From Limnothrix sp. BL-A-16 (lineage in GTDB: Bacteria; Cyanobacteriota; Cyanobacteriia; CACIAM-69d): a DNA stretch of 64,000 nucleotides. The DNA is taken from contig CP166615.1 of NCBI GenBank assembly GCA_041937175.2, forward strand, positions 224,001-288,000, in the 5' to 3' direction. Position 1 is the first letter of the stretch, and each line of letters starts with the position of its first letter. The notes beneath the pieces are model-generated. The model was not told the origin of the DNA. It ran no database searches and was given only the letters and a program-made list of their open reading frames with translations. Below are positions 1 to 64,000 of this stretch, in pieces. Made by a program: the position numbers and the translations under genes.

Positions 1-833
1 TAAACGATGTGTTGTCCCTGAAGCAAGCCAACCTGGGCATTGCCATGGAAAGTGGCAGCAAAGCCACCCGCAGTGCCGCCGACATTGTGTTGCTGGGCGA
101 CTCCTTCGAGACCCTGCCCTATACCTTTTTGGAGGGGCAACGGATTGGCAACGGCATCCGCGATGTGCTGAAGCTGTTTATGGTGCGGGTGTTTTGCGTC
201 ACCCTGTTGATTCTTTGCACGGGGCAAGTGCTGGGAACCTTTCCGCTGCTGAATAAACACAGCGCCGTGGTGACGATCGTGGCGGTGGGGCTGCCCACCT
301 TTGGATTTCCCCTGTGGGCCCGGCCGGGGAAACCGCGCCAAAAGAGCGTCCTCAAGTCCATGCTGAATTTCACCTTGCCCGCGACCTTGACCCTCACCCC
401 GATCGCGGTGGCGGTTTACTTGGGCTATTTGGTCACCACCATTTGGAGCGCCACCCAAACGGGCGAGGAGTTGGTGGCCTTGAACGATGCGCTCTTGGCC
501 GTGCCCCGCAGCGCCCTGGTGACCCTGTTGGTGAGCTGCGGCCTGTTGCTCGTGCCGTTTTTGAAGCCGCCAGCGGGGCCTTGGGTGGCGGCGGAACCCC
601 TCTGTGGCGATCGTCGCTATTCCCTGTTGGCCTTGGGACTGTTGGGGGTCTATGCCGGTTTGGTGGCCCTGCCGGGAACGCGCGAGTTTTTTGAGTTGGC
701 GCTGTTGCAACCGGTGGACTATTTGCTGATTGGGGCGATCGCCCTGAGTTGGTGTTTGCTGTTGCGATATATCTGGCGATCGGGATTGTTCGATCGATTC
801 TTAGGGTTCAAACTCAGCGATTGGAATCATTAA
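1..833 (+). CDS. P-type cation-transporting ATPase, C-terminal part (starts before window)
   Basis: NDVLSLKQANLGIAMESGSKATRSAADIVLL hinge motif followed by several TM helices; frame is open at the window edge. Confidence 0.85.
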   Translation, partial: NDVLSLKQANLGIAMESGSKATRSAADIVLLGDSFETLPYTFLEGQRIGNGIRDVLKLFMVRVFCVTLLILCTGQVLGTFPLLNKHSAVVTIVAVGLPTFGFPLWARPGKPRQKSVLKSMLNFTLPATLTLTPIAVAVYLGYLVTTIWSATQTGEELVALNDALLAVPRSALVTLLVSCGLLLVPFLKPPAGPWVAAEPLCGDRRYSLLALGLLGVYAGLVALPGTREFFELALLQPVDYLLIGAIALSWCLLLRYIWRSGLFDRFLGFKLSDWNH

Positions 834-2115
834 GGGATCGTGCGGGCGATCGCTGGGCTGTTTTGCGCCAACGGATTGCCGGAATTTCAATCGCCCAGTA
901 GGTGAAGCTGGCCAGGGCGATCGATCCCAAAAACACCAACCCCAACCGTTCGCCATAGGCCACCAAGGGCGATCGGTTCGTGATCAACGGGCCGATCACC
1001 TTCAGTAAGGGATAGTGCCAAACATAAAGCCCAAAAGATAACAACCCGAGCAATTCCCAAGCCCTGAACGGATTAGCCGCCATGGCCGATCGGGAAAGGG
1101 GCCGGTTGCGTCCAGAGCTGAAATAAACCCGTCGTTCAAAGGCAAAAATAAACAGCCCCGTCGCCAACACCGTCAGCCCCGGAGCCACCAACAACACCCG
1201 ATCGCTCCCTTGATATTTCCACCAGGCGGCCAACCCATAAAGCAGCCCCATCGCCCCGATCGCCCAGCCTTTCCAGGGCAACCCCAGAATCGATCGGCTC
1301 CAAGCCAGGGTCACCCAGGGCCGAACCGGCAACCGTTGCCCTGGCTCGATCGGGTCTGTTTTGCCCTCCGCTAGGTCGATCGTTGGGAGTCGGTTTTGGT
1401 GTAGCTTTTGCATCAGCGGATTCAGCCAAAAACCCACCAGAAAGGCATCTAAATTGGCCGGCAAAAAAGTATAGATATAGCGAATAAAATAGGGATTGCC
1501 TTCCGTGCTACCCAATAATTGTTCAATTAACTCAAAAACTCCGAACCGATAGAGCATTAATCCACTGATCACCGCTGCCATGGCCACCAACAAGGACGGC
1601 CCGGTTTTCAGCCACCGCCGACTTGCCCAAAAAACGCAAGGGGCGATCGCATAAAATTGCACTTCCGTGGAAAGTGACCATAGGGGCGCATTAAACTCAA
1701 AGGGCAGAGAATGCTCATAGGTAAAAGTCAGCAACCGCAGCAAATGGCCCCAATGATTGGGTTGCCAACTGTGGGGATAAAACACCGCTGCCGATATCAA
1801 AATACAGGCATAGTAAAGCGGCAAAATTCGAGTGGCACGATTCTGAAAATATCGAATGATGCCAGGGCGATCGAGCCGATAGCGTTCGGTATAAAATCCC
1901 TTACCGATCAAATAGCCTGACAAGCAAAAAAACACCCGCACCGCCACGCCCCCCGGCGCAAACAGCACCCAACTCCAATCCTGTCCAGCCCAGACCAAGC
2001 TTTGGGCCGGCGGGCCGCAGTGGGCCACAATCACCAAACAGCAAGCCACCCCCCGCAAGGTCAGCAATGCGTCCCAACGGTTGGGCGGGCGCAAACCAGA
2101 ACCATCAGCAACCAT
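814..2115 (-). CDS. Acyltransferase-3 family membrane O-acyltransferase
   Basis: D-x-L-x-x-LRGVA, GVAVRVFFCLSGYLI, LWSLSTEVQFY, SFGLYVWHYP motifs; start may be 2115 or 2139. Confidence 0.85.
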   Translation of the reverse strand: MVADGSGLRPPNRWDALLTLRGVACCLVIVAHCGPPAQSLVWAGQDWSWVLFAPGGVAVRVFFCLSGYLIGKGFYTERYRLDRPGIIRYFQNRATRILPLYYACILISAAVFYPHSWQPNHWGHLLRLLTFTYEHSLPFEFNAPLWSLSTEVQFYAIAPCVFWASRRWLKTGPSLLVAMAAVISGLMLYRFGVFELIEQLLGSTEGNPYFIRYIYTFLPANLDAFLVGFWLNPLMQKLHQNRLPTIDLAEGKTDPIEPGQRLPVRPWVTLAWSRSILGLPWKGWAIGAMGLLYGLAAWWKYQGSDRVLLVAPGLTVLATGLFIFAFERRVYFSSGRNRPLSRSAMAANPFRAWELLGLLSFGLYVWHYPLLKVIGPLITNRSPLVAYGERLGLVFLGSIALASFTYWAIEIPAIRWRKTAQRSPARSLNDSNR

Positions 2116-2231
2116 GGCCAAGTGCCGCCAGCAAAACACTACGGTAAAGTAACACTACGGTTCACCGCTGCTCGCCCGTCGCGCTCTGTTCAGTCTCCTT
2201 TTCATTCAGTTTTTCCGGGGACAATTCACCC

Positions 2232-3650
2232 ATGCCTGCCCGTTGCGTTCCTTCCCGTGCTGAATTTTCCCTGAATGGACTGCTGCGATCGCTGCGGTGG
2301 GCAATGTCAGCGGGGGCGATCGCCCTGGTTTTGACCAGCGCTGGGGAAGTGGCTCGCGCCCAGTTACCGTTTCTGGATAACCTGCCGATTTTTGATATCT
2401 TTTCCCGGCCGGTCAAGGATGAATTTCCGCCCAGTCCGCTGGAACTGTTAGAGGCGGATCCGCTGCTGCCGGAGTTTCCGATGCAGCGGGAACTGTCGCC
2501 CACGGAGCGCGATCGGCTGCGTTTGGCCCTCGATGAATTGAACCTGCAAGCGGCGGCCACCCTGCGGGCCGGCAAAACCCTAGAGGCCTTCGCCCTTTGG
2601 AATCGAGAATTGCGATTGCGGCGGTTTTTGGGAGTGTTTGAAGAATTGCCGGCCCTGGGGCGGGTGGGCGAGCTGGCTTGGCGGGAAGGGGCCGTGGAAG
2701 AAACAAGGGTGGTGACCGATCGCATCAAGGCGATCCAAGCGGGGCAAACGGGCCCCAAACCGGTTTTGCCCGACGAACAACCGTTGCCCATCCCTGAAGA
2801 TCCGGCGCTGCTGGAGGCCCTGGGCTTGGCCTATTACCAAGTGCGTGCGCCCAAGTTGGCCTTGGCGGTGTTGGAACCGCGCCTGTTGATGGCCAGAACG
2901 GCCGATGATTCTACGGAAATTGAAAAATATCTGGTGGCGATCGGTCAATTGCGGGCCAGCCTGTTTGAGGATGCGGCCGCTGTGGATGCCTACCGGGAAC
3001 TGCTGGCGATCGAGCGGGCCAAAATTGCCGCCGGTCGTTGGGTGGTGGTGCCCGTGCCGCCGGGCACAGAACCCACGATTCCGCTCCATCGCCAGGCCGA
3101 GGTGCGCTATGCGCGGGAATTGGTGATGTTGCTGAATCGATCGCGCCAGTGGGATGAGGCGATCGCCGCCCAGCGCGATTTGTTGGGGGTCTATCAAGAA
3201 TTGGGGATTGTGCGGCTAATTCCGCCCTTGATGAGCGAGTTGGCCGCCAATTTTGACCGGGCCGATCGGGTGGAAGAAGCGGTGTTGCAATATCGCGAAA
3301 CGGCCGCCGCTGCCCGCTCCATCAAGCAGTTGGGCATTGCCCGAGAAGCGCTCGATCGCCTGGCCACTCTCTATCGCAGCCGCCCCGCCTTTGCCGACAA
3401 GCCCGATCTGCTGGCCAGTCTTTACATCAGCCTGTTGGAGCTGGCCCGCGAGGCGGCGGACGGCTACGGGATGATGGACACCTATGAAAAATTGGGTGAT
3501 TTGTTTGTGAGTTTGAACCAGCGCGATCGGGCCCGCATTGCCTACGAACAGGCGGCGATTTTGGCGAAGCAGTTGCAACACCGCGAAAGTTATTTCGCCC
3601 GCAAGCTCCAAGACCTGGGCCCCGCCCCCGCCCCCTTCAACCAACCGTAA
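2232..3650 (+). CDS. TPR-like helical repeat protein with N-terminal signal/TM segment
   Basis: 472-aa ORF, hydrophobic N-terminus, TPR-like helices; start uncertain. Confidence 0.7.
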   Translation: MPARCVPSRAEFSLNGLLRSLRWAMSAGAIALVLTSAGEVARAQLPFLDNLPIFDIFSRPVKDEFPPSPLELLEADPLLPEFPMQRELSPTERDRLRLALDELNLQAAATLRAGKTLEAFALWNRELRLRRFLGVFEELPALGRVGELAWREGAVEETRVVTDRIKAIQAGQTGPKPVLPDEQPLPIPEDPALLEALGLAYYQVRAPKLALAVLEPRLLMARTADDSTEIEKYLVAIGQLRASLFEDAAAVDAYRELLAIERAKIAAGRWVVVPVPPGTEPTIPLHRQAEVRYARELVMLLNRSRQWDEAIAAQRDLLGVYQELGIVRLIPPLMSELAANFDRADRVEEAVLQYRETAAAARSIKQLGIAREALDRLATLYRSRPAFADKPDLLASLYISLLELAREAADGYGMMDTYEKLGDLFVSLNQRDRARIAYEQAAILAKQLQHRESYFARKLQDLGPAPAPFNQP

Positions 3651-3739
3651 TGGCTGGGTTTCCTAGGTTGCACTTGAAAGTTTCCAATCCCATAAATTTG
3701 CGAATTTTTGAAGGCATTGAGCACAGAAAACTCTCCTCA

Positions 3740-3870
3740 GAGGATGTCTGAGAAATATCTTTTAGTATGGGCTAAGGATCAATGACCGTGGGGACAAGGG
3801 GCTTAAGCCCCTTGTCTACGTCGATCCCTGGGGCGTACAGAGTAGCAATTTTGGCTTTTTAGACATCCTC
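3740..3870. mobile_element. MITE family A (131 bp)
   Basis: Ends GAGGATGTCT...AGACATCCTC, TCA direct repeat at 3737-3739 and 3871-3873, internal 24-bp palindrome 3793-3816; related 131-bp copy at 48137-48267. Confidence 0.85.
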
Positions 3871-3889
3871 TCAGAAGTGCTAGACCTCC

Positions 3890-4972
3890 ATGCCAACCAG
3901 TTCCCAGCCAACTGATGATGCCGAGCAAACCCAAGCTGTCAGTTTTCCGCCGCTCACGGAAATTACGTTTGAGGAAGGCTATCTCGAAGCCGAGGAAATC
4001 CCATTTGCAGAATTGGCCCAACAGCAAGCTCAGAGCGAGGAACTATCAAGCCCAAAACCTCCCCAGATTCAGACCCTGCCTCTGGAGCCATTTACCTTTG
4101 AAACCGCTGCCCGATCGCCTGATCTGGAAATCCAGCGTTCTACAGGGAAAGCCCAGCAGTTCATTGAGCAATTGCCCAATGGGTTGACCCTAGCGATGGT
4201 GTTGATTCCCAGCGGCACGTTTCTGATGGGAGCACCTGAAGCAGAACCCCAATCTCGCGATAGCGAGCGCCCCCAGCATCTGGTGACAGTCCCTGAGTTT
4301 TTGATGGGGAGATATCCAATGACCCAAGCTCAATGGTGGGCGATCGCCGAGTTGCCCAAGGTCAACATTGACCTCAACCCCAATCCCGCAAAGTTCACAG
4401 AACATGACCGGGGCGATCGGGCTGAAAACCGCCCGGTGGAATGTGTCACTTGGCACGAAGCGATCGAAGCTTGCGATCGGCTCTCCCATGCCACTGGCCG
4501 CCCCTATGGTTTGCCCAGCGAAGCCCAGTGGGAATACGCTTGCCGTGCTGGAGCCACCAAGCCCACACCTTTTTGCTTTGGTGAACCAATCACGCCCGAG
4601 CTGGCGAACTACGACGGCAACTACACCTACGCCAACGGCCCCAAGGGAGCCTCTCGCCAGCGCACCACCGCCGTTGGCAGCTTTCCAGCCAATGCCTGGG
4701 GCCTGCATGATATGCACGGCAATGTTTGGGAATGGTGCGCTGATCTTTGGCACTCCAATTATCAGGGTGCGCCCACCGATGGCAGCGCCTGGACATCAGA
4801 TTCGACAAAAGATTCGCGGCCTTTGCGAGGCGGTTCCTGGAGCAGCAATCCCAGCAATTGTCGCTCTGCGGTTCGTGTCAAAAATTCACCGGACAGCCGC
4901 TTTAACTATGTCGGTTTTCGAGTTTGTTGTGCCGTTGCGCAGGCTCCCGAAGTGGGCTTGGTTGAAGAGTGA
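3890..4972 (+). CDS. FGE-sulfatase (SUMF1/CLec-fold) domain protein 1
   Basis: IPSGTFLMG, LPSEAQWEYACRAG, NAWGLHDMHGNVWEW, RGGSW...GFRVCC motifs; acidic N-terminal linker. Confidence 0.9.
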   Translation: MPTSSQPTDDAEQTQAVSFPPLTEITFEEGYLEAEEIPFAELAQQQAQSEELSSPKPPQIQTLPLEPFTFETAARSPDLEIQRSTGKAQQFIEQLPNGLTLAMVLIPSGTFLMGAPEAEPQSRDSERPQHLVTVPEFLMGRYPMTQAQWWAIAELPKVNIDLNPNPAKFTEHDRGDRAENRPVECVTWHEAIEACDRLSHATGRPYGLPSEAQWEYACRAGATKPTPFCFGEPITPELANYDGNYTYANGPKGASRQRTTAVGSFPANAWGLHDMHGNVWEWCADLWHSNYQGAPTDGSAWTSDSTKDSRPLRGGSWSSNPSNCRSAVRVKNSPDSRFNYVGFRVCCAVAQAPEVGLVEE

Positions 4973-5123
4973 TATAGGTATCTGGGAGCACGATCGGGAG
5001 GTAAGACCAATCTCCATATTCAACGACGATGATCGACTGGGTAGCCGCAATCCACGAATCATTGCGACTCGTTTTCCAAGCTTCCATCATCCCAAAAAGT
5101 GCAAGAGATCTTAATTTGTTGCC

Positions 5124-6032
5124 ATGTCCAGTGTTGCTAACCCTGCCGTGCGATTTGTGTTGCGCTACCGTTCGCGCAATGCCTTGCAATATGTCGAAGA
5201 CTTAGGTAACGGCATCACCCTGGAAATGCTAAAAATTCCCGGTGGCACATTTCTGATGGGATCGCCTGCTCATGAGCTAGGGCGTTATGAGGATGTGGGA
5301 GAAGAGCTGCACGCCGTCACCGTACCGGATTTTTTCCTAGGTAAATATCCAATCACCCAAGCCCAATGGCGAGCGATTTGTGCGCTGCCACCCGCTAATG
5401 CTGACTTAGTGCTGAATCCCAATCCCGCACAGTGTCTCAACGACTTTCAGGATGGAGAAACGGTGATTAGTACCGATCAGCGCCCCGTAGAGTACGTTAG
5501 TTGGCACGAAGCTACCGAAGCTTGCGCTCGCCTGGCCCAAGCCACTGGCCGCCCCTATTGTTTGCCCAGCGAAGCCCAGTGGGAATATGCCTGTCGTGCT
5601 GGGACAACCACGCCCTTTCACTTTGGCGAAACCCTCACTAGTGAAGTGGCGAATTACGATGCGGTGAGTTACGTTGAGTACGATGCCTACAGCCTTGGCT
5701 CCCAAGGAGAATATCGGCAAGAGACTACTCCGGTTGGCTACTTTCCGCCCAATGCTTGGGGCCTGCATGATATGCACGGCAATGTCTGGGAATGGTGCGC
5801 TGATCTTTGGCACTCTCACTATCAAGGTGCGCCCACCGATGGCAGCGCTTGGATCGTAGACGCGGAAAGCGATGCACGGCTTTTGCGGGGCGGTTCATGG
5901 TACTACAGCCCTGAGAATTGTCGCTCTGCGGTTCGTAGCTACTTTTCGCCGGAGAGCCTCAGTGCTGTTGTCGGTTTTCGAGTTTGTTGTGCCGTTGTGC
6001 GGACTCGCGAAGTGGGCTTGGTTGAAGAGTGA
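5124..6032 (+). CDS. FGE-sulfatase (SUMF1/CLec-fold) domain protein 2
   Basis: Same motifs; 3' part near-identical in DNA to 3890..4972 at offset 1060. Confidence 0.9.
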   Translation: MSSVANPAVRFVLRYRSRNALQYVEDLGNGITLEMLKIPGGTFLMGSPAHELGRYEDVGEELHAVTVPDFFLGKYPITQAQWRAICALPPANADLVLNPNPAQCLNDFQDGETVISTDQRPVEYVSWHEATEACARLAQATGRPYCLPSEAQWEYACRAGTTTPFHFGETLTSEVANYDAVSYVEYDAYSLGSQGEYRQETTPVGYFPPNAWGLHDMHGNVWEWCADLWHSHYQGAPTDGSAWIVDAESDARLLRGGSWYYSPENCRSAVRSYFSPESLSAVVGFRVCCAVVRTREVGLVEE

Positions 6033-6040
6033 TGTAGGCT

Positions 6041-6093
6041 TGCATGGGAGCATGATCGGGAGGAAATCACCATCTCCATTCATCTCCCATGCA
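6041..6093. other. Hairpin downstream of second FGE gene
   Basis: TGCATGGGAG (6041-6050) is the reverse complement of CTCCCATGCA (6084-6093). Confidence 0.5.
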
Positions 6094-6162
6094 CCGCTAC
6101 TAACGTTGGTTTAAGTTGCTCAAACCTAGTACTGAGAAGAGAAGCGGCTCTAAGGCTCAAGA

Positions 6163-6558
6163 CTATTTTGGCGGCGGGGTTGGTTTATCGGGAAATTTGC
6201 ATTTCACTTCGATGCCAAAGTCGTAGTCCATGGAGCCGCGCACCAAAAAGGGAATCCCACTTTGTCCACCGATTTTGACGTTGAATTTCACGGTCATTTC
6301 TTCAACGTTGGCAGTAGAAAATTGCCGAAAAGCGCCGATGCAAAATAGGGCATAGCCGCGCAGTTGCTTATGGGCTTCCTTGAGCTTGGCTTCCACGAAG
6401 GAGGGATTATCATCATCGCCACCCCGCCTTCCCCTGCCATCTTCTGAGCGATTTGAGCGATCGGGAACTGTGGATTCCCCATCGGCTGACGCGAACAAGA
6501 TAGTGTATTCTTCTCCAGTTTCAGGATCTTTGAAAAACAATGACTCAGGCACGGACAT
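6163..6558 (-). CDS. Trypco1 / CU044_2847-like peptidase co-occurring small protein
   Basis: Helix then VEEMTVKFNVKIGGQSGIPFLVRGSMDYDFGIEVKCKF pattern; likely start MSVPES at 6558. Confidence 0.7.
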   Translation of the reverse strand: MSVPESLFFKDPETGEEYTILFASADGESTVPDRSNRSEDGRGRRGGDDDNPSFVEAKLKEAHKQLRGYALFCIGAFRQFSTANVEEMTVKFNVKIGGQSGIPFLVRGSMDYDFGIEVKCKFPDKPTPPPK

Positions 6559-6626
6559 AGCCAACCTCGCAGACTTAAGAAATATCGGATATCTTAGGTA
6601 AAGTTTACCGTAACCCAAATTAGTCC

Positions 6627-9600
6627 ATGCCTAAGAAAGCCCTAGTCATTGGAATTTCACAGTTTGATGATGTGGGCTTCCGATCATTAACCTGCGATCG
6701 CGATCTAGATCGAATTAGCGCATGGTTTAAGACACAGAATTATGATGTCAAAATCGCTCCCGAACTTTATAGCCAAGAAACACAAGAAATCTATCCCGAC
6801 CCAAAAGGGAAGCTTAATTACAATAACCTTAGAAATGAGCTAAAAAGATTCTTAACAGAAACAGTTAGGGGCTGTGAGTTGGCAGTGGTTTACATTGCCA
6901 GTCATGGTTGCTTGAAAACAGATGATAATGATGAGCCAGTGGCTTGTCTGGTGGCATCTGACACACCCAAGAAAAAGGAAGATAAAAATAAGACTTATCT
7001 GTTGGCAAGCTTGGCCAAGCTATTCGAGACTGCTGATGTTAATAATTTAGTGGGGATTTTTGATTTTTGCCATGCAGGGGCGATCACTGATCTAATTGAA
7101 GAAGTTGAAGCATCTTTTAAAAGACAAAAAAATTATGTTTTATTGGCGGCCTGTCACGCCAGCGAATCGGCATTTGACACCCAAGAAGGCGGTGTTTTCA
7201 CAACAGTATTATTAGAAGGACTGTCTCCTCAAAATGTAGACGAAAAGGGACGAATAACTGCGGCAAAATTATGTGATTTTGTACGAACGCGCCTAGGGAA
7301 TAGCGGTCAAACGGCCCGATGTCTTCCGGGGAAAGAGCTTTTAGCGATCGGGCAGTACGATCGCGCTGAAATCGAGACGGCGCAGGCGGCCACGGTTGAT
7401 CCGAAGCCGGAGCGGGGGCTGGAGCTGCCTGTGGGGTTTCGGCGGGTGGCGGAGTTGGTGGCGAAGGCAGAGTCGATTCAGCCGAGCCAAACCCAGTTTT
7501 ATCAGGCGACGGCTCCCCACTGGAGCGACATCAAGGCGAACTGTGATGCGCCGCGTGATTTGTATGCCGAGGTGAAGCAGTTTGTAATTGATCGACTCGA
7601 TCCAAAGTATTGGGCGATCGACCCGTTGGATGACACGTTTCGGCTGCCCCCTGTGCCCTTGGGGGTGATTGTGGGGCGGGGTGGCGAGGGCAAGAGCACC
7701 CTGTTGATGCGGGTGGCGGCGGATTTGGCGGCGGCGGGCTATGAAGTTTGGTGGCGGGAGGAGCGGCTGTCGGGGCTGAATGTGACGGCGTTGGCGACAA
7801 TGCCGCAGCCTGATCGGCCGGTGTTGGTTTGTGTGGATGAGTTGTTGTCTGGGGATGAGGAGGAGTTGCTGGGGGGTTTGATGCAGCTCTACCGGCAGAG
7901 CACGCCGTTGGTGTTGCTGGGAACGGTGCGGCAAGAGTTGTGGCGAGGGCAAATTGAGGAGCGGGCGGGGGGCGAAACCGAGATCGCTGCCTTTAAGTTT
8001 GGGGCGCTTGGCCCGTCGGAGCTAGAGGCGATCGTGGCCAAGCTGGAGGCGGCGAACAAGCTGGGGGAGTTGGCCAAGCTGGAGCCGGCCGAACGGGTGC
8101 AGCATCTGTTGACCAAGGCGGATGGTCAGTTGCTGATCTTGTTGTGTGAAGTTTGCGATCGAGAAGGTGTGAAAGCGCTGGTGCAGCGGAATTTGGATGC
8201 GCTGAAAAGCCAAAACCCCAATGGTGAGCTGGTGGTCGAAGCCTGCCAATATGTGGCGCTATTGCATAGTTTTGGCTTGGAAATGCCGCACACCCATTTG
8301 GGAAAGTTGTTGAATTTCAAAACAGATTTTGAACATATCAAGAAAGTTTTGAAGAGAACTCAGGGATTTTTAGAAGTTAGACGCACGTCAGAGGTTGATT
8401 GGTTTCAGACTCGTCATGCTTATGTAGCTGACATTATGGTTGAAGCTATGGTTAAGTCTCTAGAAGAAGATATTTATGATCGAATTTCGTCGTTTTTAAC
8501 GAATGCCATTAATGAATTTCAAGGTGAGCTGGTTCAGCCCTTTCTGAAAGTTCTAACCAGTCAGTGGCAGCTACTTCAGTTAGATATTGAATTGCTGAGG
8601 CGAGTCTTCGGGAGTTTAAATAAATCTTCGACAGTTCAGAAGGTGATTCTCAGTATTTGGGCAAATTTAGAAGCTTCTCTCAGCAATATCGAAGGAGCAA
8701 GAGATCTTTTCCGACAAGCTGTAGAGGCCGATCTAGACGATCCTAGATCGCTACAGATGTGGGCGGATTTTGAAGCAAGGCAGAATGAGCTAGAACAAGC
8801 CAGAAAACTGCTAGAGCAAGCTGTTGCACTCAATCATCAATATCGATTTGCTTGGACTAGTTTGTTAAAGCTTGAAAGACGCTGTAACAATCTGGAGCGA
8901 GCGCGGGAGATATTCCAATTGCTGTGGGAGCAGCAACCGGAAAACATCAGCCATCTAATTGACTGGATTGATTTTGAAACGCAACAGCGTAATTGGGATG
9001 ATGTTCGAGAACTATTAGAGCGAGCAACTAGCTTGCCAGGGATTCATGTTGGTCTATTTCATCGATGGATCAGGCTAGAAAAGCAGCAAGGAAATTATGC
9101 AAAAGCCTTAGCTATCTGTGAACGAGCTTTAGAGCAACATGCTGGCAATATCAGTTTGTTGCTTGCAGAAGCTATTTTGCATAGGCAAAGCGGCAACCCC
9201 GATCGCGCGAGAGAACTGTTCGAGCGAGCGAGCCAAGCCAATCCAAGCGATGCACCCGTTTGGCAAGCCTGGGCGTTGTTTGAGAAAGAGCAGCGCAACC
9301 CCGATCGTGCGAGAGAACTGTTCGAGCGAGCGAGCCAAGCCGACCCCAGTAATGCACCCGTTTGGCAAGCCTGGGCGTTGTTTGAGAAAGAGCAGCGCAA
9401 CCCCGATCGCGCGAGAGAACTGTTCGAGCGAGCCAGCCAAGCCGACCCCAGTCATGCACCCGTTTGGCAAGCCTGGGCGTTGTTTGAGAAAGAGCAGCGC
9501 AACCCCGATCGCGCGAGAGAACTGTTCGAGCGAGCCAGCCAAGCCGACCCCAGTCATGCACCCGTTTGGCAAGCCTGGGCGTTGTTTGAGAAAGAGCAGC

Positions 9601-11582
9601 GCAACCCCGATCGCGCGAGAGAACTGTTCGAGCGAGCCAGCCAAGCCGACCCCAGTAATGCACCCACCTTGCAAGCCTGGGCGTTGTTTGAGAAAGAGCA
9701 GCGCAACCCCGATCGCGCGAGAGAACTGTTCGAGCGAGCGAGCCAAGCCGACCCCAGTCATGCACCCGTTTGGCAAGCCTGGGCGTTGTTTGAGAAAGAG
9801 CAGCGCAACCCCGATCGCGCGAGAGAACTGTTCGAGCGAGCCAGCCAAGCCAATCCAAGCGATGCACTCACCTTGCAAGCCTGGGCGTTGTTTGAGAAAG
9901 AGCAGCGCAACCCCGATCGCGCGAGAGAACTGTTCGAGCGAGCCAGCCAAGCCAATCCAAGCGATGCACTCACCTTGCAAGCCTGGGCGTTGTTTGAGAA
10001 AGAGCAGCGCAACCCCGATCGCGCGAGAGAACTGTTCGAGCGAGCCAGCCAAGCCGACCCCAGTCATGCACCCACCTTGCAAGCCTGGGCGTTGTTTGAG
10101 AAAGAGCAGCGCAACCCCGATCGTGCGAGAGAACTGTTCGAGCGAGCCAGCCAAGCCGACCCCAGTAATGCACCCGTTTGGCAAGCCTGGGCGTTGTTTG
10201 AGAAAGAGCAGCGCAACCCCGATCGCGCGAGAGAACTGTTCGAGCGAGCCAGCCAAGCCGACCCCAGTCATGCACCCGTTTGGCAAGCCTGGGCGTTGTT
10301 TGAGAAAGAGCAGCGCAACCCCGATCGCGCGAGAGAACTGTTCGAGCGAGCCAGCCAAGCCGACCCCAGTAATGCACCCACCTTGCAAGCCTGGGCGTTG
10401 TTTGAGAAAGAGCAGCGCAACCCCGATCGCGCGAGAGAACTGTTCGAGCGAGCCAGCCAAGCCAATCCAAGCGATGCACCCACCTTGCAAGCCTGGGCGT
10501 TGTTTGAGAAAGAGCAGCGCAACCCCGATCGCGCGAGAGAACTGTTCGAGCGAGCCAGCCAAGCCGACCCCAGTCATGCACCCACCTTGCAAGCCTGGGC
10601 GTTGTTTGAGAAAGAGCAGCGCAACCCCGATCGCGCGAGAGAACTGTTCGAGCGAGCCAGCCAAGCCGACCCCAGTCATGCACCCACCTTGCAAGCCTGG
10701 GCGTTGTTTGAGAAAGAGCAGCGCAACCCCGATCGCGCGAGAGAACTGTTCGAGCGAGCCAGCCAAGCCGACCCCAGTCATGCACCCACCTTGCAAGCCT
10801 GGGCGTTGTTTGAGAAAGAGCAGCGCAACCCCGATCGCGCGAGAGAACTGTTCGAGCGAGCCAGCCAAGCCGACCCCAGTAATGCACCCACCTTGCAAGC
10901 CTGGGCGTTGTTTGAGAAAGAGCAGCGCAACCCCGATCGCGCGAGAGAACTGTTCGAGCGAGCCAGCCAAGCCGACCCCAGTAATGCACCCGTTTGGCAA
11001 GCCTGGGGGTGGATGGAAAAAGAACAGGGCAACCTCAAACAAGCCCGGTCTCTGTTGCAACAAGCCTTGGCACTCGACCCCAGCAATGCCGTTGTTTGCC
11101 GCTCCCTCACGGAATTGGAAGTCGAGCAACAAAACTGGGAAGCAGCCCTCGACTATGCCAACCGCTCCATTGCTGGCAAACACAAAGAGGAACGATACCG
11201 GCGAGAGGTGGTGGCCTTGCGCGCCAAAATCCACCTCGCCTTAGGCAACCCAGAACTAGCCAGCGCCGACTTTCGCTATTTGGATCAAGCCCTGCAAGCC
11301 CAACTCGCCCAACAGCCCCACAGCGTGCCCTTGATGGTGCAACGGGCCCAACATCTGATCCAATGGGGCCAATGCAACCCTGCCAAATGGGCCGAAGCCG
11401 CCACCCTGCTGACCCAAGCCGCAAAACTCGCCAGCCCTAGGCAAAAACTCTATGTGCTGAACGCCCAAGGGGAACTGGCCCTAGCCCAGGGCGATCGTCG
11501 CAGTGCGATCAAATATTGGGACTCCGCCCTGCGCCACGATCCCACCTTCGCCCCCGCCCGCCAAAACCGTGATCGCGCCTAA
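6627..11582 (+). CDS. Caspase-like (peptidase C14) + STAND-like P-loop NTPase + HAT/TPR repeat protein
   Basis: KKALVIGIS start, YIASHG (His) and FDFCHAG (Cys) dyad; Walker A GRGGEGKST; Walker B VLVCVDE; long array of 34-aa helical repeats. Confidence 0.88.
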   Translation: MPKKALVIGISQFDDVGFRSLTCDRDLDRISAWFKTQNYDVKIAPELYSQETQEIYPDPKGKLNYNNLRNELKRFLTETVRGCELAVVYIASHGCLKTDDNDEPVACLVASDTPKKKEDKNKTYLLASLAKLFETADVNNLVGIFDFCHAGAITDLIEEVEASFKRQKNYVLLAACHASESAFDTQEGGVFTTVLLEGLSPQNVDEKGRITAAKLCDFVRTRLGNSGQTARCLPGKELLAIGQYDRAEIETAQAATVDPKPERGLELPVGFRRVAELVAKAESIQPSQTQFYQATAPHWSDIKANCDAPRDLYAEVKQFVIDRLDPKYWAIDPLDDTFRLPPVPLGVIVGRGGEGKSTLLMRVAADLAAAGYEVWWREERLSGLNVTALATMPQPDRPVLVCVDELLSGDEEELLGGLMQLYRQSTPLVLLGTVRQELWRGQIEERAGGETEIAAFKFGALGPSELEAIVAKLEAANKLGELAKLEPAERVQHLLTKADGQLLILLCEVCDREGVKALVQRNLDALKSQNPNGELVVEACQYVALLHSFGLEMPHTHLGKLLNFKTDFEHIKKVLKRTQGFLEVRRTSEVDWFQTRHAYVADIMVEAMVKSLEEDIYDRISSFLTNAINEFQGELVQPFLKVLTSQWQLLQLDIELLRRVFGSLNKSSTVQKVILSIWANLEASLSNIEGARDLFRQAVEADLDDPRSLQMWADFEARQNELEQARKLLEQAVALNHQYRFAWTSLLKLERRCNNLERAREIFQLLWEQQPENISHLIDWIDFETQQRNWDDVRELLERATSLPGIHVGLFHRWIRLEKQQGNYAKALAICERALEQHAGNISLLLAEAILHRQSGNPDRARELFERASQANPSDAPVWQAWALFEKEQRNPDRARELFERASQADPSNAPVWQAWALFEKEQRNPDRARELFERASQADPSHAPVWQAWALFEKEQRNPDRARELFERASQADPSHAPVWQAWALFEKEQRNPDRARELFERASQADPSNAPTLQAWALFEKEQRNPDRARELFERASQADPSHAPVWQAWALFEKEQRNPDRARELFERASQANPSDALTLQAWALFEKEQRNPDRARELFERASQANPSDALTLQAWALFEKEQRNPDRARELFERASQADPSHAPTLQAWALFEKEQRNPDRARELFERASQADPSNAPVWQAWALFEKEQRNPDRARELFERASQADPSHAPVWQAWALFEKEQRNPDRARELFERASQADPSNAPTLQAWALFEKEQRNPDRARELFERASQANPSDAPTLQAWALFEKEQRNPDRARELFERASQADPSHAPTLQAWALFEKEQRNPDRARELFERASQADPSHAPTLQAWALFEKEQRNPDRARELFERASQADPSHAPTLQAWALFEKEQRNPDRARELFERASQADPSNAPTLQAWALFEKEQRNPDRARELFERASQADPSNAPVWQAWGWMEKEQGNLKQARSLLQQALALDPSNAVVCRSLTELEVEQQNWEAALDYANRSIAGKHKEERYRREVVALRAKIHLALGNPELASADFRYLDQALQAQLAQQPHSVPLMVQRAQHLIQWGQCNPAKWAEAATLLTQAAKLASPRQKLYVLNAQGELALAQGDRRSAIKYWDSALRHDPTFAPARQNRDRA
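9193..11007 (+). repeat. Coding tandem array of 18 x 102-bp units (34-aa HAT/TPR repeats, last unit partial)
   Basis: NPD codons start at 9195, 9297 ... 10929; units differ at only a few positions. Confidence 0.97.
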
Positions 11583-11645
11583 CTGATCGCCCCTAGCCGG
11601 TTGAATGGGGGATAGGGTCTCTACCTTGCACCGCAACCCGTGAGC

Positions 11646-13610
11646 CTAGATCGGAATTTCGATCGTGAACGTGGTTCCCTCCTGGGCCGTTGAATGGCAA
11701 CGGAGCGATCCTTGGTGCTGTTCCTGCACAATTTGGTAGCTGATGGCCAAACCCAGCCCCGTGCCCTGGCCGATCGGCTTGGTGGTGTAAAACGGCTCAA
11801 AAATCTTCGATTGCAGCGCTTCGGGAATGCCCAAGCCGTTGTCCTGGATGGCAATTTGCACCCGATCGGGCTGGCTGAGGCGCGTGATGATTCGCAATTG
11901 GGGCGCAAATCCGGCTCCCTCCTGGGCCCAGCGATCGCCCAAGGCATCGATCGCATTGCTCAACAGATTCATCAACACCTGATTGAGCTGATTGGCGTGG
12001 CAAGTGACTGGGGGCAAATCACCATAGTCCTTAGTCACTTGAATGGCCGGGCGATCGCCCTGATCAATCAATCGGTGATTCAAAATCATCAATGTGTTGT
12101 CTAGCCCCTCATGCAAATCCACCGCCTTCATGCTGGACTCATCCAAGCGGGAAAAATTCCGCAGCCCCAACACAATATTGGTAATTCGTTGGCAACCGGA
12201 TTGCAACGAGCCGAGCACTTGCGGTAAATCGGCGATCAGGAAGTCGAAATCCAGATCCTCCAGGCGATCGCGCATGGCCGGCGAAAGATTGGGGTATTCC
12301 GCTTGATAGGCCTGAACAATGCTCACCAAATCCTGGAAATAGGTTTCCATGTGGTACAAATTCCCCGCAATGAACGCCGTGGGGTTATTGATTTCATGGG
12401 CAATTCCGGCCACCATTTGCCCCAAGCTCGACATCTTTTCCGCTTGGATGAGTTGGGCTTGGGTTTGGCGCAACCGCTGGAGTGTTTCTTGGAGTTTGGC
12501 GGTGCGTTCTTCCACCTTTTGTTCCAAGGAAAAATTGGCCGCTTGCAAGGCTTCGGCCCGGCGATGGGCTTCCATGGCAATGCTGGCCAAGCTGGCGGCG
12601 GTGTTGATTACCTCTCGGTGATAGGCCGTGGGCTGGCAGGGAAACCGGTGCGACAGGGCAAAGGTTCCCAGCACTTCGCCATTGGCCGCCAAAAAGGGTG
12701 ACGACCAACAGGCGCGGATCCCATGGCTGAGGGCAAAGTCTCGAAAGGGCGACCAAAGGGGGTTGGTAGCAATGTCCGTGGCAAAGACCGGCTCGCCGCG
12801 ATAGGCCGCCGTGCCGCAGGATCCGGCACATTCGCCAATCATCAACCCATCAACCCCTTGGGCAAATTCCGTGGGCAGGCTGGGGGCGGCTCCGGCTCGC
12901 AGGCATTTTTGCTCGGGATCCAAGACCAAGATTGAGCAATAGGCTCCGGGCAGTTCCTGTTCCAGCAGTTCACAGAGTTGATTGAAAACGAATTGCAGCT
13001 TGCTCCCCTTAGCGATCGAACCGAGGACGCGGCTTTGGGTGTCGATCAATGCTTCCGATCTCCGCCGTTCGATCGCCCCCGCCAGCACATTGGTCACGGC
13101 TTGCAGGAAGTAAACGTCATCTTCCGAGAACGATCGGGGCTGTTCGTGATGAACTTCCAGCAGCCCCAGCAGTTGATCGCGGCCCACCACGCCCAGCAGC
13201 AAACCGCTTTGGCTGTTGGCGGGCAAGGGCAGGGGAAAGTTTTGTAAATCGTGACCTAAGGGCACATTCGCCGCCAGCAATTGCGATTCCACGCTGAAGA
13301 GCGATTGCACCAAGGGCACATTCGCCACGCTGACTTCCATGGGTTCGTTGGCGGCGGCGGGAATGGTGGCCACACGCCGCAGGGACTGGCGATCGGACAA
13401 CACGCGCCAAATGCTGCTGTAGGAAATTTTCAGCACCTCTGTCACCGCTTGCACAGCCCGCTCAAACAGGCGATCGAGCTGATTTTCCAGCAAGGCCCAC
13501 TGGCTTAAGGCTGTGATCACCATTTGTGAATTGCGATCGCTCAAGCAAGAGTAGGTCGCGCGATCGGGAGCCGTCAACGGAGAGTGGATAGCAGGATTAG
13601 CAAAGCTCAT
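11646..13610 (-). CDS. GAF-GAF sensor histidine kinase
   Basis: Two GAF domains; H-box AGIAHEINNP; NLLSNAIDA, DNGLGI, FYTTKPIGQGTGLGL boxes. Confidence 0.92.
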   Translation of the reverse strand: MSFANPAIHSPLTAPDRATYSCLSDRNSQMVITALSQWALLENQLDRLFERAVQAVTEVLKISYSSIWRVLSDRQSLRRVATIPAAANEPMEVSVANVPLVQSLFSVESQLLAANVPLGHDLQNFPLPLPANSQSGLLLGVVGRDQLLGLLEVHHEQPRSFSEDDVYFLQAVTNVLAGAIERRRSEALIDTQSRVLGSIAKGSKLQFVFNQLCELLEQELPGAYCSILVLDPEQKCLRAGAAPSLPTEFAQGVDGLMIGECAGSCGTAAYRGEPVFATDIATNPLWSPFRDFALSHGIRACWSSPFLAANGEVLGTFALSHRFPCQPTAYHREVINTAASLASIAMEAHRRAEALQAANFSLEQKVEERTAKLQETLQRLRQTQAQLIQAEKMSSLGQMVAGIAHEINNPTAFIAGNLYHMETYFQDLVSIVQAYQAEYPNLSPAMRDRLEDLDFDFLIADLPQVLGSLQSGCQRITNIVLGLRNFSRLDESSMKAVDLHEGLDNTLMILNHRLIDQGDRPAIQVTKDYGDLPPVTCHANQLNQVLMNLLSNAIDALGDRWAQEGAGFAPQLRIITRLSQPDRVQIAIQDNGLGIPEALQSKIFEPFYTTKPIGQGTGLGLAISYQIVQEQHQGSLRCHSTAQEGTTFTIEIPI

Positions 13611-13659
13611 AGGGATTAAATGCGGTGGAGTTTCGATCAGAGTGCTAATGAAAATCTGT

Positions 13660-13771
13660 ATTCACGAAAACGCCATTCACGAAAACGCCACTGACAAAAA
13701 TGCCTAGGAAACTCGTTAGCAACCTCAAGCATCCTGAAATTGTCCCAAGACTTTAATTGTCCCAAGACTTT
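13660..13771. repeat. Short tandem direct repeats upstream of the kinase
   Basis: ATTCACGAAAACGCC x2 plus a degenerate third (13660-13704); AATTGTCCCAAGACTTT x2 (13738-13771). Confidence 0.8.
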
Positions 13772-13841
13772 TAGGCGTTGGTAGGCGGCATCGAATGCTG
13801 TGCAGGCATCCTCCCATGCGGCAGCGGTTTCGGTTGCAGTA

Positions 13842-14006
13842 GAACTCTTGCGCGAATCCACCCTCATCCCCCAACCCCTTCTGCTCAAGGGGGGACGAAG
13901 AGGATTGAGACATGGTGAGTCAGAGCGATCCCGTTTTTGGTGATCTAGTCCCTTTGCTGATTGGGGAGAGAGGTTTGGGTGCGGGTCTTGATTGGTGCAA
14001 GAGGTC
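13842..14006. mobile_element. MITE family C (165 bp) with ends related to the IS5-family element at 56504-57404
   Basis: Left GAACTCTTGCGCGAAT, right ATTGGTGCAAGAGGTC, flanked by TA on both sides. Confidence 0.75.
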
Positions 14007-14222
14007 TAATGGCGATCGTTCGCAAATCATGTGGTTTGCAAACAAAGGGTACGGACTGCCCTGATGAGGGCTTACGGTAGCGGCTAAAGGCGAAAAACTC
14101 GGGAATAAGCTCTCAAAGGCAAAAAATTCTTAAAAATAGGGAATATTCGTGAAAAATTGGTTACGAAGGCTACCCAATGCGGCCTAGCTGGCGCACGATC
14201 GCCGACCTGATCAGTGCGAACC

Positions 14223-17200
14223 CTAGCGGTTGAGCAGCCATTTTTGGATTAATTCCATCAGGTGCTTCAGGCGCATGGGCTTGCTGAGGTAATCGTTGGC
14301 CCCCGCTTGCAGACAACGCTCCTGATCGCCCGGCATGGTCAGGGCCGTGAGGGCAATAATTGGCACATTTGCCAGTCCCTCATCCTTGCGAATTTGCCGC
14401 ATCGCTTCAATGCCATCAACCCCAGGCATTTGGATATCCATCACAATCAGGTCAGGGTGCTCCAGGGTGGCCAGGGTCACGGCGGCCGCCCCGTCCCGAG
14501 CCACCAACAGTCGATAGCCCTTCGTATCCAAGTAAGACGACACGGTGACAATGTTCGCTTCATTGTCTTCCACCAGCAAAATCAGGGGCGCGGACTCGGG
14601 CCCCTCCAGCAGCGAAGTGGTTTCTGTTACCTCAGCCCCTTGGCCGCTCACCGCTGACGCTGACACGGCCTGTGTGAGGGGCAAGGTAAAGGAAAAACAA
14701 CTGCCCTGGCCCAGGGTGCTGGTGACGTTCACCATGCCCCCATGGAGATTCACAATTCGTTTGACCAGGGCCAGGCCCAAGCCGGTTCCCTCATATTGCC
14801 GGTTCAAGGCACTATCCACCTGAATGAAGGGCTGAAAGAGCCGTTTCAGGTTTTCTTCGCTGATGCCGATGCCGGTGTCGGTGACGCTGAATCGCAGGGC
14901 TTCGTAGAGGGTTTGGCTGTCGGGGTCGGGCTGGGCGATCGCGCCTTCTAGGTTGGAATAGCCCACCTCCAGCAAGATTGAGCCGCCTTCGGAGGTGAAC
15001 TTCACCGCATTATTTAACAGATTGATCAACACCTGTCGCACCCGTCGCTCGTCAATGCGGATGGGCGGAAAGTCTCGGGGTAATTTGGTGCTCAGGCGAA
15101 TTCGTTTTTCCAAGGCCTGTTGTTTCACAAAGGCCAAACTGGACTCGCAAAGGGGGTGAATTTCCACATCGTTGTAGGCCAATTCCACTCGCCCGGCTTC
15201 AATTTTAGCCAGATCCAGAATGTCGTTAATCAGGGACAGCAAATGATTGCCGCTGCGTTCAATGATTTGCAGCACTTTGATTTGTTGATCGGAAACGGAG
15301 CCAAACACATTCTCTTGCAGCCCTTCCACAATGCCCAAAATGGCGTTGAGCGGGGTTCGTAATTCATGGCTCATGTTGGCCAAGAATTCATCCTTGAGGC
15401 GGGTGGCGCGGGCCAATTCCTCGTTGTTGAGGGCAAGCTGTTGGTTGCGCTCGGTGAGTTGCGCTTGGGCGGCTTGCCGCTGGGTCAGTTCCTGTTGCAG
15501 TCGATCGACCAAGGTGGCTTGCTGAATTGCGATCGCCAATTGGTTAGCAATTTGTTGCAGTAACTGAGCCTCAGATTCTTGCCAAACCCGCTTTTGATGG
15601 CAGGCATGAACCACCAAAACGCCCCAGAGTTTATTGGGCACAGTGGGAGCAACCCAACGGTGATCTTCGTGGGCAAAGGCTTCCTGCAAAATCGGAGCCA
15701 CAATTTTGGATTGGATCTGACCTTCTTGAGAATATTCTCGTAGGCAATCGGTCCAGCGATCGTCCATCACATCGGCTACAATTCGGGACTTGCCTTGCCA
15801 GTACCACTCCAAGATTTCCGAAGACCAAACTTCATCTTCCCAATGGCGATCCTTGAGGTGAACTAATCCTTCAAGGACGGTTTCTTCAACGATCGCGCTG
15901 CGGCCATCATCAAATAGTTGAAACACAATCACCCGATCGCACTGCATCACCGCCTGCACCTGTTGGGTGACGGTGTGCAAAATATGATTGAGGTTTAAAG
16001 ATTGCCGAATGCGTTCGGTAATTTGTGCCAGAACAGTTTGTTCCTGTAACTGGCGGCTGATGCGTAATTCGGCCTGTTGGCGCACCTCTAGTTCTTGCTG
16101 CACTTGGTGATAGAGACTGGACTGCTGAATGGCGATCGCCAATTGATTAGAAAGCCGGTGGGCTAATTCCACCTCATCTGGCAACCAATGACGCGGGCGA
16201 TCGCACTGATGAATGCACAGCAATCCCCACAGCTCCGAACCACAAAGCAGCGGCATCACCAAATTAGCCCGCACTTCAAACTGGGCCAAAATATCGCTGT
16301 GGCATTTGGTGAGACCATTGCTGTAAATGTCATCCACCACAAAGTAGCGACCATTGGCATAAAGCTGGGAATAATTATCCCCAAAACAGTGATCATGAAT
16401 GCGAAGACTGAGGGCAGAAGAATAGGGCGCAATCACCGACTCCGCCACAAAACAGCCGTCGTCGTAGTCTGTTTGGGGATAAAATTGAAAAATTCCAACT
16501 CGATCGGCTTGCAGCACGGCTCGAATTTCATTACAAGCCACATCAAAAATGGTTTGTAAATCCAAAGATTGCCGAATTCGTTCAGCAATCATGAGCGCCA
16601 AATGCTCACTTTCGGCTTGTTTTTTTAAGGTAGCCTCGGCCTGCTTCCGCCTTGTAATTTCCTGGGCGGTTCCCAAGATACCTAAAATTTGGCCGTGAGC
16701 ATCTTTGAGTGGGATTTTGTTGGTTTCTAACCAAATCGTTGAGCCATCCACCAAGCCATATTCCCGTTCGCAGCGGAGGGTCGCTTCCCCCGATCTCAAA
16801 ACTTGTCGATCTTCTTCTTGAATCTGTGCCAAGGTTTCCGAATCCCAAGGCAGTTGATCATCTCCAACCCCAACTAATTCCTCGGCAGAACTTAAGCCAA
16901 TGGTTGTGGCGCTGTAGTTATTAATGCCTTGATATTTCAGGTGCTGATCTTTCCAAAAAACAGCGATCGGAACCGTATCCAAAATGCCTTGCAGGAGTTG
17001 TTGGGATGCATGGCACTCGCGCTCAGCCTGTTTTTGGGCGCTGATATCACGACAAACGCAAATTAACAATCCATCGTCTGTGACGGTGAGGGATAAGCCC
17101 TCATCAAAACTACTCCCATCTGGCCGTTGGGCAATGGCTTCCCCTTGCCAAGCCCGATCGCGGATCAAAATTGGAAAAACTTCCCGCTTAAAGCGGTCTA

Positions 17201-17954
17201 ATTCTGCCTCGCCGTAGAGACTGCGCCAAGACTTTCCCAGGAGCTGTTCTGGGCTGTCATACCCAAACATGTCCAAATGGGATTGATTGAGGTAAACGTA
17301 AGTATCTTCCTTGAGAATGGCGATCCCATCTTTGGCGCATTCAATAGCGGCCAATTGCTGCTTCAAAATTGTGTTCAGGTGTTGTCGATCACTAACATCC
17401 AGGGATGGATGGGAATGCTGATTAGCAGATAATGTAGAGAACGGAGATAGTTGAGAGAGTTCAGTCTCTGGTTTGGGTTCTAGCTCGATTTTTTGCTCGA
17501 TTACCTGTTTGGCCAAGTTGTGATGCAAGAGCACAGCGGCCACTGTTTTGCGAAGGGCTAAGCCGGTTAGATGCTCTTTAACTAAATAATCCATGGCCCC
17601 CAGTTTCAGGGCCTGTTCCGCCAAGGATTCTTGGTGGGCTTGAATCAACACAATTACCGGCAGTGGCAATTGACGTTTGATGCCCTCATGGAGACTTTCA
17701 AGCACGTGAATGCCCGTGCGATCGATCAAATCTAACAGCACCACATCGGGCCGGTGCGATCGCCACCACTCAACACCCTGCTCGCGACTTGGCGGAACCA
17801 GAATTTCATATTGCCGATGAAAATCACTCTGCAAGATCGCTTGCAAATAACTGGTATAAACTTTTACTTCGCTCTTGGAGGCCCCAATTAATAAAACTTT
17901 TGTCGGTGATTGCATCGGCGGAATGACAGCGGTATTGAGGCGTAGTTGGCTCAT
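14223..17954 (-). CDS. Hybrid histidine kinase REC-PAS-PAS-GAF-GAF-HisKA-HATPase-REC (cyanobacteriochrome)
   Basis: N- and C-terminal receiver domains, FLANMSHELRTPLN H-box, GAF1 with DHCF and CH motifs, GAF2 with CL motif. Confidence 0.9.
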   Translation of the reverse strand: MSQLRLNTAVIPPMQSPTKVLLIGASKSEVKVYTSYLQAILQSDFHRQYEILVPPSREQGVEWWRSHRPDVVLLDLIDRTGIHVLESLHEGIKRQLPLPVIVLIQAHQESLAEQALKLGAMDYLVKEHLTGLALRKTVAAVLLHHNLAKQVIEQKIELEPKPETELSQLSPFSTLSANQHSHPSLDVSDRQHLNTILKQQLAAIECAKDGIAILKEDTYVYLNQSHLDMFGYDSPEQLLGKSWRSLYGEAELDRFKREVFPILIRDRAWQGEAIAQRPDGSSFDEGLSLTVTDDGLLICVCRDISAQKQAERECHASQQLLQGILDTVPIAVFWKDQHLKYQGINNYSATTIGLSSAEELVGVGDDQLPWDSETLAQIQEEDRQVLRSGEATLRCEREYGLVDGSTIWLETNKIPLKDAHGQILGILGTAQEITRRKQAEATLKKQAESEHLALMIAERIRQSLDLQTIFDVACNEIRAVLQADRVGIFQFYPQTDYDDGCFVAESVIAPYSSALSLRIHDHCFGDNYSQLYANGRYFVVDDIYSNGLTKCHSDILAQFEVRANLVMPLLCGSELWGLLCIHQCDRPRHWLPDEVELAHRLSNQLAIAIQQSSLYHQVQQELEVRQQAELRISRQLQEQTVLAQITERIRQSLNLNHILHTVTQQVQAVMQCDRVIVFQLFDDGRSAIVEETVLEGLVHLKDRHWEDEVWSSEILEWYWQGKSRIVADVMDDRWTDCLREYSQEGQIQSKIVAPILQEAFAHEDHRWVAPTVPNKLWGVLVVHACHQKRVWQESEAQLLQQIANQLAIAIQQATLVDRLQQELTQRQAAQAQLTERNQQLALNNEELARATRLKDEFLANMSHELRTPLNAILGIVEGLQENVFGSVSDQQIKVLQIIERSGNHLLSLINDILDLAKIEAGRVELAYNDVEIHPLCESSLAFVKQQALEKRIRLSTKLPRDFPPIRIDERRVRQVLINLLNNAVKFTSEGGSILLEVGYSNLEGAIAQPDPDSQTLYEALRFSVTDTGIGISEENLKRLFQPFIQVDSALNRQYEGTGLGLALVKRIVNLHGGMVNVTSTLGQGSCFSFTLPLTQAVSASAVSGQGAEVTETTSLLEGPESAPLILLVEDNEANIVTVSSYLDTKGYRLLVARDGAAAVTLATLEHPDLIVMDIQMPGVDGIEAMRQIRKDEGLANVPIIALTALTMPGDQERCLQAGANDYLSKPMRLKHLMELIQKWLLNR

Positions 17955-18717
17955 GGATCAAGATAGCGCGGTAATTTAAAGAGAGCGAGTTGATTGCGCT
18001 GAGGTCTGCGAAAGCTACACAGAGCAAAACTTTCTCACCCCAACCGAATCAGGCGAGCATGGTGAAATTCCAAAAGACGTGGAAAAATTGAAAAAAGAGT
18101 GAAAATTGTTCAAAATTAGTCTTAACTCGCCATTTACTATCCCCAAAGTCCGTTCTCCTTATTTCTAGGATAGATGAATTTTGATGAGTGATGATCCGAG
18201 AACCAGAGAGAACTAGGGTTTAATTAGGTATTAATTTACACAAGCGCAGTTTTCTTGAATTTTTGTTAAAAACTTAATTTTGAAGAGTATGATCGCGACT
18301 GAGAGGCCGATGCTTCCAAATTTTTCTTGATCAATTCCCATAATCAGGGTTTTGAAAGTCCTAATCACAAAAAACTTAATGAGTGAAACGAATCACTCAG
18401 TTCCCATATTTTTAATAATCCCTGATTTCTAGGCTAACAGGGCTAAAAGGCATTGTCTACCGTGATGAAGATGTTATAAATTTTCAAAAACGCCTGTTTA
18501 AAACAATTAGAACTTAAAAAAAGTTGAAATACTTGAAAAAAGCTGAAATTATAGGCCATCTGATTTCTATTCCTGGCTCTGGCTGCCGCTGACGGTGAGT
18601 ATTGATACCTCTCGGGAATCGCTGATGCAACCAAAATGGCCCAGCCCTGGAAGGCTCGTTTTGGAAGCATGATTGAAAAGCATTTCCCAGCCCCTGCTAC
18701 GACGGTTTTCATGTCAG

Positions 18718-19455
18718 TTAGCCGATCGCCCGGAGCAGGGCATACATAGCCGGAGCGATCGCCAGGGCTGGCAAAAACGAGCCGACCCGAATTTGAGTTA
18801 CTGCCAATAGGTTCAACCCGATCGCCACAATGGCCAAGCCGCCCACACCAGTGAGGGCCAACACCTGGGGATCGGTGGCTGGGTTAGGCACAAATTGGCT
18901 CAGCAAGCCGGCCGCCAGGGACAAGGCCCCTTGATAGATCCCCAGGGGCAACACCGAAAAGGCCACCCCCAACCCGGAGCTACCGGCCAGGGCGATCGCT
19001 GCCAGGCCGTCCATGGTGGCCTTGAGAATTAAGATTTGATCGTCGCCCGTGAGACCGTTGTTCAGGCAGCCCACCAGGGCCATGGGCCCCACGCAGAACA
19101 ACAAACTAGCCGCCACAAAGCCTTCGGTGAATTGACCATCGCCCTTGACTTTGCTCTTGAGCCAGTCGCCCCACTGTTGCAAGCGGCGCTCGATCGCCAG
19201 GGCTTCTCCCACCAGGCCGCCCACCACCAGCGCCACCAGCCCCAACACAATCCCATCGATCGCAATGCCCTGAAGCCGACTCAGGCTTTGGGCCATTTGC
19301 AACCCCACCAAAATCACAATCAGCGCCACGCCTTGGGTGACGATTTGCAGCATGTTGGCAGACCAGTAGTTGCGCAACAGCAAACCCAGACCGCTGCCAA
19401 CCAAGATGGTGGCAATGTTAATGATCGTTCCGCTAAGGGGATTAAAGGGGGCCAT
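18718..19455 (-). CDS. DUF554 family membrane protein
   Basis: GTIINIATILVGS, EGFVAASLLFCVGPM, LILKATMDG motifs. Confidence 0.85.
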   Translation of the reverse strand: MAPFNPLSGTIINIATILVGSGLGLLLRNYWSANMLQIVTQGVALIVILVGLQMAQSLSRLQGIAIDGIVLGLVALVVGGLVGEALAIERRLQQWGDWLKSKVKGDGQFTEGFVAASLLFCVGPMALVGCLNNGLTGDDQILILKATMDGLAAIALAGSSGLGVAFSVLPLGIYQGALSLAAGLLSQFVPNPATDPQVLALTGVGGLAIVAIGLNLLAVTQIRVGSFLPALAIAPAMYALLRAIG

Positions 19456-19539
19456 GGGGCAACTCGGGAAAGGTTAATCGGGCAGGTTGAGAAAACGGAG
19501 GCACGAACGCAGCGATCGAAAAAACCGATTGGGGGTTAG

Positions 19540-19616
19540 GGCCGGTCGTCGTTTAACCCGAAACCCTAGATCCGCTAACGGTGGAATCCGGGTTTCAGGC
19601 AATTTGACCACAGGCC
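19540..19616. mobile_element. Short foldback derivative of MITE family B
   Basis: GGCCGGTCGTC...TGACCACAGGCC between TTAG and CTAG; its reverse complement matches the left part of the 34135 and 41700 copies. Confidence 0.6.
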
Positions 19617-19735
19617 CTAGTCCCTGGATTAGTTTGCGAGCAATTTGGCCGCGCCAGTGGAAACACCGGCTTTTAAAATGGGCCAGGGAGCCAACTATCA
19701 GCGCTGCCAATTCTTGTCATAAATTCTGATCATCC

Positions 19736-20464
19736 ATGACCCCACTCAGCTCCTTTAATGCCCCACCCCGCCGCTCACAGCACCCCTTGGGCCGCCGTTT
19801 GTGGGCCCTGACCCTGGCGTTGGTGGCCGCCGTTGGCCTTTGGTTGAGTGCCAGCGCGCCCGCCGCCGCGACGGGGGTGTATGACATGCCGCCTTTTGAC
19901 CCGCAAACTTGGGTGCTCGATCGCGCTGATTTGTTCAGCCGCCTCACCAAGGGCAGTCTTGAAAAGTCCCTGCGCGACGTGGCTCAGTCCACGGGGTCAG
20001 AGGTTCGGTTTGTGACGTTCCGCCGCTTGGACTATGGCGAAACGATCGATAGCTTTGCCCAAGAATTATTTGAAACCTGGTTTCCGGAAGCTGAAGATCA
20101 AGCCAACCAGGTGTTGATGGCGTTTGATGCGGTCACCAACGATGCGGCAATCAAGGTGGGCAGCAACGCCCAAGCAACCCTCACCGCCGACATTGCCACC
20201 AGCGTGGCCCAAGAAACCCTGCTGGTGCCAATCCGCGATGGCAACTACAACGAAGCGTTCATCGAGGCCAAGGATCGGCTGGCGACGGTTTTGGCTGGCG
20301 AACCGGATCCCGGCCCGCCGGTTGTCGTCAGCAAAATTTCCGTAGAAAGCACCTTCAAAAAGGCTGAAGAGACCGATCGCAATGGTTCCACCATCCTGGT
20401 GGTGGTGCTGTTGATTTTGGCCACCGTGATCCCCATGGTCACCTACTTCGCCTACGTGCGCTGA
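19736..20464 (+). CDS. psb32: Photosystem II repair protein Psb32 (TPM domain)
   Basis: Signal peptide then ATGVYDMP, VRFVTFRRLDYGET, GEPDPGPP, C-terminal TM LATVIPMVTYF. Confidence 0.85.
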   Translation: MTPLSSFNAPPRRSQHPLGRRLWALTLALVAAVGLWLSASAPAAATGVYDMPPFDPQTWVLDRADLFSRLTKGSLEKSLRDVAQSTGSEVRFVTFRRLDYGETIDSFAQELFETWFPEAEDQANQVLMAFDAVTNDAAIKVGSNAQATLTADIATSVAQETLLVPIRDGNYNEAFIEAKDRLATVLAGEPDPGPPVVVSKISVESTFKKAEETDRNGSTILVVVLLILATVIPMVTYFAYVR

Positions 20465-21119
20465 GGTCGATTGCGCTGAGGCCAATATTTTGGGGCCTGG
20501 GCTGGCGGAGATGTCTTCAGACCTAGACCTGAGGTTGGCTGAGTGCTTCCCAGTTGCCAGAGTCTTTGGGGCGAGGGCGAAAGCCATAACCTTGGCTATG
20601 GTCGTCTTTCAAGTCCTCTCGCGTTGCGGGGGCTGGCCTGGGGCGGTCTAATGGGAGGGGCAAAGATTTCTGGCCCTTCCCTGAATCAAGACCAATTTCG
20701 CTGAAATTCAGGCACAATTACGGGCACAATTAATAAAATCATTAACACTCTTGATAGTAGTAATTCCTTCCGGTTAGTTCTGCTCATCTTTAGGCTCAGT
20801 TCTAGGACGCTTCCTGACCAATTCAAGGGGCACGGATCCATAGCCCGCCATCAGCCCGAATCAACACAGACCGGCTCGATCGGCTCCTACCCTGGGCCAG
20901 ATGCTTGCCAAATTCAATCGCTGATTACCCCCCATCCTGACTGCTCTCCCCCCCTGGGAACCTATGGCTAGGGTGATAGAATTTCAAATATTTGTTCGGG
21001 ACAGCGCCGGAAAGCAGCCGCGCGTAGGTGTTGCAGCTCTCAGTGCAGCCCTCCAGTGATGAGCAACCCGATCTCAGTCAACGTTTTCCGACCGTTACCC
21101 ACGAGGAGAAAAACTACCT

Positions 21120-21821
21120 ATGCCGCAACTCGAGGCACCCGCTGCGATCGACTACCAAAGTGAAACCTACAAAGATGCCTACAGCCGCATCAATGCGATC
21201 GTGATTGAAGGCGAAGACGAAGCTGCCAGCAACTACGTGCGTCTAGCCGAGCTGATGCCCACCCATGCCGAAGAATTGGCTGACCTGGCCAAGATGGAGG
21301 CCCGCCACAAAAAAGGCTTCACCGCCTGCGGCAAAAACCTGAACGTGACTCCCGACATGGACTTCGCCAAGAAGTTCTTTTCGGATTTGCACGGCAACTT
21401 CCAACAGGCTGCGGCCGGCGGCAACATTGTCACCTGCCTGCTGATCCAAGCGCTGATCATTGAAGCCTTTGCGATCTCGGCTTACAACGTCTACATCCCC
21501 CACGCCGATGATTTTGCTCGCAAAATCACGGAAAACGTGGTCAAGGATGAATATCTGCACCTGAACTTTGGCGAGCAATGGCTTAAGGCGAACTTTGAAA
21601 GCGCTAAGGCTGAGCTAGAGCGTGCCAATCGCGAAAACCTGGCGATCGTCTGGCGCATGTTGGACGAAGTGGCCGCTGACGCACTGGTGCTGGGTATGGA
21701 GAAGGAAGCCTTGATGGAAGACTTCACGATCGCCTATCAAGAAGCGCTGCAAAACATCGGTTTCACCACCCGTGAAACCCTGCGGATGCTGACGGCCGGT
21801 TTGGCAGCCGCTGCCGCCTAA
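21120..21821 (+). CDS. ado: Aldehyde-deformylating oxygenase
   Basis: [20 protein letters not shown] and DEYLH di-iron motifs; upstream AGGAG. Confidence 0.96.
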
Positions 21822-22207
21822 GGCGGAGGGCAGGCTTGTGGGGTTCCAGTTCACACTGGGGCCCCCAGCCCAATTCCCACCGCCTGACCGCCGTGGATTT
21901 GCGCCCATCGTGGGGCCATGATTTTCCAAGACTGTTGCTGTGCAGTCTCCGACCTCGATCGTGATGATTTGGCGATCGGGGTCATGTTCTTGAACGCAGT
22001 CACCCCAGCCCACCGGCCGATCCTTAGCAGGGCTTGTCAGAGGGCAGGACGCGTGGACGGTCAAAATCAGTAGCCAAAGCGGCTGATTCTGGCCCAAACC
22101 GCTGCTTTGATGGCTCTGTGATGGGTTGGTGCAGTGGGTTGGATTCCTGCGCTTCCCTGTTCGTTCCCTTCGTTTCCTTATCCCCCTTCAACCCGTTTAG
22201 CAAAGAG

Positions 22208-23239
22208 ATGTTTGGTCTTATCGGTCACTCCCCCAGCTTAGAAAGAACGCACGAAATCGCGCGCGAGTTGGGTCTTCCCGAATGTGCCGATCGGGATTTG
22301 GAGTTTTGGTGCAGTGCGCCGCCCCAAGCGGTCGATACCGTGCGGGTGAAGAGCGCCACTGGACAAGAAATCGAAGGTCAGTATATTGACTCGGGATTTT
22401 TGCCGGAAATGCTCACCAGCAATCGCGGGAAAACCGCTGTGCGCAAGGTGCTGAATGCAATGGCCCATGCTCAAAAACTGGGGCTGTCGGTGACGGCGCT
22501 GGGGGGCTTTTCCTCGATCGTGTTTGAAAATTTCAATTTGTCTCAAACCCGTTTGGTGCGAAATGTGGAGCTAGATTTTGCTCGCTTCACCACCGGCAAC
22601 ACCCACACGGCTTACATCATCTGCCGCCAAGTGGAAGAGATGGCCAAGCGGTTGAACCTGGAACTGTCCCGAGCGACCGTGGCCGTTTGCGGAGCCACAG
22701 GCGATATCGGCAGCGCCGTTTGTCAGTGGCTCAATGCCCGCACAAATATCCAAGACTTGCTGTTAATTGCACGCCAGGAAGATCGCCTGCAAGCCCTGCG
22801 GGATGATCTGGGACGCGGCAAAATCCTGTCCTTGGAAGAATCTTTGCCCCTGGCGGACATTATCGTTTGGGTGGCCAGTATGCCCAAGGGCGTGGAAATT
22901 GATCCGGCGATGCTGAAAAAACCTTGCCTGATCATCGATGGTGGCTATCCAAAAAACATGGGCACCAAAATCCAAGCGCCGGGTGTGCATGTGTTGAGCG
23001 GTGGTATTGTGGAGCACACCCTGGACATTGACTCGCGGATCATGCGGGCGATCGGGATGGTGAATCCAAAGCGCCATATCTTTGCCTGCTTTGGAGAATC
23101 GATGCTGTTGGAATTTGAGAAGTGGTACACGAACTTTTCGTGGAACCGCAACCAAATCACCATTGAGAAGATGCTGCAAATCGGAGAAGCTTCGATTAAG
23201 CACGGTTTCAAACCCTTGTTGCTCGATCCTGTCGGCTAA
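22208..23239 (+). CDS. aar: Long-chain acyl-ACP reductase
   Basis: Canonical MFGLIGH start, [24 protein letters not shown] catalytic Cys; follows ado. Confidence 0.95.
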
Positions 23240-23336
23240 AGACCCCATGCGCCAGCTTTGGGGCCCCGTTGCCCACCGAGGCCCCTACTGAAGTTGGCAA
23301 CCACGACCGTTGCGCGATCGCGCCTGTGTTTGACCT

Positions 23337-24341
23337 ATGGCTACTGCAAATCGAAAACCCCTGTATCTGGACTTTGAAAAACCGCTCGTGGATCTGCAAG
23401 AGCGCATTGAGCGGATCCGTCGCCTCGCGGAGGAGAACGGGGTGGATGTGAGCGATCAAATCCAGCAGTTGGAGGAGCGATCGCACCAGTTGCGCCAGGA
23501 GGTCTACGGCGGTTTGTCGGCGGTGCAGCGGTTGCAAGTGGCTCGCCATCCTCGCCGCCCCAGCACCTTGGACTACATCAACGCCATGACCGATGATTGG
23601 CTGGAGCTGCATGGCGATCGGCGTGGGGGAGATGACCCGGCGATCGTGGGCGGTGTGGCCAGTTTGGACGGAATGCCCGTGGTGATTTTGGGCCACCAAA
23701 AAGGCCGCGACACCAAAGACAATGTGGCTCGGAATTTTGGCATGGCAACCCCCGGCGGCTATCGCAAGGCCATGCGCCTGATGGAACATGCCGATCGATT
23801 CGGAATGCCGATTATTACCTTTATTGACACGCCCGGTGCTTGGGCGGGGGTCGATGCCGAGCGGTTGGGCCAAGGCGAGGCGATCGCCTATAACCTGCGG
23901 GAAATGTTCCGGCTCAATGTGCCCATCCTTTGCACCATCATTGGCGAAGGCGGCTCCGGCGGGGCCCTGGGAATTGGCGTTGGCGACTGGCTGATGATGT
24001 TTGAGCACTCGGTCTACACCGTGGCTTCGCCGGAAGCTTGCGCCTCAATTTTGTGGCGAGATGCGGGCAAAGCAGCCCAAGCCGCCGAAGCCTTGAAGAT
24101 TACGGCGCGTGATCTAAAGGATTTGGGAATTTTGGATGAAATTTTGGCAGAACCCCTGGGCGGGGCCCACTCCAACCCGCTGGAAACGGCCGAAACCCTG
24201 AAGCAGGGGATCGTGCGGGCCTTGGAACAACTCCTGAGCCTCTCGCCCCAGGCCCGGCGCGATCGCCGCTATCAGAAATTCCGCAAGATTGGTCAGTTCA
24301 CCGAAGGGCCGATCGAATCGCTGGCGACCTCCGCTTCGTAG
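23337..24341 (+). CDS. accA: Acetyl-CoA carboxylase carboxyltransferase alpha subunit
   Basis: [32 protein letters not shown]. Confidence 0.97.
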
Positions 24342-24472
24342 CCGTTGCCTTGGGCAGATCCAGCATTGAAATGACGACGGGCCCTAAATGCCTTGTCTGT
24401 ATCGGATCATAGAAATCAGCACCCTGTATTTTTCCCGTGGGGATCAGTCTCGCAGGGGCCTTGGAGGTATCT

Positions 24473-24868
24473 ATGAGCGATGCGACCAGCGGCGCGATCG
24501 ACAGTGCGATCGCCCCATCCATGGAGTTTTTTGATGGGGTGGTTGAAGATCCCAGCAACGTGAGCCTGCGACGGGATCCGGCCACGGGTGCAAAGATCGT
24601 GATGATGGTTTTTGAGCAACTGAACTGCATTGAACGCTTCCGGGCCGTGACCAATCGGTTTTCCGGGAGTCTGCGCCTGCGAGATGAGGAAGGCGACATT
24701 TTGGTAGAACCTTCCAGCGTGCGGTTCATCTTCGGCGGGCCCGAAGGGGATGATTTCGAGCGGTTTGAATGTCAATTTCGGATTGAAATCCCAGAGCAGT
24801 GGGATCGGTTCATGCGGTTCATGAATCGCTATGCCGATGCCAATGGAATGGGTTATGCCCCGCGCTAG
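24473..24868 (+). CDS. psb28: Psb28 family protein (Psb28-2-like)
   Basis: EFFDGVVE...WDRFMRFMNRYADANGM; GGAGG before 24473. Confidence 0.85.
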   Translation: MSDATSGAIDSAIAPSMEFFDGVVEDPSNVSLRRDPATGAKIVMMVFEQLNCIERFRAVTNRFSGSLRLRDEEGDILVEPSSVRFIFGGPEGDDFERFECQFRIEIPEQWDRFMRFMNRYADANGMGYAPR

Positions 24869-25099
24869 GAGATCGCCATGGCCGGCGATCGGGAGGGTGA
24901 ATCAACGGCTAATTTATGGGGGCTGATCGACAAATCGACAATGGATCGACAATAGGATGAGTCGATCTTTAGGCATGGATGATGCGTTCTCGGGATCTGA
25001 GTCATTCAAAGCTACTCAGCCAAAATCAACCAGATCCGTTGCGCCAATCCATTCAATACAGATCCCTCGTTTCTACCGTTTTTCTGGCGAAGAGTCCCC

Positions 25100-26017
25100 A
25101 TGAAAGTTGCAATCACTGGAGCAACCGGTTTCATTGGCCGTGCCTTGGTGCAGCGGTTGAATCAGCAAGGGGATTCCCTGGTGCTTTTCAGTCGCGATCG
25201 GGCAAGGGCGGAGCGCTGTTTTCCCCGATCGGCCTTTCCCAACCTGTCGATTGTGGGCTATGAACCCACGGCCGCTGGCGATTGGCAACAGGTGATCGCG
25301 GGGTGTGATGGGGTGGTGAACCTGGCCGGTGCGCCGATCGCGGAAGGTCGCTGGACTACGGCCCGCAAGCAAGAAATTTTGGACAGTCGCCAACTGGGAA
25401 CTCGGCGGATTGTGGAGGCGATCGCGGCGGCCAATCCCAAACCCACCGTTTTGGTGAACTCCTCCGCGATCGGGTTTTATGGCCCCAGCGAAACCGCCAC
25501 CTTCACCGAGGCCAGCAAGGCCGGCCAGGGCTTTTTGGCCCAGGTTTGCCAAGCTTGGGAAGCGGAAGCCCAGGCCATCACGGCCCAGCAAACCCGGTTG
25601 GTGATTTTGCGCACGGGCATTGTGCTGGGAGATGGGGGTGCGCTGGGAAAAATGCTGCCGGTGTTTCGGGCCTTTGCGGGCGGCCCCTTAGGCACGGGTG
25701 AACAGTGGTTTTCCTGGATTCATTTGATGGACATGGTGAACCTGATTGAGCGATCGCTCAAGGATCCCAGCTTTAGCGGGGTTTATAACGCCACGGCTCC
25801 CAAGCCGGTGCGAATGGGCGAACTGTGCCAGGTGCTCGGCAGTTTGCTGAATCGCCCCTCTTGGCTGCCGGTTCCTGCCTTTGCGCTGGATCTATTGCTG
25901 GGGGAAGCGGCTCAAGTGGTGCTGGAAGGTCAATGTGTACTGCCCGATCGGGCCCAACAGGCGGGTTTCCAGTTTGACTATGGGGACTTGTCGGCGGCCT
26001 TACGCGCGATCATCTAG
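25100..26017 (+). CDS. TIGR01777 family NAD-dependent epimerase/oxidoreductase
   Basis: MKVAITGATGFIG, VVNLAG, SSAIGFYG, WFSWIH. Confidence 0.9.
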   Translation: MKVAITGATGFIGRALVQRLNQQGDSLVLFSRDRARAERCFPRSAFPNLSIVGYEPTAAGDWQQVIAGCDGVVNLAGAPIAEGRWTTARKQEILDSRQLGTRRIVEAIAAANPKPTVLVNSSAIGFYGPSETATFTEASKAGQGFLAQVCQAWEAEAQAITAQQTRLVILRTGIVLGDGGALGKMLPVFRAFAGGPLGTGEQWFSWIHLMDMVNLIERSLKDPSFSGVYNATAPKPVRMGELCQVLGSLLNRPSWLPVPAFALDLLLGEAAQVVLEGQCVLPDRAQQAGFQFDYGDLSAALRAII

Positions 26018-26103
26018 GACATGCCAGGGCCGGGGGAACCAGAATCGCAACTGCCCCCGCTGCCCGGTGGCGTTTGCTGTTGATTAACCCTATCCCCTCC
26101 GCC

Positions 26104-26787
26104 ATGTCTCCTCGCACGCTGGATCTGAGTGATCGCCTCTATGACTACTTGTTGGCCGTGTCCCTGCGGGAAGCGCCAATTTTGCAGGAACTGCGCCAGG
26201 TGACCGCTCGCCACCCCGCCGCCCAAATGCAAATTGCGCCGGAACAGGGCCAGTTCATGGCCCTGTTGGTGCAGCTAATTGGGGCTGAGCGGGCGATCGA
26301 GGTGGGCACCTTCACGGGCTACAGCACCCTTTCGGTCGCCTTGTCCATGCCTGATCGGGGGCGGATTGTGGCCTGCGATGTGAGCGCCAACGACACCGCG
26401 ATCGCCCAGGAATTTTGGCAGCGGGCCGGCGTTGCCCACAAAATCGATCTGCGAATTGCGCCGGCCCTCGAAACGCTCGATCGATTGTTGGCGGACGGTC
26501 AGGCCGATCGCTTCGACTTCGCCTTCATTGACGCGGACAAAAAAAATTACCCCAACTATCTCGATCGCTGTTTGGCCCTGGTGCGACCCGGCGGCCTGAT
26601 CGCCATTGACAATGTGCTGTGGGCCGGGCGCGTGGCCGATCCCACCAACCAGGAAAACAACACGGAAGCGATTCGCGAATTCAACGCTCGGCTGCACCAA
26701 GACCCTCGGGTGGATTTAAGCCTCGTCCCGATCGGGGATGGGATGACCCTCGCTCGCCGCCGTCCCTGCCCAAATCTGGCAAGCTAG
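26104..26787 (+). CDS. Class I SAM-dependent O-methyltransferase (CCoAOMT-like)
   Basis: MQIAPEQGQF, EVGTFTGYS, FIDADK, DNVLW. Confidence 0.9.
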   Translation: MSPRTLDLSDRLYDYLLAVSLREAPILQELRQVTARHPAAQMQIAPEQGQFMALLVQLIGAERAIEVGTFTGYSTLSVALSMPDRGRIVACDVSANDTAIAQEFWQRAGVAHKIDLRIAPALETLDRLLADGQADRFDFAFIDADKKNYPNYLDRCLALVRPGGLIAIDNVLWAGRVADPTNQENNTEAIREFNARLHQDPRVDLSLVPIGDGMTLARRRPCPNLAS

Positions 26788-26871
26788 ACATGGGCCGCCC
26801 CTTTTGGGGAAATCAACAGCCCAACTCGATGATCCTGTCCATTGCTTCATGACCGCTTGGTTGCCTTTGCC

Positions 26872-27864
26872 ATGACCCTACCCCTATCCCTCCCGATCGC
26901 CCTTGGCCTGTTCGTTGGTTTGCCCCTTTTGGGTCTGGCGTTGTATTTGTGGTCTCCTCGGAAGTACCAGTCCGCCAACTCCGTCGCCAACGCCTATGAC
27001 GAATGGACCACAGACGGCATTTTGGAATTTTATTGGGGTGAGCATATCCATTTGGGTCACTATGGCTCCCCTCCGCGCCGCAAGGACTTTCTGGTGGCGA
27101 AAGCGGATTTTGTCCATGAAATGGTGCGTTGGGGCCAGCTTGATCGCCTGCCAGCCGGCACAACCCTGCTGGATGTGGGCTGCGGCATTGGCGGCAGCAG
27201 TCGCATTTTGGCCAAGGACTACGGCTTTCAAGTCACAGGCATTACGATCAGTCCCCAGCAGGTGGCCCGGGCCCAATCCTTGACCCCGCCCGATGTGACG
27301 GCGCAATTCGCGGTGGATGATGCCATGGCCCTGTCGTTTCCCGATGCCAGCTTTGACGTGGTTTGGTCGATCGAAGCGGGGCCCCACATGCCCGACAAGG
27401 CCGTTTTTGCCAAGGAACTGCTGCGAGTGCTCAAGCCCGGCGGAATTCTGGTGGTGGCTGACTGGAACCAGCGGGACGATCGACAAGTGCCCCTCAATGG
27501 CTGGGAGCGCCCCGTGATGAAACAACTGCTGGAGCAATGGGCCCACCCGGCCTTCGCCAGCATTGAAGGCTTTGCCGAAGCCCTGGCCGCCACGGGCCTC
27601 ACGGACGGCGATGTGGTAACGGCTGATTGGACTCCTGAAACCTTGCCCTCTTGGCTCGACTCCATCTGGCAAGGGGTAGCCAGACCCGCCGGCCTGATCA
27701 AGTTTGGCATTCCCGGCCTGGTGAAATCCTTGCGGGAAGTGCCCACCTTGCTGCTGATGCGCTTGGCTTTTGGGGCCGGGCTTTGTCGGTTTGGCATGTT
27801 CCGAGCGGTGCGGGCGGCGGCTCCGGTTTCGGTTGAACTGGCCAAGGCTGCCACCACTCGTTAG
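26872..27864 (+). CDS. MPBQ/MSBQ methyltransferase-like (tocopherol/plastoquinone pathway)
   Basis: N-terminal TM, YWGEHIHLGHY, LDVGCGIGGS, WSIEAGPHMPDK. Confidence 0.8.
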   Translation: MTLPLSLPIALGLFVGLPLLGLALYLWSPRKYQSANSVANAYDEWTTDGILEFYWGEHIHLGHYGSPPRRKDFLVAKADFVHEMVRWGQLDRLPAGTTLLDVGCGIGGSSRILAKDYGFQVTGITISPQQVARAQSLTPPDVTAQFAVDDAMALSFPDASFDVVWSIEAGPHMPDKAVFAKELLRVLKPGGILVVADWNQRDDRQVPLNGWERPVMKQLLEQWAHPAFASIEGFAEALAATGLTDGDVVTADWTPETLPSWLDSIWQGVARPAGLIKFGIPGLVKSLREVPTLLLMRLAFGAGLCRFGMFRAVRAAAPVSVELAKAATTR

Positions 27865-27953
27865 GGCAAAAGGCTCGCTCAAGTCGATCGCCCCAATCGA
27901 TCGCCCAAATCGATTGCCCAATCTCATGCCCAATCTGACGCTCCTTGCAAGTC

Positions 27954-29387
27954 ATGCTTTTTCCCAATCCTGTGCCGAGTCCCGCCGGGTGGCAACTGTT
28001 CCGCTGGCTGTTTGATCCGCTGACTTTTTTGGATCAATGCACCGATCGGTGGGGATCCACGTTTTCCCTGGGGCTGGTCACCGGGTTGCGCATGACCCTC
28101 GTGGCGGATCCAGAGGCGATCGCGGATGTGTTTGCCCTGGATCCCAACCGGATTGAAAGTGGTTCCATGAATTATCTGCTGGAGCCGTTGGTGGGTCTCA
28201 ATTCCCTGTTGTTATTGGATGGCAATCCCCACCGTCGTCACCGCAAGTTGCTGTTGCCACCGTTCCATGGCGAACGGATGACAGCCTATGGGCGGCTGAT
28301 TTGTGACTTGACCCGCCAACAGGCGGCGGATTGGGGATCGCAAAAGGTGATTGCCGGGCGCAAGGTAACCCAAGTCATTACGCTGAAAACCATCCTGAAA
28401 GCGGTGTTTGGGCTAGTGGATGGCGATCGCTATGGCCAAATTCAAGTTTTGGCTACCAAAATTCTGGACTTGTTGGGATCGCCCCTCACCTCTAGCCTGT
28501 TGTTTTTGCCGTCCCTGCAACGGGATTGGGGCCCCTGGAGTCCTTGGGGCTATTTTCTGAAGCTGCGGCATCAGCTTGATGTGCTGCTCTATGGGGAAAT
28601 TGCCGATCGCCGCGCTGAACAGAGCCATGCTCAACAGGATGCTGCTCAACCGGGCCAAGCCAATCATCAAGGGCCAAGCGATCGCACCGATATTTTGAGT
28701 TTGTTGTTGGCGGCTCGGGATGAGGCGGGCCAGCCCATGAACGATGAGGAAATTCGCGACGAATTAATGACCCTGTTGCTGGCGGGCCATGAAACCACCG
28801 CCACCTCCTTGGCTTGGGCCCTGTGGTGGGTGACGCAGTTTCCGGCCATGGGCGATCGAATTCGGGCGGAAATTGCCGAACTGGGGCCAGATCCGGAACC
28901 GATGGCGATCGCCAAACTGCCCTACCTGAACGCCTTTTGCCAGGAAACCTTACGCATTTATCCCGTGGCCCTGATTGGCAGTCCGCGCCGCCTGCTAAAG
29001 CCCACGACGATCGGGCGCTATGACTATCCCGCTGGGGCCATTGTCTCGCCCAACATTTACAGCGCTCACCGCCGGCCGGATTTGTATCCCAACCCAACCC
29101 AGTTCCAACCCGAGCGATTTTTGGAGCGATCGTTCAGCAATTCGGAATTTTTGACCTTTGGCGGCGGCAACCGAAGCTGCATTGGCATGGCCTTTGCCCA
29201 GTTTGAAATGAAGCTGGTGTTGGCAACGCTGCTGATGGATTGGTCGGTGGCCTATGCCGGTGTGGTTCCTCCCCGCCCGGCCCGCCGAGGGGTGACCGTG
29301 GGGCCCAATGGGCCGCTGCGATTGCGGATGACCCGGCGTGATCGGGTGACTCCTGCCCCAGTGCTCCTGCCCCAAACGGTGGACTAG
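27954..29387 (+). CDS. Cytochrome P450 (CYP110-like)
   Basis: AGHETT, ETLR, PERF, FGGGNRSCIG heme motif. Confidence 0.93.
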   Translation: MLFPNPVPSPAGWQLFRWLFDPLTFLDQCTDRWGSTFSLGLVTGLRMTLVADPEAIADVFALDPNRIESGSMNYLLEPLVGLNSLLLLDGNPHRRHRKLLLPPFHGERMTAYGRLICDLTRQQAADWGSQKVIAGRKVTQVITLKTILKAVFGLVDGDRYGQIQVLATKILDLLGSPLTSSLLFLPSLQRDWGPWSPWGYFLKLRHQLDVLLYGEIADRRAEQSHAQQDAAQPGQANHQGPSDRTDILSLLLAARDEAGQPMNDEEIRDELMTLLLAGHETTATSLAWALWWVTQFPAMGDRIRAEIAELGPDPEPMAIAKLPYLNAFCQETLRIYPVALIGSPRRLLKPTTIGRYDYPAGAIVSPNIYSAHRRPDLYPNPTQFQPERFLERSFSNSEFLTFGGGNRSCIGMAFAQFEMKLVLATLLMDWSVAYAGVVPPRPARRGVTVGPNGPLRLRMTRRDRVTPAPVLLPQTVD

Positions 29388-29423
29388 GACTGATCAATCA
29401 GGGGGTGAATTGTGGGGCCGCGA

Positions 29424-30797
29424 TCAAGTCGGCCCAAGCAAGCCGGCCCAAGCAAGCCTAGCTGTGCCATAGGCCGCTTCCGTCTGCCTGGCCGATCGCA
29501 CGGGGCAACCCAAATGGCGCGATCGAATGGCCGTCCAAACATCGTTTTTTGCCCCACCGCCGGCCGTCTGCACTGATTGCAGCGGGCTGGCTCCCAACTG
29601 CTGCAATAGCCGATAGCCTTCGGCCTCAATTCGGGCTAAACCCTCCAAAATGCCTTGCAAAAAGGCGGTGGGATCCGTCGGTCGGGGCGTGAGACGCGGG
29701 GGCAGGTGGGGATCGCAAATGGGGAAGCGATCGCCCGGCTCCAGTAGGGGGTAATAGTCGAGGGGGCTGGGCTGCTGGGGATCAATTTGGGCACTGAGCC
29801 GTTGTAAATCTTGGTCAGAAAAGAAGTGCCGCAACACTCGGCCGCCCGCATTGGAAGCCCCGCCCACCAACCAGCGATCGGCTGAAGGTGGGCGAGAGGT
29901 CTTGCTGCCACCCACAGGGGCCAAGCTGGCCATCAACGATCGCCCCAGAAAGTGGCTATAGACCCCATGGGCGCGATCGGCCACGGGCTGCTCGCTCAGT
30001 AATTTAATTGCCAGGGTCGATCCCAAGGAAGTGACCGCCTGGCCCGGTTCCTGGACTCCGCTGGCCAAAAATGCCGCAATGCTATCGGTCGTGCCGGTGC
30101 AAATTTGGCAATCGATCGGGAAATCCCAGCGATCGGCCCACTGGGGCAAAATGGTTCCGATCGCCTGGCCCGGTTGGGCAATTTGGGGCAGTGATGGCGC
30201 AATATCCAAATCGCACAACCATTGGGGATAGGTTTGGCGGATGGGGTCGCCCCCCAATTTCAGCGCGTTGTGATAGTCCGTAATCCCGAATTGGCCGTGC
30301 AGTTGGGCCCCGAGCCAATCCGCTTGATGTAGCAATTGGGGCGGATCTGCCGTGGGCCATTGACCGTCGAATCGCGTTGCTCGCCACCAGAGCAGCTTGG
30401 CCAGGCTGGAGGTGGCACTGTGGGTGACGTGATCTGCTGGGGCGATCGCGGCAATCTGGGGCAAAACGGATTGGCCCCGATCGTCATCGTAGGCGAGGGG
30501 ATCGGTCAGAGGGTGACCCTGACGATCGCACAGCAGCACCGTTCCCGATGTGCCATTAATGGCGATCGCCCCCGTTTGTTGCCGCACCGATCGGGGCAAA
30601 TCCGCCAGCAGGGCCGTCAATTGCGCCAACCAATCGGCTGCATTCCCCAATCCCGTCCCCGATGCGCTCACCTGTGCCTGAGCCACCACCGATCCCCATC
30701 GATCGACCACCATGGCCCGGGCCCCGGAGGTTCCAAAATCAATGCCCATCGCCAACCGGTTGGCCCATCGTTCATCGAGGTCCCAATCCATACCCAT
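29424..30797 (-). CDS. FGGY-family carbohydrate kinase
   Basis: GIDFGTSG, GTTDSIAAF, SLGSTL, AGGGA motifs. Confidence 0.88.
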   Translation of the reverse strand: MGMDWDLDERWANRLAMGIDFGTSGARAMVVDRWGSVVAQAQVSASGTGLGNAADWLAQLTALLADLPRSVRQQTGAIAINGTSGTVLLCDRQGHPLTDPLAYDDDRGQSVLPQIAAIAPADHVTHSATSSLAKLLWWRATRFDGQWPTADPPQLLHQADWLGAQLHGQFGITDYHNALKLGGDPIRQTYPQWLCDLDIAPSLPQIAQPGQAIGTILPQWADRWDFPIDCQICTGTTDSIAAFLASGVQEPGQAVTSLGSTLAIKLLSEQPVADRAHGVYSHFLGRSLMASLAPVGGSKTSRPPSADRWLVGGASNAGGRVLRHFFSDQDLQRLSAQIDPQQPSPLDYYPLLEPGDRFPICDPHLPPRLTPRPTDPTAFLQGILEGLARIEAEGYRLLQQLGASPLQSVQTAGGGAKNDVWTAIRSRHLGCPVRSARQTEAAYGTARLAWAGLLGPT

Positions 30798-30868
30798 GGT
30801 TCCTAGTGGGTTAACTGCCAGTGCGTTAAGTTGAAGCTTGATTGCTGCCTTTGCCCAATTTTGCTCCT

Positions 30869-32269
30869 ATGCCTCAGCCGATCGCGCCTTCTGCCACCTC
30901 GCCTCAGGAATTGGTGAAAACCCAGCACGACTTTTTCAAGTTGGGCTACACCCGCGATGTGGATTATCGGCTGCGACGGCTTCAGGATCTGCGTCGAGCC
31001 ATTGAAGAACAGCAGGATCAGCTCCTACGGGCCTTGCAGATGGATTTGGGCAAACCCCCCTTTGAAGCGGTGCTGGCGGAGTTGGAATTTTGCCTATTGG
31101 AAATTGACCAGGCCCTCAAGCATCTGCGGAGCTGGGTTAAGCCCCGATCGGTCGGGTTGCCTGTCACCCTCTGGCCCGGTCGGGCCAAGGTGCAGCGGGA
31201 GCCGTTGGGGGTGGTGTTGATTATGGGGGCTTGGAACTATCCCGTGCAGTTGACCTTGGGGCCGCTGGTGGGGGCGATCGCGGCGGGCAACTGCGCGGTG
31301 ATTAAGCCCTCGGAGGTTGCTCCCCAGAGTTCTCGGGCGATCGCGGATTTAATTCGCCGGGCCTTTGACCCAATGTATGTGGCGGTGGCGGAAGGGGGAA
31401 TTCAAATCAGCCAAGCTTTGCTGGAGGAACCCTTCGATCATATTTTTTATACGGGTGGCCCCACGGTGGCGAAGGTGGTGATGGCCTACGCGGCCCAGCG
31501 ACTCACACCGGTCACCCTGGAGCTGGGGGGCAAAAATCCCTGCATTCTGGATCGCTCGGCCGATTTCCCGATCGCGGCCCGGCGAATTGTTTGGGGCAAG
31601 TTTTTCAATGCAGGACAAAGCTGCTTGGCCCCTGACTATGTGTTGGTGCCGCGCGATCGGGAAGCGGAGTTTCTGGCGTTGGCCCAAGGGGCCATCACCG
31701 ACTTTTTTGGCCCTACCCCCAGCCTCAGCCCCGATTTTGCCCGCATCGCCAATGACTATCACCTAGAACGGCTATTACGGCTGATTCCCGGCTCGGGCCA
31801 GAGGGTGGTGGGCGGGGATGCGGATCCGGCGCAGCGCTACTTGGCCCCAACCCTGTTGGCGGCGGTGCAGTGGAACGATCCCGTGATGCAAGAGGAGATT
31901 TTTGGGCCCATTTTGCCGGTGTTGGCCTACGACCACTTGGACGGGGCGATCGCCCAAATCAATGCCCGACCCCATCCTTTGGCCTGCTATGTGTTTGCCA
32001 ATGATCGCACCATCAGCCAAGCGATCGGCCGGGAAACCACCTCGGGATCCCTTTGTGTGAATGATTTGTTGGTGCAAGCCACCGTACCCGATTTGCCCTT
32101 CGGCGGCGTGGGAGCCAGCGGCATGGGTCGCTATCACGGCCGGGCTGGGTTTGAGCTATTTTCCTATCAGCGCAGCCACCTGTGGCGATCGGCCAAACCG
32201 GAATTTCCGATGCGCTATCCGCCCTACGACGACAACAAATTAGCTTGGCTGTCGCGATTGCGGTCTTAA
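30869..32269 (+). CDS. Aldehyde dehydrogenase (class 3-like)
   Basis: WNYP, KPSE, LELGGK, NAGQSC, EEIFGP motifs; start 30842 or 30869. Confidence 0.92.
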   Translation: MPQPIAPSATSPQELVKTQHDFFKLGYTRDVDYRLRRLQDLRRAIEEQQDQLLRALQMDLGKPPFEAVLAELEFCLLEIDQALKHLRSWVKPRSVGLPVTLWPGRAKVQREPLGVVLIMGAWNYPVQLTLGPLVGAIAAGNCAVIKPSEVAPQSSRAIADLIRRAFDPMYVAVAEGGIQISQALLEEPFDHIFYTGGPTVAKVVMAYAAQRLTPVTLELGGKNPCILDRSADFPIAARRIVWGKFFNAGQSCLAPDYVLVPRDREAEFLALAQGAITDFFGPTPSLSPDFARIANDYHLERLLRLIPGSGQRVVGGDADPAQRYLAPTLLAAVQWNDPVMQEEIFGPILPVLAYDHLDGAIAQINARPHPLACYVFANDRTISQAIGRETTSGSLCVNDLLVQATVPDLPFGGVGASGMGRYHGRAGFELFSYQRSHLWRSAKPEFPMRYPPYDDNKLAWLSRLRS

Positions 32270-32488
32270 CCGTCCCTTAAGCCCAAGGAAATATTAGGGG
32301 CGATCGTGATCGTGATCACCCCCTGTAGAATAGGATGCTGCAAGTTAGCCCAGCCCACTCCTAAATCACCCAATCGCAGATCCTCAGTGATTTGTCGCGA
32401 TTTTGGCTGGCAACTTTGGGCCAAACCCTCGCTTCGTCAACCCGCAGCGAACTAGACCTTTCCTATCTGCCAACCGCACACTCGCCCC

Positions 32489-34069
32489 ATGCCGAAGGTA
32501 CTTGTCTCCGACCCGATCGACAAAGCCGGCCTCGACATTCTGTCGCAAGTGGCCCAAGTCGATGTCCGCACCGGCCTGCCCGAAGATGAGCTGGTGCAAA
32601 TCATCGGTGAATATGACGCGCTCATGATTCGATCGGGTACCCGCGTCACTGCCCGTGTAATCGAAGCCGGCCAAAGCCTGAAAATCATTGGCCGCGCTGG
32701 GGTCGGAGTCGATAACGTGGATGTGCCCGCCGCCACCCGCCAAGGGGTTGTGGTTGTGAACTCGCCGGAAGGCAACACGATCGCCGCCGCTGAGCACGCC
32801 CTGGCCATGATGCTGTCCATGTCGCGCTACATCCCTGCCGCCAACGAGTCCACCAAGGCCGGCAACTGGGATCGCAAGAACTTCACGGGCGTGGAAGTTT
32901 ACAAAAAGACCCTCGGGGTTTTGGGGTTGGGCAAAATTGGCTCCCATGTGGCCTCCTGTGCCAAAGCTATGGGCATGAAGCTGCTGGCCTATGACCCCTT
33001 CATTTCCAAGGAGCGCGCCGAGCAGTTGGGTTGTCGCTTGGTGGATTTGGACTTGCTGTTCCGTGAGTCGGATTTCATCACCCTGCACATGCCCAAAACG
33101 CCGGAAACGGCCAACTTGATCAATGCTGAAGCGTTGGCCAAGATGAAGCCGACGGTGCGAATCGTCAACTGCGCCCGGGGCGGCATCATCGATGAGCAAG
33201 CGCTCTATGAAGCCCTGAAGGAAAATCGGATTGGCGGCGCGGCCCTCGATGTGTTTGTGGATGAGCCGCTGGGAGATTCACCCCTCAAGAGCTTGGGTAA
33301 AGAAGTGGTGCTGACTCCGCACTTGGGTGCTTCCACGGAAGAGGCTCAGGTGAATGTGGCGATCGACGTGGCGGAGCAAATTCGCGATGTGCTGTTGGGG
33401 CTGCCAGCGCGATCGGCTGTGAACATCCCGGGTCTTTATCCCGATGTGATGGAGCAACTGCGGCCCTACCTGAAGTTGGCGGAAACCCTGGGCACTTTGG
33501 TGAGCCAACTGGCTGGCGGTCGGGTGGAATCCCTGACGGTGCGCCTGCAAGGGGAATTGGCGGAAAAAGACAGCAAACCGATCACGATCGCGGCCCTGAA
33601 AGGCCTGCTGTCCCAGGCCCTGCGGGAACGGGTGAACTACGTCAACGCCAGCATTGAAGCCAAGGAGCGGGGCATCCGGGTGATTGAAACCCGCGATTCC
33701 TCCGTCCGGGACTACACCGGCTCGCTGCACCTGTCGGCGGTGGGTTCGCTGGGTGAACATTCGGCCACGGCCACCCTGCTGAGTGACGGCGAAATCCACA
33801 TCACCGGGATTGATGATTTCCCGATTAACGTCACTCCCACCCGCTACATGCTGCTGACCAAGCACCGGGATATGCCGGGGATCATTGGGAAAATCGGCTC
33901 GCTGCTGGGGAGCTTCAATGTGAATATCGCCAGTATGCAGGTGGGCCGCAAGATTGTGCGCGGCGATGCGGTGATGGTGCTGAGCATTGATGATCTGTTG
34001 CCCGATGGTCTGCTCGAAGAGATTGTGAAGGTTCCGGGCATCCGCGATGCTTTCACGGTGGTGCTTTAG
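32489..34069 (+). CDS. serA: D-3-phosphoglycerate dehydrogenase
   Basis: GRAGVGVDN, GLGKIG, TPHLGAST, C-terminal ACT domain. Confidence 0.96.
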   Translation: MPKVLVSDPIDKAGLDILSQVAQVDVRTGLPEDELVQIIGEYDALMIRSGTRVTARVIEAGQSLKIIGRAGVGVDNVDVPAATRQGVVVVNSPEGNTIAAAEHALAMMLSMSRYIPAANESTKAGNWDRKNFTGVEVYKKTLGVLGLGKIGSHVASCAKAMGMKLLAYDPFISKERAEQLGCRLVDLDLLFRESDFITLHMPKTPETANLINAEALAKMKPTVRIVNCARGGIIDEQALYEALKENRIGGAALDVFVDEPLGDSPLKSLGKEVVLTPHLGASTEEAQVNVAIDVAEQIRDVLLGLPARSAVNIPGLYPDVMEQLRPYLKLAETLGTLVSQLAGGRVESLTVRLQGELAEKDSKPITIAALKGLLSQALRERVNYVNASIEAKERGIRVIETRDSSVRDYTGSLHLSAVGSLGEHSATATLLSDGEIHITGIDDFPINVTPTRYMLLTKHRDMPGIIGKIGSLLGSFNVNIASMQVGRKIVRGDAVMVLSIDDLLPDGLLEEIVKVPGIRDAFTVVL

Positions 34070-34084
34070 CGATCGCTCAAATTA

Positions 34085-34107
34085 GGGTTGGGAAACCCAA
34101 CCCCTAC
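34085..34107 (-). repeat. GTAG-type REP-like hairpin after serA
   Basis: Minus strand reads GTAG followed by hairpin GGGTTGGGTTTCCCAACCC. Confidence 0.55.
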
Positions 34108-34134
34108 GGCGGTGGAAATGATGACGGATCCTAG

Positions 34135-34282
34135 GGCCTGTCGTCAAATCGCCCAAAATCTTGATTCCACCGTTGGCAGATTGTGGGGGACAAGGGGCTT
34201 AAGCCCCTTGTTACGACGACTGGGACATGGAAAATCAACCGTTTAACCGCTTTTGCTGGATTCTAGGAAATGACGACAAACC
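34135..34282. mobile_element. MITE family B (148 bp)
   Basis: GGCCTGTCGTCA...TGACGACAAACC flanked by CTAG (34131-34, 34283-86); internal palindrome 34189-34212. Confidence 0.8.
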
Positions 34283-34896
34283 CTAGGCTTCTTTGCTGAA
34301 AAACATCCGGAGCTAATGACTGGAGGGCTGAAAACCACTCCATGTAGATGCACCCCGATTGAAACCTCGATTGCTGGCTGGCCCAGCTCGAGGTTTTTTC
34401 TTGAGCAAAAATCGACTGATCAGTAGGCCGATGGGCTAACCCATGAGCAAGCCTATGAGCAAAATTAATGGTCACTCCCTGACAAAAAAACTAGGCGATC
34501 GGGCCTGACCCTGCTACCATACGGCCTAAGTTTTGTTACAAAGACAACAGTTTGCTGGTCGCATCTTTATTGATGCTGCTCACCGAGTCTGGCTGAGTCT
34601 AGCTGGATAAAACCTAAAAGGGGTCGGCAATTGGTCGGAGCAACGGCAAAACCGGATAACCGATTAAGCGCGATCCGTAACGTTGGCAGGCTGTCCTATA
34701 CCCATTTGGCTTCGATCTCCCGATCGATCCCAATCATTTCACTGTGGTGTGAGTCTCAAGCCGGAACCACTGCCGAAGGGAGTTTCACGCTCAAGGCTTT
34801 TACGCTTTCGTGCATTGGTCTAAGATTCCCTTCAGTTTGAAGCTCAACCAGTTCAACCACGTTAACGACCAGCAAACCTGAAACCGGGAGGCAAAC

Positions 34897-36627
34897 GTGC
34901 TGCGTTTGGAACGCATCCAAAAAATTTACCCAACGGGCCAAGTCCTGCGGGATGTGAGCTGGGAGGTCAAGCCCGGCGATCGGGTTGGGTTAGTTGGTGT
35001 GAATGGGGCAGGTAAATCCACCCAACTCAAAATCATCATGGGTGAGATTGAGCCAACGGCCGGGCAAATTATTCGCCCGGCTGATTTGCGCATTGGTTAT
35101 CTCAACCAAGAGTTTGATGTGGATCCTTGCCGCACGGTGCGCGAAGAACTGTTCTCGGCTTTCACGGAAGCTTGCGAGGTGCAGGATCAAATGCACCAAG
35201 TGCAAAACGAGATGGGTGTGGCGGATCCCGATCGCCTAGAAGCGTTGCTGCGCGATCTTGATCGTTTGCAACGCCGGTTTGAAGCCCTTGATGGCTATGG
35301 TCTAGAAGCCCGGGTCGATCGATTGTTGCCGGAACTGGGATTTGAGCCGGACGATGGCGATCGGCTGGTCAGTTCCTTCAGTGGCGGCTGGCAAATGCGG
35401 ATCTGCTTGGGCAAGGTGATGCTGCAAGAGCCGGATCTGTTGCTGCTGGACGAGCCGACCAACCACTTGGATCTTGAATCGATCGAGTGGCTCGAAGGCT
35501 ACCTAAAGCAACTGGGTAAACCGCTGGTCTTGATTTCCCATGACCGAGAATTTCTCGATCGGCTCTGTACCACCGTTGTGGAAACCGAGCGCGGTGTGTC
35601 CACCACCTATCTGGGTAACTATTCCCAATACCTGGCCCAAAAAGAAGAAAATCGCAGCGCCCTCCAAGCGGCCTACGATCGCCAACAAAAGGAGCTAGAC
35701 AAGCAGCAAGCCTTCGTCGATCGGTTCCGGGCCAGCGCCACCCGCAGCACCCAGGCCAAGAGTCGCGAAAAACAACTAGAAAAAGTGGAGCGCCTCGAAG
35801 CTCCCGTGGCCGACGTGCGCACCCTGCGGTTTCGGTTTCCGCCTGCCCCGCGCAGTGGTCGCGAGGTGGTCAAAATTGAAGACCTGACCCACGCTTGGGC
35901 CGATAAAATCCTGTTCCTGGGTGCAAACTTAACCGTGGAACGGGGCGATCGGATCGCCTTCTTGGGGCCCAATGGTTGCGGTAAATCCACCCTGTTGCGC
36001 ATGATCATGGGTCGGGAAACCCCCACCGAGGGAACCGCTCAAATTGGTCAACACAACGTGATCCCCGGGTATTTTGAGCAAAACCAAGCCGAAGCCCTGG
36101 ATTTACACAAAACCGTCATTGACACCCTGCGGGACGAAGCCCCAGACTGGAAAGAGGAAGAGGTGCGCAGCCTCTTGGGCCGTTTCCTGTTCAGTGGCGA
36201 AGCGGTGCTCAAGAAAGTTGAATCCTTGAGTGGGGGCGAAAAGGCGCGTTTAGCCCTCGCCAAAATGCTCGTTCAGCCCGTTAATCTGCTGATTTTGGAC
36301 GAGCCAACCAACCACTTGGACATTCCTGCAAAAGAAACCCTCGAATCAGCCCTGACGCAATTTGATGGCACTGCCTTGATCGTGTCGCACGATCGATACT
36401 TTATTTCGCAAGTTGCCAACAAAATTGTGGAAGTTCGTGAAGGCGAACTGCGCGTTTATCAGGGCAACTATCGCTACTATCTCGACAAAATTGCCGAGGA
36501 ACAAGAGCAAGCAAAGTTGGCAGCCATTGCCCAAGAGAAAACGGACAAAGCGGCCGCCAAGCGAGAGAAAGAGCGCGAAAAGCAACGGGCCAAGCAGGAC
36601 GCGAAAAAAGCAAACACCGGTTTGTAA
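34897..36627 (+). CDS. ABC-F family ATP-binding protein
   Basis: Two ABC cassettes (GVNGAGKS, GPNGCGKS, DEPTNHLD twice), no TM, charged tail. Confidence 0.93.
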   Translation: MLRLERIQKIYPTGQVLRDVSWEVKPGDRVGLVGVNGAGKSTQLKIIMGEIEPTAGQIIRPADLRIGYLNQEFDVDPCRTVREELFSAFTEACEVQDQMHQVQNEMGVADPDRLEALLRDLDRLQRRFEALDGYGLEARVDRLLPELGFEPDDGDRLVSSFSGGWQMRICLGKVMLQEPDLLLLDEPTNHLDLESIEWLEGYLKQLGKPLVLISHDREFLDRLCTTVVETERGVSTTYLGNYSQYLAQKEENRSALQAAYDRQQKELDKQQAFVDRFRASATRSTQAKSREKQLEKVERLEAPVADVRTLRFRFPPAPRSGREVVKIEDLTHAWADKILFLGANLTVERGDRIAFLGPNGCGKSTLLRMIMGRETPTEGTAQIGQHNVIPGYFEQNQAEALDLHKTVIDTLRDEAPDWKEEEVRSLLGRFLFSGEAVLKKVESLSGGEKARLALAKMLVQPVNLLILDEPTNHLDIPAKETLESALTQFDGTALIVSHDRYFISQVANKIVEVREGELRVYQGNYRYYLDKIAEEQEQAKLAAIAQEKTDKAAAKREKEREKQRAKQDAKKANTGL

Positions 36628-36734
36628 ATACCTTGTAACGTCTGGGATGCGCCACAAACCATCCCAGGCTTATAGGTTAAATCTCGGTGCTATTATGGCG
36701 GGAAAATTAAGCAAATATGAAGAGCAATCAGAGT

Positions 36735-38333
36735 ATGGTGGAGTCAACTGTCTCCCCTGTCGTGCTGATCATTCTTGACGGCTGGGGCTACCGCGAAGAT
36801 CGCAACGGTAATGCAATTGCTGAAGCGAAAACCCCGATCGTTGATAGCCTTTGGGCAGCCTATCCCCACACACTGATCCGCACATCAGGCAAGGCGGTTG
36901 GACTACCCGAGGGACAAATGGGTAACTCCGAGGTGGGCCACCTGAACATTGGTGCAGGTCGGATTGTGCCCCAAGAGTTGGTTCGCATTTCCGATGCCGT
37001 TGAAGACGATTCGATTTTGAACAATCCTGCCTTGGTGGCCACCTGCCAACAGGTGAAGGCCAGTGGCGGCAAGCTCCATCTGATTGGTCTTTGCTCCGAT
37101 GGGGGTGTGCATTCCCATCTGGATCATGTGGCTGGGTTACTGAAGCTGGCGAAGCAACAGGGAATTACCGAAGTTTGTATTCATGCCATCACCGATGGTC
37201 GCGATACTCAGCCCAACAGTGGCATTGGGTTTCTGACGCGACTGCAAGGGCTGCTTGATGACGCGGGGGTGGGGCAAATCACAACGGTTTCCGGGCGCTA
37301 CTACGCGATGGATCGCGATCGCCGCTGGGATCGGGTGCAAAAGGCCTACCAGGTGATGGCCACGGAGGGCGAGGTGGATGGGCGATCGCCCGTGCAGATC
37401 CTTCGGGACTCCTACGCGGAAAAGGTTTTTGATGAGTTCATTCTGCCGGTGCGGGTGGCTCCTGGAGCCGTGGCGGCCCAAGACGGTGTAATTTTCTTCA
37501 ATTTCCGTCCCGATCGGGCGCGGCAGCTCACCCAAGCGTTCATGGATCCTCAGTTTGATGGGTTTGAGCGTGAATTGGTGCAGCCGATCCATTTCGTCAC
37601 CTTCACCCAATATGATCCCGAGCTGCCCGTGGCCGTGGCCTTTGCGCCGCAGGATCTGAAAAACATCTTGGGTGAGGTGTTGGCGAATCATCGCCTCCGC
37701 CAGTTTCGAGCCGCTGAAACGGAAAAATATGCCCATGTCACCTACTTCTTCAATGGTGGCTTGGAAGATCCCTTTGAAGGGGAAGATCGGGTGTTGATCC
37801 CCAGCCCGATGGTGCCAACTTACGATCGCGCACCGGCCATGTCTGCGGACGCAGTGACCGATGCGGTAGTTTCCGCCATTCAAAAGGAGGTCTACTCCTT
37901 GGTGGTGGTGAACTATGCCAATCCGGACATGGTGGGCCACACCGGACAGATGGAAGCGGCCATTCAGGCCATTGAAACGGTCGATCGCTGTTTGGGCCGG
38001 GTGTTAACGGCGGTCTCCAAGGTGGGCGGCACGGTGCTGATCACCGCTGACCACGGCAATGCGGAATATATGTTTGATGAAGCGGGTAATCCCTGGACGG
38101 CTCACACCACCAACCGCGTCCCGTTTATCGTGGTCGAAGGGGAGCGCCGAAAGGTGGTCGGCCATGGCGGCGATGTTCAGTTGCGGGATGATGGTTGCTT
38201 GGCGGATATTGCGCCAACGATTCTGCAACTGCTGAATTTGCCGCAGCCCTCTGAAATGACGGGCAAGTCGATCGTGGCTCCGGCGGCCTATGAAGCCAAG
38301 TTGAATCGCACGCCAGTGACAGTGGGCGTTTAG
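36735..38333 (+). CDS. gpmI: 2,3-bisphosphoglycerate-independent phosphoglycerate mutase
   Basis: LIILDGWG, MGNSEVGH, ETEKYAHVT, ANPDMVGHTG, TADHGNAE. Confidence 0.96.
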   Translation: MVESTVSPVVLIILDGWGYREDRNGNAIAEAKTPIVDSLWAAYPHTLIRTSGKAVGLPEGQMGNSEVGHLNIGAGRIVPQELVRISDAVEDDSILNNPALVATCQQVKASGGKLHLIGLCSDGGVHSHLDHVAGLLKLAKQQGITEVCIHAITDGRDTQPNSGIGFLTRLQGLLDDAGVGQITTVSGRYYAMDRDRRWDRVQKAYQVMATEGEVDGRSPVQILRDSYAEKVFDEFILPVRVAPGAVAAQDGVIFFNFRPDRARQLTQAFMDPQFDGFERELVQPIHFVTFTQYDPELPVAVAFAPQDLKNILGEVLANHRLRQFRAAETEKYAHVTYFFNGGLEDPFEGEDRVLIPSPMVPTYDRAPAMSADAVTDAVVSAIQKEVYSLVVVNYANPDMVGHTGQMEAAIQAIETVDRCLGRVLTAVSKVGGTVLITADHGNAEYMFDEAGNPWTAHTTNRVPFIVVEGERRKVVGHGGDVQLRDDGCLADIAPTILQLLNLPQPSEMTGKSIVAPAAYEAKLNRTPVTVGV

Positions 38334-38414
38334 ACGCATGGAGGGCCGCTCGGGGTCTCCATCCGGCCGTAAAATGTTGATTCCGCTATTGCTGGGTACA
38401 ATCCTGCGTTCCCT

Positions 38415-38645
38415 ATGTTGACCACGATTTTGGAAATAATCTGGGCCCTGTCTGCCCTCGGTTTGGTGGTGTTTGTGCTGTTGCACAGCCCCAAGGGCGA
38501 CGGTCTCGGCGGCATTGGCGGCCAAGCTCAACTGTTTTCGAGCACCAAGAGCGCGGAAGCCACGCTAAATCGCATTACCTGGACGCTGGCTTTGGTGTTC
38601 ATGGGTTTGGCGGTGGTGCTGAGTGCTGGCTGGCTGAAGGGTTAG
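38415..38645 (+). CDS. secG: Preprotein translocase subunit SecG
   Basis: VLLHSPKGDGLGGIGG, SAEATLNRITW; follows gpmI. Confidence 0.93.
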   Translation: MLTTILEIIWALSALGLVVFVLLHSPKGDGLGGIGGQAQLFSSTKSAEATLNRITWTLALVFMGLAVVLSAGWLKG

Positions 38646-38658
38646 GGGCGATCGCCCA

Positions 38659-39504
38659 ATGGGTGGGATGTCCCGCAACCGACAACGATGGCAGGGCGCG
38701 ATGGTCTACGGGGCGATCGCGCTCTGTTGTGTTTTGGGCTGCCTGGCTTGGAGCGGTTTGGGGCTAGCCGATCGAGGGGGTGACTCGATCGCCCAAGCAA
38801 CGGAACCACCGCCGGCCCTGCTCTCCCAACTGCCGCCGCCCCAGGTACACCCGCTGCCAACCCGTTTGCAACAGTGGCGCGATCTCCCTGCGGCCCAACC
38901 AAGGGCTATCCCTCCAGGCGGTGGGGTTGGGGATTCCTTCAACCCAGATTACTTCGACCAAATTGAACCCTCAATCGTGGGTCACCTGATCTGGTCGCAG
39001 TTTCCGATCACCGTTGCCCTGGCTCCCACCCCGCCCCGAGCGGCAGCTTGGCGCAAGGCCGTGACCCAGGCGATCGCTGATTGGCAACCCTATCTATCGC
39101 TGCAACTACTGGATGCGGCGGATTCAACCCCGGCCGACATCACGATCGCTCTGGGCAATCCCACCCTGCGCACGGCGGCCGGCTTGCCCCGAGCCGCCAA
39201 CGCCCGCACCACCTATGAGTTCTATTGGGATCTGCGGGGCGATCGCCCCCGACTGGCCCACCGATTTACGATCGAGCTGCGGGGCGATCGTGCGTTTGCT
39301 CAACTGCTGGGCACAGCGCGCCACGAGTTGGGTCATGCCCTGGGGATTTGGGGCCACAGTCCTCATCCCCAAGACGCGCTTTATGCTGCCGCCGTGGCCA
39401 ATCCGCCCCCGATTTCCGATCGAGATCTGAACACCTTGGTCAAAGTTTATGAACAACCAACGCGCCTCGGTTGGTCTCTAAATTCCTATCAAATTCCCGA
39501 TTAA
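38659..39504 (+). CDS. Matrixin-like zinc metallopeptidase
   Basis: [12 protein letters not shown] zinc motif; N-terminal hydrophobic segment. Confidence 0.8.
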
Positions 39505-39508
39505 AACC

Positions 39509-41596
39509 ATGCCTAATCGTCTGGCCCAAAGTCAAAGTCTTTATCTTCAAAAACACGCCCATAACCCGATCGACTGGTGGCCTTGGTGTGAGGAAGCCCT
39601 GGCCCAGGCGAAACAGGAAAATAAACCGATCTTTTTGTCCATCGGCTATTCCAGTTGCCATTGGTGCACGGTGATGGAGGGTGAGGCCTTTTCAGATCCG
39701 GCGATCGCGGATTACCTGAATGCCAATTTCTTGCCCATTAAGGTCGATCGGGAAGAGCGCCCCGACATCGACAGTATCTATATGCAAGCGCTGCAAATGA
39801 TGATTGCTCAGGGGGGCTGGCCGCTGAATATTTGGCTGGATCCCTACGATTTAGTGCCGTTTTATGGGGGAACCTATTTTCCGGTGGAGCCGCGCTACGG
39901 CCGGCCAGGATTTTTGCAATTGTTGCAGGCGCTGCGCGATCACTATGACCAACAGCCGGAGCAAGTGGCGCAAATTAAAGGGCAAATTCTGGCAGCCCTG
40001 CAACCCACGGTGGATTTGGCCACGGGGGCTAATTTGTTCGATCGCACTCTGGTGGAGCAAGGTTGGCAGGAAAATGCAGCGGTTTTGGCCGAAGGGCGAT
40101 CGAGCAATCGGTTTCCAATGATTCCCTATGCAGATTTTGTGTTGCGGGGCTATCGGGTCACCAGTCCCGAGCCTTGGAGCGACCAAATTCCAGAAGCCCT
40201 GCGTCCCAGTTTGCAACGGGGGGTGGCCCTGGCCCTGGGCGGCATCAACGACCATGTGGGCGGCGGCTTTCATCGCTACACCGTTGATCCCACCTGGACA
40301 GTGCCCCATTTTGAAAAAATGCTCTACGACAATGGGCAAATCGTGGCGTTTTTGGCGAACCTGTGGAGCGCGGGGGCCCAAGATCCTTCCCTGCGATCGG
40401 GAATTTTTGGGGCGATCGACTGGCTCCGCCGCGAAATGACCAATCCCGACGGCGGCTTCTATGCGGCCCAAGATGCCGACAGCTTCACCGATCCCGCAGC
40501 GGCGGAACCGGAAGAAGGGGCATTTTATGTTTGGGGCTGGGATGAACTGGAATCCCTGTTGGAACCGGAAACCCTCTCGGCATTGGTGGAACAGTTCACA
40601 GTTTCCGTGCCGGGCAACTTTGAGGGTGTGAATGTGTTGCAGCGGCGATCGGGCGGAACCTTGCCGGATGGGGTGACAGCGGCGCTCGATCGCCTGTTCA
40701 CGGTGCGTTACGGCCAGCCCCGCGCCCAGTTGGCCCAATTTCCGCCCGCCCGCAACGCTACCGAGGCCAAAACCGTCGCTTGGCCCGGTCGCATTCCCGC
40801 TGTCACCGACACCAAGGCGATCGCCGCTTGGAATGGCCTGATGATTGCCGGGCTGGCCCGGGCGGCCGCTGTGTTTCAGGACTTGGCCGCCTACCAATTA
40901 GCGGCCCGAGCGGCCCGCTTTTTGCAGACTCATCACAACTCGGGCGATCGCTTCTATCGGCTGAACTACGACGGGCAACCGGCGATCGGGGCCCAAGCGG
41001 AAGACTATGCCGAAGTGATTCGCGGCTTGCTGGAACTGCACCAGGCCGCAACGGCCCTGATCGCCACGGGGCAAATTTCCCCCTCAGAAGCGGATCCGTG
41101 GCTGGACTGGGCGACCCAACTACAAACGGAATTTGATCAGTACCTGTGGGATGCCGACCAGGGTGGATATTTCAACGCGGACGATCGCCCGGATTTAATC
41201 ATTCGCGAGCGGAGCATCATCGACAACGCCACCCCCGCCGCCAACGGCACAGCCCTGGGCAACTTGGTACGCCTGGCCCTGCTCACGGAGAATCTGACCT
41301 ATCTTGATCGCGCTGAACAGGGCTTTCGCAGTTTCCATCGTTTCTTAAGCGAGCACCCTCGCGCTTGTCCCAGTTTGCTGGCAGCCTTGGATCAGTTCCA
41401 GCGGCCCGTGCTGGTGCGGGCCAAGGCGGAAACCCTGGCCCTCTTGGCCCAGCAATATTTGCCGACTACGGTTTTGCGGTTGGATGAGCAATTACCGCAA
41501 GGGGCGATCGCCCTGGTGTGCAAAGGGCTAACCTGCCTGCCTGCCGCCACGGATCAAGCTCAACTCTGGTCTCTGTTGAAACAATGCCAGGGGTAG
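39509..41596 (+). CDS. Thioredoxin-domain protein, YyaL/SSP411 family
   Basis: [34 protein letters not shown]. Confidence 0.92.
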
Positions 41597-41699
41597 GCTC
41601 ATGGCGGCTGATCCCAGCTCGCCGGGCTGATGGCCGGTTGCCAAATCGCCCGAAACTCGGATTCCACTTCTAGCGAGTCGTGAGGAGCAAGGGGCTTAG

Positions 41700-41840
41700 G
41701 GCCTGTCGTCAAATCGCCTGAAACCCTAGATCTGCCGTTAGCGGATCGTGGGGGACAAGGGGCTTAAGCCCCTTGTCTAGGTCAGTTAGGGGCTGGAAGA
41801 TCAACGGGTTTTGCTTGATCCCAGCTTGTGACGACAGATC
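41700..41840. mobile_element. MITE family B copy, adjoining a decayed half copy (41642-41699)
   Basis: GGCCTGTCGTCAAATCGCC...TGACGACAGATC; palindrome 41754-41777; flanks TTAG/TTGG. Confidence 0.75.
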
Positions 41841-41870
41841 TTGGGGGCCATGCTTGCGATCGAACCAGTC

Positions 41871-42368
41871 CTAGCGATTCAGGTATTTCATTGCCAAGCC
41901 CATCAAATCCGACATATCAATATCCCCATCCCCGTCGCCATCTAAATAGCCACTGAGCAGCGAATTGCCTTGCTCGTTGGACTTTAAAAAGTTCAGCATC
42001 AGGGGTACAGCCATCGGCAAAACCGGTTCGATCGACCCGGCGGGCAGCCCCGTGCGGGCCTCGATTTCCCCTAGCATTTGTTCCACTTGGGGTTGATCCA
42101 AAAACGCCGCGATCGCCGCCGCATTCGGTTCTGTGCCGCCCAATTGATCAACCAATGCCTGGGTTTGCTCAAAACCATTGGCCGCCTGGTTAGCCTGCAA
42201 GCCCCCTTTCAAATATTTCGCCACAATTCCCATCACCGCTTGGGTGTTGGCCAAGTCCAACCCCCCTTGGCTGCTGATCGCTTGGAAGGTTTGCAACATG
42301 GCTCCCAAATCCCCGGAACCACCGGCCAGGGCAGGGTTTTTCAGCAGGGAAGACAACATATCCAACAT
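41871..42368 (-). CDS. DUF937-like hypothetical protein with C-terminal EF-hand-like motif
   Basis: Helical protein ending LDGDGDGDIDMSD; GAGGA upstream of 42368. Confidence 0.65.
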   Translation of the reverse strand: MLDMLSSLLKNPALAGGSGDLGAMLQTFQAISSQGGLDLANTQAVMGIVAKYLKGGLQANQAANGFEQTQALVDQLGGTEPNAAAIAAFLDQPQVEQMLGEIEARTGLPAGSIEPVLPMAVPLMLNFLKSNEQGNSLLSGYLDGDGDGDIDMSDLMGLAMKYLNR

Positions 42369-42528
42369 AGTCGAATCCTCAAGTTTTCCAATCAAGATCG
42401 CAAGCAGGCTTTAATTCCCAGGCTTTAATTCCCAGGCTTTGATTTCCATCAACAGCCGTTGATTAACCCCATCGCGACAAAAACAAACAAGGGCAAGGTC
42501 TGTGGAATCCTTGCCCCTGCTGTTGATT

Positions 42529-43047
42529 TTATGCGCGCTTTTGCAATGACTCCAGACGGCGCTTAGCCACATCATTTTTGGGATCGGCCGCCAAGGCTGC
42601 TTCATAGGCTTCCAGGGCTTGCTTCACTAGTTGTTTTTTCTCGTAGGCAAATCCCAAGTTATTCCAGGCGGTCACGTAGCCGCCGTTGAGTTTGACGGCT
42701 TCTTTGTATTGCCGAATGGCCAAATCAAACTGCTCTTGGGCCACGTAGGCAAATCCCAAAGCGTTGTAAACAATGGCCAAGTTATCGGTGGATTCTTCTT
42801 CACCTTTCTTGAGCGATCGCTGGAATTGCTCGATCGCCTGGCCATACATTTTTTTATCCATGTAAATACTGCCCAGTTCATAAAACGCCTGAGCACCTGC
42901 TTCCCCGCTGCTGGCGGCTTTTTGCAAGCGGCTGAGGGTATTTTCTAGGCGACGAGTTTTGAACACCTGACGCAGTACAAAAAAGGCCACGATCGACAGC
43001 AGCCCCACCAAAATTGAAATATAGACAATACCAACTGAGCCTTCCAT
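42529..43047 (-). CDS. ycf37: TPR membrane protein, Ycf37/Pyg7-like
   Basis: N-terminal TM plus three TPRs; downstream of rpmI-rplT. Confidence 0.7.
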   Translation of the reverse strand: MEGSVGIVYISILVGLLSIVAFFVLRQVFKTRRLENTLSRLQKAASSGEAGAQAFYELGSIYMDKKMYGQAIEQFQRSLKKGEEESTDNLAIVYNALGFAYVAQEQFDLAIRQYKEAVKLNGGYVTAWNNLGFAYEKKQLVKQALEAYEAALAADPKNDVAKRRLESLQKRA

Positions 43048-43155
43048 AGGGATTAAAGCAAGAGAATTGAAAGGGGGACTCGTTAATTAAAAAAATTGAA
43101 ATTGCTAGGGCTTGTCGTTGACCAGCGGCTGTATCAATAGCACTACATCAATAGC

Positions 43156-43179
43156 AAAGGGCGCGATCGCCCGCGCCCT
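43156..43179 (-). terminator. Possible terminator after rplT
   Basis: AGGGCGCG...CGCGCCCT hairpin with a short U tail on the minus strand. Confidence 0.45.
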
Positions 43180-43312
43180 CACTATCCAGAAGGATCGATG
43201 TTGCTATCACGCCTGAGCACCACTGGCCATCGCCATCATTTTGCTGAACGAAGTGCTGAATTAAGCTGCGCCCATCGGCTGGATTGATTCGCAAAATCAA
43301 GCGATCGCACCC

Positions 43313-43672
43313 TTAGCCCGCAGCTTTTGCCTTGGCGGCTTCGGCCACCTTGCCAAACACTTCAGGATCCAGAACGGCCAACTGGGCCAGCATTTTCCGG
43401 TTCAACAGAATATCAGCCTTCTTCAGGTTGCCCACCAATTGGCTGTAGCTCGTGCCATTGATCCGAGCAGCAGCGTTGATCCGTGCAATCCACAGGCGAC
43501 GGAAATCGCGCTTGCGGCGGCGGCGATCGCGATAGGCGCTCCGCAGAGCCTTCATCACCTGCTGGTTAGCGGTGCGGAACAGACGCGAGTGGGAACCACG
43601 GAAGCCCTTGGCGAGCTTCAGAATCTTTTTGCGGCGTTTGCGAGCAACATTGCCGCGCTTAACACGTGCCAT
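43313..43672 (-). CDS. rplT: 50S ribosomal protein L20
   Basis: [34 protein letters not shown]. Confidence 0.98.
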
Positions 43673-43798
43673 AGGGGTTAACTTTGCTTGAAACTAAAGC
43701 AATACAGAAAAACAAGGGAAAAGCGAGGAAACGCTAATCAAGATAGCGGCGACCAGCGGTGACATCCTCCCCAGGCGAGAGCTGCGGGGATGTTGTGC

Positions 43799-43996
43799 TT
43801 AGAGATAAGGCAACATGAGTTGCACGTTTTCTGCATCGCGCTCGTGCACCAGGGCTGCACCGGCCAAACGACGCTTACGAACAGCGCTCTTCTTTTCTAG
43901 AAGGTGGCTACGCAGGGCGCTCCGGCGGGCAAATTTACCGCTACCGGTCTTGCGAAAGCGCTTGGCGGCAGCTTTGCGAGTTTTGAGTTTAGGCAT
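43799..43996 (-). CDS. rpmI: 50S ribosomal protein L35
   Basis: [14 protein letters not shown]...HLLEKKS...MLPYL. Confidence 0.97.
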
Positions 43997-44153
43997 GGAC
44001 TTACCTCGGGGTTGGGCGCGTGGTTGGCGCGATTTCAAATCCTATCACTGCTAGCCCCATTGCGTAAATGATCAACCTATGCGGTCAAGGGGGCGCTGGG
44101 GGCGATGAAGCCTCCGAGGTCGATCGCGCTAATTGGTTGAAGGGTAACAGGGT

Positions 44154-44390
44154 CTAGGGTTCGTCGCTGGCCATGTCGTCGTCATCATCCAGCTCGTAGC
44201 CCGTTTCTTCGCCCACGAGCATATCGGCGATTTCTTCGTCGCGCTCGTTGTACTCAAAGTCCCGTTCATCGCGATCGCGCAGCCGACCTGATGATTCCAG
44301 CCAGTCCAAGATCGAAGCGTTGGTTTGGGCCGGGATCACGCCCGCACGAGCACGGCGCGGTTCTTCACGCAAAGCAGGAGTGTTCATCAA
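44154..44390 (-). CDS. DUF3134-like small acidic protein
   Basis: PALREEPR...SILDWLESSGRL, acidic tail. Confidence 0.7.
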   Translation of the reverse strand: MMNTPALREEPRRARAGVIPAQTNASILDWLESSGRLRDRDERDFEYNERDEEIADMLVGEETGYELDDDDDMASDEP

Positions 44391-44538
44391 TAGTTTAGGG
44401 ATAGGTTGCTAGCGATATGGTTGAGAGGGGATTGGACCGGTTGGGCTGGAAGCGGATCCTAGTGTTTCCACAAGAGGCCTCCCCTGTCAAGTGTGCCACG
44501 ATCGCTCCGCCGCGTCCTACTGGATTGTTGAATTCATC

Positions 44539-45126
44539 ATGCTGGGAAAATCAGATTTGCTTGCGGCCCTGGTGGGTCAAAACTTGGGCTTAAAGACCAC
44601 GACCTCCGACAAGGCGGCTATTTTGGCGCTGATCACGCGGCTGGAGGAACGCAACCCAACTCCATACCCGATCGAGCAGCCGGCTAAGCTCGCGGGCGAT
44701 TGGCAACTGCTTTACACCACCAGTCGAGAACTCTTGGGCATTGATCGCCCTCCGATCGCCAATTTGGGCGCGATTTATCAATGCATTCGCCCCGATCGGC
44801 AAACCATCTATAACTTGGCGGAACTCAACAACAACTTCCCTTGGCTGGAGGGCTATGTGGCGGTGGCGGCCCGGTTTGAGGCCCTGTCGGCGGTGCGGGT
44901 GGCGGTGCGGTTTCAGCGCATTGTGGTGGGTTCCCAGCGCCTAGCGAACTATCGCCAAATTACCGATTGGGTCGATCGGGCTGAACAGGGCGATCAGTTT
45001 CGATCTCTGAATTTCACCCTCAACCCTGTCCAGCAACAGGGTTGGTTAGATGTGACCTATCTGGATGATGATTTGCGAATTGGTCGGGGCAATGAAGGAA
45101 GCGTGTTTGTGCTGCGGCGAGTCTAG
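44539..45126 (+). CDS. PAP/fibrillin family protein
   Basis: LEERNPTP, LAGDWQLLYTT, WLDVTYLDDDLRIGRGNEGSVFV. Confidence 0.9.
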   Translation: MLGKSDLLAALVGQNLGLKTTTSDKAAILALITRLEERNPTPYPIEQPAKLAGDWQLLYTTSRELLGIDRPPIANLGAIYQCIRPDRQTIYNLAELNNNFPWLEGYVAVAARFEALSAVRVAVRFQRIVVGSQRLANYRQITDWVDRAEQGDQFRSLNFTLNPVQQQGWLDVTYLDDDLRIGRGNEGSVFVLRRV

Positions 45127-45154
45127 GTTTTTTGCCCCAAGGGTTAAGCAACAG

Positions 45155-46240
45155 CTATTCACTCAAGCGGCTCGATCGCTCCGTGCTGCGCGGATCCAAT
45201 GCATCCCGTAGTCCGTCACCCAACAGGTTAAAGGACAACACCGTCAGCACCACCGCGATCGCCGGGGGCCAAACCAACCAAGGCTGCAAGGTCAAAATCG
45301 AAGCATTGGTTCCCAACGACAGCAGATTGCCCCAGGAAGGATCCGGCTGCTGAATCCCCAGGCCCACCAAGCTCAACACCGATTCCGCCACAATAAAACT
45401 CGGCACGGCTAAGGTCGCGGAAATAATCGTGTAGGTGGCCGTTTGGGGCAACACATGCAACACCACAATGCGTAGGGTTCCTGCTCCCATGGCTCGGGCC
45501 GCCTGCACGAAGGGCCGCTCCTTGATAGACAACACCTGACCGCGAATTACCCGTGCCAGCCCCGACCAACTGATGAATGAGGTGATCGCCACAATCAGGA
45601 AGAACCGCTGGGCACTGCTGAGACCGGGGGGCAAGACGGCGGCCAAAGCCACCAGCAGGTAAATGCCCGGAATGGTCATCAGCACTTCCGTGAGCCGCAT
45701 GATTGTGCTGTCAATCCAGCCGCCAAAGTAGCCGGAAATGCCGCCAACCAACAGCCCGATCGGGAAGGAAATCGCAATTCCCACCAGCCCAATGCTGAGG
45801 CTGATGCGGCTGCCATAGACCAAGCGACTGAACTGATCGCGCCCTTGCTCATCGGTTCCCAACAAATTCCAGCGCCCGGGCCCATCGGTGCCAAATAGAT
45901 GCCGTCGAGCGGGAATCAATCCCCAAAGGTGGTATTCAGGGCCCGTCGTCAACAGGCGCAATCGGGAAGGCTGCGATCGATCCACCCGCAAGGGGCGATC
46001 GCCCGTCTGCAAATCCGTCGCCCCCAACGTTGTGGGATAAACATGGGGCCCCAAAAACTGCCCAGCTTGATCCTGCCAATGAATCACCGTGGGTGGCAGC
46101 AGGGCCCCCTGCGCTTGGACGCTGTAGGGGTCATAGGGAGCCACAAACTCCGCAAACAGGGCAACGGTGTAAAGCAATCCGAGCACGATCGCGCCCCAGC
46201 GTGCCAGCGGACTTCCCTTCAGCTTTTGCCACCATTTCAT
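45155..46240 (-). CDS. Peptide ABC transporter permease (OppC/DppC-like)
   Basis: LGTDEQGRDQFSRL, FVQAARAMGA, NLLGDGLRDALDP. Confidence 0.92.
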   Translation of the reverse strand: MKWWQKLKGSPLARWGAIVLGLLYTVALFAEFVAPYDPYSVQAQGALLPPTVIHWQDQAGQFLGPHVYPTTLGATDLQTGDRPLRVDRSQPSRLRLLTTGPEYHLWGLIPARRHLFGTDGPGRWNLLGTDEQGRDQFSRLVYGSRISLSIGLVGIAISFPIGLLVGGISGYFGGWIDSTIMRLTEVLMTIPGIYLLVALAAVLPPGLSSAQRFFLIVAITSFISWSGLARVIRGQVLSIKERPFVQAARAMGAGTLRIVVLHVLPQTATYTIISATLAVPSFIVAESVLSLVGLGIQQPDPSWGNLLSLGTNASILTLQPWLVWPPAIAVVLTVLSFNLLGDGLRDALDPRSTERSSRLSE

Positions 46241-46376
46241 CGTTACGGAGGCCCCTTAGAATGTTAAGAAATGAATCTGTGCTGACCAATTTTAACTGAC
46301 CAGCCCCAGCGGGTTTTCCCGGCCGTCCGGCGCTGCCCAGCCTCACCGCCTTGATCGCCCCATTTTTCCTTCCCCT

Positions 46377-47165
46377 ATGACCGCTTCCTCTGACCTCGAC
46401 CAGCCCCACATCACCCCGCCGGCCATGCCGTTGCCCGAGCCGATCGACCCCAATGATGAGCTGCCCGATGAAGTGGAAATGTCCCTTTTTGAGCACCTAG
46501 AGGAGTTGCGATCGCGCCTCTTTGCGGCCTTGGGGGTGGTGGCGTTGGCGATGGGCGTTTGCTTCGTCTTTGTTCGGCCGATCGTGCGGCTGTTGGAAGC
46601 GCCGGCCAATGGGGTGAAGTTCCTGCAACTGACACCCGGTGAATTTTTCTTTGTTTCGATCGAGGTCACTGGCTACTCGGGCTTGCTGCTGGCAACCCCC
46701 TATATCCTTTACCAGATCATTCAGTTCGTTCTGCCCGGCCTCACCCGGCGCGAGCGACGGTTGGTGCTGCCCGCCGTTGTTGGCTCCAGCGTCCTGTTCA
46801 TCATGGGGCTAGTGTTTGGCTACCAAGCCCTTGTGCCAGCGGCCCTCAACTTCTTCGTGAGCTATGGCGGCGATGTGGTCGAACAGGCCTGGTCGATCGA
46901 GAAATACTTTAAATTTGTGCTGCTTTTGCTCTTCAGCACGGCCCTCACCTTCCAAATACCCGTTTTGCAAGTGATGCTGGGTTTATTGGGCGTGGTTTCC
47001 TCCGGGCAAATGCTGGCGGGGTGGCGCTACGTGTTGTTGGGCGCGGTGATCCTGGGCGCGGTGCTGACTCCCTCCACCGATCCCCTGACCCAGGGACTCT
47101 TGAGTGGTGCAGTCCTTGGCTTGTACTTCAGTGGTGTTGGGGTGTTGCGCTTGCTGGGTCGTTAA
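46377..47165 (+). CDS. tatC: Twin-arginine translocase subunit TatC
   Basis: MSLFEHLEELRSRL, LTPSTDP, six TMs. Confidence 0.95.
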   Translation: MTASSDLDQPHITPPAMPLPEPIDPNDELPDEVEMSLFEHLEELRSRLFAALGVVALAMGVCFVFVRPIVRLLEAPANGVKFLQLTPGEFFFVSIEVTGYSGLLLATPYILYQIIQFVLPGLTRRERRLVLPAVVGSSVLFIMGLVFGYQALVPAALNFFVSYGGDVVEQAWSIEKYFKFVLLLLFSTALTFQIPVLQVMLGLLGVVSSGQMLAGWRYVLLGAVILGAVLTPSTDPLTQGLLSGAVLGLYFSGVGVLRLLGR

Positions 47166-47261
47166 TTGGGTCGTGAATTGGGGTCTTGATTCTGTCGGGG
47201 TATTTCCCCTGCGCTCCACGTTGAGGGCCGCCCATTTTGCGAGGAGCCTAAAAAAAGCGAC

Positions 47262-47801
47262 CTAAAAAAGCTGATTTACCAGACTTTCCAAGTTCACGTA
47301 GGGTTGACCGCCCGATTCCTGTACCGGGTTGCCGCTGCTGAGAACGCGCGTGTTGAATAGTCGCTCCAACACTTCACGGGGATCGTTCGATCGGCGGTTG
47401 GTTTGGCTGAGGGTAAAAAGCACGTTGTTGCGATTGCAGCCCGATCGCATGTTGCCCACACTACAAACCACCGTGTGACTATTCACCCGGCCCACGGTTA
47501 AGTAGATATTACTGAGGCGATTACCGTTCTCTCGCAGCACACCGTTTAACCGGCTGGTGACTTCGCCGCAACGGCGCTGGGGGGTGTAGCCCGCATCGCT
47601 AAATTCTTCACTGGTCCAGGCAATGACCGGAGCTGTGCGCCCGTTGCGCTGAACGGCCACGGTGGCGTAATAGCCATTGACCTGTTGGCATTGGAAGGAG
47701 GCTAAGGATTTAATTGCACCGGCTCTGGCGGTTTCGGCGGTCATCCAAGGCAGGTTGAGGGCCACTAAACCAGCGATCGCCCATTTCATAGCTGACTTCA
47801 T
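47262..47801 (-). CDS. COP23 domain secreted protein
   Basis: Signal peptide, FQC, IAWTSEEFSDAGYTPQRRCGEVTSRL, VVC, VLFTL. Confidence 0.8.
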   Translation of the reverse strand: MKSAMKWAIAGLVALNLPWMTAETARAGAIKSLASFQCQQVNGYYATVAVQRNGRTAPVIAWTSEEFSDAGYTPQRRCGEVTSRLNGVLRENGNRLSNIYLTVGRVNSHTVVCSVGNMRSGCNRNNVLFTLSQTNRRSNDPREVLERLFNTRVLSSGNPVQESGGQPYVNLESLVNQLF

Positions 47802-47910
47802 CGAAAACTCCTGGGTCTAAAACCCCGTACTGTGAGGATGACTTGGCGTTAAGTTTGACTGTATACCGAGGAATATTCGGGCATTCAAGTCTGTGGAGCG
47901 AACAGCAAAC
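47802..47910 (+). mobile_element. Degenerate IS605/TnpB-derived relic (left end plus tnpB-tail-like sequence)
   Basis: TCAT then CGAAAA...TGGGTCTAAAACCCCG, and AGTCTGTGGAGC, both shared with the element at 63527-63721; right boundary unclear. Confidence 0.6.
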
Positions 47911-48136
47911 CGTAGCTCTTTGGGATCAGGTCAGAACATTGGATGGCTTACGAAGCGCCATGACTGAGGGGTATTGGCTGAGAGCAGCGGGGTTCGGCAC
48001 TGCATGAGCAGCACCGCATGAACGGCATGTCGTTGATAGTTCTTCCGACGTGCTAAAACCCCAAAAAGCTCCCAGGGATCTTAAAACTGGGGCCTCAAAA
48101 TCCAAAGGACAGCGGCTTATGGTCACAGATCCCTAA

Positions 48137-48267
48137 GAGGATGTCTGAAAAGCCAAAATTGCTACTCTGTCCGCTCCAGTGCTCGACTTAGACAAGGGGC
48201 TTGAGCATCTTGCCCCCACAACTATGGGTGTTTGGCACAGGCCAAAAGATACTTTTCAAACATCCTC
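48137..48267. mobile_element. MITE family A (131 bp), opposite orientation to 3740-3870
   Basis: GAGGATGTCTGAAAAG...CTTTTCAAACATCCTC; TAA at 48134-36 and 48268-70; degenerate internal palindrome. Confidence 0.85.
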
Positions 48268-48374
48268 TAACGCGATCGACTCTTGAGTAAAGCGAGGAAG
48301 CAACTTAATCAAAAGAATCGGCAAAACACCACAGGGGCGCAATGCCGATCCGAGGGCTGTTCAGTTGGGGCCGC

Positions 48375-49022
48375 CTATTCGATGATCAGAGCGCGATCGA
48401 CCACCGATCGCGGTGTTTGACCGGGGGGCGAAGCGGCCGGTTCCGTGGGGGCCAGCGTTGGTGATTGGCTAGACAAGGCCAGGGACTGCTCAGGAGTCGA
48501 TCGATAGCTCGCCATTTGCCAGCTCGGTTCCTGCCATCCCGTGCTGATGGAAGCCAAGGCCGCCGTCACCACCGCCGCAATTGCGGAGCCACCAACCCAT
48601 TGCAGGCGCTGTTTCCGGCGATCGAGCTTGGCCAACACGCCTTGCACCGTTTGCTCGATCGGGGCCGCAGCGGGCACTGGGATCTGAGTGATCGATCGAC
48701 TCAAACCACCCATCGTCCTAAAAACCTGTTGCACCGCTGAATCCTTGGCCAACCAGGCTTCAACCCGTTGCCGCTCTTCAGAGGTGACTTCATCATCCAG
48801 ATAAGCACTGAGCAGCTCAAACTGCTCAAGACTGATTTGAGAACCCGAACCCCAAGATTCCGTAATCGCAGGATCGGAGTCTTGGTCGAGGTAATCCCGT
48901 TCTAGGCGATCGCCGTCTAGGTCTTGGTTGAGGCTGCGATCAGAATCCGATGCCGCAACCCGAGACCAGAACGCTTCGGACCAATCAGGGTCTTGTCCAT
49001 GGGGACGCATTTCAGAAGTCAT
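48375..49022 (-). CDS. Anti-sigma factor (transmembrane)
   Basis: FELLSAYLDDEVTSEERQRVEAWL, one TM; downstream of ECF sigma. Confidence 0.8.
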   Translation of the reverse strand: MTSEMRPHGQDPDWSEAFWSRVAASDSDRSLNQDLDGDRLERDYLDQDSDPAITESWGSGSQISLEQFELLSAYLDDEVTSEERQRVEAWLAKDSAVQQVFRTMGGLSRSITQIPVPAAAPIEQTVQGVLAKLDRRKQRLQWVGGSAIAAVVTAALASISTGWQEPSWQMASYRSTPEQSLALSSQSPTLAPTEPAASPPGQTPRSVVDRALIIE

Positions 49023-49393
49023 AGCAGCACCACAGCCCTTAACAAACCAATCACAACAGCACTCGCGACACACCGTTCAATCACACACGACCCGGGAACC
49101 TGCTAATTGGTTCCAGCTTTAGTCTAAATCTTTAGGAACCGAGATTTCTACCCTGAAACTCTTTCAATGATCAGCATTTGATCGCTGATTTCCTGATGAC
49201 TTCGCTTGGTTTTTTCTTGGGTGCTTGGCAAGTTCTGATTGGAACATCCAAGTAACCGGAAATCTACCGACTTAAACCGACTCCTGGGTATACGGAGTAG
49301 CGAATATAACCTCAAGCTTTTCCGCAATTCAGACCCCAATTCAAGCCCCAATTCAAACCACTGACTTAATCCATTGGGATCAGTGACTCAGCG

Positions 49394-50050
49394 CTAGTGA
49401 CTGAGGTAATTTTGCAGTTGCGTTTGCAAGCGGGCCCGGGCCCGGGCAATGCGCGATTTCACAGTGCCCAATGAAACCCCGGTCATTTCTGCAATTTGCT
49501 CGTAAGGCAAATCTTCAATTTCCCGCAGAATGATCGTGGTGCGGAAGGCTTCAGGCAAATCGGCGATCGCCTCTCGCAGCTTTTCATAGAACTCTTGCGA
49601 AGAAAGGTTTTCCTCGGGGCTGGGGTCGGGGGAGGCAATTTCCCAATCCAGTTCGCCATCGTCCAGTTGCCGCGTGGCATCTAAGGAGACGGGGGCCCGA
49701 TCGCGCTTCCGTTTGCGCAATTCGTCATAGAACAAATTGGTGGCAATACGGCTCAACCAGCCCCGGAACTTTTCTGGCTCCTTGAGGCGGTGGAGGTGGC
49801 GATAGACCCGTAACCAAACCTCCTGCGCAAGGTCTGCCCGATCGGACCAGTCCGGCGCAAGGTGATACAGCACGCGATCCACATGGGGCTGGTAGCGCCG
49901 CAGCAGTTCTGAAAAAGCAGCGCGATCGGGCTGCAAGCCTGCTTGGCAACGCAGCACCAAATCAGCGCTTGATAACTTCTGAGGCGGCACAGGCGTTTGG
50001 GGCAAGGCGGCCTCGATCTTGGACCAGGGCACGGGCGGGGAGTAGCTCAT
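49394..50050 (-). CDS. sigG: ECF RNA polymerase sigma factor SigG-like
   Basis: DLAQEVWLRV, WLSRIATNLFYDELRKR, GVSLGTVKSRIARAR. Confidence 0.85.
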   Translation of the reverse strand: MSYSPPVPWSKIEAALPQTPVPPQKLSSADLVLRCQAGLQPDRAAFSELLRRYQPHVDRVLYHLAPDWSDRADLAQEVWLRVYRHLHRLKEPEKFRGWLSRIATNLFYDELRKRKRDRAPVSLDATRQLDDGELDWEIASPDPSPEENLSSQEFYEKLREAIADLPEAFRTTIILREIEDLPYEQIAEMTGVSLGTVKSRIARARARLQTQLQNYLSH

Positions 50051-50243
50051 ACGCGCATCTGGGTTGATGGATATCCCATGCTTTCCAGACGCAGGGGTGG
50101 TCTTCAGAGTTCCTGGCTTAAGGATTTTGCGATCGCTCGGGTCTAAAATCACCCGTTCTGGCGCAAGCTTTGGCGGCTAGCGGCAACCCGTCGCTGGGCT
50201 GGGAACCGGCAGCGACGGGCAAAACGAATTGAATAACCGGGGT

Positions 50244-50798
50244 CTAGCGTTTGGTACTACCGGGCACATCGGCCTCGAAGGCCGGGGCCGAAGATTGCAA
50301 CAGGGCGCTAACTTGCGAGAGCACATCGCCGCTGGGCTTGCCAAGGGGTTGCCGCTCCGGGAAGAATTCCGGCTTGGACTGGCTGTGAACAATCGCTTCG
50401 TTGACTTGGCTGGCAATCAGGTCTTGGAGCTGTTCCTTGGCCCGTTGGCGTTGGTAGTTGGCTCCCTCCTCGGTGGTGGCATAGAGGGGCGGCAAGCGGT
50501 TGAGGGCATAGGCAGCAATATCGCCCACATCCAAAGCCCGATCGCTGGTGGTTTCAATTTCCGCGACTCGGGTAATGGCCTCCGTGAGCACCAACTCTTC
50601 CATGACGTTGATAAATTGCTTGCGCGGCAGCACAACCACTTCACCAGTCAGCAATGCACCCATCAATCGATCGAGAGCCATATACTCCTCGATCGATAAC
50701 TCGGAAGCTGTATCGCAAATCCGCCCCACTTCCGCTTCCATGGCCGGAGTCAAATAGCCATCGCGTAACGCTTGTTCAACAATTTTTTCGATGCTCAT
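50244..50798 (-). CDS. ComFB family protein (CdgR-like cyclic dinucleotide receptor candidate)
   Basis: NVMEELV...DIAAYALNRLPPLYAT ComFB motif with N-terminal MSIEKIVEQAL domain. Confidence 0.8.
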   Translation of the reverse strand: MSIEKIVEQALRDGYLTPAMEAEVGRICDTASELSIEEYMALDRLMGALLTGEVVVLPRKQFINVMEELVLTEAITRVAEIETTSDRALDVGDIAAYALNRLPPLYATTEEGANYQRQRAKEQLQDLIASQVNEAIVHSQSKPEFFPERQPLGKPSGDVLSQVSALLQSSAPAFEADVPGSTKR

Positions 50799-51315
50799 AA
50801 CTCTGCGTGATACCAGGATTCGAGGTCAGTCGGGGTCAGATTGACGGGACTTATAAACAGGGTAAAGTATGCGCGGAAAGCCAGCGGCCTAATCCCTCCC
50901 TCAAGACGTAATGATGATTTGGAGGTGCGGTGTGATGTTTTGCCGTAGCCACTCACGCCGGTCTAGAAACGATTTGATCTAGAAATCTAATCTAGAGGCA
51001 AATGTTGTCCGTCACCATTTTTTTAATCACCTTTTTTAATCACCATTTTGGGGTGGCCATTCTTTCACAATTTTCCGCTGCTCATTTGACGTTTGCCAAC
51101 TTAACCCTACGGCCGATGGCTACCTCGCTCCCATTTAACCTTGCTGGTTTCCCCCTCAATCTCAGGGAACGGCAGGACGGCGATCGCCCGCTAAGTAATT
51201 GTCACTCGCTCCTCAAGGCATCAAACCCAGTCATGGCAGTGGTTTTGGAGCAAGTTCCCCGATCGCCACGGGCCACCACCGGAACCGAACCAAACTGAGT
51301 TCGGTTGCTGGCTGC

Positions 51316-51343
51316 TTAACAGTAAGTTACATTTGGTTAAGAC
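51316..51343 (+). promoter_or_regulatory. HLR1-like (RpaB) direct repeats upstream of ftsH2
   Basis: TTAACAGT-aa-GTTACATT-tg-GTTAAGAC; only the middle octamer matches the consensus perfectly. Confidence 0.45.
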
Positions 51344-51406
51344 TCGGGATCGCCCGAGCCGCATAACAGGCACATAACAGGCATTGATTGAGGGGCAACT
51401 CATCAG

Positions 51407-53299
51407 ATGAAGTTCTCTTGGAGAGTCGCGCTGCTGTGGACGTTGCCCGTCCTGATCGTAGGGTTTTTCCTATGGCAGGGCGCAGTTTCGGGCCCCACAG
51501 CAGACATGGGTAAAAACGCGGCGAATACCCGGATGACCTACGGCCGCTTTTTAGAATATTTGGACGCGGGCCGGATTGTTGAAGTTGACCTGTATGAGGG
51601 CGGCCGCACGGCGATTGTCGAGGCTGTCGATCCTGAGCTGGATGGTCGTCTTCAGCGTTTGCGGGTTGACTTGCCCGTGGCCGCGCCAGACTTGATTGCC
51701 AAGCTGCGCGAAGCCGGGGTGAACCTGGATTCGCACCCGATGCGCAACGATGGGGCCCTGTGGGGTCTCTTAGGGAATTTGGTGTTCCCGATTTTGTTGC
51801 TGTCGGGGTTGTTTTTCCTGTTCCGGCGATCGAACAACGTTCCCGGTGGCCCTGGCCAAGCCATGCAATTTGGCAAGTCGCGGGCCCGGTTCCAGATGGA
51901 AGCCAAAACCGGCGTGATGTTTGATGACGTGGCCGGCGTGGACGAGGCCAAGGAAGAACTGCAAGAGGTTGTGACCTTCCTGAAGAAACCGGAACGCTTT
52001 ACGGCGGTGGGCGCACGAATTCCGAAAGGCGTGCTGTTGGTGGGCCCTCCGGGAACCGGTAAAACCCTGCTGGCCAAGGCGATCGCTGGAGAAGCTGGTG
52101 TGCCGTTCTTCAGCATCTCCGGTTCGGAATTTGTGGAAATGTTCGTTGGTGTGGGTGCTTCCCGCGTGCGCGACCTGTTCAAAAAAGCCAAGGAAAACGC
52201 TCCCTGCATCATTTTCATTGATGAAATTGATGCGGTGGGTCGCCAACGGGGCGCAGGCATCGGCGGCGGTAACGATGAGCGTGAACAAACCCTGAACCAA
52301 ATGCTGACCGAAATGGACGGCTTTGAGGGCAACACGGGGATCATCGTGATCGCAGCGACCAACCGCCCGGATGTGTTGGATTCGGCCCTGCTGCGACCGG
52401 GCCGGTTCGATCGCCAGGTGACGGTGGATGCGCCGGATGTGAAGGGCCGGGTGGAAATCCTGAACGTTCATGCCCGCAACAAAAAGCTGGCGGATGAAAT
52501 TTCCCTGGAAGTGATCGCCCGTCGGACTCCTGGCTTTACGGGGGCTGACCTGTCAAACCTGCTGAACGAAGCAGCGATCTTGACGGCGCGTCGCCGCAAG
52601 GACGCAATCACGATGCAGGAAATCGATGATGCGGTCGATCGGGTGATTGCTGGGATGGAAGGCACGCCCCTGGTGGATAGTAAGAGCAAGCGCCTGATCG
52701 CTTACCACGAAATTGGCCATGCGATCGTCGGGACTCTGCTCAAGAACCATGACCCTGTTCAGAAGGTGACCTTGATCCCCCGTGGTCAAGCGCGCGGTCT
52801 GACCTGGTTCACCCCCAGCGAAGATCAGATGCTGATTTCGCGATCGCAAATCATGGCTCGGATCTCCGGTGCTTTGGGCGGTCGTGCGGCGGAAGACGTG
52901 ATCTTCGGTGACGCGGAAGTGACGACCGGGGCCGGCGGCGACCTGCAACAGGTGGCCAACATGGCTCGCCAAATGGTGACGCGCTTTGGGATGTCGGACA
53001 TTGGCCCGATTTCCCTGGAGACCCAATCGTCTGAGGTGTTCTTGGGGCGTGATTGGCTGACCCGATCGGACTATTCCGAAGAGATCGCAGCCCGGGTGGA
53101 TGCCCAAGTGCGTTCCATCGTGGATCACTGTTATCTGGAAGCCAAGCGGATTGTGCGCGAAAACCGGACGGCGATCGATCGCCTGGTGGATCTGCTGGTG
53201 GAAAAGGAAACGATCGATGGTGATGAGTTCCGCCAAATTCTGGCTGAATACACCACGATTCCGGACAAGGAACAGGCCTCAACCCAGTTGGTGTTTTAG
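51407..53299 (+). CDS. ftsH2: ATP-dependent zinc metalloprotease FtsH2
   Basis: [25 protein letters not shown] zinc motif, GQARGLTWF. Confidence 0.93.
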
Positions 53300-53343
53300 G
53301 CTGAGCCAACCTTGAGGACGTAAGCCACAATCTCAATGAAATG

Positions 53344-53387
53344 ACCGGGAGCGATTGACCTATGGGGCGATCGCTCTCGGTTTTTTT
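53344..53387 (+). terminator. Rho-independent terminator of ftsH2
   Basis: ACCGGGAGCGATTG / CGATCGCTCTCGGT stem followed by a T run. Confidence 0.75.
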
Positions 53388-53883
53388 GCAGGATCACCTG
53401 CCCGATCGCCCCGAGCAACACCTTGGCGTGATTGGCCAACAGGAGTGATCGACTGGGTTTTTCGAGCAGTCGGGATCAGCCGTTCAGGATCCAAATCCAG
53501 CATTGGCAATTGGTCGATCCTGTGCCACAACAATTCTTAATGGATTTTTGATGAGGATTTTGCCAGTCGATCCGGGTTCGGAATTCCAAGGAGCGGATCG
53601 CCGATCATCAGGATTCGTGCTTTAATGAGCGCCTAAGGTTGCCCATCCCGTATCTAATCAAACGGGTCATGGTTTTAGCCCCTCAGCGCGGTTTCCTAAC
53701 ATCGTTATCGCCCCTGCTGCAACACCGTTAACACCCATCCATTCACGCGATACCCAGGGTCTACCTCCGGGGAGTCAGGGAATGATGGAAAAAGTTAAAT
53801 CAGGAATGCGGCACAGACAGATAGAAGCGATGCTTGGACAGATGGTGTGTGTGTGGTGTGACGAGTGAGTTACTGGTTTTGTC

Positions 53884-54999
53884 GTGGATGCTAAATTTCC
53901 AGTTCAAAAATCCTTTGCACTAACCGGCACGCAGCTATTTTTGCTGCTGACGGGTTGCCTGAGCGCTGCCGCAGTGACAATCGACGGCCTGTCTGGGCGA
54001 TCGCCCTATGGCCTCGAATCGCTCACCTTGCCGCTGGTGACAGCCGCCGCTGTGACCGCCGCGATCGGGTCTTGGGTAGTGCCCCTGTTGCGCCGTCTCA
54101 AAACCGGCCAGGTGATTCGAGAAGATGGCCCCCAATCCCACTTTGTGAAAGCGGGAACCCCCACCATGGGCGGCATCTTCTTTGTGCCCACGGCCGTGAT
54201 TCTGACCCTACTTCTAGGAATAGGTTGTGGTTGGTCTGGTTCCCAGTGGGCCGACGCACTGGCGGTGGGAGCCTTGACCCTGGCCTATGGTTTCATTGGT
54301 TGGATTGACGATTGGCAGGTCTTGCGCCGCAAATCGAATAAAGGCATTACCCCGCGCCAAAAGCTGGCGCTGCAAGTGCTGTTTGGTGGGTTGTTTTGCC
54401 TCTGGTTGGGGCTGACAAAATCCTGGGATTTAACCACTGTGGCCTTGCCCTTGGGGTTTGCGCTGCCCTTGGGAATTTTGTTTTTCCCGATCGGCTGGTT
54501 CACCCTGGTGGCGGAAAGCAACGCTACGAACCTCACCGACGGCTTGGATGGACTGGCGGGCGGCACCGGGGCGATCGCTCTCTTGAGCTTGGGCGCGATT
54601 GTTTACCCCACTTCTCCGGCGCTGGGTCTTTTCTGCGCTTGCCTGTCTGGAGCCTGCCTGGGTTTTTTGGCCTATAACCGCAATCCAGCTCGCGTGTTTA
54701 TGGGCGATACGGGATCTTTGGCCCTTGGCGGTGCGTTGGCTGCCGTGGCCCTGTTGACCCACTCGCTTTGGAGTTTGGCCATTGTTGGCGGGGTGTTCTT
54801 GGCGGAAACCCTCTCGGTGGTGTTGCAGGTGAGCTATTACAAAGCCACCAAAGGCCCGGACGGCAAGGGCAAGCGGCTCTTCAAGATGGCTCCGCTGCAC
54901 CACCATTTTGAACTTTCCGGCTGGTCAGAATTGCAGGTAGTTTCCACGTTTTATCTGGTGGCGGCTGCCCTCGGCACGCTGGGACTTTGGTGGCGATAA
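53884..54999 (+). CDS. mraY: Phospho-N-acetylmuramoyl-pentapeptide transferase
   Basis: KAGTPTMGG, NATNLTDGLDGL, VFMGDTGS, MAPLHHHFE. Confidence 0.96.
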   Translation: MDAKFPVQKSFALTGTQLFLLLTGCLSAAAVTIDGLSGRSPYGLESLTLPLVTAAAVTAAIGSWVVPLLRRLKTGQVIREDGPQSHFVKAGTPTMGGIFFVPTAVILTLLLGIGCGWSGSQWADALAVGALTLAYGFIGWIDDWQVLRRKSNKGITPRQKLALQVLFGGLFCLWLGLTKSWDLTTVALPLGFALPLGILFFPIGWFTLVAESNATNLTDGLDGLAGGTGAIALLSLGAIVYPTSPALGLFCACLSGACLGFLAYNRNPARVFMGDTGSLALGGALAAVALLTHSLWSLAIVGGVFLAETLSVVLQVSYYKATKGPDGKGKRLFKMAPLHHHFELSGWSELQVVSTFYLVAAALGTLGLWWR

Positions 55000-55091
55000 C
55001 GATTATTGGTTGCGGCTGATTCAGTCCCTGGTAATTCCCCGCCATCTAAGACCTAAACCCTCAGAAACGCCTGAAATAACGCCTGAAATTG

Positions 55092-55114
55092 CGGGGCCTA
55101 TGGCCCCGTTTTTT
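55092..55114 (+). terminator. Terminator after mraY
   Basis: CGGGGCC-tat-GGCCCCG then TTTTTT. Confidence 0.7.
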
Positions 55115-55298
55115 CTTGGGCAATCATCCCGTGGAATGGCAAACTCAACAGTATCCTGAAGGGGGCAAGCTGCCGGGGCTGTGGTGATCGCCTGACCGAT
55201 GGGGCCGATGGATTGATGAGCCAGCGGAGTGAGTCAGAGGATCAAACCAACTGAGTAAGCCGCATGATTTTTGGATGTTCCTTGGCGTTCTAGCAAGC

Positions 55299-56324
55299 AT
55301 GGACGATTCTGATCTGGATTCGAGGAAACCGGTGAGTGCAACGGAGCGATCGACCGTTGCCATGGAGCCGGAGTCTTGGCCCATGGTGTCCGTGATTGTG
55401 CCGATCTATAACGGTGAGGCGGACTTGCCTCCCTTGGTCGATTGCCTGTTGGCTCAGGACTATCCCCCCAACCAGGTGGAATTCATCCTGGTGGACAATC
55501 GCAGCGGCGATCGCTCCTGGGACTGGTTGCAGCGGGCCCAGCACATGGCTAGCGATCGGGGATGGGCACTGCACCCCCTCCAGGAATTGACGATTCAGTC
55601 GTCCTATGCGGCGCGGAACCGGGGGATTCGAGCAGCGCGGGGGGAAATTTTGGTGTTTACGGATGCGGACTGTCGCCCTCGACCGCAATGGCTGCGATCG
55701 CTGATTGGAGATTTTGCCGATCCCGCGATCGGGATGGTGGCTGGCGAAATCACGGCCCTGCCGGGTCATACCCTGCTAGAACGCTATGCCGATCGCCAAG
55801 AAACCCTCTCGCAAAAACACACGATCGACCATCCCTTCTTGCCCTATGGCCAAACGGCGAACCTGGCGGTGCGGCGAGCAGTTTTCCAGGCGATCGGACT
55901 GTTTCGTCCTTACCTGACCACCGGAGGCGATGCGGATTTGTGTTGGCGGATGCAACAGGCCACGGAGTGGGCGATCGCCTTTGCGCCGGGGGCCATTGTG
56001 GAACATCGCCATCGGGCCACCTGGCAGGAATTTGCCAGTCAATGGCGACGCTATGGCCGCTCTAATCGCTACCTACACCAGTTGCATGGTGTGCCCCTGA
56101 TGCGTCGTCGATCGGCTCGCCAGGAATTGCGTCGTTGGGTGCGCTGGAGCCTGCGGGAGTTGCCCATTGCCATTGGGCGCTGGCTGTTTAAAAAAAGCTC
56201 CCTGCTCGATGTCCTGTCAACGCCGATTGAACTGTTAGGCAGTCGCGAGCGTTGGCGTGGGCAAGCTCAGGCCCAATTGCCCGATCGGGCGGACTGGATT
56301 GAGCCATTTGAGGCGTTGAAATGA
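55299..56324 (+). CDS. Glycosyltransferase family 2
   Basis: VSVIVPIYN, ILVDNRS, ARNRG, FTDADC; start uncertain. Confidence 0.88.
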   Translation: MDDSDLDSRKPVSATERSTVAMEPESWPMVSVIVPIYNGEADLPPLVDCLLAQDYPPNQVEFILVDNRSGDRSWDWLQRAQHMASDRGWALHPLQELTIQSSYAARNRGIRAARGEILVFTDADCRPRPQWLRSLIGDFADPAIGMVAGEITALPGHTLLERYADRQETLSQKHTIDHPFLPYGQTANLAVRRAVFQAIGLFRPYLTTGGDADLCWRMQQATEWAIAFAPGAIVEHRHRATWQEFASQWRRYGRSNRYLHQLHGVPLMRRRSARQELRRWVRWSLRELPIAIGRWLFKKSSLLDVLSTPIELLGSRERWRGQAQAQLPDRADWIEPFEALK

Positions 56325-56414
56325 GCTGTTGTTTAACCTTTTGGGTTGGCTTCTGAGACAACCCATCTCATTAGCTCCGAGGATTTCTGGGGAGTGCCTT
56401 GAATAATTACTAAG

Positions 56415-56498
56415 CACCGAATCGCCACGGGGCAAGGGGCCTAAGCCCCTTGTCTTCACCGAATCGCCACGGGGCAAGGGGCTTAAGCCCCTTGTCTT
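56415..56498. repeat. Tandem 2 x 42-bp unit containing the CAAGGGGCTTAAGCCCCTTG palindrome
   Basis: Units 56415-56456 and 56457-56498 differ at one base. Confidence 0.9.
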
Positions 56499-56503
56499 CA
56501 TTA

Positions 56504-57404
56504 GACCTCTTGCACGAATAAAGCAGTAGTGTAGAAAGTCGTCGTCACCCTGATCGGGAGATGCTCTACAAAAGCCTCGCCTCGCTGCCCCCATCACAGT
56601 TTCGCCGTGCCTGTGGCTTCAGTCGCTCCACCTTCCAAGCCATGCTGGAAGTCCTCCGCCCCGCCCTAGACCGGAGTGGCAAACGCGGGGGCCAAAATAG
56701 TCTGAGTGTTGAGAATCAGCTTCTGCTAACCCTGCAATACTGGCGCGAGTATCGCACCCAATTCCACATCGGTCTCGATTTCGGGGTCTCAGAAGCCACC
56801 GTCTGTCGGATCATCAACCGTGTTGAGACCGTCTTGGTCAAAAGTGGTCGGTTTGCCTTGCCCGGCAAACGCCGTCTCTTAGACCCCGAAACCGACGAGT
56901 CAGTGGTGGTGATTGATGTGACCGAAGTCGCCATTGAACGCCCAAAAAAAACAGCGAGCTTACTACAGCGGTAAGCAAAAGCGGCATACGTTGAAAGGGC
57001 AATTGGTGATTGATTGGCGCTCCGGTCAATTCCTAGCGGTGGCAATCGGTCGAGGTCGCACCCATGACCTGCGACTTTGGCGTGAGAGCGCGTTTCGCCT
57101 AGCCCCAGACCGGCTGTGTCTAGCGGATAGTGGGTATCAAGGGCTAGCTCGTCACCATGAAGCCACGATCCTTCCGAAACGGAAACCACCTCGAAAGTGC
57201 CTGCCTGACGAGGAAAAAGCTTGCAATCAGGCGTTAGCGGCGGTGCGCATTCGGATTGAGCATGCCATTCGTCGCTTGAAGCGATTTCGGATCTTCTCAG
57301 AACGCTATCGCAATCGTCGTCGCCGTTTTGGCTTGAGGCTCCATCTGTTAGCTGGGTTGCTCAACTACCAAGCGGCACATCCAATTTGATTCGTGCAAGA
57401 GGTC
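56504..57404 (+). mobile_element. IS5-family (ISL2-like) insertion sequence, 901 bp
   Basis: Perfect 16-bp TIRs GACCTCTTGCACGAAT / ATTCGTGCAAGAGGTC, flanking TA, split HTH + DDE transposase. Confidence 0.9.
56561..57389 (+). CDS. DDE transposase in two overlapping ORFs (56561..56974, 56934..57389) joined at an A8 run
   Basis: LLLTLQYWREY, IDVTE, YSGKQKRHTLK, ADSGYQG, RIRIEH motifs. Confidence 0.85.
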
Positions 57405-57486
57405 TATTGGTTCATGAGATTCAGGTTAATGCAGTTCAAAAGACAGCAGTGATCGCCTTTTAAATATCCTCTTAGGCTCGATCGAG

Positions 57487-59241
57487 TTAGATTCGATCGA
57501 GCACTGCAATCCCCAACAAATTCAATCCCAGTTTCAGGGTGCGTGCCGTGGCATCACAGAGCACTAAGCGGGAAGTGCGATCGGGTTCTGTGGCATTCAA
57601 AACCGGGCAGCGATCATAGAATTTGTTGAACTTTTTGCTCAATTCAAAAAGATATTCACAGAGACGATTGGGCATGAGTTCCGCCGCGATCGCCTCTAGA
57701 ACTTCATCCAGTCGCAAAATATGTTTCAGCAATGCCCATTCACTCTCATCACTGAGGGTTAATTCGGCACTGTCCAAGTTTTGAAAATCGATTTCACCCT
57801 TGCGACTAATGCTTTGGATCCGGGCATAGGCATAGAGCATATAGGGTGCTGTGTTGCCCTGCAGCGCCAACATTTTGTCGTAGCTAAAGGCATAGCTACT
57901 GGTGCGGTTTTGGGACAAGTCCGCGTACTTCACCGCGCTGAGACCCACAATTTGGGCCACTTGCTCAATGAACTCGGGGGATTCACTGCGATCTTCCGAC
58001 TGCAACCGCTGCGCCAAATCGGCCCGCGATCGCTCGATCGCCTCCGTCAACAAATCCTTCAGCTTGGGTGTATCCCCCGATCGGGTCTTCAGCTTTTTGC
58101 CGTCCTCGCCCAACACCAAACCAAAGGGCACATGCACCAGCTCGACTCCCGCCGGAACCCAGCCCGCCCGCTCGGCCACCTGGAACACCTGGGCAAAATG
58201 GCTTGCTTGCCCCGAATCGGTGACGTAAATAACGCGATCGGCCTGGTCTTGGGTGGTGCGATAACGAATGGCGGCCAAATCCGTTGTGGCGTAGTTGTAT
58301 CCCCCGTCAGACTTTTGAACAATTAGGGGCAGCGGGTTTCCGTCCTTATTCACAAAACCGTCCAAGAACACGCAGCGGGCCCCCGCATCTTCCACCAGCA
58401 GGCCCGCCGCTTCCAAGGCGCTCACCACCTCCGACAACAGGGGGTTATAGAACGATTCCCCCCGTTCCGTGAGTTGAATATCAAGCAGATCGTAGATTTT
58501 TTGGAACTCTCGCCGGGATTGATCGCACAGTAATTGCCAGGCGCGGCGACTGTCGGGATCGCCGCCCTGCAAGCGCACAACCTCTTGGCGCGATCGCTCT
58601 TTGAAATCCTCGTCTTCATCAAATCGCTTTTTCGCTTTTTGATAGAACGCCACCAGGTCTCCCAGGTCGATCGCGTTGGCATTGGTGAGGGCTTCCGGAG
58701 CCACTTCTCGCAGGTGGGTGATTAACATCCCAAACTGCGTGCCCCAATCGCCCACATGGTTCAGCCGCAACACATCGTGGCCCAAAAACTCCAAAACCCG
58801 GGCCAGCACATCGCCAATGATCGTGGAGCGCAGATGGCCCACATGCATTTCCTTAGCAATGTTGGGGCTGGAAAAGTCCACCAAAATGCGCTGCGGTTGC
58901 GCTACGGGGTCAATGCCCAGTCGATCGCTCCCTTGGCTCGATCGCAATTGCCCCAACAGGTAATCGGCCTTGAGGGTCAGATTAATGAAGCCCGGCCCCG
59001 CAATGGTGGGGGAGTCGCAGAAATCCTCGATCGCTAAGGCCGCCACGATCGCGCTGGCTACCTCGCGCGGCGGCTTGCCCCACTGTTTTGCTAAGGACAG
59101 GGCCACATTGGCTTGGTAATCCCCAAATTTGGGATTGCTGGCCGGAACCAGCATCGGATCCGTGCCAACCAACTCCGGGCCAAAGGCTTGGACCAGGGCG
59201 GTTTCCAGGGCTGAACGAAGGCGGGCGATCGCGTCTTTCAC
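57487..59241 (-). CDS. argS: Arginine--tRNA ligase
   Basis: [35 protein letters not shown]; likely GTG start at 59241. Confidence 0.96.
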
Positions 59242-59460
59242 CGGCAAAAAGGGGAACGGTTTCCAGAAAAAAAATCTCGCCCACAAGATAAGGCGCGGGG
59301 CGTTCGGCCGCGGCCAAACGTGGAGTTCCCCGCGCGCGAAGAGCAAAGGGCAATAGAAGATTTTACTGGAATTGGGGAGGGCCAGGCCGCCTTCTCGTCG
59401 GATTCTGTTGGCTAGGGGCCCTGGAGATGGGGTTAGTTCCTGTTGCTTAGGCGATGGGAT

Positions 59461-59991
59461 CTAGCGATTCCGGCAGCGCACCCGCTCCAGATCGCCTTCA
59501 ACGTTGCGAGGAATCCGCCGTAAATCGACACCGGAGCGATAGAGGGTTGCAGAATCCCAAAGCTTGGCCCCTTCAAGGTTGGCCCCTTCAAAGTTGGTAT
59601 TTTCGTCCACGATCGCCCCGCCCAAGTCCACATTGCGCAGATCTGCGCCACGCAGATCGGTTCCGCTGAGGTTGGCATCTACAAAATTGGCAAATCGCAG
59701 CTTGGTGTTGCGCAGGTTGGCGCTGGTCAAGTTGGCGCAGGTGAAGTAGCTGCCCTCGAAGTTGCTGTCGGCAAGATTGGCCAGTTGCAGTTGGGCCTGA
59801 CGCAGCCGCGCATTAACCCGACTGATGCCGCTGAGGTTGGCTTCCTGAAGATCGCAACCTTGGCAACTGCGGGCGCTACCGCTGATGAACTGCTGGGGAT
59901 CGGTGGTGTTTTGGGCCCAGGCCACGCTGGCCAAGCTGCCTGCCAGTAGGAAGGTGATCGCGGCAGTCCAAGTTTTGTGGGACGTTTTCAT
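59461..59991 (-). CDS. Exported pentapeptide repeat protein
   Basis: Signal peptide, CQGCDLQEANLS and A(N/D)L repeats. Confidence 0.88.
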   Translation of the reverse strand: MKTSHKTWTAAITFLLAGSLASVAWAQNTTDPQQFISGSARSCQGCDLQEANLSGISRVNARLRQAQLQLANLADSNFEGSYFTCANLTSANLRNTKLRFANFVDANLSGTDLRGADLRNVDLGGAIVDENTNFEGANLEGAKLWDSATLYRSGVDLRRIPRNVEGDLERVRCRNR

Positions 59992-60451
59992 GGGTTGACC
60001 TCTCGGCAAATCGGCAAGGATGGACAAGGTGCGCGCCTTAGGCAGACATCGGTGAAACGGCTGTAATGGCAGGGAACGATCGCGCTAGGATGCTTATCGG
60101 TGTCCCCCAGAGTTCCAACCCATGCGAGTTTTACGCTTGTTCCAATTGTTGTTGGCCCTGGCTGGCTCGATCGTGACCGGTCGTCAATGCGATCAAGGTC
60201 ATCAATGGGGTTTCGGTCAAGGGCAACACAGGGATCACCACAGGGAACCACAGGGGCGATCGGCGGCGACCGCGACGGGCAACCAGGTGAGTCGTTCTGG
60301 GTCAATACAACTCGATCGCCAGTTCGCCCGGATCGCTTGCGGGACAGTATTCAAACCGATATCTCAATTCGTAACCGTCCGTTGGCTCCAAGTCCAGGGG
60401 GGGCTTGAGTCAGGAAGGGCTGAATGCTTTCAATGGCAGTACTTACAGGCA

Positions 60452-61258
60452 ATGGGGCGAAGTTTGGCGATCGGGCTGATGGGATTGGTGATTTGTGCCA
60501 GTTGGGCAATTGTGCCAAGGCCAAGTTTGGCCGATGAGTTGCCCCTCGAAGCCCGCGTTCAGGCCGCGCGATCGCTCTTTGACCAAGCCTTTGAGGCCAC
60601 CAATGGCGGGCAATTTGCCCAGGCCGAGCGTTATTGGACACAAATTTTAGAACTTTTTCCCGACAATGCGGAAATTTGGAGCAATCGGGGCAATGCCCGC
60701 GCCAGCCAAAATCGGCTGCAGGAGGCGATCGCGGACTATAACGAAGCGATTAGCCGTGCTCCCAATGCGCCGGATCCCTACCTGAATCGGGGGGCGGCTC
60801 GGGAGAATGCGGGTGATCTGACGGGGGCGATCGCGGACTATGACCATGTGTTGGAACTGGATCCCAATGATGCGGCCGCCTACAACAACCGGGGCAATGC
60901 GGAGGCGGGCCTTGGTCAATGGGCGATCGCGGTTGAGGACTATGCCCAGGCGGAGCGCTTGGCTCCCGATTTTGCGATCGCCCGGGTGAACCATGCCCTG
61001 GCCCTGTTCCAGGTGGGCGATCGGGCGGAGGCCTTGCGCCTGTTGCGGAATTTGGTGCGGAAATATCCCACCTTTGCCGATGCGCGGGCGGCCCTGACGG
61101 CGGCCCTGTGGGATGCGGGCGATCGGGGTGAGGCCGAGAGCCAGTGGGTCTCGGTGGTGGGTCTCGATCGACGCTACAAGGATTTGGAGTGGGTGGCGAA
61201 GGTGCGCCGTTGGCCACCCGCTATGGTGGCCGCCCTAGAAAAATTCCTCAAACTTTAA
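60452..61258 (+). CDS. TPR protein with signal peptide
   Basis: WSNRGNA, YLNRGAA, YNNRGNA TPRs; RRWPP tail; the annotated 60122 start looks over-extended. Confidence 0.85.
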   Translation: MGRSLAIGLMGLVICASWAIVPRPSLADELPLEARVQAARSLFDQAFEATNGGQFAQAERYWTQILELFPDNAEIWSNRGNARASQNRLQEAIADYNEAISRAPNAPDPYLNRGAARENAGDLTGAIADYDHVLELDPNDAAAYNNRGNAEAGLGQWAIAVEDYAQAERLAPDFAIARVNHALALFQVGDRAEALRLLRNLVRKYPTFADARAALTAALWDAGDRGEAESQWVSVVGLDRRYKDLEWVAKVRRWPPAMVAALEKFLKL

Positions 61259-61351
61259 ACTCTATGGCCATCCAGCGGGCGAGAACTGGCATTGTTCATC
61301 CCTGCTGGATTGAGTTGAAATTGAGCGAGTTGAAATTGAGCGAACTGGCAG

Positions 61352-62299
61352 TTAGCGAGCTGCTGAGCGATCGCGCTTGAGGCGATCGAGCAACACTTGG
61401 GCATCCTTCAACAGTTGAGTGCCCCAGAGGTTGTCCTTCAGGTACTGCAAATCCGCATAGCGCTCATCGGTGTCCAAAGCTTCCTGGGCCAGGGCTAAAC
61501 CCTTCAGGCAGTTGGGATCTCGGGCTTGGCTTTGGCAACCGGCAGCGGTATAGGTGGCCGTGGCGATCGCCAGTTTGGGTTCTGCGGCGGTTGGATCCAC
61601 GGCCAAAGCCGCTTCCCACTCCTTGAGGGCATTTTCCCGATCGCCCAACTCATACAGCGCCAATCCGATATTGTTCACCGCCGGCCACATCCGTGCTTCC
61701 AGGGTCACCGCTTGCCGAAACTGCTCGATCGCCTGCTGAAACCGGCCCATGGTCAGGTAAACATTCCCCAAATCGAACCGGCCCGTGGGCGAGTCCTGAA
61801 GCTTAAGGCCCGCCTGCAACGTGGTTAGCGCCTCATCCCAGCGCTTCTGTTGCCCGTAGGCCGACCCTAACGCCAACAATACCGATGGATCTTCCGGAGC
61901 CAAGGCCCGGGCCGATTCCAGTACCTGAATGCCCCGATCGACCTGTTGAGATTGGAGATATAAACCGCCCATCAATCGCAAAACCTGCGGATTTTTGGGA
62001 GCAAGATAGGCCGCCACTCGAATGCGGGCCAGGGCCTCATCGTATTGCTCAAACTGCACCAATCGCGCCGCATCTTGGGCTAGATCCAAAGCCTGCTCAG
62101 ACCACTGGGGATCAATCGGTGGTGCATAGGGCAGCAACACTTCTGCCCGGGCCGGCATGGATAGCCCCATGCAACCCCAAAGCACAGCCAGAACCTGAAG
62201 CGCTCGAATGCTCTGTTTTTTCAAGCTCAGTTTGCCCAGTTTGCTCACAGTCCTGTTTATCCAATGCTGCTGACAACGATCACAAGGCCATCTTAGCAA
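61352..62299 (-). CDS. TPR protein with signal peptide
   Basis: Multiple TPRs (FDLGNVYL, AVNNIGLALYE); start uncertain. Confidence 0.8.
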   Translation of the reverse strand: MLRWPCDRCQQHWINRTVSKLGKLSLKKQSIRALQVLAVLWGCMGLSMPARAEVLLPYAPPIDPQWSEQALDLAQDAARLVQFEQYDEALARIRVAAYLAPKNPQVLRLMGGLYLQSQQVDRGIQVLESARALAPEDPSVLLALGSAYGQQKRWDEALTTLQAGLKLQDSPTGRFDLGNVYLTMGRFQQAIEQFRQAVTLEARMWPAVNNIGLALYELGDRENALKEWEAALAVDPTAAEPKLAIATATYTAAGCQSQARDPNCLKGLALAQEALDTDERYADLQYLKDNLWGTQLLKDAQVLLDRLKRDRSAAR

Positions 62300-62468
62300 C
62301 CTGAATTAATCCGGCGGGCAATTAATCCGGCTTGGCGGCTGGACAGGGGCCCAAAACTGGGTTGGGTTCAAGACCCGATCGCCCAATATCCCTGGAATCC
62401 CGCGCGATCCCAGGTGTTGCCAGGGGGAAATTGGCCCGACTTCGAGATTCCAGACGCTCCTTCAGGTG

Positions 62469-62831
62469 CTACTTCAACAGTTGCCGCACCGTGTCAATCA
62501 GCTCTTCCGGTTGGAAGGGCTTGGCGATGTAAGCATCGGCCCCTTGTTTCATGCCCCAGTAGCGATCGAACTCTTCGCTCTTGCTGGTGCAAAGCACCAC
62601 GGGCACATCCTTTCGGTTGTTATCCGACTTCATCCAACGACAAAATTCATAGCCATTCATCCGGGGCATCACAATGTCTGTGATCACCAAATCCGGAGCA
62701 CTGGCCTCAAATTGCACCTGTGCCTCTACCCCATCGCCCGCCAAAACCGTCGTCATGCCGTGTTTTTGGAGGAGTGCGGCAATCATCTCGCGCATCGTTG
62801 CGCTGTCATCGACAATTAGCACCTTACTCAC
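62469..62831 (-). CDS. Single-domain response regulator, PilH/PixH-like
   Basis: VLIVDDS, DIVMPRMNGYE, DRYWGMKQGADAYIAKPF; AGGAGG before GTG 62831. Confidence 0.9.
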   Translation of the reverse strand: MSKVLIVDDSATMREMIAALLQKHGMTTVLAGDGVEAQVQFEASAPDLVITDIVMPRMNGYEFCRWMKSDNNRKDVPVVLCTSKSEEFDRYWGMKQGADAYIAKPFQPEELIDTVRQLLK

Positions 62832-62890
62832 GACATCCTCCTTCGCAGTTGGCGGCGGTTGCTGACCGCCATCCCTCGCAATCGGGCGAG

Positions 62891-63370
62891 TTAACCACCC
62901 ATGATATGTACCACAACTTCGCGCGTGCGACCGTGCTGTCGATGTTCCCAGAGATAGATTCCCTGCCAAATCCCCAGTCCCAGTTGACCATGCACGATCG
63001 GAATTTGTTCAGAAGTGTGGGTCAAGGCGGTGCGAATGTGGGCCGGCATGTCGTCGGGCCCTTCGGCACTGTGTTGGTAGGGAGCCGATTCGGGGACGAG
63101 GCCGGCGAGGAAGGTTTCCAGGTCTTGCAACACGTCAGAATCGGCGTTTTCCTGGATCACCAGACTGGCGGAGGTATGCTGCACAAACAGCGTACAGAGG
63201 CCGGTGGTCACTCCCGATCGCGCCACCAGTTCCGCGATCGCGCTGGTGATGTTGTGCAACCGTTTGCCTTGGGTTGAAAGGCGCAGTACCTGTTGCACAT
63301 GGGTCGTTTGCGATCGCTGGTCGATCGCCCCAACCGAAATGACAGTGGCGGAGGCGCTAGAACGACTCAT
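62891..63370 (-). CDS. YjbQ (UPF0047) family protein
   Basis: HTSASLVIQENAD, DDMPAHI, LGIWQGIYLWEH. Confidence 0.9.
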   Translation of the reverse strand: MSRSSASATVISVGAIDQRSQTTHVQQVLRLSTQGKRLHNITSAIAELVARSGVTTGLCTLFVQHTSASLVIQENADSDVLQDLETFLAGLVPESAPYQHSAEGPDDMPAHIRTALTHTSEQIPIVHGQLGLGIWQGIYLWEHRQHGRTREVVVHIMGG

Positions 63371-63526
63371 GGAAACTGGAATAGGGACTGAAAAAGTTCT
63401 GCATGGAGCGATCGAAATATTTCAAAAAGCAATTCTTCACAAACAACCACGAACAATCACAAACAATTATTCATGGATCCGGATCGGTCGCTCTATTCCG
63501 ATGCAAGACCGCCATCAAAAATAGGG

Positions 63527-63721
63527 TTGACATCCTCCCCACCGCAAGCGAACGGGGATTTCCAAACCTCACGATTTGGGTTTCTGCTTCATCATGCCAG
63601 CCCTCTGAGATTGGCTCTCTTCGGGTCTTGCGGTTGCTCCACAGACTGAAACCGCTAGCCCAGCGGCCACCTGTAATTTAGCATGCCCTGAAAGGGCGGG
63701 GTTTTAGACCCAAATTTTTCT
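63527..63721 (-). mobile_element. Non-autonomous IS200/IS605 mini-element (left end + omegaRNA-like right end, no ORF)
   Basis: Minus strand: TTAT, then left end AGAAAAATTTGGGTCTAAAACCCCGCCCTTTCAGGGC, tnpB-tail-like GCCGCTGGGCTAGCGGTTTCAGTCTGTGGAG, right end ATCCCCG...GGGGAGGATGTCAA. Confidence 0.75.
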
Positions 63722-63917
63722 ATAAACCGACTTTTGGCGAGATTTATGGACAGGATTTCCGCCATTGACCGCTTCGGTTCACCAATTTTAGGTGAAGGCT
63801 GAGGGCTGGTTGGACGGTGGTTGGATACTGATTCTGGGTGGTTATTTTGGACGATCGCTCTCAATCGTTCCAAGCGGCAACGGGGCCATGGGAGCCATGA
63901 ATTTTGGGGATCCATCA

Positions 63918-64000
63918 TCAAAAAGCTCGCCACCGCACGGAAAAATAGAGGCCATTTTCCTGCCAGGTGTCTTGGTCTGGGTTGTCCACCTCCACCAGGG
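63918..64000 (-). CDS. C-terminus of a ShlB/FhaC-like outer-membrane protein (starts beyond window)
   Basis: Minus frame reads LVEVDNPDQDTWQENGLYFSVRWRAF-stop, with terminal Phe; not in the ORF track. Confidence 0.6.
   Translation of the reverse strand, partial: LVEVDNPDQDTWQENGLYFSVRWRAF

Follow-up and report, generated by a model that had tools for sequence, protein, structure and literature searches.

Two genes with FGE domains, a small Trypco1 gene and a gene for a caspase-like sensor protein of 1651 aa lie side by side in Limnothrix sp. BL-A-16. The question is whether the four genes form one immune island, as the original prediction proposed. It was addressed in the window, i.e., the whole stretch of 64,000 nucleotides that was analysed. 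The locus is probably two separate things, i.e., a suicide module (6163-11582) and a relic FGE pair (3742-6141).

Layout of the locus and known systems

All four predicted genes were present, and the ORF list and the Pfam matches, which were far above chance level, agreed on them. The features of the locus are as follows.

3742-6141, no strand: FGE segment, 2.4 kb, with FGE1, FGE2 and a small repeat present in multiple copies
3789-3871, no strand: MITE-like repeat, palindrome-containing, multi-copy, left edge of the FGE segment
3890-4972, plus strand: FGE1 gene, 360 aa (ORF list)
5124-6032, plus strand: FGE2 gene, 302 aa (ORF list)
6163-11582: core module, Trypco1 gene and 1651-aa sensor-protease gene, divergent
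6163-6558, minus strand: Trypco1/Pepco-family gene, 131 aa, first ATG at 6558
6166-6195, minus strand: Pro/charge-rich tail of Trypco1, 10 residues
6190-6210, minus strand: EVKCKFP motif of Trypco1 (alignments)
6406-6489, minus strand: disordered charged loop of Trypco1, aa 24-51 (low-confidence AF2 model)
6559-6626, no strand: divergent intergenic region, 68 bp between the two ATGs, with a TAAGATA box and a GAGG RBS before the Trypco1 ATG
6627-11582, plus strand: caspase-nSTAND5-HAT/TPR gene, 1651 aa (ORF and Pfam)
6633-7298, plus strand: Peptidase_C14 domain, aa 3-224 (Pfam E 2.5e-12, 47.4 bits, cut-off 21.4)
6903-6905, plus strand: His93, catalytic dyad residue
7068-7070, plus strand: Cys148, catalytic dyad residue
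7494-7958, plus strand: nSTAND_NTPase5 (PF25199), aa 290-444 (Pfam E 7.8e-17, 61.9 bits, cut-off 34)
7674-7700, plus strand: Walker A, GRGGEGKST, aa 350-358
7824-7844, plus strand: Walker B, LVCVDEL, aa 400-406
8580-11546, plus strand: HAT/TPR helical region, about aa 652-1640 (Pfam HAT_PRP39, HAT_Syf1 and TPR families, matched from about aa 670 to 1640)
9192-11027, plus strand: array of 18 near-identical 34-aa units, aa 856-1467

The divergent arrangement of the Trypco1 gene and the 1651-aa gene, with starts 68 bp apart, was read directly from the sequence. In the small gene, an alternative TTG start extends the frame to 6618. Both FGE paralogs lie on the plus strand, converge on the Trypco1 gene, and match the Pfam FGE-sulfatase family (E 8.8e-54 and 4.7e-52). 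Beside them lie genes for an acyltransferase and a signal-peptide TPR-like protein, as well as Trypco1. By Pfam, the flanks of the locus are ordinary genes and no defence island. Rfam and tRNA scans gave no match, and most terminator-like matches in the promoter/terminator scan were one motif recurring in each repeat unit.

No defence system was matched at the locus by the 2023 models of PADLOC-DB 2.0, outside which the newer preprint Avs families lie. The only PADLOC matches, i.e., PrimPol and PDC-M71B, fell on aa 1403-1518 of the 1651-aa protein and were repeat-driven, and the Trypco1 and FGE proteins had none. The original prediction did not recognise this combination as a characterised system, but the module class is already in the literature. 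Kaur et al. 2020 (PMC7159879) and Dore et al. 2024 (PMC10907252) defined it by computation, and the preprint of Evans et al. 2025 (bioRxiv 10.1101/2025.11.14.688446) added experiments. The locus is a further example of this already described protease-Pepco module class, and its architecture may already figure in the supplementary tables of the three studies.

The 1651-aa sensor-protease

The effector-STAND-repeat architecture predicted for the 1651-aa protein was confirmed by Pfam and alignments, with the His/Cys dyad, the Walker A and B motifs and the helical repeats intact. The dyad lies inside the matching domain, which makes the protein a member of Peptidase C14. His93 and Cys148 were invariant among 48 aligned caspase-domain proteins and, separately, in a 23-sequence domain alignment, and Asp26 and Asp146 were likewise invariant. 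The caspase-domain profile found the MALT1 paracaspase (E 6.3e-9) and the metacaspases Yca1, AtMC4 and TbMCA2 in the PDB. The HMMER alignment sets Asp26 and Asp146 opposite acidic residues of MALT1, and they are putative S1-pocket residues. The domain is of the paracaspase/metacaspase type and probably Arg/Lys-specific, for which the Asp residues are indirect evidence. The NCBIfam model 'caspase, EACC1-associated type' reached 49.2 bits, below its cut-off of 140. A PDB sequence search with aa 1-680 gave no match. A word-indexed homolog search with aa 1-660 gave two caspase-WD40 proteins among the 8000 candidates scored.

The family match and both Walker motifs place the NTPase in the nSTAND5 clade. 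Among 1.84 billion representatives searched, 315 relatives of aa 262-700 were found at E <= 0.001. The best 51 of the 315 carried nSTAND5 (51/51), TPR_14 (35/51), HAT_PRP39_C (17/51) and SIR2_2 (4/51). Because Peptidase_C14 is absent from the 25 families listed for these best 51, the sensor chassis, i.e., nSTAND5 with repeats, normally carries other effectors.

The HAT/TPR region is presumed to be the ligand-binding sensor. A tandem-repeat scan gave a 102-bp period with 18.1 copies and 95% matches at 9193-11034, and the 18 units share a mean pairwise nucleotide identity of 94.4% (range 84.3-100). The amino-acid differences among the 17 inner units fall only on unit positions 17, 20, 22, 23 and 24, where cassettes are shuffled (NPSD/DPSN/DPSH and VW/TL). 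The protein belongs with the NLRs of highly conserved internal repeats, as its units are >85% identical over at least 100 aa. The array, with its five variable positions, looks like a fast-diversifying recognition surface. The fungal het-e/het-d NLRs, with WD, ANK or TPR repeats, share the effector-NOD-repeat order and units >85% identical over >100 aa (Dyrka et al. 2014, PMC4986451), whereas the protein here is bacterial, has a caspase effector, and has a predicted separate toxin substrate. For bacterial NLRs, a preprint (Dyrka et al. 2020) likewise describes highly conserved repeats.

The closest relative is the locus L053, whose Trypco1 is 94% identical. Divergence from it grows toward the sensor end, i.e., identity is 83.7% in the caspase domain and 67.9% at aa 461-700, against a baseline of 93-95% in the nearest flanks. 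A stretch of N interrupts its repeat array. Units of the same genome resemble each other and differ from those of the relative, which suggests concerted evolution.

The repeats also bear on another purpose for the same machinery, i.e., kin or allorecognition, or a stress-induced death switch of the filamentous cyanobacterium, instead of antiphage defence. Conserved repeats would generate specificities as in fungal het NLRs, and 18 repeats varying at few positions resemble those fungal repeats (PMC4986451). The rise in divergence toward the sensor end is consistent with this purpose, and kin recognition was raised by Dore et al. 2024 (PMC10907252). However, antiphage immunity equally expects fast-evolving sensors, and the sole experimental Pepco data, in the Evans preprint (bioRxiv 10.1101/2025.11.14.688446), concern toxicity triggered by a phage protein. 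A recognition or stress switch is considered improbable, and an antiphage suicide module is preferred.

Conserved pairing and the FGE segment

A search with the Trypco1 alignment gave 57 related cyanobacterial loci. A caspase-domain gene occupies the same divergent position in 49 of them, 47 recognised by tblastn and two (L085, L097) by Pfam. Two loci (L054, L103) have nSTAND1 fragments at the caspase position, one beside an ISL3 transposase, and L108 is cut off by a contig end. The other five (L091, L096, L100, L105, L109) have no caspase gene, and four of them hold partial Trypco1 matches only. Of the 47 loci with a tblastn-found caspase ORF, 32 have a spacer of 66-68 bp, and the TAAGATA/GAGG pattern is common to the 40 spacers listed; these loci are not independent, since most are Nostoc relatives.

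Peptidase_C14 was present in all 48 caspase ORFs (47 loci and the window), nSTAND1 in 41 and WD40 in 28. L053 and the genome G318 (L045) likewise have a Trypco1 gene paired divergently with a caspase-nSTAND5 gene. Trypco1 and caspase are a conserved effector cassette, and the STAND and repeat sensor is exchangeable. In this locus the sensor is swapped, with nSTAND5-HAT/TPR where nSTAND1-WD40 is usual. The caspase-nSTAND1-WD40 loci share with it the EVKCKFP end, the divergent genes, the 66-68 bp spacer and a caspase domain of the same type, in which His, Cys and two Asp do not vary, but their Trypco1 proteins are only 35-47% identical to the one here. A caspase-STAND sensor that licenses a small neighboring pore-forming protein is also described for EACC1 and KrAvs12 (Kaur et al. 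2020, 'System 4'; Evans preprint), whereas the small protein here is Trypco1, not EACC1.

The search for FGE homologs up to about 10 kb away found none at any of the 57 loci. The predicted island stood in part: in the neighborhoods of homologs, Trypco1 and caspase co-occur, but the FGE genes do not. At the syntenic locus of L053, the junction sequences show 29 bp in place of the 2.4-kb FGE segment. By blastn, the window matched L053 at 1-3741 (94.7%) and 6142-8734 (80.6%), with nothing between, and no close homolog of FGE1 or FGE2 was found anywhere in the L053 genome.

At the left edge of the segment, the MITE-like repeat has relatives at other places in the window (families D9, D10 and D12). 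Summed contig depth was >1000 at the repeat and ~26 beside it, and many loose contig ends fall at 3788-3804 and 3859-3876. A joint from 3761 to 3842 was seen within the repeat; it is weak because of this position and its shorter side of 27 letters. In the metagenome runs X1, X2 and X10, contigs covered the flank and the FGE pair but left the Trypco1-caspase part with little or no cover at >=88% likeness; such a lack of cover carries no weight as evidence.

The FGE genes are homologous to components of VMAP/MoxR-vWA ternary systems. Such conflict systems use FGE (C-type lectin) sensors and are DGR-linked in some lineages (PMC7159879, PMC10907252). FGE1 (aa 4-360) is 59% identical to aa 573-917 of a 921-aa long FGE protein of a same-family genome, which follows Trypco1, trypsin-VMAP and a MoxR-type AAA_5 ATPase. 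FGE2 is 67% identical to the 304-aa short FGE of that same genome, whose gene comes after the long one in VMAP ternary operons, and the long and short FGE pair was present in 4/4 VMAP/MoxR loci examined. FGE1 equals the C-terminal about 345 residues (~40%) of the long FGE, and the N-terminal about 570 residues are missing. Because the ORF equals only the C-terminal part of the long component, it is read as a 5'-truncated relic.

In contrast to the VMAP/MoxR-vWA systems, no VMAP, MoxR, vWA, Avd or reverse transcriptase was found at the FGE locus, so the pair does not make up a ternary system. A search that finds VMAP-C in G220 and G260 found none in this genome, and no RVT_1 reverse transcriptase was found in this 100%-complete genome. 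The C-termini of FGE1 and FGE2 differ where DGR variable regions usually do and in a similar pattern. No third copy of the FGE C-terminal DNA was found as a template repeat, beyond weak matches in other FGE genes. The pair as an active DGR target was rejected, as the genome has neither reverse transcriptase nor template repeat.

The FGE genes are placed outside the module because of the 0/57 loci, their absence in L053 and their homology to VMAP/MoxR components. The pair is a strain-specific relic of a VMAP/MoxR ternary system, not a module member. Neither ORF is broken, and other public runs have near-identical contigs over the pair, so the genes may still function.

The same facts weigh on a single four-gene island, in which the FGE/C-type-lectin proteins would feed caspase-STAND and Trypco1 in trans, as their main antigen sensors or as further ones. 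FGE domains are recognised sensors of protease-Pepco modules, and FGE/CLec sensors, Trypco and peptidases are linked in single systems (PMC7159879, PMC10907252, bioRxiv 10.1101/2025.11.14.688446). FGE, Trypco1 and peptidase share operons in many cyanobacteria, as described there and also observed here, and the intact ORFs and the DGR-like C-termini agree with a sensor role. However, the module persists in L053 without the segment, no FGE homolog accompanies the related loci, FGE1 is only part of a VMAP-system component, VMAP-C, reverse transcriptase and template repeat are all absent from the genome, and the FGE genes run toward the module and are not co-transcribed with it. A four-gene island is very unlikely, and the two-part reading, i.e., suicide module and relic pair, is kept.

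Trypco1 as candidate executioner and the proposed mechanism

The 131-aa protein matched Pfam PF19493 Trypco1 (E 6.9e-12, 46.3 bits, cut-off 24.6) and the NCBIfam CU044_2847 family (50 bits, cut-off 23), with no match to Pfam Pepco (PF24393). By hhalign, the Trypco1 profile aligned with the genome's own PF24393 protein at 62.9% probability (E 7e-5) over the C-terminal half only. The caspase gene 68 bp away is the adjoining protease gene expected of the Trypco1/Pepco family. The genome has two further protease-Pepco pairs, i.e., Trypco1 with Trypsin_2 and Pepco (PF24393) with a caspase-FGE fusion.

The low-confidence AF2 monomer (pLDDT 55.7) is predicted to contain an N-terminal beta-hairpin, a long helix (aa 52-78) and a long beta-hairpin (aa 84-121). 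The C-terminal tail has 10 residues here and 1-13 residues in aligned relatives, and the conservation of EVKCK is partly built into the pattern used to collect the related loci. A PDB search by sequence with the Trypco1 profile found no solved relative. The predicted complex of the caspase domain (aa 1-265) and Trypco1, computed without controls, scored 0.18, below the mark of 0.32, a score that speaks to binding in neither direction.

The nearest studied precedent is the pair of SsPepco and SsAvs4 of Streptomyces subrutilus (bioRxiv 10.1101/2025.11.14.688446). Pepco is described there as a pre-assembled beta-barrel pore toxin licensed by the neighboring protease. SsPepco forms 9-10-mer barrels and becomes toxic once cut by trypsin-like SsAvs4, which cuts after isoleucine and removes a tail of ~20 residues. 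A phage protein triggers the toxicity, Pepco deletion ended it, and Pepco truncated at the cleavage site was toxic alone. As in that pair, a small Pepco/Trypco-family gene adjoins a protease-STAND-repeat gene here, and the tail is Pro/charge-rich. The same order of trigger, protease, cleaved Pepco and membrane pore would be expected. However, the large protein here differs in its protease, a caspase-like cysteine peptidase in place of a trypsin-like serine peptidase, in its NTPase (nSTAND5 where the pair has Avs4) and in its HAT/TPR sensor, and the genes are divergent, not in tandem. The small protein, which belongs to the Pfam Trypco1 type, has an additional N-terminal hairpin and a disordered loop, and its tail is only 10 residues long. 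A literature search found in print no cleavage site of, or experiment on, caspase-linked Pepco.

Trypco1 had been regarded as a partner of the protease. By analogy, it is probably the executioner instead, i.e., a latent, protease-licensed pore toxin, a role carried over from the serine-protease homolog of the preprint. In such STAND proteins, the accepted model leads from the ligand through NTPase oligomerisation to effector activation, and the original prediction had applied it to the protease here. The HAT/TPR array would bind an invader-derived, probably phage, protein, and the ligand-bound nSTAND5 NTPase would oligomerise. The oligomer would gather the N-terminal caspase-like domains and activate the protease, which would cleave the Trypco1/Pepco protein of the divergent gene. 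Cleaved Trypco1 would form a membrane-permeabilising beta-barrel, and the infected cell would die (abortive infection). The order from ligand to protease was shown for a Pepco/Avs4 pair (bioRxiv 10.1101/2025.11.14.688446).

A role of Trypco1 as adaptor or regulator, the one first proposed on computational grounds, with the caspase killing by cutting other cellular proteins, is highly doubtful: Kaur et al. 2020 (PMC7159879) introduced the domain, together with Trypco2, for its co-occurrence and with its role unknown, Dore et al. 2024 (PMC10907252) later called it an adapter, and C-terminal tails are very short in the Trypco1 subfamily, but the studied Pepco was needed for toxicity and its truncated form was toxic alone (bioRxiv 10.1101/2025.11.14.688446), and the predicted helix and long beta-hairpin of the low-confidence model would fit a barrel former.

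For the preferred pore toxin, a specific mode of licensing can be proposed tentatively, although it is rather unlikely to hold as a whole. Caspase-linked Trypco1 may be licensed by an Arg/Lys-directed cut, either between EVKCK and FP at its end or in the loop aa 24-51, and not by tail trimming after isoleucine, and the 34-aa cassettes may retune the sensor by shuffling. A loop cut would free the N-terminal hairpin as a pro-domain, and the helix-plus-hairpin core would then form the pore.

Protease-licensed death effectors are an emerging main logic of bacterial immunity, parallel to the caspase-gasdermin axis of animals. The locus is a clean example, in a complete genome, of the cysteine-protease branch of the Pepco family. 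It shows the Trypco1 and caspase cassette moving between STAND sensors, i.e., from nSTAND1-WD40 to nSTAND5-HAT/TPR. Neighboring sensor-like genes can be debris of another system, which calls for caution in guilt-by-association annotation of defence islands. If true, licensing by an Arg/Lys-directed cut would give the most abundant protease-associated effector family a second mode of activation.

Gene content and the Trypco1-caspase core

Four intact genes were assigned by ORF and Pfam domain searches.

3890-4972, forward strand: FGE1, an intact ORF of 360 aa (FGE-sulfatase, E 8.8e-54)
5124-6032, forward strand: FGE2, an intact ORF of 302 aa (FGE-sulfatase, E 4.7e-52)
6163-6558, reverse strand: Trypco1 gene, 131 aa, first ATG at 6558 (Trypco1, 46.3 bits, cut-off 24.6)
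6627-11582, forward strand: large gene, 1651 aa (Peptidase_C14 at aa 3-224, nSTAND_NTPase5 at aa 290-444, long HAT/TPR region)

The start codons of the Trypco1 gene and the large gene are separated by 68 bp. In the large protein, Walker A was located at aa 350-358 and Walker B at aa 400-406, and His93 and Cys148 showed no variation in an alignment of 48 related proteins. The ORFs, the Pfam matches, this invariant dyad and the Walker positions bear out in every detail the observation in the original prediction, i.e., four genes with these domains, a His/Cys dyad, Walker A/B and a 68-bp distance between the starts.

The predicted pairing of Trypco1 with the divergent caspase gene was also kept in the neighbourhoods of homologs. 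An alignment of the 131-aa Trypco1 protein and its few close homologs was scanned against one genome per prokaryotic species, and 57 loci were found, cyanobacterial without exception. Divergently upstream of Trypco1, a caspase-domain ORF was detected by tblastn in 47 of the 57 loci, and a caspase domain by Pfam in two others (L085 and L097). Two loci (L054 and L103) carried nSTAND1 fragments in this position by Pfam, one adjoining an ISL3 transposase, and in one locus (L108) the region is cut off at the contig end. No caspase was found upstream of Trypco1 in the other five (L091, L096, L100, L105, and L109), four of which held only partial Trypco1 matches. Judged from these neighbourhoods, the conserved core of the module is Trypco1 plus caspase. 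The scan pattern required the EVKCK motif, so the invariance of this motif is partly by construction; the FP after it lay outside the pattern. The divergent spacer measured 66-68 bp in 32 of the 47 tblastn loci, from Nostoc-type genomes through to the window's genome, many of these loci being Nostoc relatives and hence non-independent.

The spacer (6559-6626) and its counterparts in the related loci L053-L107 have in common a GAGG site and a TAAGATA box that lies about 35 nt ahead of the Trypco1 ATG. The spacer may be a compact bidirectional promoter or operator. At the Argonema antarcticum locus (L054:6953-8217), the partner gene is cut down to an nSTAND1 fragment adjoining an ISL3-family transposase, and this locus is an IS-disrupted copy of the module.

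The sensor half and its repeat array

Among 48 caspase ORFs, i.e., the 47 loci and the window, Peptidase_C14 was found in 48, nSTAND1 in 41, and WD40 in 28. In place of nSTAND1-WD40, the window protein and its counterpart in the closest relative, at the Limnothrix redekei LRLZ20PSL1 locus L053, carry nSTAND5 and HAT/TPR. A broken gene with nSTAND5 and HAT/TPR is likewise divergent from a Trypco1 gene in another genome (G318). By these architectures, the sensor half of the Trypco1-caspase module is exchangeable.

When aa 1-660 were searched in 400 other cyanobacterial genomes, the matches were nearly all confined to the caspase part, and only three substantial ones extended into the NTPase. The search of aa 262-700 against 1.84 billion representatives returned 315 proteins at E <= 0.001, of which 71 reached <= 1e-10 and 12 reached <= 1e-30, and the top relative shared 38% identity. 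The best 51 of the 150 relatives listed contained nSTAND5 (51), TPR_14 (35), HAT_PRP39_C (17), and SIR2_2 (4), and Peptidase_C14 was not among the 25 families listed for these 51. Because the relatives number 315, with SIR2_2 in four of the best 51 and Peptidase_C14 absent among the families listed, nSTAND5-TPR/HAT is a small sensor family whose usual effectors are others than caspase. In the window, a sensor of this family has acquired the Trypco1-linked caspase cassette.

A 102-bp tandem unit was detected by TRF at 9193-11034 (18.1 copies, 95% matches), corresponding to 18 units of 34 residues at aa 856-1467. Only 19 of the 102 nucleotide columns are variable, and the mean pairwise identity among units is 94.4%. 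In the 17 inner units, amino-acid variation is restricted to unit positions 17, 20, 22, 23, and 24, and the variants form linked cassettes, i.e., NPSD, DPSN or DPSH, paired with VW or TL. By its sequence, the array counts among the highly internally conserved repeats. Such repeats are described as characteristic of NLRs in fungi (Dyrka et al. 2014, PMC4986451) and were previously noted in those of bacteria too (Dyrka et al. 2020 preprint). The repeat units visible in L053 are identical to each other yet distinct from those of the window, which suggests concerted evolution. The L053 array is broken by 98 N (L053:7260-7836), which makes the 890-aa ORF there an artefact of assembly and its repeat number not comparable with that of the window. 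The window's own large protein was absent among the matches listed from two protein library searches. Repeat-rich sensors of this kind are probably under-reported by short-read assemblies.

Nucleotide identity to L053 drops along the module. It is 93-95% in the adjacent flanks and 88.8% in the farther right flank, 89.1% in the Trypco1 gene, 76.5% in the intergenic spacer, 83.7% in the caspase domain, 83.8% in the NTPase, and 67.9% at aa 461-700.

Origin of the FGE pair

The original prediction included the FGE genes in the island, which was not borne out. No FGE1 or FGE2 match was found by tblastn in any of the 57 Trypco1 loci, with flanks of up to 10 kb per side. L053 aligns to the window at 1-3741 (94.7%) and 6142-8734 (80.6%), with 29 bp replacing 3742-6141, and no close FGE2 homolog was found in the L053 genome, the best match being 39% over 77 residues. 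The pair is homologous to components of VMAP systems. A search of 401 cyanobacterial genomes found FGE domains of this type in 130, frequently as a long frame with a short one behind it. In all four long-short loci opened, the pair is located after a MoxR-type ATPase. Upstream were Trypco1 and trypsin-VMAP (two loci), EAD6-VMAP (one), or a CoxE-type vWA gene (one), and one locus had, on the downstream side, bAvd and a reverse transcriptase. FGE1 aa 4-360 correspond, at 59% identity, to aa 573-917 of a 921-aa long component in a same-family genome, and FGE2 shares 67% identity with the short partner of that component. The FGE1 ATG falls inside the inserted segment, near its left junction.

The window's genome is 100% complete in two contigs. 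VMAP-C was not found in it by a search that detects VMAP-C in the genomes G220 and G260 as positive control, and it gave no match to RVT_1. Since FGE is missing at the 57 loci, the segment is absent in L053, FGE1 is partial, and VMAP-C and RVT_1 are absent from the genome, 3742-6141 is best read as a piece of a ternary VMAP-type system that came to lie next to the module. At their C-terminal coding ends, FGE1 (4800-4972) and FGE2 (5860-6032) are near-identical save for clustered codons between conserved blocks. These differences resemble the variable regions of diversity-generating retroelements (DGR) and may be a historical trace. In the window's genome, the FGE C-terminus had no template-like copy, and reverse transcriptase is absent also from G220, a same-family genome that carries a full VMAP operon. 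The FGE pair may have a residual or a new function, as both ORFs are intact and public-run contigs cover them with few differences.

In the isolate-type sequencing run X10, a 3142-letter contig (record 16) spans the FGE pair (window 3842-6052) with 29 differences and continues into 931 letters without a fit to the window at a likeness of 88% or more. The pair may be joined to a different or much diverged neighbour in some strains. A palindrome-containing multi-copy repeat, apparently a MITE-like element, was also identified.

3789-3871: copy at the left edge of the FGE segment, core GGGGACAAGGGGCTTAAGCCCCTTGTC
19531-19575, 34126-34211, 41623-41776, 56415-56498: related copies in the window

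At 3789-3871, the summed contig depth in lake metagenome runs exceeds 1000, versus about 26 in the adjacent sequence, and a weak contig joint (3761 to 3842) omits 80 bases.

Role of Trypco1 and related modules

Kaur et al. 2020 (PMC7159879) gave the names Trypco1 and Trypco2 to genes that accompany trypsin-like peptidases in VMAP ternary systems. Dore et al. 2024 (PMC10907252) regard the two as adapter domains in the vicinity of C-type-lectin sensors diversified by DGR. The preprint of Evans et al. (10.1101/2025.11.14.688446) gives both the new name Pepco. It describes a Pepco of Streptomyces encoded next to an Avs4 of the trypsin type, with toxicity that depends on phage portal protein and needs Pepco and the catalytic serine of Avs4. 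According to this preprint, Pepco forms SDS-resistant 9-10-mer beta-barrels, the Avs4 protease cuts a 2-kDa tail off it after Ile97, and Pepco truncated exactly at Ile97 is toxic. By analogy, the window Trypco1 is likely the executioner, although its partner is caspase-like, whereas the Streptomyces Pepco has a serine protease.

The window Trypco1 tail consists of 10 residues (FPDKPTPPPK), five of them proline and three charged, and in aligned relatives only 1-13 residues follow KFP. AF2 gave a monomer model of poor quality (pLDDT 55.7), with a hairpin at aa 5-22, a disordered loop at aa 24-51, a helix at aa 52-78, and a long hairpin at aa 84-121. The nearest matches of the caspase-domain profile are MALT1 paracaspase and metacaspases, which cleave after Arg or Lys; therefore, two candidate cut places were considered. 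The caspase could cut Trypco1 at its Lys-Cys-Lys end or within its charged loop, where most homologs have basic residues in no fixed column. The predicted cut would follow Lys121 or Lys119 in the first case and a basic residue among aa 34-47 in the second. Asp26 and Asp146 of the caspase domain, presumably S1-pocket residues, are invariant in the domain alignment.

The genome has three protease-Pepco modules, i.e., the window module and two others on its contig C1.

C1:41613-44025 (L021:5614-8026): second caspase-linked module, 177-aa gene of the Pfam Pepco family (PF24393), followed directly by a 611-aa fusion of Peptidase_C14 and FGE-sulfatase
C1:2872587-2874022 (L020:6588-8022): 106-aa Trypco1 gene, followed directly by a 366-aa Trypsin_2 protease and then a 506-aa CBS-domain protein

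The 177-aa Pepco ends one residue beyond its last predicted strand, and matched the helix-plus-hairpin half of the window Trypco1 with 62.9% probability. The window flanks are ordinary, with an acyltransferase, a signal-peptide TPR-like protein, and GAF/PAS histidine kinases. Two large kinases of this type (11646-13610 and 14223-17954, reverse strand), the second a hybrid kinase with two receiver domains, lie just downstream and are syntenic with the relative. They appear unrelated to the module.

The NLR-like logic of the original prediction stands without the FGE genes, and the likely executioner, Trypco1, had been missed. Because the class has already been described computationally, and experimentally for one serine-protease case, the window module is a further example of it, with a swapped sensor.
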